Of a stretch of 64,000 bases of DNA, positions 1 through 64,000 are shown piece after piece (positions within the stretch are counted from its first letter, which is position 1; the number at the start of each line of letters is the position of its first letter). The position numbers were made by a program, and so were the translations under genes. A model generated the notes under the pieces. That model did no database searches. It was not told where the DNA came from and was given only the letters and a program-made list of their open reading frames with translations. The stretch is from Mesotaenium endlicherianum (taxonomy: Eukaryota), in contig WELA01001462.1 in assembly GCA_009602735.1 (NCBI GenBank), forward strand, positions 384,921-448,920. The letters are read 5' to 3'.

Positions 1-696
1 ACTTCAGGGAGGCAGCCTGCCACCATCGAGAAGCAACAGAAGACCCCTTGGAGGCAGCCTGCAAGAACCACAAAGAGGAAATAATGACATTAGACACTCT
101 TCTCTTCTTGCAGTTTCTGGACAGGATACTAAAACTGCTACTGGTCATAGGTCTCTGCATAATAAATTCTGAAAATTTACCTGGCTGTAGTCCATGAGTA
201 GCCGGTCATTTAGAGTCCAAGTTTGCTCAATTTGGAGCACTGGTGAGAGAGATATGATGCTCTAAGTAGAAGGGGGTCAGGCTGCTGGCATTGTTAGGGC
301 AGAATATGCCTTCTGACATTGTGCCTTCCCCTGAACTTGGAATGCTCTGAAACTCAAGACTCTGGTAGAACATCTTACAGCGCCCAGTTTGAGACTTAGT
401 TTGCAGAATTTGGAGAAGTATAGAAGGACTTATGATTTTCAGAAGTTTCTGCACAGATTTGGAGGAGTGCCTACTCTCTCAGCTCTCAACGACACTCCAG
501 AAATGAGAATGCTCTCAAATTTGGTGACCCGGTAGAGTTCTCCGACGCGGTCCGTCTGGCACTCGAATTTTCAGATTTGGAGCAGTTCTGTGGCCGCTAT
601 GAATTTTTGAATTCGTGGCAGATTCTGGGCCAACTTGTACAATTTTCTTTATCATTAAGGAGTAGGCTAGCCAATAAGGTCACACCACCTACGACC

Positions 697-819
697 TTGC
701 CTAGTCTACCTTACATGTGTAGCACCTGACTTGGCGCCTTTGACTAGTCCTCTTCACATGTGTGGCATCTGACTTGAAACTGTTGACTAGTTTGCTCCAC
801 ATGTGTAAGACCTGACTTG
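697..819. repeat. ~43-bp tandem repeat (about 3 copies) just upstream of a PPT
   Basis: Unit resembling ttgactagt..cacatgtgt..ca.ctgacttg recurs at about 697, 739 and 784. Confidence 0.75.
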
Positions 820-856
820 ACGCGCCGAGACGTCGCTTTTTCTATCGGGGGGGTGA

Positions 857-1355
857 TGTAGTGATTTGAGTTATTATATATTAGTTTGCATATATTTTAA
901 TGTTTTCAAATATATTTGGAGTAGTATTGTGTGGAGTCAAGTGTGAATAGGTACTCTAGTAACTTGGTTCATGTCCTTTGAACCTTCCAAGGCATTTTCG
1001 AAGTTAGAGGAAAGACCTAGAAGAACTCCATGTGGCAAAAGTCAAATGTGCCATTTTTAGGTCAAAAGGACATGTGTACATTATTCTAGAAAGAGGTGGC
1101 AAGTTTTGGGATGTGTTGGGTGCCAACACATCAACATACACCTTCCTAGAAATTACTTATGTAGCAAGTATATAAACAAGAGCTAGAACATAGAAAGACA
1201 TTGGAGAATCACTCTTGTACTTGCCAAAATCCAGAAATATATTAACTTTCAAGAAGCCATCTCTCTTTCAAGAAGCTACCACTTGTGTTCAAAGATCCTT
1301 GTCTTGAATAAAGTATTCTATTTTACTAAGTACTTTATCTATCTGTTTCACTACA
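857..1355 (+). mobile_element. 3' LTR of an LTR retrotransposon whose body lies left of the window
   Basis: PPT GGGGGGGTGA (847-856) is followed by TGTAGTGA...TCACTACA, a perfect 8-bp terminal inverted repeat. TATATAAA lies near 1169. The LTR abuts and truncates an integrase frame at 1356. Confidence 0.85.
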
Positions 1356-1701
1356 CAAATAGGCGTGCACTTGGTACTCTCATGGTCGACAGCCCCGCCT
1401 CAGCGTAAACGACGCGCGTGAGAGGAGTGTGCGGATGTCGCCCATAGTTAAGGAAAAATGGAGTTTCCTTAACACTTTCCTGATAAGCATTATTAACTGC
1501 GAACTCTGCGACTGAAAGGAGGGTATCCCAGTCGTCTTGGCGAGGATTCACATAATGCATAAGGAACTGTTGCAGAACGCGATTCATTCGTTCTGTCTGA
1601 CCATCGGTCTGAGGATGGAAGCTAGTTGACATCTTAAATTTCGTGTCAAAATGCGAACAAACTTCCTGCCAGAAGTGGCTCGTAAATCTACTGTCACGAT
1701 C
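1356..1701 (-). pseudogene. Ty3/Gypsy integrase core fragment (same family as the 8944-16415 element)
   Basis: DRDSRFTSHFW..STSFHPQTDGQTERMNR..WDTLLSVAEFAVNNAYQESVKETPFFLNYGRHPHTPL closely matches the integrase at 14330-14690. Confidence 0.9.
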
Positions 1702-2412
1702 CCACACCCCTCCCGTACTCTCCCTAATCTCTAGCAATCCCGTGGGCATACCCGGCGGGATTGCCTATAGTACGTGACGGCCCAGTCACCCATGCCTAGG
1801 GATCCTACTTGGTACCAGCGCTGACCCAACAAGCTGGCAAACTTATGGGTCAACCTTCACACGTGTGGGCGGCACACCACGCGTGATGGAAAAGGGAGTG
1901 CGCGGGATTTGGGCAGAGCCTCACAGCTGCTCAATAGCAGAACCTCGTGAGCGGATCAAAGGTCCAAGTATTCACCCTAGTCGTGAGTGGGCTAAGCCGT
2001 CCTCTCCTACCACCCTAACCCGACTAACCACTAGATCTTGCCATCACCCTCCACCCTCAGGTTCTATCCCTAGACCCCAGAAATATGCGACAGGCATGGG
2101 CATGACAGGATCCACGAAGATGAAGAACGGTTCCTACGATACCCGAACAAGAGGCGACTGCAATTTGACTCACAACAGGTGAAGCGCAGACTTCAGGAAA
2201 AGAGTAAGGGACCCAAAAGTAAGGCAACAAAGCCTAAGCTTTAGGAGGAACAGGCTGAGAAACCTGTTACTCCGCCACCTAGTAGTCAAGCTGAGAAGCC
2301 AGAGGGGAAGGAGGTGGGTGAGAAACCCCCACTTGGGCCTTAGGAATAGCAACTACTGGATGCCTTTGCTGGAGAGAAGCAGCCAATAACCAAGACGATT
2401 GCCATTGGAAAA

Positions 2413-5381
2413 ATGGTCTCCTCCGAGCAAAGAGCACAAGTAGAAAGGTTGCTAAAGAAGCAATTTAAGGTGTTTGCTTTCACTAATGAAAAGATCGGCA
2501 GAACCACTGCCAATGTGTGCAAAATCACACAGACTACTGACAAACCTGTTCGACTAGGGCCACATAACCTCAGTCAGACAGAACGGGACTTTATGGAGAA
2601 AACTTGCCAAGAGCTGCAAAAGCTTGGGATGATTGAAAAATCAACCTCAGTACATGGGGCTCCCACAGTAGTAGTTGCAAAGAAAGTTGAGGATGGCAAT
2701 TACACTGCTACTCGCATGTGTGGCGACTACAGGAGGTTGAACCTCTATACAGAGCCAAACAGCTATGTGATGCCTACGCCGGAGCGAATCTTCTCTATTG
2801 CTACCACTGGAAAGGTGTTCAGCATTATTGATCTGCGCCAAGGCTTCAACCAGACGCCTGTGAAAACGGAAGATCGAGGTAAGACGACTTTCTGGGCTCT
2901 GAGGGAATTATAGCAGTGGACAACATTGCCATTTGGGTTGAAAAATGCCCCCGCTATTTTCCAAAGAACTATGGACAAGGTGCTGGAGGGACTTTGCAAA
3001 ACCATACATAGATGATGTTGTGGTGTTTAGCGAGACGGTTGAGCAACACCTCGAGCACTTAGAAAAAGTGTTCCAGCGCCTGAAGAAATTCCAGATGACG
3101 CTGCATCCTGGAAAGTGCCTATTCTTTGAGGCACATGTGCCATCCTTAGGACACAAGATTGGAAACACTGCTATGTCCCCTCAAGCTATAAAGACTAAGG
3201 CTATTTACAGAATACCTGCACCTGCGAACGTAACCAAGCTAAAAGCCTTGTTAGGACTCAGGGGATGCTATCGCAAATTTGTGAAGGATTATAGCAAACT
3301 TGCTAAACCCTTGACAAAACTCCTGAAAAAGGATGTACTTTTTGTGTGGACGGAAGCCCAGGAGAAGGCCATGAACGAGCTAAAGGAAAGGCTGGTGACA
3401 GCCCCAGCCTTGCGCACGCCAGACTACACAAAGCCGTTCAACCTGCACACGAACTGGAGTTGTGTGGGGATTGGCGCAGTACTCACCCAAAAGCCCTAGA
3501 GAAGAGTACGTAATTGCCTACGTCTCACGCTCAATTAACGGAGCAGAGAGCAACTATTTATCCTACAAAGGAGAGTTGTTGGCAGTGGTTTGGGCTGTCG
3601 CACATTTCAGAGAGTATCTTTGAGGAAGACCTTTCACACTGATCACAGATCATTTGCCATTGATTTGGCTGATGAAAATGGAGACCTCACTGGTAAGTTA
3701 GCTCGCCGGGCCCGTAAGCTGCAGGAGTACCAGATGACGGTGGTGCACCGAGCAGGTGTGCTGAACATTGACGCCAACGGACTCAGCAGGATCTTGATCC
3801 ATCTTTCGACGACAGGATTGGGGCACGGGAGGACGAAGACATGAGTAGCCCAGCAGAGTTGGCAGCCAGTCTGGCCAAAATGGCTGGTATGGCAGAGCCA
3901 GGTGAAGCTGAGCTTCGACCCTTGTTCAACCCAAAGATCTAGAAGGATCAAGCTACTATGCATTGGCTGAGGACGGGAGTCAACCTAGAGGGTTTTCCTC
4001 CAAAAGAGAAAGACCAGGTGAACCATCGAGCCAAGAGGTTTTGCTGGAAACGCAACAACCGTCTCAAGATTGAAGAGAATGGTGAAGAAAAGTTGGTGCC
4101 AGACTCTGCCAAAAGGCGATCTCTCGTGCAAGATATGCATGAAAACACAGGCCACTATGGGGTCAAAAGACACACAGTCTTTTGGAGTTGTTTTTCTTGG
4201 GGAGGGGCATGAAGCAGCAGTGTAAGGACTGGTCAAAGCCTGTAAAAGTTGCGATCGCGTTAAGGCTGGATTTACTCAGCAACATCCACACCTGCGACCG
4301 CCGCCGATCAAGAGCCTAGGTTACCGCCGTAGCTGCGACCTCGCAGGTGAGCTACCGCTGTCAAAGCAAGGTAACAAGTATGTCATGGTCATGATTTAGC
4401 ACATTTCTAAGTGGGTAGAGATTGTTCCTCTGACTGTGAAGGAGAGTTTAGGGACCGCGGAAGTGCTCCTCAACAATGTCATTGTGCGTCATGGAGCTCT
4501 AGCAAAAGTGCTTATAGACCAAGGGTCTGAGTTCCAAGGGTCATTTCAGAAACTCTTGGACAAATGCTTCAGTGATCATCGCACTACGTCTAGAGATCAT
4601 CCACAAGCTGATGGTCTAGCCAAACGAATGGTGCAAAATATCAAGTCTGCCTTGCGCAAATACTGTCTGAAACATGACAAGCGCAATTGGGATCTGGCCC
4701 TGCTATGGGTGGTAATGGGGTACAGATTTAGCAAGCAGGCTGCGCTGGCAAACTATTCGCCATATCAGATTTTATTTGGCAAATTCCAGTAGTGCCCAGC
4801 AGCATCAAACAAGAAATTGACCAAGTGAAAAACTTGGATAGTCTGGATGAGTTGTTAGAGGTCATGGTGTGACGCAAGGCGCTAATTGAACGCATGATGC
4901 CTGCTGCGGAGGACAATTTGAAAATTGCGCAGAAAAGAGATATGCAGCGTTACGCGAAGACACAAGATAGAAGCTACTGCCTGCAGATAACGCAGACTTT
5001 GTCTACAAGAAGCGACAAACCAAGACCACCATCGACACCAGCTCAGGTGCAGTAATTTTGCGTGTGAATCATGCATTTGATAATGGTGTGTTAGAGCTGG
5101 AAGGCTCTGACGGTAAAACCATAAGTGATCATGTGCAAAATTGCTCCCGGTGCCATATGGCAAATATTGATTCCACGGTCAAGTTTGTACCTGATGAATT
5201 AGTGCCAGCCACTCCGTGTGCCAGTTGCAAAGTATTGGATGATCAAGAAGCAATGGTAACTTGCGATAAGTGTGGAGCTCGATGGCACACTTTCTGCATT
5301 GGTGATGAAGAAATTACGGCAGGACGTTGGGAATGCCCAGATTGCCATCCTGAACCCCCTAGCCGCAAAGTTGGAAAATAG
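2413..5381 (+). pseudogene. Degraded Ty3/Gypsy pol: RT, RNase H, integrase and C-terminal PHD finger
   Basis: RT motifs RMCGDYRRLN, IDLRQGFNQ and YIDD (3005). RNase H LHTNWS..GIGAVL. Integrase H..GHYG..CKSC, DQGSEF and HPQADG. PHD at 5217-5345. Several stops and frameshifts. Confidence 0.92.
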
Positions 5382-5429
5382 ACAACTTTTAGCAGAAAAG
5401 GCAAGGACGCCTCAGCTGAGAGGGAGGGA

Positions 5430-6432
5430 TGTAAGGGAAATGGAAAGATAGGAAACTTTTTGCAAACTTGCTATGTCCTGAAAAGGAGTGAGAATTTTGA
5501 GTGCAAAGGGAAAAACACCTTGTGACAATCCCTCCCTGCATATGCTCAAGTGCAGGAAGATCCTAAATGGGTCAACCATGGGCAAGTCCACACCAAAACA
5601 CGTGCCAGGCGAATTTTCCACGTGCGGAGACGCACCAACCGTTTGACCAAGGAAAGTCCACACGTGAGGAGGACCACCGACACATCAACCAAGTCGACAG
5701 CAAACATGCTGGAAAGCCACACACGTGCCAAGGGTTTGACGTTGTTAGGCACAACAGCTGTCGCGACTGCTATCCGTTTGACGGTGTCGCACGCGCAGCA
5801 CAAGTTACAGAAGGAGCAAGAAAGAGATGAGAAGGGCGCGAAGGAGAAAGAAGTTCCCGAGCCCACAGGAGAGCCAAGAAGACACGCTCCAGCCGACGCA
5901 CAAAGATTCTTTCTCTCAGTATATCATAGATAGGTTAAACTTATGGGGTTCCCAAAGAGGGATCTTGCTGGTCAAAAGTAGAGAACTTGCAAACTAGAAT
6001 CTGCTAGGATTTCTAGCGCAAAATTGAATCAAACACCACAAGCGTGCGAAAGCACATAAAATGGTGAGTGCTGTGTTGGTTTCTAAGTTCTCGGAAGTCT
6101 CTATTGTCAAATTGCTGATAGTACGAGCAGAGTTTAGTAGTGAAGCTCTCAGCGAAGAACTGAGTGAGCCTAGCCGGCAGTGTGAATTGCTAAGGCGCGG
6201 TGTCCGGCGAAGAGCTTTAAGCAGGCCAGCATAGATGCTATAGTTTCAAAGTTTTGTAAGCTGTGACTTTGTGAAAGTTAAGCGAAAGCCCTGGAGGGCG
6301 ATTTTCTGTGAAGTTGGTATTGTGTGTGTTAATCTGCTTAAACTTGATTTTTGCAAACTACAAATTTGTTCACCTGGTTAAACCTCTAACTTGGGCGAAA
6401 ACATATTTGGAAGGAAGGCACTTCTGTTCTAG
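5430..6432 (+). mobile_element. 3' LTR of the PHD-Gypsy element (right end not resolved)
   Basis: PPT GAGAGGGAGGGA (5418-5429) is immediately followed by TGTAAGGG. No clear CTTACA end was found before 6433. Confidence 0.65.
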
Positions 6433-6777
6433 TGTAAGGGAAAAGGAAATATAGAAAACTTTTTGCAAAGTTGCTAAGTCCTGAAAAGGAGTGAGAAGAG
6501 ATTTTGAGTGCAAAGGGAGAAGCACCTTGTGACAATCCCTCCATGCATATGCTCAAGTGCAGGAAGACTAGAAATGGGTCAATCATAGGCAGGTCCACAC
6601 CAACACACGTGCCAAAGGCGACCGACCAGGGAAATTTCCCACGTGCGGAGACGCACCGACCGGTTGACCAAGGAAAGCCCACACGTGAGGAGGACCACCG
6701 ACACATCAACCATGTCGACAGTACACGTGCTAGAAAGCCACACACGTGCCAAGGGTTTGACGCTATTAGGCACAACA
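6433..6777 (+). repeat. Partial second copy of the same LTR (matches 5430-5756)
   Basis: Starts TGTAAGGGAAA and aligns colinearly with 5430-5756, ending at ggcacaaca. Confidence 0.85.
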
Positions 6778-6882
6778 ACCCTAAAATAATAGGCGTTACT
6801 TCGTTAAGAATTGTACGTACGGCACATGTACCTCTAGTCACAACAGCAATGAGTTTTCAGATGTGGATTGCCAATAATCTTG

Positions 6883-7576
6883 GTCAAGGATAACTTGTCA
6901 AAATAATCCTCATCTCATAAGTGAAGAAGCTTAGTAAAAACAACGCGAAAGTGGGACTTGCACACGCCATCCTATGTCAGGTCTCCAAAAATGGCGTGAA
7001 ACGTTCTTTATACAAGATCTGAGCTGACAAGTCATTTTCTAGTTTTGCTTAAATTTCCACAACAATCAACTAGGTGTAGAAATCAACAACAAATGCACAA
7101 AATATTTTCTCGGCTTTGCCTCTTTACCGCTTTCCTTCATTTTTTTAAAAGCTAGTTGACGATAATTTGATTCTTTGCCTTGCCATCTTAGTTGTCAAAA
7201 TTGTAGACGTAGAGACAAGTTGAATTGTGGCTGAAATATAGGGACCAATATGACCTTGTGATTTAAAGTTGTTTGAATTCTTGATTGCATTTGTGAGCAA
7301 AAAACGTACAATGTGTTCAAAATTCAATAACATAGATAACTAACATGTACATTGTTAGAAGCATAGAAAAAGCGATCCTTTGTAAAATATATGCATTGGT
7401 TAGAAAAGGTGATATGTTGGATGAGTGTCGCTTTGAGATATGTTTTCACGCCATACTTGCCACATAATAATAATGATGAGTAGGATGGCATGTACAAGTG
7501 TTACTTTTAATTTATTTGATAGGTACTAGCTTTCTTTTTGAAACGTTCAAGTCCATTTTGACTATTTACCCTTTAC
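6883..7576. mobile_element. AT-rich non-autonomous element with long imperfect inverted repeats (MULE/foldback-like)
   Basis: Left arm gtcaaaat..aagcttagta..acttgcacacgccatccta..atggcgtgaaac (about 6897-7002) mirrors the reverse complement of about 7441-7563. No TSD was recovered. Confidence 0.5.
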
Positions 7577-7589
7577 TTTACATTAAGGT

Positions 7590-8943
7590 TGACGTGACAG
7601 TGTATGACACGCTCTTTCTTGCGTATTTTTTAAGACAGTCCACGACCACCACGTGCACGATGTGAAGTACCAATCAGGCACAGGCCCGGACCAGGTTGGG
7701 CGCACGTTCAGCCGGGACCTGTTTTGCACCTCTGCGACGACAGCCCCGCCACGCTCGTTGCACAAGCCACAGCCCGCAACTAATCTCGCCTGCTACGCCC
7801 ACACACTGCCACTTGGCATTTCAACAGCTGCCAGCGCATCCCGCGAGCGCACGCTCGTGGCAGTGGAGGGTTGGCCAGTGATTGAGCACAACCGCGACGG
7901 GCCAAACCAAGGTCGCCGCACCGAGAAGGCACTGAGGCTGTCTCGCTCCTTCCGCGTGCTGGAGACGCCAACGGCGCCAGTCGCCTTTGTCTCGCACGCG
8001 CTTGTCTTGCCGATGAAGTCGGTGTAGCTCAGCGCCGAGGTCATCTCGCTGGCACTGCACCGCATGCCGACAGTTTCCTTTGCCAACCTAGGTGTCACAC
8101 TAGAGACGATAAGGCAGGGCGTCCAGCTGCTGCTTGTGCCTTGCGATGCTAGTCTGCGCAACGCCTCCGGCAAGCCAACGTCCAATGCCGCCACCATAGT
8201 GCTCTCTGCACCTGCGCGGCCTGCGCATAAGTGCAGGTTGATCTCCAGTCCCAACGTTGCTTTTCTAGATAATGCGCAGGGCGTCGTCCTTGTCAACACG
8301 CAACCTTTGCAGCGCATCATGTTAAACACTGGCGCGCAGCCACTCCTCGTCAACCTCCCCTACTTTCGTCAGCTGGGTCTCTCTTTGGCCGACCTGGAGG
8401 ATGCGCCCACGCGGATCAACACCGCAGCTGGCGCCTCTGAGTGCTTGAATGGGTGCACGCGACTGGCGCTCCGCATCACCTTCCGACCACGAACAGCAAA
8501 CGAGACAACCTTTCATTGGCACGCTCACGCTGGACGGAGCGTGTTCACTATCGGTTAAAGTGGCGCACGGGGGGCGGTCGCATTACCTCTTTGCTGCTCA
8601 ATATCGTGGACCGGCGCCCACCAGCGGCCGCCCTCTATGGCTTCATTGCGATGGGCGACAATCCTAGGGTGGTGAAGAGCACCAAGGGCGTGTCAGAGGA
8701 TGACAATGTCTCCATTGGTGCCGGCCTACTCAAGCACCAGGACGAAGAGCCACGGCTGTCCAGTGCAGAGTTCCATCTCACGCCAGCTGAGCACGCTGCC
8801 ATCATACACAAGCAGCATGTAGAGTCCGTACGCCTTCGCGCAGCCAACGCAGCCATGGCACACAGCTTGCTGTAGCCACACATGCCACTTCTGCCACAGC
8901 CACTGCCGCTGCCACTATCACAGACGTAGCCCGCACACCCGCA
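7590..8943 (+). pseudogene. DNMT-Gypsy segment A: gag C-terminal region and retropepsin-like protease (left boundary approximate)
   Basis: RIMLNTGAQPLLV (degenerate DTG) ..LGL..INTAAG. GC-rich sequence resumes at 16421 after the nested element. Confidence 0.65.
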
Positions 8944-9919
8944 TGTAACGATTCGAGCTTTTTAGGCATGTTTAGGATATTTCCCTAATTTCCTAAAATA
9001 CGTTATATTTTTGAATCGATGAAAGGTTGCATTTTGACAAATTTCTCGCCACACACGTGTGCCGACTAATTTCGATCGATTGGCAAAACGACCTGCAAAT
9101 TTATTGATAACATATCTTTGATACTTTGCAAAAGAAAAGTGTAAATAGTCATAAAGTTACTTTGATTGATTACAAACGATTAATTTAATCAATTAAGCAA
9201 TTAATTAACTTATTATGACTTTCATTATTTTGGATAATGACTGTCACAATGACTTAACGACGATCGTTAAATCGAAAGAAACCCGAACCGGTGACCCAAG
9301 GGAGTTACCGGCCGGCATCAAACCTGCGGCCTCCCGATCGCGTCAGCGCGATTCCACGACTGTCATAATTCAAACGAAAACAAATTTACAAAGTTACTTT
9401 GTACCCGGAGGGATTCAAACGCTCGTCTCTCGTTTGAAACGTTCACACTTGACCAATAGGACAAAGAGTTTTCTTAAACTCTCGGTTCATGTCACACGTA
9501 CGCGTACGCGACCAAAACCGAAAAGTCGCAACTTTTTCGGAAAGTTGCGTGAACACGATAACGCCCTTTTGGTGCAAAACGGTTTTTCAGAAACCGTCGA
9601 AAAGTCTCCAAACGGCCAAACGGCGCGTTACAATCATTCAGCCGAACGGGTTATACCCCTTTGCTTGTTTTCGTTGAACATGAACCAGTGCCCTAGCAGG
9701 TGACTCGAAGCACTCCAGTGCCTCATGTTGTGCAAGTACATATACTTGCAAGAGTCATTGTGAGTGCAATTCTCACACCATGCATTCTACGACTTTACGT
9801 TCTTTTTCTCATAGTCTGAAGTATTAGTAATACGCGAAGTTATCGTTGATTCTTCCAGTAAGTAATTTATTTTTCTTGAATACCGAGCAAAGATCCTTGA
9901 GAAAAGCAAAAACGTTACA
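8944..9919 (+). repeat. 5' LTR
   Basis: TGTAACG...CGTTACA, colinear with 15433-16415 (the duplicated ORFs 9215-9703 and 15990-16202 reflect this). Confidence 0.95.
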
Positions 9920-9920
9920 T

Positions 9921-9932
9921 TGGTATCGGAGC
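9921..9932 (+). promoter_or_regulatory. Primer-binding site (initiator tRNA-Met type)
   Basis: TGGTATCGGAGC, one base after the LTR end. Confidence 0.9.
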
Positions 9933-10500
9933 CAATCTCGGTTTCTCCAAGTTTTGTTTTTTAGTGGTTGGATAATATATTTTAGGGGCAATCCATCCCA
10001 GCATTGCCCTGCGCTACGGCCGCTTATCATAGTTCTGGGACAAATTGCCGACCAATCACCCATCCCAATTTTTCCCAACGACCCGGCCGCTTAATCATTG
10101 CTTTCGGGAGATAGATTCTTCTTTTGATCTCGGCCGTATCTAACAATTTTTCAAGTTCCCTACAGATTCTCGTTGATCTGGCCCAATGGCGCGCGGCCGA
10201 CGGATCAAGATCATTGTCTTGGACAACGATTCACCTTGCCCCCTCCGCTCATCGCCACGTGTCAATCCTGCGCCGCGTCACTCGCCTCTTACTCCTCGCG
10301 GCCCGCGTCACGTGCCGAAAGTCGATTTACACTCATATGAGGTTTTATCGCCGGAACTACCTCCGTCAACCACACCCGATCCGCCTCGTCGCGCCGCCCC
10401 ACCTCGGCCTCGAACACCCACTCCACCACCTCGCGAGCCCTCTCCTTCGCCCCTCCTCTCACGTGTGCGGCCAGAGTTGATTGATTCATTGCCTTTGATC

Positions 10501-10739
10501 CATGGGGTGGAAACTGGCGCTAATTTTTCAGATTTTTGAAATCAGGCCCCTAAAATTTTGAATCTTGTCACTGATTTTCCCAGGTTTGATTTCAGGTCGC
10601 TAATAAGACATATTTATTTGATTAAAGGGCGCTAAATCACTGTTGAAATTTTGAGATTTTGATTTCAGGGCGCTATTTATATCTTTGAATTCTGGGCGCT
10701 ATTTCACCCAGATTTTCGAGGGGAGTTCCCACCCCCATG
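10501..10739. mobile_element. hAT-type MITE (239 bp) inserted in the gag region
   Basis: TIR CATGGGGTGGAAACT / AGTTCCCACCCCCATG. Perfect 8-bp TSD CTTTGATC at 10493-10500 and 10740-10747. Internal GGCGCTA motif repeated. Confidence 0.9.
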
Positions 10740-11534
10740 CTTTGATCCTAACGGTCGTTATTATGTTTGTGGAATGATGAGGGCCATTGGTTGGAGTTGA
10801 TCTTTCAACCCACTCTTGCCGACAACCAACGGGTCTATAGCCCGCAATTTCGTAGTTGCTCGGGCTTTGTTTGCCCGCCCGCGCCTGAGTGCCGTAATAG
10901 TATCTTTCGCCGTGGTTACGTTGATCACCTGTTTGCCGAGCAGCGTATCACAATCGGTGAGGATTTGTACGATATGGATTTAACTCGTGATCGATCTACC
11001 GATGTGTATTGCAGTCATTGCGTTGATGGGCTTCGCGACTATCGTCGCTGCCCTTACTTACATACTTAGTTTAACACGCTCCTTAGCGAGCAAGAAATTT
11101 AGGTGCTAGTGCACATGCACCACATAAAAAAAATTTATTTTTCCCTAAGACATACCTTCTCATACATCAATTCAGCATATATTGATATGCAAGTGTTGAG
11201 ATTTGTCGAGTTTGCGAAACTCGAGTGCATACATGCTGGCGTGTTTCTGCACTTTCATTTGAATGACCCTAATCTTGCACAGTATTACAAACACTCGTCA
11301 TTTTTAGGTCGAACAAACAAGTGTCTTGCTCCAATTTACATTGCTGCATTCACTAAGGGACCCCCTGGCCTTGAGCGTATCACTCAATTTTCCAAGGGTT
11401 TAACGATGCAAAATGGACGTTTGCCTACGAGGCTTTACGTTTCAGTCATTCCTCTCAAGGCGAGGACTTTGCTCGTTTTGCACAACGACACTTTGTTTTG
11501 AGCTTGACATTTGAGAGTCACATCTCCGGACGTT

Positions 11535-14500
11535 CTGCTCTTACTGTCGATCATCGACACAGGTGCAATGACAAGCTTTCTAAGTGCTCATTTTGCGCAA
11601 GAGTTAAAGCTGGTTCCAGTCAAATCAGTTGACTAACTTCGTCTTGGCGCTGGTTCTTTAGCTGACATACTTCAAATTATTCGGTAACCTCTTAAACTGC
11701 AGTCTTACCGCAAAAACAAAAAGTTCTATGTAAGGAACCTCCCCGCAGGTATCGATGCAATTTTGGGTGACACTTGGCTTAAGGGGACACAAGAATTGTT
11801 AGACTACGGTCTGAGTACGCGCGTTGTTCACCACAAAGATAGGAAGATCTCTCTTCACTCTCTTAAGAAGCCAAGGGATATAACAGTCTTGAGAACTTTG
11901 AAGACTGAAGTGGAGAAAGGTTCCATGTGAACAGCAATTGGACATGGGTTAGTCGATCTTAAGAGATGGGGCACTCCTGTATCAAGGGCGCAATGCGCGC
12001 CGCCCATCAAAAGGGAATCGGGTTAACATTCCCAAACCGAGACATGGCAAACTCTTCTATCACCCACCAAGCAAGTTCGACGATGGGTTAAGCACGGTTA
12101 ACAGGTTTTTTGTGGAGTCCTGCGCCAAGCTCTCACAGAGACTTCTTCTTTGCTCTTTACAGAAGAGCCGCAGTTGGACATCCCTGTTCATGTTTTGACA
12201 CTAACAGCTAAACTGTCTGCTCTTCTGCAGAAGTACAAGTCAGTATTTTCACCCAACATACCTGCAGGTCTCCCATCTGACAGAGGTATTGAGCATGTAA
12301 TTCCTCTTCTTTCGGACGTCCAACCAACTTGGTGGCCAATTTCCGCCTCAGTCCGATGGAGCTGGAAGAGACGAAGACTCTGATCGCCGACATGCTATTG
12401 AAAGGATGGATCAAGCCGAGCTCTTCTCCATTCGGGGCCCCCATCCTCTTTGTCCAGAAGAAAGATGGCAGCCTACGTATGTATATTGATTATCGAGCGT
12501 TGAACAACATAACGGTCAAGAACCGCTATTTGTTACCTCGCATCGATGATTTGTTTGATTTGTTGCAAGGAGCATAGGTGTTCTCCTTGCTTGATCTAGC
12601 TCAAGGCTATCATCAGATTTGAATCTCACCAGAGGACGTTCCCAAGACAGCGTTTCGGACGCCTATTGGTCACTTCCGATACAAAGTCCTAAGTTTTGGA
12701 CTTACCAATGCACCAGCGACATTCCAAAGCACAATGAACAATCTGTTTAGACCTTACTTGGGTAACTTTGTCCAAGTGTACCTCAACAATATCCTGGTCT
12801 ATTCAAAGACGGAGGCCGAGCATTACAAGCATCTGGAGTTGGTGTTGCAGATCCTTCGTGAGCAACAGTTTTATGCCAAGCTCAAAAAAAGTTCCTTCCT
12901 CAAGGATGAACTTTTGTACCTCGGTCATGTCGTTAGCTCGAAAGGGCTACAACCAGATCCGGCCAAAATTGCATGCATTGCGGACTAGCCGGTCCTGAAA
13001 GACGTACATACTGTCCATTCATTCCTGAGGTTTGCTAACTACTTTTGCAAGTTTATGCAAGGCTATCCAGTGATGGCCGCGCCACTCACTGCTCTGACGA
13101 GGAAGAATGTTTCCTTCATTTGGAATGAGAACACGCAATTTGCGTTCGAGCGCATTTCGTGTACCCTCACTCATGCGCCGGTTCTAACATTGACCAATCC
13201 AAACTAGCCTTACGAGGTAGTGGCGGATGCGTTTGGTGTTGGAATAGGGGCTGTGCTGCTGCAGGCAGGCCAACCTATCGATTTTGAGATTCAAAAGCTG
13301 ACACCTGCCGAACAAAACCACTCAACGACAGAGCAGGAGCTCTAGGCAATTATGTACGATTTAAAAATCTGGCGTTATTATTTGGAAGGCTGCAAGGCTC
13401 TGAGAGTGGTTACGGACCACTGCCCGAATACCTTTTTCCAAGTCCAACCCACGTTATCAAGACGGCAAACAAGATGGTCGGAGTTCCTCGAGCAACTCCA
13501 CTTTACTTGGGCATACCGCCTTGGGCGTAACAATGTTGCGGTTTCGCTAAGTCGAATTCCCAAGAAGTTCTCTTGCTTCAGGGGCCCTTGGCACGGGAAG
13601 ACAAACAAAACGGTCAAGCTTCAAGGGTGGCCACCCTTGATTCTACTGTACCACTCTCAATCTTTGACGCACGTCAGCCTGGTGACGCGGGCGCACCCGT
13701 CTTGGGTAGCATAGCTAGTCTGATTCACTTGACCTGTATCAATTGATTACAGAAGGCTACACCAAGGGTTCGTTTTTCCTAGATCGCCTAGATACTGGCT
13801 TGAATGGTGTAGCCGTGGCGATGGGCAGTATGGATAAAAGGAAAGAACTCTCAAATTACAAATTCGAGAAGGGATTTTGGTGGCACAATGGGCGCATTGT
13901 GGTTCCAGAAGGACCAGTAAAACATGTGCTACTATGGAAAGCGCATGACTCACCTTACTCAGGTCATCATGGTATAAGCAAATAGAACCACCGGTTGCAT
14001 AGAGGGTACACATGGCCAACCCTCAAGGTTGATATTGCCGAGTACATCACCAACTGTGCGACTTGTCGGAGGAACAAGCCAAGCAATACGTTGCCCACAG
14101 AGAAGCTACATTTATTGGAACTTGCAGGTGCCCCTTGGGAAAGCATTAGCCTCGACTTTGTCGTGGACCTGCCTACCACCAAAAAGGCCCACAATGGGGT
14201 GTTGACGATCGTAGATCGCTTCACTAAGATGGTGCACTTCGTGGCCACTAAACCATCATGTGATGCCAAGGAGACAGCCGGTCTTTTTGTTGATTACGTG
14301 CTCAAGTTACATGGTATGCCAAAAAAATCATAAGCGATCGTGACAGTAGATATACGAGCCACTTCTGGCAAGAAGTTTGTTCGCATTTCGGCACGAAGCT
14401 TAAGATGCCCACCAACTTTTATCCTCAGATTGATGACCACACGAAACTTCTGAACCGCGTTCTTCAACAGTTTCACAGGCCTTACGTGAATCCTGCACAA

Positions 14501-15301
14501 GACAATTGGGATACCCTTTTCTCAATTGCAGAGCTCGCTATCAATAATGCTTATCAAGAAAGTGTTAAAGAAACCCCGTTTTTCCTCAACAGTGGGCGTC
14601 ACCCGCATACTCCGCTACACGACTTGGTCAACGATGCGGCAGGGGAGTTGTCCATGAGAGTTCCAAGCGCACATCTCTTTGTTAACTCTCTTCAAGAGGT
14701 GCACAGACAGGCAAAGTTGGCCTTAGCCGCTGCTCAAGACAGACAGAAGAGATTTTCTGACACACACAGGCAAGAGTTGTTTTGACTTTGGCAATAAGGA
14801 ACTTTTGCAAATAAAGAACTTGTAACTCAAGCACACAGGAGAGCGCAAGCTTCTGCCTCGCTGGGTAGGCCCTCTTCCATTATTGCACGGGTTGGTCCCG
14901 TTGCATGCCAATTGGATTTGCCTAAATCCATGGGGCCAACGCATCCTGTGTTCCATGTCAGTCTGCTGAAGCTGTTTAGGTATGACGGTCGTTATGAGCC
15001 ACAGCCACTAGAGTTGGAACTCGTTGATGATGATATAGCCTGGGACATAGAGAATGTCTTAGCACGTCAATATACCCGTCAGAAGCCTCCCTGAGTGGAG
15101 CTTTTGATCAAGTGGCTAGATTACGATTCTAGTTGGAATTTGTACGAACCGCATGACAAAATCCTACTTAATTGTAGTGATCTAGTTCAGCAGGACTGGT
15201 TACAATGGGCCGAAGCTCAACGGCTCTGTGGACAGACAAAGTTGCTGACTATTCCTAATCCTAAGCCAAGAGGTAAACGCAAAAGAGCCGCGGCCAAATA
15301 A
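11535..15301 (+). pseudogene. Degraded pol: protease, RT, RNase H, integrase and chromodomain
   Basis: [27 protein letters not shown] (degenerate YLDD); VVTDH; H..PYSGH..CATC; SLDFV; HPVFHVSLLK; WDIENVL..LIKWLDYDSSWNLYEP. Confidence 0.93.
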
Positions 15302-15432
15302 TCGATCTTTTTTGTCACTGCCACAACTGCAATCAAAAGTTTGCCAGAATTTGTGTTCACCTCACTACGGGCGAGTCTCAAATTTAAGAGCTACCTTAAC
15401 GTGGACATTAAGTCTTCGTAAGGGGGGAGGAG

Positions 15433-16415
15433 TGTAAGGATCCGAGTTTTCTAGGCATATTCCGGATTTAGGATATTTTCCTCATTTCCGAAAATACGTT
15501 ATACTTTTGAATCGATGGAAGATTGCATTTTGACAAATTTCTCTCCACTCACGTGTGCCGACTAATTCCGATCAATTGGCAAAACAACCAGCAAATTTAT
15601 CGATAATGTATCTTTGATACTTTGCAAAGGAATATTGTAATGAATCATAAACTTACGTTGATAGATTACAAACGATTAAGTTAATCAATTAAGGATTAAT
15701 TTACTTATTATCACTTCCATTATTTCAGATAATGACTGTCATAATGTTTCGACTTAACGAAGATCGTTAAATCGAAAGAAAACCCGAACCGGTGATCCAA
15801 GGGAGTTACCGGCCGAAATCAAACCCGCGGCCTCCCGGCCGCGTCAGCGCGATTCTACGACAGTCATAATTCAAAAGAAAGCGAATTTACAAAGTTACTT
15901 TGTACCCGGAGGGGTTCATACCCTCGTCACTCGTTTGAAACGTTCACACTTGACCAATAGGACAAAGAGTTTTCTGAAACTCTTGGTTTATGTCAGATGT
16001 ACACGTACGCGACCAACCGAACAGTCGCGACTTTATCGAAAAGTCGCGTGAACACGAAAACGCCCTTTTGGCGCGAAACGGTTTTTTGGAAATCGTCCAA
16101 AAGTCTCCAAATGGCCAAACGGCGCGTTACGAGCATTCAGCCGAACGAATTATACCCCCTTGCCTTTTTTTGTTGAACATGAACCAGTGCCCTAGCAGGT
16201 GACTATAAGCACTCCAGTGCCTCATGTTTTGCAAGTATATATACTTGCAAGAGTCATTGTGAGTGCAATTCTCACAGCACGCATTCTACGACTTTACGTT
16301 CTTTTTCTCATAGTCTAAAGTATTAATACGCAAAGTAGTCGTTGATTCTTCCACTAAGTAATAATTTGTTCTTGAATACCGAGCAAAGATCCTTGAGAAT
16401 AGCTGATACGTTACA
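15433..16415 (+). repeat. 3' LTR
   Basis: TGTAAGG...CGTTACA, directly after the PPT. Confidence 0.95.
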
Positions 16416-17699
16416 TAGCATCGCACACGCCTTCAAAATCCCTATCTCACAACGCCGTTGAGAGCATGCCGCGTACCACCACCTCTGAGCAAGAGACAAT
16501 GGAGTAGGCACATTGCAGTGGGGATACCAAGGAGGAGGAGGGGGAGGAGGAGGAGGAGGAGGAGGAGCCCTCTTACGGCACCACCACCCCTCAGACGCCT
16601 ACAAGATCGCAACCGAGGCCCAGGCCAGTGGGAGGGCTTGGAGTGAGCAACTACGCTTAGAAAGAGGCAGAGTTGAGTCACCAACGCAAGAACGAGGCCG
16701 GTCCCAGCCACCGATATCGTGACAAGGCTGATCCCAGTTGTTCGCAGCATGATGTCAGCCCGCCTCTGCCAACCCACGCTACCCACCCTCTCTACCAATC
16801 CCCGCCTGCGCGACGACCTATGACTTCTTGCAGCTCCATCTTGGACAACAATCCTTTTGGCTCTCGTCCATCCAAGGCGGCCCGTACAGCTGGAGACTGT
16901 TTACCCCTCCTTGGCGATTGCAGTAACGCGCCGACTGTTTGGGATTAACACCGTGCTAGCTGCCCACAAGTACGGCTCCCGTCGTCTCCACCATCCATGC
17001 GCACCAAATCCAAGTCTCCCACTCGCTTCGCTCCTCAGCAAGGGACTGCCTGGCCAGAGGCAGGCCTTCTTTGACCTATTCACCAGAACTCCAACAACTT
17101 TGTCGCCTTGCAGTTGGCGGCGTGTCGCAGCCCAGCGGGCAATATTTTGACGCAGTAAAAAGAGCTTTACGCCAAATCCGCCACCACATTGGCATTCTAC
17201 AGGCCAAGGCTTCCGTGTTCAGCCACCTGTCCGCAGCCTTGCTCGTTCACAAGCACCACTGTTGGGGAGGGTCTCGCATGCATTGCAGGCAGGCTCCATC
17301 CCATGGTAGTCAGAGTCGATCTCCGCACGTAGTTGATCCTTCACATGCCGCTTGTGCACAGCGCCCTTTGTCGGGAGACCCTGCCAGCACGCCGAGCGTG
17401 CTAGACCGACAACGTTTGCAGGGCGCAGCGCTTCGCTCAGCCAGTCGACGACCTCATTCTTCTTGAGGCCCGTGATCGCTGGCGCAGGTATCATGAAGCG
17501 ACCTAGACGATGCGGCCCCGACTATACTGTAATCTTATCCTCAGGGTCATTTGGGCTGAGGCCGTTGCTGCCATTGGTCGTCTGCGCCTTGCCCCTCATC
17601 AGCGTAGTGCTGCGTGCGATTGGCCGCCCACGCCAATCTCAAACAGAGGTGCCGCAGGCTCTCGCCCTCTACCTTCTCCCACGAAGCAGCTGGATGAGC

Positions 17700-19370
17700 G
17701 CCTCGGTGGCATCGTCCTTGTGGAGCTCTTTGGGGACATCGCCACAGGCCTTCTGCGTGATTGCAAGCGGGATTGCAGTGCGACGCTACGTCAACGTCAA
17801 TCCAGACGCGGTTGCCCAGCAGGTGGCACGCAGGCAAATGGCCCTATGTCACGAGCATTTGCCTTACCACTTCCCTCGCTGGCGTATTGTACTCAACGCA
17901 GACCAATTGGCCCATGGACATCCAGGCGATCAAGAGCGAGCACGTCACTTGCTTGGGCCCGACTTAGTCATTGCCGACCGATAGTGCCAGAGCTTCTCCA
18001 TTGCAAGCAGCGGAGGCGCCCTCGTCGACCCTCGCACGGCGCTCTTCTGGCAGCTCATACGCATCCTCAACCTCATTGAGAAGCGTCAGCCGCCTCACAC
18101 GTTGGCCTGGATCTTGGAGAACGTGGCCGTCCGCAACGATAGGCGCACAGACATGGCACAAAACTTCCACCTGTATAGCCGTTACGTAGGTCGCGAGGTT
18201 GTCATTGATGCGGCGCAGATTGGTTCCTTTGCCCGTTGCATCCGTGCCTACTTCGTCAACCTGGCGATGCTTGGCACCCTTGATGTAAGCTCATAGGATT
18301 GTAGAGTGCATTGTTTTGATCATTTTGATATAAAGTGCGTCGAATATCTTTAGGTGTTGAGAAAGTTATGGATTTCTGAAGTTTAATTAGTTTTAAGGTT
18401 GGTCGACGACTGTCCTTAATTCGCGGTGAGCGCGACCGTCGGATCAACCGACAGCGTCAAGCGATCTAGGCCGTTAGAGTGAACTTGTACCTTCACGTAA
18501 TTTCGGCTTGACGCGGAGTGCCCACCAGGTCGATTAACCTAGAAGTTTTGCATTAGCCTAGCGCGCTTAAGTTAGTATATTTTAGATATTTTGATGCATG
18601 CATGTGGACGTCAAATCGGCCCGACACGTCCGGATGAGGCTGACCTGGCCTACTCACGAATATTCTGGAAGGGACGATTTGACAAACGCTTCAAAATTTT
18701 GTTGCTAAGCGGCCCTCCCTCCTAGGGGCGAGCGGTTGTCGTAGAAAACTATAAATAGGCATAACTTCTTCGTTTCTTATCAGTGTTCACTTTTGTAAAT
18801 TTTTACGGGTTTGTAATGACAAGGCCTTTCATCCTATTCCATTTGCGAGCACTTTCTTGCTACTCAAAATGTTCAATAGTTTTCCTAAGCATTCTTAGTG
18901 ATATGCCGCTGCACTCTAAAGTATGACTGCAACTAGTTTGGTTCCTCGTGAGTCACTACGCTTCCACTAGGGCACTCTGCCCCTTTCACTCAAGGCCTTG
19001 GCTGTCGCACATGTACGGCATGGCTTCACTGTCAACGCCATTTTAAGGACCGATGCCTAGCCAAGCGTGTCGCGTTCCACCCGCACCACATACAGGCCCA
19101 GTGCGGGGTGATCGGCGAGGTCTTGCTGGCCTTACCCACCTTTGTTAGCCGTTTTGAGAGCCAGGCATTTTATTGGCGCCGCACGCAATATGGTCATTGA
19201 CTTGGCCACTAGCATGTTTGACTGACCCCGCGCAGTGGAGATGGAGCGCGTAATGGGGTTTCCTACTCACCTCACTCAGGTGGATGGCCTCACCGAGGTC
19301 AACCGCGTCTGGCTATTAGGTCAGGCTGTCAACGCTAATACCCTTACGTGGATCCTTCAGCACATGCAGG
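17700..19370 (+). pseudogene. C5-cytosine DNA methyltransferase domain inside a Gypsy polyprotein, split by a solo LTR
   Basis: Motif I GIVLVELFGDIATG (17708-). Motif III PMDIQAI. Motif IV DLVIADR*CQSFS (Cys 17985-17987). Motif VI WILENV (ENV 18117-18125). Motif VIII DAAQIGSFARCIRAYFVNL. After the LTR, motif IX EMERVMGFPTHLT and motif X RVWLLGQAVN. Confidence 0.88.
18284..18988 (+). mobile_element. Solo LTR of the family found at 35.3-43.2 kb
   Basis: TGTAAG...CCCTTTCA is the reverse-complement homologue of LTRs 38565-39310 and 42456-43205. Flanked by CTTGA/CTCAA (decayed 5-bp TSD). No PBS or PPT. Confidence 0.92.
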
Positions 19371-19749
19371 CTCTTACCCCTCTCTACGCCAAGGCACGCC
19401 ACCCTGAGCTTCCGCGCACCTACGATGATAGGGACCACTGGCTTGGCCTAGTTGAGAATCTTCCTGCCCCTGGTCCAGCCAGGTTCCCCTCAGGGGTTCC
19501 TCATCCTCAACGTGCGGCCCCTCCACCTCCCAGCCCGTCCTCGCCTCGCACCTACGACTCCAGCTCTGACTCTGGTTTGCTAAGGGGGGGAGGAAGGAGG
19601 AGAGAGGAGCCACAGCAACCCAAATTGTACAAGTCTTTCTTTTCCTTACCCCGCTTCCGTCCTCAGGCAAGAGACTCAAGGCAACTGGCAGCAGCTGCTA
19701 AGGAGGAGCCACCAGTGGCAGGACGAGCGACAACAGCTGCAGGGCATGT

Positions 19750-19798
19750 GACGCCAGCAGCATAGCGGACGACGCCAGCAGCATAGCGGACGACGCCA
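19750..19798. repeat. 21-bp tandem duplication in the DNMT-RT linker
   Basis: GACGCCAGCAGCATAGCGGAC x2 plus a partial third copy. Confidence 0.85.
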
Positions 19799-19900
19799 AC
19801 AATAGGGCGAGAGGCGCCACCTGCAGGGCAAGAGCCTCCACCAGCTGCTCCTACATAGAAGCTCAGGAAGAGTCTCACAGAGACACAAGCCGCATAATGA

Positions 19901-21929
19901 ATGACGCTGTTGGATGCGAGACGCAGCATCAGCTTTGCCAGCGAAATGCATGACCTTGGGGTCTACAAGGGCGACCACATAAGGATCCCTCTCACGACGC
20001 AAGATTTTATTTCCAAGAAGAGGTACCGTTTCAGTAACTTCAAGAACGTCTTGATTGACACGCAAACCGGCAAGCTGGTGGACGCACGGCTCATGAAGAG
20101 GTCCTCTAGTTGCTACGCCGCCCCCACGGTCATGCCAGCCAAGAAGGATGCCTCATGCAATTAGTATGAGAAGAGGATGTATGGTTACTATCATGCTCTC
20201 AGCAAGGTCACCAAGCAAGACACGTACCCCATGCCCACTCGAAATGAATTTTTTGACGACATTGACAGCTGCACCTGGTTCTCAGTGCTGGATTTAAGGC
20301 AGGGCTTCAACCAGATTCCTATCACAGAGAAGGACCGGCACAAAACGAGATTCTAGGAACTCAGCATCTCTATAAGTGGAGGATGATGCCTTTTGGACTG
20401 AAGAACGCGCCAAGCACCTTCCAGCGCATCATTGATAAGGAGTCGGTTGGGTTTCTCTTCGCCCAATGTTACATTGACGACATCCTCATCTTTAGCAAGA
20501 AGTTTGAGCAGCACGTGGAGCACATCACGGCAGTCCTGGAGCGCCTGGAGGCCGTTGGGCTCAAGTTTCATCCAGGCAAGTGCACCTTTGGGACCCGAGA
20601 GGTGGAGTACCTTGGGCATCTTCTCTCTTCTAGCGGGTTGGCGCCGTAGCTGGCCAAGATCTTGGCCATCAAGGGCATCTTGCCTCCTACGGACATCTTA
20701 AAGTGGAGGGCCTTCCTTGGAGTGGCCAACAACTACCGACGCTTTGTGCTTGGCTTAAGCTCACTAAGCCACTTAACGACTTGTTGCGGAAGAGTGTGGC
20801 CTACGTGTGGGGGCCAAAGCTGCCGGTGGCGTTTTACAAGATCAAGGAGCTGCTGGTGAGCTCCGCGGTGTTGCAACGGCCTGACTGCACCAAGCTTTTT
20901 ATCCTCTACATCAAATGGTTGCAGGCAGGGTTGGGAGCGATGTTGGTGCAGGAGCACAACGGCTTCGAGCATGTGGTGGCATACGCTAGCCGCAGCAACA
21001 ACCGCCCGAAGAGTAACTATGGCTCTTATGAGGGGGAGTGCCTGGCAACAGACTGAGCCATCGTGCACTTCCGGCACTACCTCTACGGCACTCGCTTCCG
21101 CCTGGTCACCAACCATTAGCCACTCAAGTGGCTCACGACGTCGCAGCGCCTGACAGGCAAGTACGTGCAATGGGCTCTCATTCTGCAAGAGTACACGTTT
21201 GACGTGCACCACCGCTCAGGGACGACCAACCTCAACGTTGACGGCCTCAGCCCTAACCCTCAGCCTTCTTTGAGGGACCTTTTAATAGCTTGTCACGACA
21301 AGGATGAGCCTGTGGTCTGGCACGCGACGGCAATCTTGGCATTCATTGTCAACGGCAACGTGCAACCCGCAAGGCTCACCAACCTCGACGTTGTGACAAT
21401 CACCATTTGACGCCTCGCCATGGCCACAGCAGAGGAGCAAGACGGCAGGCAGCGCGGGCCCAAGGATGTGTGAGACGATGTTGTTGTGCTGCAAAATGTC
21501 TCCACACAGAAGAAGGCGTCTGGTGTTGACACAGGGGAGCACAACCGCATCCTCAAGCGCAACCCTCACTTCGTCTTCTTGGATGGTCGTATACGACGAG
21601 TGATGGCGGACGGCTCCGTCCTGGTGCTTCGTGAGCTTGCTATACCAAGCCAGCTGGTGCGTAGTGTGCACAAGGCACTAGGACACTTTGGTGTCAAACG
21701 CACTCTTAGCCTTCTTCAGTTTGAGTACAGGTGGTACGGCATGACTAAGGTCGTCGCCAATATTGTCAGCAGCTGCACTCTCTGCGACTGTGTGTGCTCG
21801 AGCTTCACAGCGCGCAGCGCTGCTCTCAGGCCCCTTCCTATCCAAGAGTTGTTCTACAGGTGGTTTCTTGACTTGGTTGGAGAGCTGCCCAAGTCCTCCA
21901 GAGGCAACCTATGTCTTGGTGATGATTAA
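19901..21929 (+). pseudogene. DNMT-Gypsy RT, RNase H and integrase N-terminus (resumes at 24815-24834, then truncated)
   Basis: LDLRQGFNQ, MPFGLKNAPSTFQR, YIDD (20470), AYASRSNN..NYGSYEGECLA, VHKALGHFG..CTLC. YVLVMI|KHMSKWI is rejoined across the piggyBac TTAA. Confidence 0.92.
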
Positions 21930-24810
21930 CACTAGAACGCGCGGTGAACTATATTTGGAGCAATACACATATTTTGGTGCAGTTAGGAAGCCCTCTTGTT
22001 TAAGCTGCCCTTTCGTTTACACTCGATTATTTTTCTTAATTCTTAGCTCAAACGATTGCAAATACGCATGCATACTAGGATTAAATTGGCGACCCTAATC
22101 GACGAGTAGTCGCGAAGTTATGAGTGTAAACACAAAGTGCAAAAAGCTGTTGCACATAAAAAACGTGTGTTCGAACAGCACTGAAACTGTCAAATCCGAG
22201 CCATGAAGGGGTGCTCTTCTTTCTCGCGAAAATTTGCTGTAGATACAGCCATGGCGCTTGGTCAGAGCAGTGCCAAGCCTCTTTTGGGTCTTGTAATTTA
22301 TATTAGTACTGTTTTTTTTGGTCGTAGGTGGGCATTTGAGACTTTCGGTGATGGTTGTGGGGATATGTTCTTGATGGGAGAGGTGAGAAAGAGGGTGAAG
22401 GGGAAGAAGGGACAAGACCTCTTTCAAGTATTCTTTGCCTACGATGGGAAGAGGCCAAATATGACTGCAGAGGCCATTCAAAGCTTTATAAAATAAAGAG
22501 AGGATGAATTTGTGCAACTGTTTAGCCCGGGTGTGTGTAAGAGGAAACCTTTCATCGAACCCGAGAGTCAGCCAGAGTCAGCCTAACAGTCAACCAAGTG
22601 TGCAACAACGTTTAGAACTAGTGTTAGATGAGCTTGAGCCTGAGGAGTCTTGTGAGCCTAGTCTTGATGAGAGTGCACAACTTCCACTTGAAAGTGGTAA
22701 AAAGAAGAAAGGTTGGCCATTTGGGAGTAACAAGATACAAGCACCCGCTCCAAGAACCAAATTCAAGCAACAGCAGATTGAAGCAGATAGAAGAGAGAAA
22801 GGAAAGTCTAAGATGTTAGAATCTGACAGTAATAGGGATAGTGCTTCGGAGGCCAGCAGCAGTTCATCCGAAGAGGAGGAGGAGCAAGTGCCCCCCTTGA
22901 GCATGCAAGAAGAGGAGGAGCCTCCATCCACTGACTTACTCTTGTCCACCTTCAAGACTTGTTATAGTCCAGGTGAAGTCATGACAATTGATGAGAGAAC
23001 AATTCCCATTAGAATTAGACAATGCCCTATAAGGATATTCAATTCCTCTAAGCCTTACAAGTATGGTATGGAAGTGTTTACTACGTGTGATGCTATAACA
23101 TATTTTTGCTACGCTTTTATTATATATGATAGAGTGGAGAGAGATGGTCTGAAGTTTGATGTGGTTTTGGATCTAGTAGCTATGCTTCCTGTTGGTAGGT
23201 TCTTTAGTCTTTAGTCTTGTTGTAGACAGGGGCTTCACCTCTCCCAACCTCTTCCAAAAACTAGCTAAGCTTGGACATGGTGCTACTGGCACAGCTATGA
23301 CTAATGGAAAGAATCTTCCTGGCAAAGGTATTTGGATGGAGAAAGGTGCAAACCCAAAGGGAACCACCAAAGCTGTATACAATCAATGAAAGTCCCCCTA
23401 TGATAGCATGCACCTGGTAGAACAAAGCACCTTGTGCTTTTTTGTCGACAGCTATAGGACTAGCTCCTAGATCACAGTCAAGGCGTGATGGTTAGCTTAG
23501 ACATGAGCTGCCTGCTCCACAAGTGGTAAAGCACTACAACTTATACAAAGACGCAGTTGACCAGTTTGATGCTTTTTGTTTGAAGAGAAACTATAGTGCA
23601 GAAAGAGTACTTGTGAAAAGAAAGTGGTGGCATAGAGCTTATTGGGGTATTTGGGATGGGCTACTAGCAAATGTCTTCATCCTTTTGAAGTTAGTTGACG
23701 ACAAGGCTAACAGATGTGACACTTTCCTTGATATTACGGATGAGATGTGCTCATTTCAACATCCCAATGAAGCTGGACCTCCTAAGGTGACTACAAGACT
23801 GAGCACTACCCAACCTTCTGGTGAAGGAAGGCACACTCAAAGACACTTCCCTAGGGAGTATCCTGACAAGAAGAGAGATTATTTTGCCATGTGTGTTGCT
23901 GGTACTTACGGTCAGCGTGCAAATAGGAAGAGAGCTAGAAGGAGTCCATACTACTACTTTCATTGCAATGTTCCCCTTTGTGCAGCTCTTTGCTTTAAGA
24001 TATATCACGCTAATAGAGCTATAGAGCACTTAGATGTAGGTCCTAAGAGGGAGGTTAGAGCAAGCATTTAGTAGACTAATCGACGAGTTTTCGTCGTAAA
24101 ACTCCAACACTGCAATTAATTTCTAAAGTGTGGTATGAGATGTGAGATGTGTTGCATGTGAGTAAGATTGCATATTATGTGCCAGACATTTATTATGAGT
24201 TTTTTTGTTTGAATAAATCAATATATACATGTCATTTTGTGAATTCTAGGGATAAAAGAGAATATTCTAACCTATTAAATTCATTTCTTGATTAATCACG
24301 TAAAAGAAAACATCTGAAGGTACATATGACAATAACTAAGTAATGGCATGATTTTTAGATTCATATGACTCCTATGTAGCCCAAAATGATTGAATGAGTG
24401 ATCTTATGTTTTTGAGTTTTTGTTGCACCACAAAAAAACCGCCGTCGCATATTGCGGTTCAACTCCTAAACGATTCATATCTGGAAGGAAAATAATCCAA
24501 CATGTCTAAAATTTTGTGTAGTACCTAACAACATACATAGCAACCTTCCACATAATTTCCAAGCCCTGGTTTGGAAGGAAGTAGGAGCAATGGGTTCTTG
24601 AAAGTAAGCCAAGAATACGCGTTTTTGTTAATGATTTTTAAATGAGATTAATTGATTGAATCATTTGATACATGACCAGAACTTTCATGACCTAGGCTTT
24701 CCAAAACTATGTCCAGTGTCATTGTGAGATTAGTATCAAGGTGGGAAATAAATCATAAAGACATGCACTTGTTGCACCGAAAAGTGTGAGTTATCATGGG
24801 CTATCTAGTG
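21930..24810 (+). mobile_element. piggyBac-superfamily DNA transposon
   Basis: TTAA TSD at 21926-21929 and 24811-24814. TIR CACTAGA/TCTAGTG. Subterminal inverted motif ttt(c)ggtgca. The host integrase frame is restored on excision. Confidence 0.93.
22203..24071 (+). pseudogene. piggyBac transposase (frameshifted, apparently internally deleted)
   Basis: YSPGEVMTIDE..KPYKYG; VVDRGFTS; ATGT; YNLYKDAVDQFD; KWWHR; C-terminal Cys-rich C.VPLC...CF..YH. Confidence 0.92.
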
Positions 24811-26571
24811 TTAAGCACATGTCGAAGTGGATTGCATAAAAAGATACATAAAAGATACATCACCAAACAAGTACCATGTCAATATGCTTACATGTGCCAG
24901 TTCATCCAAATAAATGTATATTTTCATAATGCGTGTCTATTGACTTTGTCGAAAAGGTCCAGCGGGATGACTTATGCATCATAGTGTGATTCGCTAACTT
25001 CGTCAATTGAGGTCATGAGTATATGTTTGTACATAGATAAACTTGGCACAACCCCCTCCTAAAGTAGGAAACGTAGCACTTACCATATTTGTATAATTCA
25101 TGGCGAAGGCTCATGTTAATGGGAGGACACTAGGAATTGCAGAACACCCCTCTTCAAGTGATTGTTCAGTATATGTTACTGAAATAAGTTAAAAAACTCC
25201 GTAGCTAGAAAGTGGCTTTCTTTTCCTTGCGTTGGCGACCTTGCTGAACCTGCAATTTATAAGGATTTCTTTGGGATGGCCTTTCTTTAATAGGTCAGGT
25301 GCAACCATACGAAATATTCACAAGCAGAAGTTCTTGGTCGTAAGGCCACACTACAGACTAATGTGCAAGCAAGCAGACAAGAGGAATTCCCCACCATCAT
25401 AAACATGATCTGTACAACGGGTAAATTACCGTGCATGACTTGGTCGTAAGTAAACTACTAGTAGTGATGGCGGATAACTCCGATATGAAGAGGTACATGC
25501 AACTGCAACAATCATTGAGTACTGTGTGCATGTAAATCATTGCTCCAAGCCTTGCCTACAACTAAGACCGCCAAATTTACTAGCAATAAGTTACAAAGCT
25601 ATGACTAAGACTAGGTATGCATATCCAGGGATACATGCCACCCCTTTCACCATATGGGACTTGGGGCTCTGAGGCCTTTGCTCAAACTTGGTTTGATGAC
25701 CGACATCGTTGGTCATCCGATCAAGTCCCAAAGCCTGGTTCACTCTTGTGTGAGACTAAATACTCTAGTTGCTTCACACCCATTCACCTCCTACTTGTAA
25801 GGGTACTATATTGCGCCTCAAGGAAACATGTGGGGAGAAACTAGACTACATCCAAGTGCTTCACGCCAATCACTAACAAACTACACGCATGAGATACCCA
25901 CGAAAAACCATAAGGCGAAAAGAACACAATCACCCACTACGTCACTAGGCGCCTTCATTAGTCAGGATGTTCCGCAACACACTGTTCACAAACAACCAGC
26001 ACACAAAGTTTTTGCCGTGCGATAAGGACCTCAACACAGGGCTGTTGCACAAAAGCCACCAGAGCTGCAGCTTACGCGAGCAAGTTGCAGAAATCCCCAC
26101 ACCAAGGCTCCTCCCCTGGACCCAACGCAGGGGCCTTTAAAGGGCAGCAGCCCAGCTGGCACATGTGCCAGCTCCACACTATGCCACCAGGTTGTCCTAT
26201 ATTTGTGCACGCCAGCCACTATGGCAACAAGAGCTGCTCCAGGTGCATCGTACCTATGGCAGAATATTGCTACTCTTCAGTCTAACACAATCATCAACAA
26301 AAGAGGAGGAAGTGCTCCTGCCTTGCCAGTAAGAGAGCCGCTTCCAGTTTGTATGCATGACAAAAGTGCTACATCAAGTACATCAACTCACTCATAACCA
26401 AGACCTACTAGCCTTCTTGCTACGACAGGTATTGCCTCTGTAGAACTAGCACCCTGGCAAGTTGCAAAACAAGCGCCTTGTGCCACCTGGTTGAAGAGCA
26501 GAAAGAGAAAGACACCAATCCCCCACCCACTCTTCCTTTTCTTCGAAAGAAGGTGGGGGGGGGGGGGGAGG

Positions 26572-27220
26572 NNNNNNNNNNNNNNNNNNNNNNNNNNNNN
26601 NNNNNNNNNNNNNNNNNNNNNNNNNNNNNNNNNNNNNNNNNNNNNNNNNNNNNNNNNNNNNNNNNNNNNNNNNNNNNNNNNNNNNNNNNNNNNNNNNNNN
26701 NNNNNNNNNNNNNNNNNNNNNNNNNNNNNNNNNNNNNNNNNNNNNNNNNNNNNNNNNNNNNNNNNNNNNNNNNNNNNNNNNNNNNNNNNNNNNNNNNNNN
26801 NNNNNNNNNNNNNNNNNNNNNNNNNNNNNNNNNNNNNNNNNNNNNNNNNNNNNNNNNNNNNNNNNNNNNNNNNNNNNNNNNNNNNNNNNNNNNNNNNNNN
26901 NNNNNNNNNNNNNNNNNNNNNNNNNNNNNNNNNNNNNNNNNNNNNNNNNNNNNNNNNNNNNNNNNNNNNNNNNNNNNNNNNNNNNNNNNNNNNNNNNNNN
27001 NNNNNNNNNNNNNNNNNNNNNNNNNNNNNNNNNNNNNNNNNNNNNNNNNNNNNNNNNNNNNNNNNNNNNNNNNNNNNNNNNNNNNNNNNNNNNNNNNNNN
27101 NNNNNNNNNNNNNNNNNNNNNNNNNNNNNNNNNNNNNNNNNNNNNNNNNNNNNNNNNNNNNNNNNNNNNNNNNNNNNNNNNNNNNNNNNNNNNNNNNNNN
27201 NNNNNNNNNNNNNNNNNNNN
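26572..27220. other. Assembly gap (N run) covering the likely 3' end of the GT92 gene
   Basis: N run flanked by G-rich tracts. Confidence 1.
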
Positions 27221-28082
27221 GGGGAGGAGGGGGCGGGGAGGGGAGACGGGCAGATACTGACGTCAGTCTTGCCGAAGGTGCACTGCTTGAGGGCAACAAT
27301 CTTGTTGGCCATGTAGTAGTCGCGCTTCCACCATTCGACTTTGTCCGTGTCCTCCAACTCCAGCGAGCATATGGGGGTGGAGACATCCGCAAGGCCTCTG
27401 TAATGATGGTGCCTCAGGTCATTGGCGAGGTGCAAATCTGCTCCGTCACCAGTCGTCGCCCATATGGTGTGGATCTTGAGCACGTACACCTGCATGAAGA
27501 GCACATGCTCATGGTGTCTCTCTTCAGTACCTTAAAAGGACCCTTCGCGGAGTCCAGGGATGGCTCTCTCTTGGCAGCCCACCCCATCCCTTAGTATGAC
27601 ACATGGCTCGCCTACAAGGCAGATAGGCCAGCACAAGAGACCCATATGGATTTGTTGGATACAGACGCACATCAGCACCGTGCAGCCAGAGAAACAAAGC
27701 GCCACGAGAACAACACCAGCATCTGGATGAGCAGAGAAGGAGGAGGCACCTGGCTGGGCTGGAACAGGTATTTGCGGTGGCCGTGCCACTCTAGGCAGTA
27801 ATTAGGGTCGGAAAACCCGGGGTTGGCGTAGCAGTACGGGTTGGGGTCCTTGAACACAAGCCTCTCTGCGCCCCAGTGGCCCTCCCAGCTCTTCTTGTTG
27901 CACCGCTGGTGGTCCCACCACACCACCCCGTGCGTGAGGAACGCCTTGTCCTTGTGCTGAGTGAGCGTGCTCTTGAGCGTGTGCGGGGGCACAAACTCAA
28001 TGAACTCGTCCAAGTCGTGCACAAATACCCACTTGGCCGTGAAGCGCGTGCGGTACAGGCAGTCGTTCAGCGCCGCACCCTG

Positions 28083-28138
<56 letters not shown>

Positions 28139-31100
28139 CCCAGGCTGCTCAGGTTCAACCTACGGGAAACAACTGTGGGCTACCTACCATATTTTCCTCC
28201 AGGCCCCGCCTCCGTCCACCAGTTCATCTCTGTGGCGTCATCGGCAAGGCTTGATCTTGCACCTGCAGAGAAGCAGGTGCTGGAACCTGAGAGAGCCCTT
28301 GCGAGTGTGATAGCATGCTTGCAAATTCTTTTTGGGACCCAGGGGAAGCGGGTAGGCCGGAGGAGGAGAGGAAGGGGGGCTAGGGGTGAAGAGCAATAGA
28401 TTCCTCACATTTGACTTGGTCCAGACATCGAAGTCTGCGCCCTCTCGAAAGTCCGTGATGTCGACCTGGCCGGCGTCCATGTACTCGCGGATGGCATCTC
28501 GCAGTGACTGGTCAACGGGGCCCATGTCATAGAGGTAGTAACGGTCGGGGTTCATGACCACGCGCGTGTAATCAAACCACTCGCGCACCCTCTGCGGGTT
28601 GAGCTTGCCGTACAGGCGCGGCGAGCAGTAGGCGATCTTGTGCTGAAAAACCAAGGGCACCTCGGTCGCCTGCGCAAACCCCCGCCCCGCCTTCATTCTC
28701 AGCGGGGCTCACAATGATGCAGTGACATGTTCGCCCCACATCCACTTCTTGCACAAAGATAGAACCGCCCAGGGCCAAAACGCAAGCAGAGGGACAAGTC
28801 GTGCATGCTACTCTGCAGCCTAGGGTGGGCAACAACTCAATGACCATACCGGTTCCGCCAACGTGCCAGCCCCCTTGCTGCGAAGCACGACTCAAGAGGC
28901 TGACAGCGAGGAAAGGAGAAAGACAAGATACGCCGAGCACATGCCGCACCCACTGGCGTAACCACGTGAGTGGAGGGGCTGTACAAAATGACAAACACTT
29001 ACAGGGGTGACATCTTCGGCGTAGAGAAGCATGCGCTCGAAGTCTATGGTGGCCACCATGTGGCCGCCCTTTCTGCTTGTGGGCTTCTCCAGATAGCAGT
29101 GGATCACCACCACCTCGTACTGCCACACCCAAGGACATGCGCATGCGTGCGTGCGCGTGCGTGCGCGTGCGTGGAGAGACACAAAGACACACACGGAGAT
29201 AGAGACACAGGAACACACACACACACACAAAGAGAGAGAGAGGGGGGAAGGGGNNNNNNNNNNNNNNNNNNNNNNNNNNNNNNNNNNNNNNNNNNNNNNN
29301 NNNNNNNNNNNNNNNNNNNNNNNNNNNNNNNNNNNNNNNNNNNNNNNNNNNNNNNNNNNNNNNNNNNNNNNNNNNNNNNNNNNNNNNNGGGGGGGGGATG
29401 CGCACACCTTGAGTCACTCATCGCTTTCCCCTCGTATCTACTTTGCATGTGGCACCATACGACTGTCGCCTGTTTGCGGTGGCACTCATCCAGGCTCCAC
29501 AGGGGCAGCATTGGAGGAGAGCAAGGGAGAGGGAGGGGATGAGCCCGCTCACAGAAGATGGGTCGCGGGACAATAGGTGGACATTCCAGCAAGCACTTCT
29601 GTCTACAGTAGCCCGGAGCCACCAGCGCGCTTGTGCACATATGGGCCTGTCTTCATCTCCGTGATGAAGCTGGTCAGGGTGAACAGCTATATTCCAAAGC
29701 ATGTGGCAATAGGAAAAAGGAGATGAAGGTCTGCCTGCATTCTGCTTTAGAGCAGAAGGGGGTGCCAGAAGGGCGGGGGGAAAGGGGCTGGAGGTCCAAG
29801 TCACCTGGCGGCTGTGGTGCTCATCCATGTAGAGGAACTTGAGAGCCCCGCGGATCTTGCCCACGGCCTTGTCCTTGTCCCACCACTCGCAGCCCTGCAG
29901 CTGGCGAGTGTCGCGCAGGCGCCATGCAGCCAGGCTCACCACTGCTATTTGCTCCAGGCTCACCCGATACCCGCTGCAGGACACCAGGCAAGGCAGGCAG
30001 TGAGTGCGGCATTACAGCACGCAGCTGTCACCCCCCTCCCCCTCTTCTTGTAGACTGACAGACAGAGCGCACGTCGGGACACCCACACCATTCCGGCGAT
30101 GAAGAAGGTGCTCTTGCCTTCACGGCTGACCCTACAGCTTCAGCAGCAGCAGCCAAGGGCCCCGGCTTGGCAGGCAGGAGAGCAGCACGAACCTGTACTT
30201 GACGATGCCGTAGGAGGGGAAGCCCTGGAAGGTGCGCTGGCGCCACTGCAAGGGGTCCTCTGCAGTGATGACCATGTGAGCGTGCTTGCCCGTGATGTCG
30301 CGCTTCCACTCCTGCTTCTGCTTGTAGTCCACCAGCATCTGCACCCGTCCCCGCCCACCCGCCCGCTTGCCCTCCTGACCATAATCAGAACGCTGTCGAC
30401 GAGGAGGAGGAGAAGGAGGAGAAGGAGGAGGAGAAAGGCGGCGAGGGCAAAGCTGCCGCCCCACACCTCTGCTGAACTCGCTTCTGAGCTCAGCGAGCAC
30501 AGTCACACGGCACAAACGCCATGCGAAGCGCTGATTGAGCAGCACCCGCCCTCCCTCAGGGCGTGCTGCAGAGTGCCGACAGACGGATCAAGTAGTACTC
30601 TGCCTGAGAACTACTTTGGTGGCAGAGTCCAGCCCAGCCAAGCCTGAGGATGATCGAGCAAGCACATGCTATCGGCAACAAGGAGGGGGGCACCCTGACC
30701 GGCAGCAGCAGGTAAGGTAGGGTAGCAACACCCTGCTGGTGCTGCAAATGCATTTGCCACCCTGGAGCAAGTGCAATGTTCCCATGTGAGAGACCACGGT
30801 GGTTGCGAGCAAGCAACTCAGGTGGAGCACACCATTGGCAGGCAAGGCAGGCCTCCCAGTGACAGAACCTGCAGCAGATGTCAGGGTCCTCGCAGGGCAA
30901 AGGGTTCGGCCAGAAGGGGAAGGGAAGGAAAGGAGGGGGGGCAGGGGACCCTCACCTGAGAGTAACCGACGCTGGTGCCAGAGAGAAGGAACTCCTTTTT
31001 GGCAGCCGTCTCGAGGTCGCGCTTGTTCTGCTGCTCCACCTCGAAGCGCGCAATCTTGGCGTCCACCAGCTGCGCCGTCTCCACGCGGAAAGAGTCCAGC

Positions 31101-33166
31101 AGGCGGTTGGCGGACTCCAGGGACGTTCGCGCCGCCTCCACCATCTGACGCACACTTACGGTGTGGCCCTCCACGACGCCCTTGGCCTTCTCCACCGCGT
31201 CCTGCGCCTGCCTGGCGCCCGCCTGCCCGTCCGCCACCGTCTTTGTCAGGCGCTCCACAATCTCCTGCTGCCCCGCCAGTCTCTCTGCCACGCGCACGCG
31301 CACGCACGCCCCCCCAACCATTGGCCCCGTCAAAGATGAACACGATGAGCGAGCGTGCACATGCACGCACACACGCACACACATATCAGCTTCCCTCTAG
31401 GTTGTGTCTTAAGAGGGGGATGCAGAAGGGTGCATCCACCAGGCACGGGCACAGGCACGGCATCCAGCACAGCCCACCCATGCACACGTCCACAACATAC
31501 CTGACAGCAGGTTGACGGAGTCGAGCACGCCTGCCACGCTTGTGTCGGTGGAGCCCTGCAGAGGGAGGGGGATGCAGGTCAGAGTCGGACACATCCCTCG
31601 TCACAACCGTGCAACCACGCATTGCAATGTAGCCAGTCTGTGAGTTACAAGGAAAGCAGATGCAGAAGCAGCTCTCTCTCATAGACACTCTCCTCCCCTA
31701 ACCCCCAACTCCCCCGCCTCTAAGTTGCAGGGGGGAGACCCCAACACAACAGGGAAGCGAGAGGGATTGAGTGGAGACAAAGAGCGCGAGGGAGGGACGA
31801 GGCAAGGCAGCACGCAGATGGAGGGAACCCAGCACTTTGGTGAGAACGCCGGTGCCAACAGCCGGGAGCAGCGGGAGCAGCAGCAGCTGTGCACTGATGC
31901 GCGACTGACGATGGCAAACAAGAGATCAGTCGCTGCCTGCCCCCTCTCTGTATAAGCTTCTCAAGCACTGCACAAACCTTCTGCACTAGAAGCAAAGTGC
32001 TCTCAGGTGAAAACTTCCAGGAGAGCAGGAGAAATACTCACCGGCTTTTGCCCCAGACCCTTGACCACGGCCGGCAGCACCACCTGCAATGTTCCCACGT
32101 GTCATCTGTCAGCCCTACTGCTGTTCATCGCTTGATACTGAAGCACAACACAAAAACTCAAGATTTAAGGAACTGGAGGAACGTGGGGATGGCCCCTTCA
32201 GTGGCACCTGGAGCTTTAGGACTTCCTCAAACAATGGTTTCTCATAATCTCATCCGCAAGAAAATGGCTCCCTCTCTGCCTTCTCTCGAGCACATGGCTC
32301 CGTGCAGCAACTTCCTAGGTCTCGTACGAGCTGTTGCTGGCTGCTTGCCATGGGAATACTATGGTGCTGGAGACAGCTGGCAGTGTGCACAATGACTACA
32401 TGTCCAGCCAGAGCAGACAGTCATGCAGGCTGTGCATTCACCCATCACCAGCCCTATACCCATGCCTCGCCAGTTTGGCAAATTAGGAAATTACACTTTA
32501 TTATACATGCACTTACTCATGTATATACACATATATATATATACGTGAGTACATATAGGGGTCTAAATGAATGTAAGTTTCTTTAGGGAGACCTTAAAAT
32601 ATGTCAATACAAACACCATGCATAAAAACTCATACATGAAAATGTTATATGTACATATATACATACATATGTCCATCAAGTTCAAAGATTTCTCTACTAC
32701 GGCCCCCTTGCTCCCAAGCATACTCCTTCTCTGCAGAACGTGGATGCACCCCTGGCAAATCAGAGATGCTCTGACACATGGGTTCGAACTTGCTCCACAG
32801 GCTAACTGCGGAGGCTCCAGATATACAAGCTGTCGAGTTTCCCAGAATTTGTCTGCTTGGCACTCCAATGACACAGACTGACTGCATGAAGCTAGATGCG
32901 TGCAGCTGGAGCAGGTCACGATGCACGCCAGGACCACTCATTCCTAAAGCTGTGCAGAGTAGGAGCAGCTTATACCCGTGCTTGCCACTGACTCACTCAC
33001 TGTTATTGGAAATCCAACACAGATAAGCATCATTGCTGCTGAGATGCTGTCAACCTTACCTTGAAAAGTCAGAGGGTTGGAAGCTGCCAGCTGGCGAGGC
33101 ACGAGGAGCACCCACCTGAATGGTGTAGACGATGAACAACGTGAAGGCCACCCCATATGCGCAGGT
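27221..33166 (-). CDS. Spliced glycosyltransferase family 92 (DUF23, galactan synthase-like) gene, type II membrane protein
   Basis: Phase-consistent GT-AG exons: 33166-33116 (TM TCAYGVAFTLFIVYTIQ), 32083-32042, 31555-31501, 31284-30956, 30338-30193, 29973-29805, 29119-29003, 28669-28409, 28079-27750, 27489-gap. Motifs CSPRLYG..REWF..YLYD and ALNDCLYR..KWVFVHDLDEFI. The start codon (probably upstream of 33.4 kb) and the stop are not resolved. Confidence 0.85.
28086..28133. repeat. (CA)n microsatellite at an intron acceptor
   Basis: Pure CA run adjacent to the splice site at 28080. Confidence 0.95.
29254..29388. other. Assembly gap (intronic)
   Basis: N run. Confidence 1.
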
Positions 33167-35828
33167 CTGCCACATGCAGGACCATCTTCATCTTGTCAAA
33201 GATGCAAAACTTCAAACTTGCTGCGAGGATATGATATACGTTAACGCTCACATGTGTGTCAACGATCACATGTGTGTCACCTGTCTATATTCAACATCCT
33301 GGCAGCAGTGAGTGCCTTGACTTGCTATAGACTTTTTAAAGAGTTTCTTCTCCGTCTGTGGCAGCTCAGCTGTGAGTGAGCTGGCAACTGTGGCAGATGA
33401 ACAGAAAGGACACAATCAGGTAAAGTGTAGCTAAAGGAAGAGCAGTGACGACAACACATGTCCTGTCAAGATTGAGGAGCCAAGGCTCCTCTTCCCTGCT
33501 CTGTTCCTCTTTCCCCAGAACACTTTGTACCATTGTCTGCCAAAATTGAAGGGCTTCACTTGCCCTGCCCATGGCAAGCCCTTCCAATTTTTCTCATGTG
33601 GACTCCTAGAAGTCATACCTTGTCAGCCTACCTCCCCTGAAGCTGTCCCCTTTTGGCACTGAAAGAAGAGTGCTTCCAGTCTTTATGAATAACCAATTCG
33701 CGACAAAGGCTTCAACGACAGCTCGGCCAGTCGATAGTTTACTACCAGTGCGAGAGACTGGTCAAGAGCAACAGTATACTCACCAGAGTGGAGAAGTATT
33801 TCGACCTTGATGAGCCGTGTTTCATCATCCTGCTTACAGCTCTCAGTGTCCTGGAAGCAGACAAGTTTCAGGAGATTTGCCAGCCTTGAGGTTCTTCATA
33901 TGTTACACCTTCTAAGATACTCCGCAGCCTGATTAAGAATGTGCTGAAGATAGTCAACACCGTGGCCAAGACTTTTCAGCAAGAGCGTGAGGCATCTCGG
34001 CTAGAACTGGCTGGACATATTTGAAGTTGTACTACCAGTCATCACTTCAATCAGCATGTACCTTCATTCGTGTAGGTAGCGAGAACCATGGTTGCAAGAT
34101 TGTTCATCCTCGCTAATTTTGTGAAGTATGACGACGCCAGCAAGATTGGCTTCTGCTGTCATGCAGTAGAGCCAACTGGGACGTCGGTGTGCAACGAGCT
34201 GTCTAATAAGCCGGATTGACCCTGTTTCCCTTTGTTCTCAAACGGCTTCCTTGCTGTGCCTCTAGCTATATTTTTTTCCCCGAAAGCTCCGAAAGCAAAA
34301 CACCCGCATGGGTTTTCGCCTCCTTGATTCTCGCCTCCATAATGAGTCCTCGCCTCTTGCTCACTTCGCTGGGGTGCACACTGCACATTGCACAATGCAC
34401 ATTATCAAATCCAATGATGGTCAACATGTAGTCAATGATGGCAGCGTTTGTCACATGTCTGGTTTGGTCTGGATGAGGGTGCGAGGGGGTTTGAGAGAAA
34501 TTGTCCAAAATTGTCAGTCGCAAATGAATGGGAATCGCCGAGCGGCACGACAAGCTCCGCTTGCCAAAAAATCAGACTCCGTATGTAGCTGACTAATAAT
34601 TGGGACAAGCACGCCATCCATAACCCTCGAGTGGGGTCTCCAAAGTCCACTGACGTAGGTCGATCTATTTCCAATCTGACGGTCAAGGGGTGGAAATGAT
34701 TCATTTCATTCCAGGTCATGCTGTCTCCTCGGCTGGTAAACACTGGTCAATACCCCCTGGGGAAGAAGGTTACGATTTCTCTGTCTGTAATTCTGCAGCA
34801 ACTTGTGTGAATTGATCATATCGTTCTCATGCGATATCATTCTGTCGGCACTTAAGTTTTTACGCTGCCGAATGCACGTATAGGTCAACACGTAAACCAG
34901 GTCGAAGAGGCATGTGAACCGACGCGCATTCAAGCGTGCGCGCAGGATTTTCCTGTGCGACTGAACTTCAATAAATGCAGGTCCTTCAAGTCTGCGCCTG
35001 AGTGCATAACAATTATACAAGAAGTGGTTGGCGATGCTGGAGTGTTCCAGCCACTGTGAACTTAGCTCTTTGCATACTTATAATATTCGGTGGCAGATTG
35101 TTGTAGTCTAAGGAAACACGGTTGAGAAGGTTATTGGAATTGAAGGAGCATTATGCATGGAGAGGGCTTTGCCGTATTAAAAGTGAGGCTTTTATTCTTC
35201 TTCAAGTTTTCAAAAGTCGCCTACCGTTAAGCAAAATATGTAACTACGTTCTTGCCCATAATGCCTCTTTATGAGTCCTGTACTCTATTACTGTACTAAG
35301 TGAAAACTGCTAAGAAATGAAGAAGTTATGCCTATTTATAGGTTTCTGCCTAAGTGCTCCTTTCTAAGAGGAAGCTACAAAATTTCCTAAGTATTTGTCA
35401 ATTCGTCCCTTCTTGAATATTCGTGAGTATGCTAGATCAGTCTCATCTGAAGTGTCGGGTCAAATTGACGTCCACATACATGCATCAACATTACTAGAAT
35501 ATTCTATCTTAGGCGCGCTAGGCTAAACCGAAATTTCTAGGTAAACCGACCTAGTCGGCACTCCGCGTCAGGCAAAATTACGTGAAGGTTCGAGTTTACT
35601 CTAACGGCCCAGATCGTTTGACGCTGTCGGTCAATTCGACGGTCGCGCTCACCGCGAACTAAGGACAGTCGTCAACCCACCTCAAAATAAAACTTCGAAA
35701 ATCCATAACTCTCTCAATACTCAACCACATTCGATGAACTTTATATCAAAATGACCACCAAAATGCACTCCACACTTCCATGTGATCAAAATATACTTTC
35801 ATGAAAATCAAAAATGCACTTCATAAAG

Positions 35829-38555
35829 CTATGACCTTACATCATCCCCCTCCTCAAGATGCGACGTCCTCGATGCATTCTGCAGATAACGCCTCAACTT
35901 ACTCTTACAATGAGTCAAGTTGGCCTCCGGCTCCCCAGTATTGTCTTTTGCATGGTAGCCCTTCCACTTGACCAGGTACTCTTGAACAAATCGCTGACCT
36001 CGCTTGACTCGTCGATCGCCGACAATCGCCTCCACTTCATACTCCAATACGTCATCGATCTCCACCCGTGGTGACGGTGTAGGTAGTCGTCCTGGATGTC
36101 CTTCATTCGGGTCAACGTATGGCCGCAAACAACTGACATGGAACACATCATGGATATGCCAGCGTGAAGGAAGTTCCAACTTGTAGATCACAGGATTGAC
36201 CTGCTTGAGCACCACAAAGGGACCTGTAAACCGTGCCCGCAATCTCCTCTTGCCTGTGAAAGGTAAGTTCTCTGTTCACAAGAGTACTTTGTTGCCCACA
36301 TGGAATGTCACTACCCTCCTGTGCTTGTTAGCATGCTTGACCTGTTCCTTCTGTGCCTTCCGAATACACGTCTTCGCCGTGTCCCAAGTCTTTGCCATCT
36401 GCTCCATAAATGCTTGTGTAATAGGAACCTGAGTCTCCTTGGCTTTCTCCAACAAGATGTTCCCTAGGTGATACACTTTTCTCCCATAAACCATAGCGAA
36501 TGGTGATTGCTTGATAGATCCCTCCATGTTGTTGTTGTAGGCAAACTGCAACCCTGGCAGCTTCTTGTCCCACTCTGAAGGATCTTCCATCATGAAACTC
36601 CTGAGCACCTCTTGCAGAGTTCTGTTGAGCCTCTCACTCTGCCCGTCTGTCTCAGGATGATAGGAAGTGCTCATACTTAGCTTGGTCCCCATCAAAGTAA
36701 ACAATGATCGCCAAAAGTTGCTAGTGAACCTTGGATCCCAATCTGAAACTATTACCTTCGGCAAGCCATGTAGCCTGAAGATATGATCAAAGAATAGCAG
36801 TACCACATCTGCTGCCGTAGAAGTCTCCTTCAAGGGAATGAAGTGTGCCATCTTGCTGAGTCTATCAGATACAACCCAAACTGCATCGTGCCCTTGACCA
36901 ATCACTGGTAAAGATGTGATGAAGTCCATAGCAATTTGCTCCCAAGGATACTCTGGAATAGGCAGGAGCTGCAATGTACCTCCCTTCTTTTGATTTGGTG
37001 TTTTGTTTCGCTGGCACGCATCGCAAAACCTGATCCACTCCTCGATCTCCTCGTCCATATTCCTCCAATAGTACTCTTGCTTCAGCACGCTTGCCGTCTT
37101 CTTGCTTCCAAAGTGTCCAGCATATAAGCAATCATGATGCTCCGCAAGAAGTAGGTCGCGTAGCTCCTTGATGTCAGGTACCACCACCCTCCTGGAATCA
37201 CCATAATACCATACGCCATCCAACTGCATACTCGGGTTGGACTCAGCTGCTCCACCATCAGCAAACTCTGGATCCTCCTCATATCCTCTCTGAAGCTTCT
37301 CCTTGAAGTCCACACTCTCCCTGATGACTGATACAGCTGCAAGGTCACACCTACTGGATAAAGCATCTGCGGGGTTGATCTTCCCAGGTAAGTACTCGAT
37401 CTTGTGGTCGAACTGTTGCAGAAACTCCATCCACCTTGCCTGTCTTGGTGTCAACGTTGGCTGCGTCATAAATTTCTCCAAGCTCTTGTGGTCGGTCTTG
37501 ATGAACACCTTCCGGCCGTTCAAATAACATCGCCAAATCCGCAAAGCTTGGGTAATAGCCAACATCTCCCGCTCGTATGCTGCATAATTCTGCTCAGCAG
37601 GACTCAACTTCTTGCTCTCATATGCCACAGGTTGTAATCCCTTGCCTTGGTCTTGGAGAAGAATGGCTCCTACTGCAAAGTTTGATGCGTCCATGATGAT
37701 GGTGAAAGGAAGCTCTGGACTTGCAATTGCCAACACAGGTGCCTGTGTCAACAGCTCCTTAATCTTCTCAAAAGCTTGCTGCTCCTTGTCACCCCATAGC
37801 CACTTCTCCTGCTTCTTTAACATGTCCGTGAGCGGTGCACACACCTTGGCAAATCCTTCAATGAAACGTCGATAATAATTCGCCATGCTAAGGAAGCTCC
37901 TGAGTTTATGAACATCAGCAGGTACCGGCCAATCTCTGACTGCTTGCTCCTTCTTCTGCTCCACCTTGACTCCTTCAGCTCCCACTATGTGCCCAAGAAA
38001 CTCCACCTCCTTAAGATAGAAGTCGCACTTGCTCATCTTCCCACATAACTTCTGATCTCTCAAGACCTCCAACACCTTCCTCAGATGCTCCACATGCTCC
38101 TCCAAGGTCTTGAAATAAATCAAGATGTCGTCCAAGAATACCACCACAAACTGGTCCAAGTAGGGACTGAAGATACTATTCATGAGACCCATGAATGTAG
38201 CAGGTGCATTAGTCAGCCCAAAAGGCATGACTGTGAACTCAAATAAACCATAGCGAGTCCTGAAAGCAGTCCTCTGAACGTCTCCTTCTGTAATCCGTCC
38301 CTGGCGATAGCCACTCCTTAAACCGATCTTCGAGAAACACTTCGCTCCGACAAGCCTGTCAATCAACTCGCCCACTCGTGGAGGTGGGTACCTGTTCTTG
38401 ATGGTGACCTTGTTGAGTGCCCGGTAATCGACACACATCCTCATAGTCCCATCCTTCTCCTTCACAAATAAGACTGGCACTGCAAATGGAGACTCGCTGG
38501 GTCGGATGAATTCCTTCTCCAATAACTTTGTCAGTTGCTTCTTCAACTCATCCAA
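35829..38555 (-). pseudogene. Nearly intact pol (RT, RNase H, integrase, chromodomain) with a single in-frame stop at about 36276
   Basis: 759-aa ORF with [45 protein letters not shown] and DGQSE. It continues in frame to GPF and chromodomain YEVEAIV..YLVKWKGY. Confidence 0.95.
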
Positions 38556-39297
38556 CTCCGCAAATGAAAGGGCCAGAGTGCCCTAGTGGAAGCGTAGTAA
38601 CTCACGAGGGTAAGAACTAGTTGCAATCATACTAGTTCTTTAGTAGTGGCATATTACTAAGAAAGCTTAGGAAAATTACTCAACAATTTTAGCGGCAAGA
38701 AATTGCTCACAAATGATGTAGGATGAAAGGCCTTGTCATTACCAACTCGTAGAAGTTTACAGAAGTGAAAACTAATAAGAAATGAAGAAGTTATGCCTAT
38801 TTATAATTTTCACCCTAAGTGCTCCTCTCTAGGAGGAAGCTACGGATTTTTCTAAGTGTTTGTCAAATCGTCCCTGCCAGAATATTCGTGAGTAAGCCAG
38901 ATCAGTCTCATCTGACGTGTCAGGCCGACTTGACGTCCACATACATGCATCGACATTACTATAATATTTTATCTTAGACGCGCTAGGCAAAACCGAAATT
39001 TCTAGGTAAATCGACCTAGTCGGCACTCCGCGTCAGCCGAACTTACGTGAAGGTTCAAGTTCATTCTAACGGGCCAGATCGCTCGACGCTGTCGGTCAAT
39101 CCGATGGTCGCGCTCACCGCGAATTAAGGACAGTCGTCAATCGACCTCAAAACTAATTGAACTTCGGAAATCCATAACTCTCTCAATACATGACCAAATG
39201 TTATGAACTTTATATCAAAATGACCACAAAAATACACTCTATACTAATATACAATCAAAATATACTTTCATAAAACTCAATAATGCACTTCATAAAC

Positions 39298-40760
39298 CTA
39301 TGACCTTACATCATCCCCCTCCTCAAGATGCGACGTCCTCGACGCATTCTGCAAATAGCGTCTCAACTTACTCTTACGATGAGTCAAGTTGGCCTCTGGC
39401 TCCCAAGTGTTGTCGTCCGCATGGTAGCCCTTCCACTTGACCAGATACTCTTGAACAAGTCGTTGACCTTGCTTGACTCGTCGATCGCCGACAATCGCCT
39501 CCACTTCATATTCCAACACATCATCGATCTTGACCGATGGTGGCGGTGTTGGTAGTCGTCCTGGATGTCCTTCATTCGGGTCAACGTATGGCCGCAAACA
39601 ACTGACATGGAACGCATCATGGATACGCCAGCCTACAAAGGGACTTGTAAACCGTGCCCGCAGTTTCCTCTTGCCTGTGAAAGGTAGGTTCTCTGTGGAC
39701 AAGAGTACTTTGTCGCCCACATGGAATGTCACTTCCCTCTTGTGCTTGTTAGCATGCTTGACTTGCTCTTCCTATGCCTTCCGAATACACGTCTTCGCCA
39801 TATCCCAAGTGTTAGCCATCTGCTCCATAAAAGCTTGTGTAGGAGGAACCTGAGTCTCCTTGGCCTTCTCCAACAAGACGTTCCCTGGATGATATAGTTC
39901 TCGCCCATAAACCATACCAAATGGTGACTGCTTGGTGGATCTCTGCATGCTGTTGTTGTAGGCAAACTCCAACCCTCGCAGCTTCTTGTCCCACTTTGAA
40001 GGGTCTTGCATAGTGAAACTCCTGAGCACCTCTTGCAGAGTTCTGTTGAGCCTCTCACTCTGCCCGTCTGTCTGAGGATGATAGGAAGTGCTCATACTCA
40101 GCTTGGTCCCTATCAAAGTAAACAATGACCGCCAAAAGTTGCTAGTGAACCTTAGATCCCGATCTGGAACAATCACCTTCGGCAACCCATGTAGTCAAAA
40201 AATATGATCGAAGAATAGCCGTGCCACATCTGCTGCCGTACAAGTCTCTTTCATGGAAATGAAGTGTGCCATCTTGCTGAGTCTCTCAGATACAACCCAT
40301 ACTGCATCATGCCCTTGACCACTAACTGGTAACGACGTGATGAAGTCCAAAGCAATCTGCTCCCAAGGATACTCTGGAATAGGTAGGGGCTGCAATGTAC
40401 CTCCCTTCTTTTGATTTGGTGTCTTGTTTCTCTGGCACGCATCGCAACTCCTGATCCACTCCTCGATGTCCTTGTCCATATTTCTCCAATAGTACTCTCG
40501 CTTCAGCACGCTTGCCGTCTTCTCGCTTCCAAAGTGTCCAGCATATAAGCAGTCATGATGCACCGCAAGTAGTAAGTCTCGTAGCTCCTTGATGTCACGT
40601 ACCACCACTCTCTTGGAATCACCATAATACCATATGCCGCTCTTCTGCATACTCGAGTTGGACTCAGCTGCTCCACCATCAGCAAATTCTGGATCCTCTT
40701 CATAACCTCTCTGAAGCTTCTCCTTGAAGTCCATACTCTCCTTGATGACCGAGACAGCTG
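39298..40760 (-). pseudogene. Second copy of integrase plus chromodomain (5'-truncated)
   Basis: Near-duplicate of 35829-37340. Homology ends at CAGCTG (40755-40760). Short deletion after the GPF motif. Confidence 0.93.
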
Positions 40761-41471
40761 GGATGTACATTCGCCCAGGCTGTTAGGCTTCACGCTTGCT
40801 CCATCTGATGACCTGGCCAGGGCCACCGAAACAAGGTACATCTCCTTCACCTGATTCGCCCTGCATAGCTTCTTAACTTGCAGGCTCGACAGAAGACAGT
40901 TACTTGTGGTCGTATCTACCTCCACCTGTTTCGCTGTCTCCATTCGACCATCACGCCCTTGGACCTTCACTTGTCTTGTGCTCCAGTGCACGTGAGGGTT
41001 GGCTTTCCTCAGCCATGGTCGGCCCAATATCACCTCATGGTGACCCAACTCTGCCTGCTCCATAACTTCAGTATTTTGGTGCCCCGCTACTTCCACGTGA
41101 ATAGCTTCCGTAGGTGCACCACACTTGAGTCTCTGCCCATTCGCCAAAATTGCCTCCTTAGGCTCATAATGCTTCTGCACAGGGATTTGCCACTATTTCA
41201 CCAGCTTCTTGTGCACAAAGTTTGCACTTGCGCCACTGTCGACCATACACTTTGCCTTGTTGCCGTCGACCACTCCTTCCACGATGATAGGCTTGTCAAC
41301 ATCTCGTCCTTCGCTTCTCGGCAGGCTCCTGGGGATAACCTCCTTGTGAGTTCTTGTCTTCACGCAAATAGACACTCCAGAACGACTTACTGGCGTCCTC
41401 CTTTTTCCTGCTGTTGAGGTTGCTTCGCCTTCACATGACAATCTCGAGCCAGATGTCCAAGCTTGCCACAA
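40761..41471 (-). pseudogene. Retroviral-type aspartic protease
   Basis: CMVDSGASANFV...LANG...EVILGRPWL; one in-frame stop. Confidence 0.9.
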
Positions 41472-42418
41472 TTATAGCAGGGTCCTCTCGGCTTGAAATT
41501 CTGCTGCCTGCACTGGTACTGCACGAGTCCCAACTCCATAGGTATTGGACCTTGTCCACTCGTGCTTGGCGCTTGAGATCCAAAGTGTCGATATCCTCCA
41601 AAGTTGTGGCTGCCCCACTGCCTCTGACTATACTCCACAGCGTCGACCCTCGTTGCCAATGCCATCATTTCTCCAAGACTGGTAGGGTCCTTGAGCGCCA
41701 CTTCCTTGGCCACAGTTGGCTTGAGTCCCCTCTTGAACTTGTCCATCATCTCCGACTCGTGCATGGATGGACATTGAAGCACCAGCTTGTTGAAGCGTGA
41801 TACATACTCCTGAACGCTTCCTTGTTGACGAAGGCGCACTAATAGATCTCAAGCGGTAGCCTCGGGTGCAATAGGTTGAAATTGCCTCTTCAAGCCTACA
41901 AATAGCTGATCAACAGTAGCAGGAACTCCAGACAGCTGCTCTTCTTGTTCATACCAAGCTCCAGCACTCTTCTGCAGCAAAGTTATGACAAAGGCGACTT
42001 GCCTGTCGAGCGTGAGCGCAGAATACTCCATAAACTTCTTCACTCCAAAAATCCATTGATGAACAGGCGGCGATCCACTCTCTCCAGTATAAACTTCAGG
42101 TTTAGCCGAATGCACTCCCGATGCGGGTGGAATAACTGGTTGCACCACTGGGTTAACATGAATTGGTGGCACAATAGGTGCAGGTGCCAAACTCGTCGAA
42201 GCGGCGTTTTCCATAATAACTCGCACCATTCTCTCCACCTCCTGGCGCATGTTTTGTTGAAACTGTGTATAGACTTCTCCTCCAATTGCGTTTCCCATTT
42301 GCCTGAGCATTGCCTGCATCTCTTGTTGCTCTCTAGTCATCGTTGGTGCTGCCTGCTGCCCCGCGCGCTCAACATGCTGGACATGTTCGCCTCCTCCAGC
42401 TGCCGGCTGCGACTCCAT
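41387..42418 (-). pseudogene. gag with CCHC zinc knuckle and one in-frame TGA at 41849-41851
   Basis: KPEVYTG..WI; LRQQGSVQEYVSRF; FKRGLK; PMELG; CYNCGKLGHLARDC. Confidence 0.92.
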
Positions 42419-43205
42419 AATATAATATGCAAACTAGCCCAGCTCCGATACCAAATGAAAAGGGCAGAGTGCCCTAGCGAAAGCGTAGTGACTCACGAGA
42501 AAAAGAACTAGTTGCAATTATACTAAAGAGTGCAGCAGCATATCACTAAGAAAGCTTATGGAAACTACTCAGCATTTTGAGTGGCAAGAAAGTGCTCACA
42601 GAGTCACAAATGACTAGGATGAAAGACCTCGTCATTCCAAAACCGTAGAAATTTACAAAAGTGAAAATTGCTAAGAAATGAAGAAGTTATGCCTATTTAT
42701 AGTTTTTTGCCTAAATGCTCCTCTCTAGGAGGAAGCTACAGAATTTCCTAAGTGTTCGTCAATTCGTCCCTTCTTGAATATTTGTGAGTGAGCCAGATCA
42801 GTCTCATCTGACGTGTCGGGTCAAATTGACGTCCACATACATGCATCAACATTACTAGAATATTCTATCTTAGGCGCGCTAGGCGAAACCAAAATTTCTA
42901 GGTAAACCGACCTAGTCGGCACTCCGCGTCAGCCAAAATTACGTGAAGGTTTGAGTTCACTCTAACGGCCCAGATCGCTCGACGCCGTCGGTCAATCCCA
43001 CGGTCGCGCTCACCGCGAACTAAGGACTGTAATAACCGACCTCAAAACTAATTAAATTTCAGAAATCTGAAACTCTCTCAATACTTAACCAAATTCGATG
43101 AACTTTATATCAAAATAACCACAAAAATGCACTCTACTCTTTTATGCAATCAAAACATACTCTTATGGAACTCAAAAATGCACTTTATAAAGCTATGACC
43201 TTACA

Positions 43206-43870
43206 GCATGCGTAACAGGAAAGACTCCTTCTGAACTCAGTCTGGGTAGAGTCCCTAAGTCTCCTTTAGATGTGCTAGGGGAGTCTTTAACTCACCCTGA
43301 GGGGATTGACAACCCGATGTCTCTCCAGTTAACTCAGGAGTTTGCTGACACCCAGTCAGAAGTCCAACAAAACCTGCACAAAGCCCAAGAAAATTATCAA
43401 AATATGCTAATCAACACCGTGGGAAGCTGACATTTTCTAAGGGCGATTTGGTCAAACTGCATTCTCAACACCTGTACCTGCCTGGTGTGGTCAAAAAAAA
43501 GCTTGTGCCAGTTTGGGTCGGTCCCTTTTCGGTGGTGTACCGTGTCGGTCAGAATGCTTACAAATTGAACATGTCAGCGGATTACAAGGGTCACCCAGTC
43601 TTTAATGTCTCTTTCCTAGAACCATACATCAAGGGTGACACTCTATTTTCGGTTGGTTACCTGTCCAACCGGGATCGAACCCCGCTGTCCGGGATGGTGA
43701 CCCTGAGGAACATGAGATTGATGAGATTTTAAAAGCTCGCTCTGTCCATCAATCATCTAAATATGTCATGACATACCAGGTCAGGTGGAAGGGTTACAAT
43801 GCCTTTGGGGACACTTGGGAATTTAAGGTCCATTTGACCAATGCCAAAGGGGCGTTGATACGGTTTGACC
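43206..43870 (+). pseudogene. Integrase C-terminus and chromodomain of a different Gypsy family
   Basis: TGKTPSEL..; KKLVPVWVGPF..YKL..HPVFNVSFLEPY; HEIDEILK..YQVRWKGY...TWE. Confidence 0.88.
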
Positions 43871-44257
43871 TTCGAGAGGTTGGGACACCTCCCTAACTGT
43901 CATTTCAGTTGACATGGGAAGGTGACAGATTGTCCTGTCTCCATTTAAGTTGGAGGGGAAATGTGGCCAAACGTGGCCGAAAGTGACAGTTAGTAACAGA
44001 AAACAACTGTAGTTGACAGTAAGTGACAATTGTGACAGGCAGCCCACCTTGAACATTAAGTTGGAGGGAGTGGGATAAACATCTCGGGAACTAGCCGATT
44101 GCCGTTACATATCCATCCTCCATACTCAACTGCGCTCACACTCACTTCTCGCACAAGCACACTCACACTTTCAGTTTACTTACACCAAGTATTGCATGCT
44201 ACAACTCCCACTACTACGTTCTCACCTGTCAAGGTACTCAATTCGGTGCATGAAATC

Positions 44258-45960
44258 ATGACTACACTAACTCAATTGTGGTATGAATGAGCAGGATGAA
44301 TCAAAAGTCTGAACTCAAGAGGAAAAAGAAGGGCGAACAAGGCGCAGGCGGAGTACAAGGAGTTCCATGGCGACATCGAATCATCCTCCATCTCTTCTTG
44401 AAAATCAGAGCGACTTCGACTGCAACAAGAGGCTCAGAAGAGGAAGGAGGAGTTAGAATAGGCCAGGCTGAGACAGGAGGAGCAGGAAAGAAAAGCTGCA
44501 GAGGAAGCCAAGAAGGCGGAGGAACAAAGGTTGGCTGAGGAGAGGCGGAAGCAGCAAGCTGAGGAGGAACAGAGCATAATCAGAAGCTACCGCTACACGG
44601 TGATGGGCAAGGGCTTTGACCTCTTGGAGAAAGCTTTCAAGTACGCCTAGAGAAGCCGAATTGAGTCTCAGAAGGACATGCTGCAGCGGGATGGGGAGAC
44701 GTCCCAAAGTTTTGACAAGTACATAGAGGTCAGTACAGGGCTTTTATTGTACCATGACTATGCCAGGATGGTGGGATATACGATCTAGGCCAAAGCATTG
44801 GCCCGGATAGGTGAATCTGAAATGGTGCCAATATCTGGGATCTGGGGCACAGACAGGGTCATCAGGTTGATCCCTATGCATACAAACAGCTTCAAGGATG
44901 CCACTTTCCACAATCGGTTCAAGGCTATGTATAACAAGATGGAGAGAAGAAGCTGGGAGTTCTTGGCAAGGTAGACCAGCCACTTGGATTTCTCAGGTCA
45001 CTGGTACCCCTGTACTTTGAAGAGGACAGATCTTGCCCTCTTTCTGCAGCCCACTGACTGGCGCTGGATGACCATCACCATCAACGACCAGCAAAATGAC
45101 AAAGCTGAGGAAGACGATGCCCTGGCAGACTTGCAGGGGAAGATAGTGCTACCACCTCACATTGCAGCGTGGGACCCAAGACTCGATGGAGTCAGGGACT
45201 GCATGAGTCAGGAGACACAGAAGGATAGGACTAGGGCTAGAGATTCCTTCTCTAAGGGGAAACATGCTTATGCCAAATGGGCAAGTAAGCAAGGGGAGAA
45301 AGACCTATATGTTGTCAGGACCCAGCAACCCCCACCGGCACCCAAAAGGGGGAGGTCAGTGGTATACTCATTTTCTCGAGAACGGCTTGAGGAGATGACC
45401 AGAGAGACTCCAAAAGTCTCAGAGGATCACAAGGACAAAGAGGAGGAAGGCGCCGGAGAGTAGTCTAGTCCTGCTGAGGCATAGACCCCCGCTACATCCC
45501 CCACTCTACAGCACACTGAAAGGGCCTTTGCACAGGCAGCCCTGCAGCTTGGGGATACCAGCCCACCCACGAATCCAGAGCTTCAGTGGCTGGGAAGGTT
45601 CAACAGGAGGAGTCCCACCCAGGAGGTGACACTCAGTCGGATAAAGCAAACAGAAGGGCTGCCAAGGAGGCAGCCAGAGGGCAGCCAACATCCCCCTCTC
45701 ATAGAGGACATGTACCCTTAGCCCATGTCATGCAGCACCCCTTCGATATGCCAGTGTATGTCCCTGTCAGTTTGAGAGCTGCACAGGAGAGAGCGATCTC
45801 CATCAACTTGCAGACAATGCAAGAGCAGGCTGCCCAGTTGCTGCGTTCACCCCTTGGTTCACCCTGGTCTGAGCCCCCAAGTTTCAGGAGGCCATCAGAC
45901 AGGAGAAGGAGATCCAGTTCCAGGTCTCGCTCCCCAGAAGATAGAGCCCCTGGTACTGAT
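44258..45960 (+). pseudogene. Degraded extra 3' ORF of unknown function between chromodomain and PPT
   Basis: One frame from ATG 44258 to about 45600, broken only by TGA/TAG stops. Includes an E/K/R/Q coiled-coil (44410-44575) and the ORF 44984-45463, followed by a Ser/Arg-rich tail. Confidence 0.6.
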
Positions 45961-46066
45961 ATTGCCTTTGTTTTAGTATCAATTGGTTGTGTTGCATGTG
46001 TGTTACTTTGTTGTAAATAATAATAGGAAGTGTTGTCAAGTCGAAAACAATTTAGGTTGGAGGGAT

Positions 46067-46830
46067 TGTAACGAATCAGTATATTGGATAGATATAATAT
46101 TCATTTAATTATAATAGTTAAATATTTTCAACCTGCTTAGCTTTAGTTAACATTAAGTCTGCTGGATATTCAATACTTAGTTAAATGACTCAGCCGAGAG
46201 CAGTAGGCTGAAGTCAATTAGGTCAGCCTGTTGACTTGGGTCAGCTTGCTGACTCATTCTTTGACAGTCAGCTAGCTGCCGTACTCGGCAGCAGCGAACT
46301 GCCTAGCTATGTATCTAAGTGTGGTGTGCTAGATGAGTGGCGAGATGACACCCTTAAGGTGGATGGCAATTCGGGATGATGGGAGATGGCTGTGGATTTG
46401 GTTAGCCGAGGTCCTACCAACGTGGTTAACTCCCGGGTAGGCGGTGCCATCGCACTTGCCGTTGAACAGTAAAGTCATTCCATATACATATGCTAGGTAT
46501 TGCTCTCAAGTTCGGCATTCGGAAACGAGGCCAACTCCCTTGTACTGCTTATTGAGAGATATCTGAATCCAAGGCGAAAAGCCATTGATAAGCACTGTCT
46601 TCTAGCCTTGCTTATGTATGAGTTTACTGATTCCATTATTGATGCTAGTTTACTTGCATTTGACTTGCGAGTATTGTTCACTGCTAGTGTGTTGTCCTTT
46701 GCTGCTTAATCAGTTAAAAAATACCATAAAGATTACTCGCTGATATAAAGATCTTCATTAATTGTTAATCGCCTGTTGGTAAGTCTGTTGTGCGTTAAGA
46801 GATCGGGTGCGCATTGTCGGCATAAGCAAC
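46067..46830 (+). mobile_element. 3' LTR of the plus-strand Gypsy element (right end approximate)
   Basis: PPT-like AGGTTGGAGGGAT is followed by TGTAACG at 46067. The terminal CA was not identified with certainty. Confidence 0.55.
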
Positions 46831-49388
46831 ACACAATAGACAAGCAGGCTTTGCTGCAATGAAGTCTATAATACAAATGGCTTTATAGCCAAAAAGGGAG
46901 TCAAGTGTCAAATGTTTTAATTAAGGGAAGTGTACTCTCCAGAGTGAGCACCTCAAGACTGTAATCTGGTAGGAAAACAACTAAGGAAATATGGCCCAAA
47001 AGATCACTGGAAGCACATCATGATCTTCAGAGTAGTCCTATGGCAAGGGCTTAAGCTGTGACTTTGCTCACTACTTGTGAAGTTCTTCAAGTGACTGGAA
47101 GCCCTGGAGGGCTTGCTCTTCACAAGAGAGTAACTCAGCGGTCCTGAAAACACAAGAGATAAAAGTTTAAACTTTACTGATAATCTCTGTTACTTACACC
47201 TGGCATAATGGACTTCTAAAAGATGTCTCTTCTAGGGACATCTCTAGTACTTATACTCCTGGAAATCCGGCGGGGTATGCGGCGGATCCAATGCATGTAG
47301 TCACTCTAGGAGGCTCTCCTATGTCCACTAATGTGTACAAGGCATGTACTAGCACTCCTATAGGCTAAGCATAACTCAAACCAATCAAAGCAAGGTGCGT
47401 AGGATATGCTATGTGTCTCTCATTGGCCGAGCTTACCTTGGGTAATTCTACCTAGATAGCGCCTCAAAAGTGGATCTGGAAATTGAGGAAGCTTCCTCTA
47501 GGAGTAGGTGATGCAGTCACCAAGTTATAGCCTCAATGATGCACATATACTATGGAAATGCAAAGCTTATGTAGGCTAAAGGGCTCGCAGATTTGTGCGC
47601 ACAAGCTAGGAGTTTTAGGGGGTCACGAATAGGCAAGAATGTGTCCCTTGTGCACATTGAAACACAAATTGCCCTTTGGTGAGGATCTGCTAGGGGCCGG
47701 TAGATGACGCGGACTAGATCGCTCATATCTCGCTCGATACTTGACCAAATGACGCGAACCCGGTGCCATTCGGAAGGTGACTCGACGCGCTACACTTTGG
47801 TGACTTGGAAATTGAGAAAAGGTCAACGTATGGATGCGTAAAGTCTATGCAAAGTCGGCCTTCCTAGGTTGATGGTTCACACATGTGGAGCTCGGTTTCG
47901 TGCGGCAACCTCGACTCAATAAATCATGACAAGTCGATTCATTTTAACCACCTACTTTTGTCGTTTCACCACTTGCACATTGCCCGGAGTTTCACTGCTT
48001 TCGACCCTGCTAGGCCAATCTGGGAGATATATCACCAAGGCTAAAGAAATAATATACATATTTGACAATAGTTAGCTACTTTGCCTTAAAGATCTTGCTC
48101 ATGCTGCTTAAGACTAGTGTTGAGTGTTGATGTCAGCAGTATTGTCTGAGACCGCCATGGCCCTAGGGAGGGTGGTAGGTTGCTAGTCGATGGGAATGGA
48201 CAGTGAAAACTGACAATTTTGTGTGAAGATCGAAGTGCTAGCGTTCAACATCGACTGCTTGATTGCCAATAGGCAGGGCACGTGCGATTGGCTTCGACGC
48301 GCATAGTCACATGTACTTATCACTAAAGCGTTATGCCTATTCGCATTGTACCCAGTCGCACGTATTTTGCCCACGTTCATCAACCAGTCGACGATGCACG
48401 CTTGACACAACCAATAGTCTTACAAAGATGTCGATCTCCTACCACTCACTCTTGCATCCACGAGCCTATCTCCATAGTGCTCTTGGCACACCTCTACAAT
48501 ATACGCACATGCACCTTCCTAAGCAATTGACAGCATGTGACATTTTCTATAGTATTGTCAAATGTTGAGGAAACATTGACATACTGTTTATGGAAGATGA
48601 GCAATTTTCAACATTTATGGCACTTTTTTGCAAGAAAGCTCTATAAAGTGAAATACAAACGAAGATGGAGATAATGTAGTGCACTCTGTCGGTCTTGAGC
48701 ACTGCATTGTGCTATTGAGACTATCAATGGAAGTTGCCGCATTTGTTTCGAGGCGCGTCACTTTCAGATATTATGCATGTATGGCTCAGCGTCCAAGTTG
48801 ATTCCTTGTGACTTGTCACTTGGAGCGTGACAATGCAGTTATTGATGGGACTCACATCCACAATGTACAGTTCCTACCATTCACTCACAATTGACCATAT
48901 CCGCAAAATTGACCACACCATTGCAGCCGCAAGTGTGTACGGCATATGGAGGCAATATGCACATCTCCCAATAGCAAAACAGGTGTATTCATTCTCAAGC
49001 AATGTCCACTTGGAGATTGTGTCCATGTCAGCAGAGCCTAAGTCCATTCCTAATGAAGGCACCAATTGAGAGCTACTGGCGCTTTAAACAGGCATCCTAT
49101 ATAGCAGGGAATCTTTATGCGGCAGCTCTCAACATTGTATCTAAAGGGGATGCAGACGGCAGCCTCATGACGGACCACAAGTTCCCAGCATTTTCCATAT
49201 CTCTTTCCTGCATGCGCACGGAGGCCAAATGTATCACCCCGGTGGGTTAGCTGACCCTTTAAGAAGAAATTTGCATTACTCGACTGTTAATGAAGCAAGT
49301 GCACAGCAACTACACCCTGATTCTCAAGCTTACCTGATCATTCACAAGCCTTGATAAGTGTTCACATAAGCAAGAAGAATATCATCCT

Positions 49389-52300
49389 TTAATATTCCAA
49401 TGACCACACAGCCACATGACAATTCAACATGAGAGGTTGAAGAGGGCGCACCGAGGATACTGGTGCAGCCGGTAAGGAAATATTACTGTCCCTCTTGTCA
49501 TTCAGTTCTTCAAGTATCGCTAGCGCTATCTGCCACGAATCTGGCCCGCTGCCGCTGGTCAACGCTGCAGTTCCAGCTGCAGCTGTCGCTTGTTGACCAG
49601 GATTAGTGAGAGAGTGTAGTATATCTGCAACTGACGGTACTGCTGGTTGGGAAGCATCGTCAGTTGCACTTGTGGTTGTTGTGCCAGCTATCGATGGACT
49701 CCTTATTAACTCCTCGTCCCCCACTTCAAGCCATGGCATTGTCTGCATCCCCCAGCACAAGAAGAAGAATCACTGCTTCTGGAACACATAGGCCAGCCGA
49801 CAATCACCAGACTAACAATTCCTCGTCCAACCAGTGACCCTCGGTCACTACAAGTGACAACACTGACACCTTCAAACAAATGTCCATGATGAGATCCTGG
49901 GTTTTGTTTGCTATCTTGCGTCTATGAAGCGCCGGGGGCTTATCAGACTGGCTGAATATGCAATGCCTGTGGGAAGAGACAAGGCCGCATTGTGCTATGA
50001 GCAGCTTGGCCTGCAACAAGCACTAAGCGAAGGATGACAACGAGTCCCTCCCTCAAGCGCCACAGTTGCAGTGCTTGGACTTGGAGTGAATGGAGCACAA
50101 AAAGGACCTGAAGGTTAGCAGAGTCCGAGAAGGGTGGTGCAGTTGCACCCACAGCCGCAGCACTAGTAGCAGCAGCAGCAACAGCAGTTGCATCTGAGCC
50201 TTTCAGTGCCAGCGGTTCATCTGCATGGCGCGAGTTTCGGCCAAAACTTTTGACAGGCTCAAAAACCCTGTCCACTTCCTGCTCACACACAGCATTGCAA
50301 TCAAGTGTGTGTCAGCGTGCAAGCAGCACGCCCAAAGTCAACATGGCGTACGCACCCCCGTTTTTGACACATAGCTCTCATTCTCAAAGGGGCAGACATC
50401 CTCAGCGCAAAGGTGCTCACACCTGATTGGTAAGTTCAGGCTTGGCAGCCAGCAGCAAGGACACCAGCTGCGCAGCTGTCTGCTGCACGCCAGCTGACGC
50501 AGAACCCATTGCCTCTGCAGCTGCTGCCTCGCACGGGGCACTCCCATACGGGGGCAGGCTTGCAGCACTCAGTTGGGCCTCACTCAGTGCGCAGAGCTTG
50601 CCGCCTTCCTCCACTCTCATGTACGGATCCCTCTGCCAGCATGGCGTTTCGTCACCGTCAAGCACGTCACTCTGACATCCACAGTGGCCCCACTTGGGAC
50701 TACCTACATCCACATGATTTGACTTGGAGTGCAGCCCTACCCCAGTCTATGCAACGGCCATTGCCGGTAGCACAGAGCTTGGGGCAGTGAGCAGGCAAGC
50801 CACACTGCAGGCAGCGAGATGCGAGAGGCATACCAACGGGCCTTGGCATATGGGGGTGACAGCGGCAGCAAGGGCCGGGATGCTGTACGCCTCTGCTGCT
50901 GTCAGCAGCATGCTGAGGGCCAGCGTGTGCAAGCTCCTGCTATTGCCCACCTCCTCTGCACTTTCCAACGCAACAGCACAACCACACACGCGCTTCCCTC
51001 GCCATTGGTTGCATGCTGCCACCATTCCCCGAGAAAACAAGATGGCCATGCTTCACTACTGAATAGACATAAGGGAAGCAGTGAGAGCACAAGCCTTTGG
51101 GGGGTGTCGGATATGCAAAAAACACCTGGAGAGGGGAGCTTGTGCAGAGATAGGGCCAGCTGAAGAGCTCTCCCCATTACCCTCTGCTCCCCCACAGCCT
51201 CCAACAGTTTACTTACCGGCATGCTCTCAGCAAGCATGGGCTTGTAATTTGTCAAGAGTTGCGGGGGTATACAAGTGCTCGGGGAGCGCATATCGAATGT
51301 AGGTGGACTCAGCCTGCACGACAGGAGAGGCATGTGCTCCGTCTAGTTGCTGGCCTCATTGTGTCTCATCTGCCCAGGGACCGGTCTTCCAGGCAGGCAG
51401 GCAGTTGCTCGCTCACCTGAGGCTCGGAGAGGTGGACAAGGAGGGAGAAGGTGTGGCCCATGGCTTCGTAGCAGGCAGGCCCATTGCTGCGCATGCCTGC
51501 CTGGACCCACAAGGAGTCCAGCAGCAGCATGGCATCTGCACCCCGCACCCTCGCCTCCACCAGCTTCCCTCCGTGTCCCTCCTACACACGCACACAAACA
51601 CACACGCTCAGACGGCTTCCCGGGCATGGAAGCTGTGCGCTATGGAGCGAGGAGGGGAAGGCGCACACACATGCTTGGAGGAGCCACGGTGGTGGTGGGC
51701 CCTGCGACGCGCCGCACTCACAGACTGCTCCAGGCCGGCCTTCAGACTGCGCAGCCTTCCCATCGTAGATGAGCTCCCCATTCTGGGCGTCAACACCTCC
51801 CCTCCATCACTCACTCCCGCACTGTCGGAGTCGCTTCCAGTGTCACTCCCACTCTCTCTCCGCCGCTCTCTGGCCCCCCGCCCCAAGCCCCCCTTCCTGG
51901 GACTCCTCATGTGCCAGAAGCCCCCCCCCCCAAGCCCATCGGCGTCATCCTGGCCAGAATGCTGAGGAAGCGATGCACCATCCGGGGGGGCCAGCAGAAG
52001 AGCCAGCAGCTTGTGGGCAGCCATGCGCGTGTCAGGGTGCGCATTCGTCATGACCTCCGCCACCTGCAGCAGCAGGGCTTCTGGAAGAGCCTTCTCGTCC
52101 ACCCGGTCCCCAACCCCCCACCCCCAACCCCCAACCCCTGCAAATGTCAGGCTGGCCCGCCCTCAAGCTTCACGCTTGCCTGCGGTGCTGCAGAGATCTA
52201 TAGACACACGCACGCACACGCGCACACACCTGAGAGCGGTCCAGAAGGCCAGCACTGATCTTAGCCACGGTGAACATGGCAGCCATGGTGGAGCGCGCAG

Positions 52301-54590
52301 CTCTGGGGTCTGATGGGAGCGACTCGAGAGAGCCGGCCATGATGTCCGTCAGCGGCCGTGCATCCCGCACCACCTGGCAAGCACGCAGGTGACATTCCAT
52401 TGATGACGCACAACGTCGTCAAAAAACCTACATACGCCCCTCCCTCCAGGAAAAGAATCAGATGCTGCACTCATCCGCTTCTTGCAAGTGCCAGTACGGA
52501 CAAACGCAAGCTCAGGAAAGGAGAGTGATTACAAGGTGGACAACAGCGAGAAGACACTCTTCGAGCCCATGCTGCAGCTCCTCCAGCTCAGACAGCTGCC
52601 GCTCTGCCACCCCAGGCTGCTGCTGCTGCTCCATGCACCTGCTCAAATTTTCCCCGCGCGGTGAGCTCAGGAGTAAATGCGCGCCAACAGCCCATGCCAC
52701 ACCCCAACTAGTGCACGGACTCGCTCCACCAGGGCTGCTCAAGGGGGGGGGAGGCAGAGGTCACCTGCGAAGGTGGCGGGTAAGGTCCAGCAACAGCGCG
52801 GCTCCATGGGGCATCCCTCCTCCTCCTCCTCCTCCTCCTCCTACTCCTGCTGCTGCTGCTGCTGTTGCCCCCCCCAGGGTCTGAGCCAGCTGGGTGACGC
52901 ACCGCACAATGGACACCTGCAACCGTGGCTGCCCAGCCACATTGCGCTGCTCCAAGTGGCGCAATATCAGCGCCAGCATCACATGCCCGCTGCCTGCTGC
53001 TCCCTCACCCACCACCAAGCACGCAAACCCCACACTTAAACACTTATGCAACATGCTCTTTCCTTTCCCACGTGACCCTGCAAGAGCGGCGGAGGAGAGG
53101 GGGGCACCTGAGGAGTGGGTGGAGGAGCGGAGCATGGAGGACAGAGTGTGGGCGGCCAAGCAGTGCGGCAGCGGCACCCAGTGGTTGCCATTGTCCAGGT
53201 AGTGCAGCACGGGGTCCAGCACGCGCCGCGCGGTGGTGGCGTCCGCGCTGGCCACACGGGCCAGCACATGCACGCACAGCGCCGCCCACACGGCTGGATC
53301 CTCCATCTCGCTCCTGGCCCCCCCGCCCCGCCAGCCAAGGACGCTTCTGTTCCATCAGATAGGCGCGGCAACAGGAGCAGCTCCTCTCCTCCTCCTCAAC
53401 CTGCACCGGGCGGAACTGAGTAGCAACTTGCTGCAGAGACCGGGAACTTCTTCTTTGCAACCAGAGTAGAGAAGCCACACGCAAAAGCACACTGGCAGGA
53501 ATCTGGCTCTGAATCTACAGCATTCCACCGCTGGAGGACATGAAAGTTGAAAGGTGCGTACTTGGAAAGGTGAGGGACGTTGAGGGGAAGAGCCAGGTCC
53601 TTGCCGTCCCGGTGGGCCTTGGCAAGAGCCTCCTCCACCTTGGCCACTGCTTCCTGGCGGTGGAAACCGGGCAAGTGGTGTGTGCGACTGGGCTGCTCAG
53701 CATGAGCATCACCGCTGCCACGTGGCTGTTGCTGCTGCTGCTGCAGCCTTCTGAGCTCTTCTGCATCTGCATCCGCGGGCAGGGCGTAGTTGTCCAGCAC
53801 AGCCGTCACCACCTGCGTGCGTCCCCTCAAGGTCTCCGGATCTCAGGGTGCACCTCAGGCTGCCCTCTGCAATACTGCCTCCTGAGCAGCAGCAGCCGCT
53901 CTGAGCAGTGGGGCTCACAACACAGCCAGCCAGCCACGCACTGCTTGCTGTCTGTCTGCGTGTGCCAACTGACATTCTAGACATCGTCGGACACAAAACA
54001 TGGCCAATAGTAGCAGCCTGGAATTTGTGATATACCTCGTCAAAGCAGGGAGATAAATGAGAAAACTGCCCCATGTACCAAACCTGCACAGTTCAACACC
54101 TCCCCCCGCCCCACCAGAAACAAACCCCTGTCCCACAATAAGACCATCCTTCTACTTGGCTACCTTCTTGATGATGCGATGAAAACAGCTGAGCAAGAAA
54201 GAGTGTGCAAAGCATTTGAGGCAACTGGTCTGTTTCCCAAATGCGCTCTAGAGGGACCAGGCACGGAGGGCTATTCCGGCTTCTAGAGCACGCGGTTGTC
54301 GCAAGGCCAGGTTGACAGGTCACCATGGCAGAGAGAGCGTGGAGGGCCGTGGCACGCAGGCTGCGCTGCAGGGGCCCTTCCCCCGCCTCGCGTGTTGCTG
54401 CCACCAGCTTGGTGCCCAGCCCATCCACGCTGTGCATGTTGCTGCCATCCGTCTGCCAGCCCCTCCATCTCAACCCGACCATGCTCGCTCAGTACTGCTG
54501 CTTGTACAGCTACCCCACTCGAGGACTCTCGCCGTCACGGGCAAAGAGATGCACTGCATGGCCAGTCTTGCTTTCCACCACTTCTTGCAT

Positions 54591-54654
<64 letters not shown>

Positions 54655-54805
54655 NNNNNNNNNNNNNNNNNNNNNNNNNNNNNNNNNNNNNNNNNNNNNN
54701 NNNNNNNNNNNNNNNNNNNNNNNNNNNNNNNNNNNNNNNNNNNNNNNNNNNNNNNNNNNNNNNNNNNNNNNNNNNNNNNNNNNNNNNNNNNNNNNNNNNN
54801 NNNNN

Positions 54806-54860
<55 letters not shown>

Positions 54861-56256
54861 ACCTGGTTGAGAATGAAGTCAAGGAAAGTGTTGCAAGCAA
54901 GGATGCGTATCTCCACTTTGCGGTGCTCCAGCACGGCCCTTATCATGCTCACTGCGCTTGCTGCAAACAGTCGCCTGCACATGGACATGCTTGTCATACT
55001 TGAGAACAGAGACTGAGATATTGTTGCATGCACACATCCGCAACCGTGGGCGCATGCGGGATGATCAACCTGACCACCGGTTACTACACTCACATGACGC
55101 ACCACTTATCAACAAACCAAACTGAATCCACGCCCTTTTGGGCCCTACATTGGAATGGCGTGTAGCCTGGGCTTGCTTCCTGATCCATTGGGAGAAAGCA
55201 TGCCTTCCAGCAATTTGAAGAAGTCATATATGGTCCAGAAAGCTACGCTTTTATGTACAATAGGAACTGCACGGTACAAGATGTAATCATCGTGATCAGA
55301 GGCACTCGTGAACGTGCCCTGAAGTGCCTCGTTGGGTCCATGTGCTGCATGTTACAACGCAGTGCAGAGACTCACATGTGGTCCCGGCAGACAACCAGCA
55401 ATCTGCTGTAAGCGTGCATAACTGCTTCGACTGACAAGTAATGCTCTGCCTTCAGCTCACTGTAGCCACGCTGCTCCAATTTGTTCACTATCTTCGGAAC
55501 ACGCTCCGGATTGTGGGCTGCATAGTCTGCCAGCTTGTTTATGGCCCTATCATTGACTTTGCCAGCCTGCAAAATTGTACATATAGGGCTTGCCAGTCAT
55601 GAGCTTATGCATGGCATGCACAGGCGCATGACTACAGGCAGGAGCAACGTCTTTGTACAAGGAACTGAATGACAAACGTAACCAGAGCTTGTTGAAGGGT
55701 ATGAAACATTTACTGCAGTGTTCACATGGATTTAAAAACATGGAGTCAAAGTAAGGAAAGCAAAGATACTGCCTCATGTTTTCAAGTAAATGCTGTGACG
55801 CATTGAAGCAAGAGGACAGGGGGAAGGACAAAACCTCATGCTATTAAGTTTGTGCATGTCTAGCAGCATTATGATCATACGACAGATTTGCGACACTTTA
55901 TAGTTGAGCACAATGACTTCACGCCGTTAGAGTCCCAAGCTATTATTGACTGGAATGACGTAGACCACCAGAAAATTTTGACAACTCATATGCAATTCGT
56001 CTTTACATATACTGCGCAAAACTAAACGACATCACTGCTGCATGAAAGCCTAATCTAGGTAGATGAAGCGCCTGATTCCTTCATGTTCAGGCCAGCCTGT
56101 GAGAACCGGGTGGAGTACCTGGCTTTTTGGGAACACATGCTGAAGTAGAGTTCTGTAGCGTTTGACGGGCTGTCTTGACCGTGCTCTTAACCCGGGACAC
56201 GCAAAGCATGCAAAATTAGCGCACACAGGCAGCACTTGCCTGGAAATGACACCCAT
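49389..56256 (-). CDS. EFR3: Spliced EFR3 / SEMI-ROLLED LEAF2-like ARM-repeat protein gene (3' end approximate)
   Basis: Exon 1 (56256-56119) MGVISRQVLPVCANFACFACPGLRARSRQPVKRY. Exon 55566-55376 NDRAINKLADYAAHNPERVPKI. Exon 54974-54863. Later motifs VWYMGQFSH, DATTARRVLDP, ALPEALLLQ..HPDTR, YEAMGHTFSLL and DPYMRVEEGGKL. Confidence 0.9.
54593..54859. repeat. (GA)n microsatellite spanning assembly gap 54655-54805
   Basis: GA runs on both sides of the N run, within an intron. Confidence 0.95.
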
Positions 56257-56971
56257 AGTATCTACATAGAAGGTTAACACCTGCTGCTAACTTTCGCAAC
56301 GATATGGGTATATATATAGATACCCTCGATGACAGTAGACCAACGTGCTCTTAGGGGTCAGATCTCATGTTTATATCAGTGCATGATGAAAACTTTCTGA
56401 GATCTGCTGTAGGCTGCTGCAAGCAGCTGTGAAGTCACTGTGCTTGCATGGGAAGAGTTACCGGCAAGTCACGTTGACTGTTCGCATCTTTCTGTTAGCG
56501 ATAGTTAGCAGCATTGAGCGACATAGTCGGTGGGCCCAGACTGGCCCAGACGCTCCTTGAGCGTGCGCCAGCATGTGAGTCATTTCACAAGAATGGCCAA
56601 GTGGCAAGGGCGGCCTTACTTTGCGCGGTATGTGACCGTTTCGTCTTTACCGCTGCATGTAGACTTCGAAAACTCAATCTTTTTCAGGAAGGCATTCCGC
56701 ATGGTGGTGCTCACAACCTTCGTAAGCATTTGGAAGTGGCTAAGCGTGGAAGGAAATCTTTCGCATCATTCTGCATGCGATACAGTTGGTAAAATCTTAG
56801 TACTCGCTGTTGAAGTGTGTAAGCCCAGTCTCCACGAGGTCTTTGAGCATAACTTGAAGAGCTGATGTACGTCAATTGTTCAGCCTCTGAACTTGTTTAT
56901 GCTTAAGTGACATAAAGTACTAACAAGCGGACCATTGACTTGAAGAACTACTAATGTTTAGCCCTTTGAAA

Positions 56972-59900
56972 ATGAAGAGCCCTGCTGCCCTCACGCCTAG
57001 TCGGGTGAAGAAACTTGGACCAGCTGTCCGTGTTGCAGGCATCTGCTCAACTAGCGTAAGGGTCATAGCTAGAATACGCCCTTTCCTGAAAAAAGAAAAA
57101 GAAAAGGCAGAGAAACTACTGCAGTCCTGCATTCAAGTAGAGAACTCAAGCGAAGGGGAAGACAGCAGGCTCAACCTTACTGACGGGCTCAACCGGTAAA
57201 GTACATGGCAGCCTCACTTATATGTTTGAGAATGGTTGTGGTCGAGTTAGCGTGTACATCTGTCCTCAGAGCCGAAGGTGCAGGTGGCTGTGTGACTTCT
57301 AAGGCATGAAGTGTGCCTGTATAATCAGGAAGGCCTTGTATAAGTTCCGACACATAAGTCGAGATGAGCTTACGTAAGCTGACGATGAGCGAGAAGATGT
57401 ATTTCAATCTTAAGCCTTGTTTTCTTCCAGACGCAATGACCAGGCTTTCAAACTCGATGCATCATATCAAGAGGATGACACCAACCAAGCTATTTTCACC
57501 CGCGAGATTGTGCCTCATCTTGAAGGCCTCTTCTCTGGTCTCAACTCGAGCGTATTCTCCTATGGAGCTACTGGGAGTGGAAAGACATACACCATGCAGG
57601 TAAGCTGCTACACCAGCTTGCAGAAGTGTACCTTCCCAGGGCTGCCCCGAGATGTTGAGTGTATCATTGGAGACCCTTGAATCCACCCTGCAACTCAACT
57701 GTGGAGAACTACGATGCTATGCCACTAGAAAGACCTACATCTGTGTTCCTTCCGCATAACATTAGTCTCTCTTTTTGTCGCATCTGGCTCTTTCCTCGAC
57801 AGGGTGAAGGAGGAGAGAAGGGGCTCATGGCACTAGCTGTTGAGTGGATACTAGCAGCGATTGCCAGCCAAGAGGTGGACAACTACCAGCTGTCGGTCTC
57901 GTATCTAGAGATCTACATGGATCGCTGTTATGATCTGTTGGAGCCAAAGGTGGAGCTGACGATCTTGGAGGATGCTCGTGGCCGCGTCCTCATCCCACAG
58001 CTGGCCCGCGTATGTGCACTGCCAAACCTCGAGTGGCCCATTTCCTATGCTCTGTCGCAACAGCAGCCACCATACTCGACCAATGGTGCTGGGTTCTGAG
58101 TTACGGTCTTGCTTATGCGGCTTCTGACACAACCTAGTCCCTTTCGGGTGCTCTTCACTGGTGGGACATCTCCATCTATTTGATGTCTCTGATTGACTTG
58201 CTTCAGCGGGGTGACACAACGGGAGCCTCAAGGAAAAGAGTCTCTCAGTATTGTTAAGTGGGAGCTGGGCCCGCTGAATATTTGGAGAGCAGTTGTGAGC
58301 AAGCACATGGCCGCTCCTGCATTGGCTGTCACAGATGGAGATCGCGACGGTGGAGGAGTTTGGAGCTGTGTTTAACGCCGGCTGCCAGAGGAGGCGCACA
58401 GGCGCCACGGGGCTGAACGACGTGTCCAGCCGGTCCCACGCCGTCCTCATGGTCAGCGTCTCCAGGGCCGGCGGCGCGGGCGGCGTGGGGCGCATGCACC
58501 TCGTGGATCTCGCGGGTGTGTCACGCCCTCCTCCTTACTCGCTCTCCCTCTCCTTTGCAAGTGTGGGTGGGCCATGGCTGAACCGGCTGGGACTCCTATC
58601 TGTTGGTTGCTGGCTGGCAGGTAACGAGGACAACCGGCGGACAGGCAACGGCGGGGTAAGAATAGCGGAGAGCAGCGGCATCAACCAGTCCCTGTTTGCC
58701 CTCTCCAAAGTGGTGGCTGCTCTCATCAACGGAGACAGCAGGGTGCCCTACAGAGACAGCAAGCTGACGAGGCTGCTGCAGGATTCCCTGGGGGGCAACA
58801 GCCGCTCCCTCATGGTTGCCTGCCTGGTACAGCCCACGCCCATGCGCCCCCCTTCTATCATACCCGTGCTTTGCTCTGCCCCCCTTCCTTGCTCACCCAC
58901 GCGGTCGAAGCTGATGGGCATGGCAGAATCCGGGAAACTATCAGGAGGCCGCTCACACGCTTGCTCTGGGAGCAAAGTCGCGGCAAGTGGTGAACCACCA
59001 CCGCCACCTGCAGGCGGCTGACGACAGCAGCGGGCCGCCAAAGTCAGTGGACATGGCCAGCAGGCTTCAGGCATGGCGAGACGTCAAGGGCAAGCCCAGC
59101 GCTTCCCCCGCCTCTCTCGGTCCTCCCTGTAGGCAGCTGTCTCCCGTTGATGTCCGCAAGTGGACGCCCGGCAAACCCAAAGCAAGGTGAGACTGCATAG
59201 ATGCCCGTCTCAGGCTGCTTCCTCCCTCTCTCTTGCCAACCCTCCCCCCCTCCTGCATTGCTGCGCCTTGCATTGTAGCTGCATGTCTGCGGGGGAAGTT
59301 CTTGCTCTCTTGGTCCTTTGTGCGGGTGCACGGGTGCGCAAGTACGCAAAAGGCAGCCGGCCTTACTTCTCTTGGCTTGTGCAGCCCAAGTCCGTCCAGG
59401 GGAGGCAAGCAGATGGGCGAGAGAACGACTACCAGTCCATTCAAGTCGCCGAAGGTGAGCGGATTTTGCTACCGACTAGTCTATCCAGTGATGCCTTGCA
59501 CTTCTTTCTGCTGCCCCACAGCTCCTCTGCCGGTACCTCTACCTCAGCTGAGGATGGACCGGAGTGATTCATGCTTGGCAGGTGGGGCGGCGGCTGTGGG
59601 ATCCCCGTGACCCTGCACCTGCGCCTGCGCCGGCCTCTGGCCCCGTGATGCCCCTCTCTCCCATGGCCACCAACCTGGTGTTGCAGCACCACCAAGGGGG
59701 AGGAGATGAGCCCCCTGTGGATGATGCGGGCACAGACTTCCTCAGGAGGGCTGACTCATCGGAGGAGAATCAGACCAGGGAGACGTTGGCCGAGCTGCAC
59801 TCCGACTGCACGGTGTCAACCACGGCATGTGCGACAACAGCAGAAGGTGCAACAGTGAATGGATCCCACATGAGTCCTTTGTGGTCGCTTCTTATGATTA

Positions 59901-61765
59901 GCATGGAGCTGAGTCAGTCCTACCCGACTCCTGGCACATGCTGATGGTGGTGTTCACGTGGGGCACACCCTGTCTGGTGCGTGCATGTGCAGTTCCCCTC
60001 AGTGTGCAGCTGCACAGTCTGGGCCAGAGCCTGCGGGGCCTGTATATGATGTCGCCCGCGGCAACGCTCCCAGCATCCAGTCCTGCGCCTACCACTCCCA
60101 GTGCTGTAAGTGGCTGACTTCCATACGAGCTTAGAAAAGGACATTGCTGCTCAGCAGTGCGAGCTCGGTGCGAGCTTTTTCTCCATTCTCATGTAGGTGT
60201 CAGCATTATGTACTCGCTCCCATGCATGTGTGAGTGTGAGTGTACATGCATGCAGCTAGTACTCGTAATCTCATGCACCTGTACACGCTTGGTCCATATG
60301 CCTCAAGTGAAGCTCTGGCAGTCCGGTTGTGAAAGGTAACACACTTGAGCACGGCCGAACTTGCTTATCACTCTATACAGTTGCTTGCTAGTGCCGTCAT
60401 AATGCACCAGTGCCCCCCCGTAAACTGACTGACCCTCCCTCTCTCCCCCTCCCTCCCTCCCTTCTCCCTCTCCTCCCCCCTCCCTCCCTCTCTCTCTCTC
60501 ATACTGATTCTGCAGCAAGAGTTCACTCCACACCGGGATACAACCGCAGCCGCTTGGGGCAGTAGGACTCCCTCCTGCAGCACCCCTCTGGAAGCATTTC
60601 AGGAGGCCAATCGCAGAGCTAGGGTAACTTCGTTATCCTCTGGTTTGGAAACTGGGCCTTGAGCTGCCCAGCATAGTCACATTGCAGGAATAGAATCTGC
60701 ACACCCTGTGTAGGTGAAGAAGGTGCGCATTACTTTCTGTTTGCTGCTTCTAACCTGGAGACACAAGTCGTGGACAGTTTTGTGCGTGCGTGATTTTTAG
60801 GTATGTGCCGAGGTACTGATCAGTAGTCTGACAATGCCACGTGTGCATGAGCAGAGTGCGATGGAGAGGGAGTGCCTTCAGCTGCTCAACACTGGGGACA
60901 GGTGTGTAACTGTGCAGTTTCTTCAGCATCTTTGCCCCCGAACCAGCAACATAAGCTTGCATCCGCTGTGCCTTTGACAACGGTTACTAAGTCTAGAGAA
61001 GATGGTGGTGGCAACTGTGAGCAGGGAGCAATTGCGGAGCTTGAAGGTGAGGACAAGCACTCGTGATGTTTTTGCCATCCGCTCTGAGAGCTTTGCTGCT
61101 TGTTCAGTGGAGGAGCAGCAGCTTGAGTGCCTGCGTGTCCTCTGCATTGCTTCCCCGCTTGCTTCTTAGCAGGCCTTTGTGTGCAGTACTTACAACCTTT
61201 TTCCCTGTCAAAGGGTGGCACTTTTGTTGGTGGCTCAGGGAATCGGCGAAAAGCGCGCAGCAGCGATAGTAGATCTCAGAGAGGCCTGCCCTTTTCCATT
61301 TCTGGAGGTCAGTTCTGCCCCTCCTCTCGTGGCTTCTGGCTTCTAAGTAACCGCCAGATGACTACAGCGAGCTCTTAGCGTGATGGAGTAGTTCGTGACA
61401 ACAGCAAGGCATCCGTCTGTGTGAGGAAGCTGTCTTCGCATGCACCCTCCTGACCTCGTCAGAATTGGTGCTCCTATGATGTGCAGATGGATGATGTCCA
61501 GAAAATTGGACTCAGCGCCAAACAGGTACTTTACAAAATAAGCAACACACTTCACTATATTTGAAAGTCTGAACGCACATGCATGTGTGAGCTCCAGTGT
61601 CTGATTTCTCCCAAAAGTGCGTGCCTCCGATAGTTTGTTATTCGCAAATCACATGGTCGTCGTGGTGTCAAGTATGAAGTGTGCGAGCATCTGGACTCAG
61701 TAAAAGGCACATGCCTTCTGCTGCAGGTCAAGAACCTGATTCAAGACAACATAGTGAAGAGCTAA
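56972..61765 (+). CDS. KIN10: Spliced kinesin-10 (KIF22/Kid-like) gene with C-terminal helix-hairpin-helix
   Basis: Exons 56972(or 56954)-57195, 57431-57599 (YGATGSGKT), 57803-58009, 58335-58515 (SSRSH, DLAG), 58621-58826 (NEDNRRT, VPYRDSKLTRLLQDSLGG) and 58927- (NPGNYQE). HhH exons REQLRSLK / GIGEKRAAAI / IGLSAKQ. Stop TAA at 61763-61765. Confidence 0.92.
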
Positions 61766-64000
61766 GATCATAACCTCAGTAAGTTCTACGTCCTGTAATC
61801 AGGTATTGTGAAGCCTCCAGTAGATGCACTATATAGGGTGCAGCAAACAAGAGAGGGAAGCACACATATAGTGCAAGATGATATAGCATGAAAACGTACT
61901 CTCTACGAACGCGTGATAATTCACAGCAATTCTTCGTGACGAATTAGTCATGTTCTACAGCCTTTAGAAGCGCGCAGTACTTGTATAGCACTTTATTAGT
62001 GAAATAAGCATGAGCAACAGATTTCGTTGCAAGTTACTACGTGTTCAATTTCTGTTGTTACTGAATAGTAAGTAGGTATCCTCTGCACTTCTGCGTGCAT
62101 GCTCAACTATTCCAGGAGCCATTTATCGGCACGCATTACTCGGAGATGGTACTATATGACTAAATCTCCTAGGTGCAACATTCATCATTGCCCTTTCAAT
62201 CATTTAAAGTCATCACTGTCTGCCAATGGATTTGTAACTAGAGAGAGGTATTGAGATTTATTATGTAAAAGCACCTTTTTCATTCACGGAGAACATCCCA
62301 ACAGGGAGGGGTCCAGACGAGAGATATGTTATCAAAGAAACAGGCGACAATAAAATCCATAGTAAATGCCATATTTCACGTATCTTGGATGTCAATTGGA
62401 GCAACCACGTTTACTCAGTTGGCACTTATAAGAATTATCTTATGTCAAATGAACCGCGGCGTGTATGCCCTCTCATTCACTATGATAATCTGTCAATGTA
62501 TATGGATGGCATCATGCTTATGGAGAAGCTAAAACTGGCCTGTCTAAGATGAATATTCGGTGGGCATATGACAGTCTCAGCATGACAGTCTCATCCTAAA
62601 GAGCCCCTCAAACACTACTTGTTTCCCTGGCATAAGGTGTGCAAGGCAATCAAGAAGTACAGCAGCACAGCCAGTATGAAGGCGTGCTTGGTCGAAACTT
62701 ACATATATATAATACATTCCAGGCTTTTATTCATAAGCCCTTCGTACCCCTTCCTAAGTATGTATGTATGAGTGTTCACCACCAAAGACAGATGAGACCG
62801 GCTCCAGAAAAGAATTGCGTTCAGCCAATACTTGCGTCCTAAATCCAGGAGTATATTGCCTCTGCTCAATAATTTTCCAAAAATCACCAAACCCCCATCG
62901 AAGGTCCTTTACCAATGATCCCCGCAGTTTGTGTCCTCTAGGCGTTGCCTCAATAACTGTACAGTGGAGGACCGCTCTTCCGACATCTCAATGAACCATG
63001 GTGAGGCGCTTCAGCGAAATCACCCTTCCTCAATGTGTCCCCCCTCAGCAGTTGTGAGGTGTGAACTTCATCACGTGAATTTGGCTTCTGTGAGAGTAAT
63101 TTCTTTCCTTCGGGGACAGTGACATGAGGGGGTAATGTACTCAAGGGATGAGTAGGTGGCTTCTGCTGACGGGCTAAAGCCCAAAGGCTCGCCATCGCCA
63201 AAGCAGAGTCGTTTGCCCTGTCCTGGACGTACAGTACGCCGGTAAAACTGTCAGCTGCAGTGCAACGATTCATATCTCGACTACCTCTTCCAGAATGTTC
63301 CCAAACAGAACCAGTTATCGGTGCTCTCTCCACAGCAATCATACTGTAGAAGTACAAGAGACTGATGTCAACTATAAATAACGACAATTGTTCAGCGTAG
63401 CAAATTTAGCACGCAACCAAGTGAGAAAAACAGGAAGAATGGACTCGAACTGCACAGTACAATGAAAGACGAGGTTGCTCTCTGGAGAGGTAAGCAACAT
63501 TTCTCTCGGTGGTCCCTAACTTTAAAGGGCCTATTCGTCATCCATAAGTTACCAATGCAACGCACCAAGGGCTGCCGAAGGGCGGTTGGATTTTGAGGTC
63601 TGCGCCGACCGCAGAAAGACAATCCCAGCTTGCATCAGGTCCATATTCTGTTTGTATGTGCCACAACTGAAGAAAGCGGGCCGCTAAAGACTCTGAAGAA
63701 GGTTTGAGTCTGTTGTCCTATTCTTTGGTTGCATTATGAAATGCGTACATTATGGAGGAGGTAAAAGTGGGTAGACATCTCCCCGGGCACAAAAGTTTCT
63801 ACCTTCTTTTAAAATGCTCCAGGAACTTAGTAGGAAAAAGTGAGGCCATGTGAGCACTTGTGACGGTCATCGATACCAACAAATCGATAAATATACCCAG
63901 AATTCTGAAATCCGATGTAAATCGAAGCAATGGTCAGAGCTGACACAAGTCCGAGAAGTTTTTGCTGCTTTTGGCTGAGATTTTACCAGTTTTGTCAATT

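What the first reader, a model, noticed from the sequence alone, without database searches (positions are those of the whole stretch)
7590..24834. Ty3/Gypsy retrotransposon carrying its own C5 DNA methyltransferase (protease-DNMT-RT-RNaseH-IN)
Seen: removing three younger insertions (8944-16415, 18284-18988, 21930-24810) joins segments 7590-8943, 16421-18283, 18994-21929 and 24815-24834 into one plus-strand polyprotein. C5-MTase motifs I, III, IV (xCQ), VI (ENV), VIII (RxY), IX (ERVMGFP) and X (RxxLLG) sit in order between protease and RT. The ORF track hides this because it is split across frames. Established: DNMT capture by retrotransposons has been reported in charophyte algae and dinoflagellates (de Mendoza et al. 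2018), so the concept is not new, but it is rare and this family may be undescribed. Motifs IX/X look DNMT3/DRM-like. Inference: the element may have methylated its own cDNA or insertion site. This copy is dead.
Basis: partly seen in the sequence, partly recalled or inferred. Interest (0 to 1): 0.88.

Follow-up and report, generated by a model that had tools for sequence, protein, structure and literature searches.

The report
Dead algal Gypsy element carrying DNMT3
This is a broken copy of a jumping gene in a green alga close to land plants; its polyprotein carries a DNMT3-type DNA methyltransferase that likely marked the element's own new DNA copies, a design already described in another alga.

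Summary
Around three younger insertions (Gypsy, solo LTR, piggyBac), the + strand carries protease, a C5 methyltransferase (Pfam PF00145 above cut-off), RT, RNase H and the start of integrase, collinear with an intact 2188-aa relative. The copy is dead: 9 stops, at least 6 frameshifts, no Gag, no ends. A host exon matches a Mesen1 (Mesotaenium) gene model at 100%. The methyltransferase family is DNMT3-like and unpermuted, not DRM. It is no one-off: 40 of 215 related proteins have this order, including Closterium and Mesostigma; 93, including the chlorophyte Monoraphidium, place the domain between RNase H and integrase. A relative has the A...B-A-B repeats reported for Klebsormidium KnitGypsy-Dnmt3 (2018), and so does the 3' end of a sister element in this window. 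Verdict: new member of a known kind. Methylation of the element's own cDNA is inferred, not shown. No Klebsormidium sequence was compared. The scan noted similar elements before on other DNA (peat moss; split-repeat Gypsy). Open and interesting: one old green-lineage clade that moved its DNMT3 within Pol.

The parts
7590..8943 (+). 5' remnant of the element: GC-rich (60%) coding-like DNA ending in an aspartic protease (about 8211-8590) whose active-site aspartate is lost in this copy; no Gag or terminal repeat found
   Evidence: Pfam E 0.01; protease profile of relatives iE 5.6e-11; tblastn P0005 and P0170 E about 1e-8 and 4e-8; GC step at 7590; related copies in DNA contigs over 7935-8486
8944..16415 (+). 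Younger Gypsy LTR element inserted (LTRs about 8944-9919 and 15433-16415, 88% alike); RT far from the DNMT-bearing group
   Evidence: flanking 5-mers match at 3 of 5
16421..17699 (+). Unassigned spacer between protease and methyltransferase, far longer than in relatives: long linker or a fourth insertion
   Evidence: no Pfam hit in three read-through frames, no tblastn hit, single-copy depth at 16964-17509 and one weak joint 16657-17687
17700..18283 (+). DNMT3-type methyltransferase, motifs I-VIII: motif I (VELFGD) frame-shifted from the rest; stop at 17982-17984 just before the catalytic Cys-Gln; ENV intact; motif VIII decayed
18284..18988 (-). Solo LTR of the Gypsy family found at 35298-43209, inserted into the methyltransferase
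   Evidence: 80-82% blastn match to that family's LTRs; flanks CTTGA/CTCAA; very high contig depth
18994..19366 (+). Rest of the methyltransferase: target-recognition region and motifs IX (EMERVMGFP) and X (RVWLLGQAVN)
   Evidence: profile positions 217-266 and 282-327; hhalign E 4e-11
19934..20750 (+). Reverse transcriptase (YIDD), broken by 2 stops and a frameshift
   Evidence: RVT_1 E 1.4e-5 and 6.7e-22
20760..21263 (+). RNase H, broken by 2 stops
   Evidence: RT_RNaseH_2 E 1.9e-16
21474..21929 (+). Integrase zinc finger and start of the core
   Evidence: Integrase_H2C2 E 8.2e-12
21930..24810 (+). piggyBac-type DNA transposon inserted at TTAA
   Evidence: inverted ends CACTAGA/TCTAGTG and TTAA duplication; DDE_Tnp_1_7 E 1.1e-6
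24815..24834 (+). Last 20 bases of integrase before the element breaks off
   Evidence: continues the xxLVMIxHxSKW motif of relatives; no further integrase downstream

Best explanation
This is a truncated, decayed copy of a Ty3/Gypsy retrotransposon with the order protease-DNMT3-RT-RNase H-integrase, likely of the same kind as Klebsormidium KnitGypsy-Dnmt3, whose methyltransferase would have methylated the element's own newly made cDNA. Shown: the domain order, the DNMT3 fold and class of the family, the three nested insertions, the lesions, and related DNMT-like sequence elsewhere in the genome. Inferred: the methyltransferase was made with Pol, packaged with RT in the particle, cut free by the protease, and put CG methylation on the cDNA before integration, so that new copies arrived pre-marked like host DNA. 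Identity of the element about 0.9; same clade as KnitGypsy-Dnmt3 about 0.75; cDNA as the main substrate about 0.5.
For: Collinearity with intact P0027. 40 of 215 DNMT-bearing relatives have this order, among them named Closterium (P0004, P0010, P0016, P0071, P0171, P0204) and Mesostigma (P0003, P0154) proteins. 32 of the 37 strong metagenome loci show it (the query was an alignment of this type and many loci are near-copies). Family profile ranks DNMT3A first (E 7e-30), DRM2 2e-11 over part only, M.HhaI 7e-11, DNMT2 5e-4. Model of relative P0014 (pLDDT 96) matches DNMT3A/B best (E 1e-20, TM 0.69/0.77). Catalytic Cys in 35 of 35 same-order and 92 of 92 other-order relatives aligned. DNMT and RT-RNase H distances correlate among 14 same-order polyproteins (rho 0.95; near-copies inflate this). 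Relative L026 has A1 1679-2017, B1 10238-10350, A2 10353-10691, B2 10693-10805, TG...CA ends and a 4-base flank duplication, the repeat layout that the Fig. 4c legend of PMC5890265 gives for KnitGypsy-Dnmt3. DNA contigs at 80% or more pile 5 to 46 times the unique depth on 17692-18237 and 36 times on 19148-19329.
Against: No Klebsormidium sequence was fetched and Fig. 4c is not held, so clade and domain order were not compared directly. This copy has lost its ends, so the split repeats could not be tested on it. KnitGypsy-Dnmt3 gave no methylation in yeast (PMC5890265; inconclusive per its authors). 25 of 35 same-order relatives have Glu, not the canonical Pro, before the catalytic Cys. No contig of another copy was seen to bridge methyltransferase and RT (79 of 94 joints were not shown). 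The sister element at 2386-6775 has an RT of the same group but no methyltransferase trace in the 690 bases before its RT. RNA runs X5 and X8 (6% and 13% read) had no read on the methyltransferase bins. The window's own branch has no strongly supported sister in either tree.
Confidence: 0.7

Rival explanations
1. Same element, other job: the domain acts after integration (marks the insertion site or the integrated copy, damping the element and sparing the host) or serves mainly as a DNA-binding module.
For: Several relatives and the sister element carry a chromatin-reading PHD finger after integrase; Glu for Pro in motif IV in 25 of 35; no activity for the Klebsormidium domain in yeast, and these options are listed in the discussion of PMC5890265 (section 11).
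Against: Cys, ENV and motif VIII arginines are 97-100% conserved in 129 full-length domains, which argues for catalysis; being part of Pol puts the enzyme with RT and the cDNA first (inference).
Confidence: 0.3
2. An independent DNMT3 capture, convergent with KnitGypsy-Dnmt3 and not the same clade.
For: DNMT3 was captured repeatedly by retroelements (PMC5890265); two different slots in Pol exist among the relatives; no Klebsormidium protein appeared among the named hits (20 proteins looked up plus source names).
Against: The odd A...B-A-B repeat layout is shared by relative L026 and by the sister element here; the same order occurs in Mesostigma and Closterium, which bracket Klebsormidium in the streptophyte tree (phylogeny recalled).
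Confidence: 0.15
3. A one-off mosaic: a stray methyltransferase gene, or a protease piece of another element, joined by chance in this nest of insertions.
For: The protease-DNMT spacer is about 1.1 kb or more too long and the first insertion's flanks match at only 3 of 5, so the protease link is the weakest joint.
Against: RT and DNMT of this copy both have P0169 as nearest relative (57% and 39%), and the protease matches same-order relatives. A run contig spans 18963-20152 without a difference, so the DNMT-RT link is no assembly slip (that run may be the source DNA).
Confidence: 0.05

Closest known systems
KnitGypsy-Dnmt3 of Klebsormidium nitens (de Mendoza et al. 2018, PMC5890265; read: abstract, sections 9, 11, 15, passages of others, passages of the peer-review file, one row of Supplementary Data 1; Fig. 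4c and the supplementary figures not available)
   Same: Unpermuted DNMT3-type domain inside the Pol ORF of a Gypsy element of a streptophyte alga; DIRS-like A...B-A-B repeats in relatives of this copy.
   Different: Other host class (Zygnematophyceae); this copy is dead and has no ends; domain order and tree position against the Klebsormidium element were not compared.
SymbioDIRS-Dnmt3 of Symbiodinium (same paper, passages)
   Same: DNMT3 in the ORF of RT; two domain orders coexist; shown there to methylate CG de novo in yeast.
   Different: DIRS element with tyrosine recombinase in dinoflagellates; here a DDE integrase and Gypsy RT.
EpiLTRs of Euglena and Cymbomonas (bioRxiv 10.64898/2026.05.21.726589; read: abstract, section 8, passages)
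   Same: LTR retrotransposon with a C5 methyltransferase and a chromatin reader.
   Different: EpiLTRs add an adenine methyltransferase and a chromodomain and their DNMT is sister to DNMT4; the preprint calls them distinct from streptophyte Gypsy-DNMT3.
Plant DRM methyltransferases
   Same: DNMT3-derived catalytic domain.
   Different: DRM motifs are circularly permuted; here they run I to X, and DRM2 matches only part of the profile.

Membership tests
Ty3/Gypsy LTR retrotransposon | Order protease, RT, RNase H, integrase on one strand | tested here: met
Ty3/Gypsy LTR retrotransposon | Gag and terminal repeats | tested here: inconclusive
   none found for this copy, which is truncated; present in relatives (zf-CCHC in P0027, P0166; repeats in L026)
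Gypsy-DNMT3 (KnitGypsy-Dnmt3 kind) | DNMT3-class, unpermuted methyltransferase | tested here: met
   motifs in I-X order in the window; family profile and model of a relative rank DNMT3A/B first; no tree with host DNMT3 was built
Gypsy-DNMT3 (KnitGypsy-Dnmt3 kind) | Methyltransferase within the Pol ORF | tested here: met
   collinear with single-ORF P0027; L033 has one 1795-codon frame with DNMT, RT, RNase H, integrase; L001 and L002 have a stop between DNMT and RT
Gypsy-DNMT3 (KnitGypsy-Dnmt3 kind) | DIRS-like A-coding-B-A-B repeats | tested here: inconclusive
   ends of this copy are lost; full layout in L026; B1-A2-B2 end in the sister element at 5430-6775; junction motif in L001, L011, L033
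Gypsy-DNMT3 (KnitGypsy-Dnmt3 kind) | Groups with the Klebsormidium sequences; same domain order as Fig. 4c | not tested
   no Klebsormidium sequence came up; figure not held
Gypsy-DNMT3 (KnitGypsy-Dnmt3 kind) | Catalytic residues kept under purifying selection | tested here: inconclusive
   kept in relatives, decayed in this copy; Ka/Ks not computed
Gypsy-DNMT3 (KnitGypsy-Dnmt3 kind) | Methyltransferase activity | not testable with these tools
   needs an assay
DRM | Circularly permuted motifs (VI-X before I-V) | tested here: not met
EpiLTR | DAM plus DNMT4-sister DNMT plus chromodomain | tested here: not met
   no DAM or chromodomain Pfam hit in the pieces scanned or in 46 relatives; DNMT3-like; the integrase end of this copy is missing

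The most novel reading that the evidence does not exclude
Gypsy-DNMT3 is not a Klebsormidium oddity but one ancient clade of the whole green lineage, with split terminal repeats and often a PHD finger, which captured DNMT3 once before chlorophytes and streptophytes parted and then moved the domain inside Pol: between protease and RT in streptophytes (Mesostigma, Closterium, Mesotaenium), between RNase H and integrase in chlorophytes (Monoraphidium). Each order is one side of a branch in both trees (99/92 and 100/100). Limits: no DNMT outgroup, only two non-DNMT Gypsy outgroups, one named chlorophyte, and horizontal transfer is not excluded.
Probability: 0.35. Interest if true: 0.65.

Novelty: new member of a known kind. 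Interest (0 to 1): 0.42.

Why it matters
A retrotransposon that carries the enzyme class its host uses to silence it is a clear case of counter-capture in the host-transposon conflict, and what the enzyme does is still open. This copy is dead and teaches little alone. Its value is as a pointer: the design reaches the algal sister group of land plants, intact natural polyproteins exist (P0027, P0166, P0170, L033) that could be assayed, and a second, apparently undescribed domain order with a PHD finger is common. A host with many public RNA runs makes the family easier to study than most.

Tried and rejected
No whole genome is held for this window, so no intact genomic copy could be sought. Word-indexed protein search with the read-through domain among longer proteins: 0 of 602 candidates. 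Viral contigs: 4 pattern matches, 0 confirmed. PDB with the window's piece alone: only weak bacterial hits, E 0.16 or worse. No ESM Atlas result was obtained, so taxon spread from that source is open. Run search: no RNA holder listed, no evidence either way. No tRNA gene in the window. No continuation of integrase after 24834 and no domain in 7590-8200 or 16421-17650. A faint likeness of 7597-7612 to the repeat junction of relatives needs two gaps and was not counted. IQ-TREE did not run (FastTree used); ML trees were redone on subsets: 33 of 76 rows (all same-order rows, 16 of 59 other-order) and 43 of 171 rows plus 3 loci (9 near-copies dropped, 15 of 92 other-order, 1 of 43 unassigned). Loci L038-L054 (31-51 bits, methyltransferase alone) were set aside unexamined. 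DRM and EpiLTR membership rejected. Literature searches that found no report for Mesotaenium, Closterium, Mesostigma or the RNase H-DNMT-integrase order; subscription papers, the 2018 supplementary figures and preprint supplements were not seen and may list such elements. Passages of PMC10952607, PMC13519894, PMC6317226, PMC9940879 and 10.1101/2021.11.30.470311 held nothing on Gypsy-borne DNMT3.

Full report
What is there. The + strand from 7590 to 24834 holds four GC-rich segments (55-60% GC for the three long ones) separated by three insertions. The first, 8944-16415, is a Gypsy element with 88%-identical LTRs; its flanking 5-mers match at 3 of 5. The second, 18284-18988, is a reversed solo LTR of the family at 35.3-43.2 kb; its flanks CTTGA/CTCAA differ as CpG decay of one site would make them (inference). 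The third, 21930-24810, is a piggyBac-type element with a TTAA duplication. Pfam finds a weak protease, PF00145 (E 1.9e-5, above cut-off), RT, RNase H and the integrase zinc finger in that order. The intact 2188-aa protein P0027 (unnamed source; zinc knuckle, protease, DNMT, RT, RNase H, integrase) aligns collinearly over all segments. A profile of related methyltransferases hits 4 of 2852 window peptides below E 1e-3, all here and in order.

State of the copy. Nine stops lie in the aligned frames and the frame changes at least six times. The motif I loop, motif VIII and the protease active site are altered, and a stop precedes the catalytic Cys. No Gag, terminal repeat or integrase core remainder was found. 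The protease-to-DNMT spacer is about 1.63 kb, against 65-182 aa in 29 relatives; nothing in it matched Pfam or the relatives, so a fourth insertion is possible. RNA runs X5 and X8 (6% and 13% of each read) had no depth on the methyltransferase bins; X11 and X6 (24% and 12%) laid 5 and 11 partial reads on the protease segment.

Host. A host exon at 27750-28079 (-) is 100% identical over 110 aa to EukProt jgi/Mesen1 ME000072S09401. Mesen1 as Mesotaenium endlicherianum, Zygnematophyceae, is recalled, not printed by the tool.

Family. The domain found 251 relatives at E 0.001 or better among 1.84 billion representatives (best 150 fetched); P0027's domain added 65 hits. Of 215 fetched proteins with the domain, 40 have it after protease or before RT (order A, as here), 93 between RNase H and integrase (order B, mostly with a PHD finger) and 82 are too short to tell. 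Named order-A proteins come from Closterium and Mesostigma; the one named order-B protein with an algal name is Monoraphidium MNEG_11595; another is labelled as a bacterial MAG (P0206), which I did not check. Order B is one side of a branch in the DNMT tree (99/92) and the RT-RNase H tree (100/100); the window lies on the A side in both, nearest P0169, without a strongly supported sister. These trees have no DNMT outgroup, and the RT root rests on two Gypsy elements of this window. In DNA contigs of the same organism (possibly the source DNA), depth at 80% identity rises 5- to 46-fold over the unique level on the methyltransferase and up to about 80-fold on the protease. That shows related copies; it is no copy number, and no other copy was seen bridging DNMT and RT.

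Class of enzyme. A profile of 48 relatives ranks human DNMT3A first (E 7e-30), DNMT3B/C next, DRM2 (2e-11, part only), M.HhaI (7e-11) and DNMT2 (5e-4) far behind. A model of order-A-group relative P0014 (pLDDT 96; group) matches DNMT3A/B best. The catalytic Cys is kept in 35 of 35 order-A and 92 of 92 order-B domains; the residue before it is Glu in 25 and Pro in 10 of the 35.

Ends. Of 54 metagenome loci, 37 score strongly and 32 of those show order A (biased by the query, many near-copies). L026 has A1-coding-B1-A2-B2 repeats with TG...CA ends, a 4-base flank duplication and a palindromic B1|A2 junction also seen in L001, L011 and L033. PMC5890265 (Fig. 1e and 4c legends) gives this layout for KnitGypsy-Dnmt3. 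In this window a second element of the same RT group (2386-5363; RT, RNase H, integrase, PHD) ends in a purine tract, B1 5430-5756, a one-mismatch junction, A2 and B2 6433-6775. Such a motif appears anywhere in 5 of 200 shuffles of that stretch; the real one sits at the repeat edge. No methyltransferase trace was found before its RT.

Mechanism. Shown: a DNMT3-fold domain with conserved catalytic residues rides in Pol across deep divergence. Inferred: it is packaged with RT, released by the protease and methylates CG on the new cDNA, as proposed for DIRS-borne DNMT3 in PMC5890265 (section 11), where that enzyme methylated CG in yeast and the Klebsormidium one did not (called inconclusive). Action on the insertion site or mere binding remains a live rival.

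Novelty. The design is published for Klebsormidium (PMC5890265). PMC12344493 (passages) and bioRxiv 10.64898/2026.05.21.726589 (section 8) already speak of streptophyte elements; PMC6338049 (passages) mentions methylase-bearing retrotransposons in green algae and charophytes in general terms. Nine searches found no report for Mesotaenium or for order B; unseen supplements may hold one. Earlier notes of this scan describe a peat-moss family and a split-repeat Gypsy on other DNA; I did not check them. Verdict: real, new member of a known kind, interest 0.42; the single-capture, moved-domain reading has probability about 0.35 and would merit 0.65.

Noticed in passing
window 2386-6775 (+): Second, A-rich Gypsy element of the same RT group (56% to P0169): RT, RNase H, integrase, PHD finger (Pfam E 6.7e-6), then purine tract and a B1-A2-B2 split-repeat end (5430-5756, 5757-6432, 6433-6775). 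No methyltransferase trace in 1765-2450: truncated copy or DNMT-less branch.
   Followed up: partly
L026:1679-10805; L001:8235; L011:14642; L033:134: A-coding-B-A-B repeats with TG...CA ends, 4-base flank duplication and a palindromic GACA-GC-TGTC junction that looks like a circle junction, in an element with a DDE integrase.
   Followed up: partly
P0018, P0030, P0194 and 90 more proteins: Large group with order RT-RNase H-DNMT3-integrase-PHD, one named from Monoraphidium; some add G-patch or Tudor-like domains. No paper found that describes this order.
   Followed up: partly
L001:2477-7804; L002:976-8226; P0005, P0163: Some order-A elements end one long frame after the methyltransferase and start RT in a next frame after a single stop, so the DNMT may be made with Gag-protease and apart from RT, or by read-through.
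   Followed up: no
window 16421-17699: Unassigned 1.3-kb stretch with an acidic run and a GAG microsatellite; the frame that leads into motif I has 8 stops in 446 codons.
   Followed up: partly
window 35250-43210 (-): Gypsy family with three LTR copies (tandem or nested), a 768-codon open RT-RNase H-integrase frame at 36276-38582, and RNA reads on its LTR sequence; source of the solo LTR at 18284.
   Followed up: partly
window 1355-1701 (-): Integrase fragment 79% like that of the Gypsy element at 8944-16415.
   Followed up: no
window 27672-31400 (-), 49400-55100 (-), 57659-59944 (+): Host genes with GC-rich exons and microsatellite-rich introns with assembly gaps: a PF01697 glycosyltransferase, a kinesin and a HEAT-repeat-like gene resembling EFR3 (likeness recalled, not tested).
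   Followed up: partly
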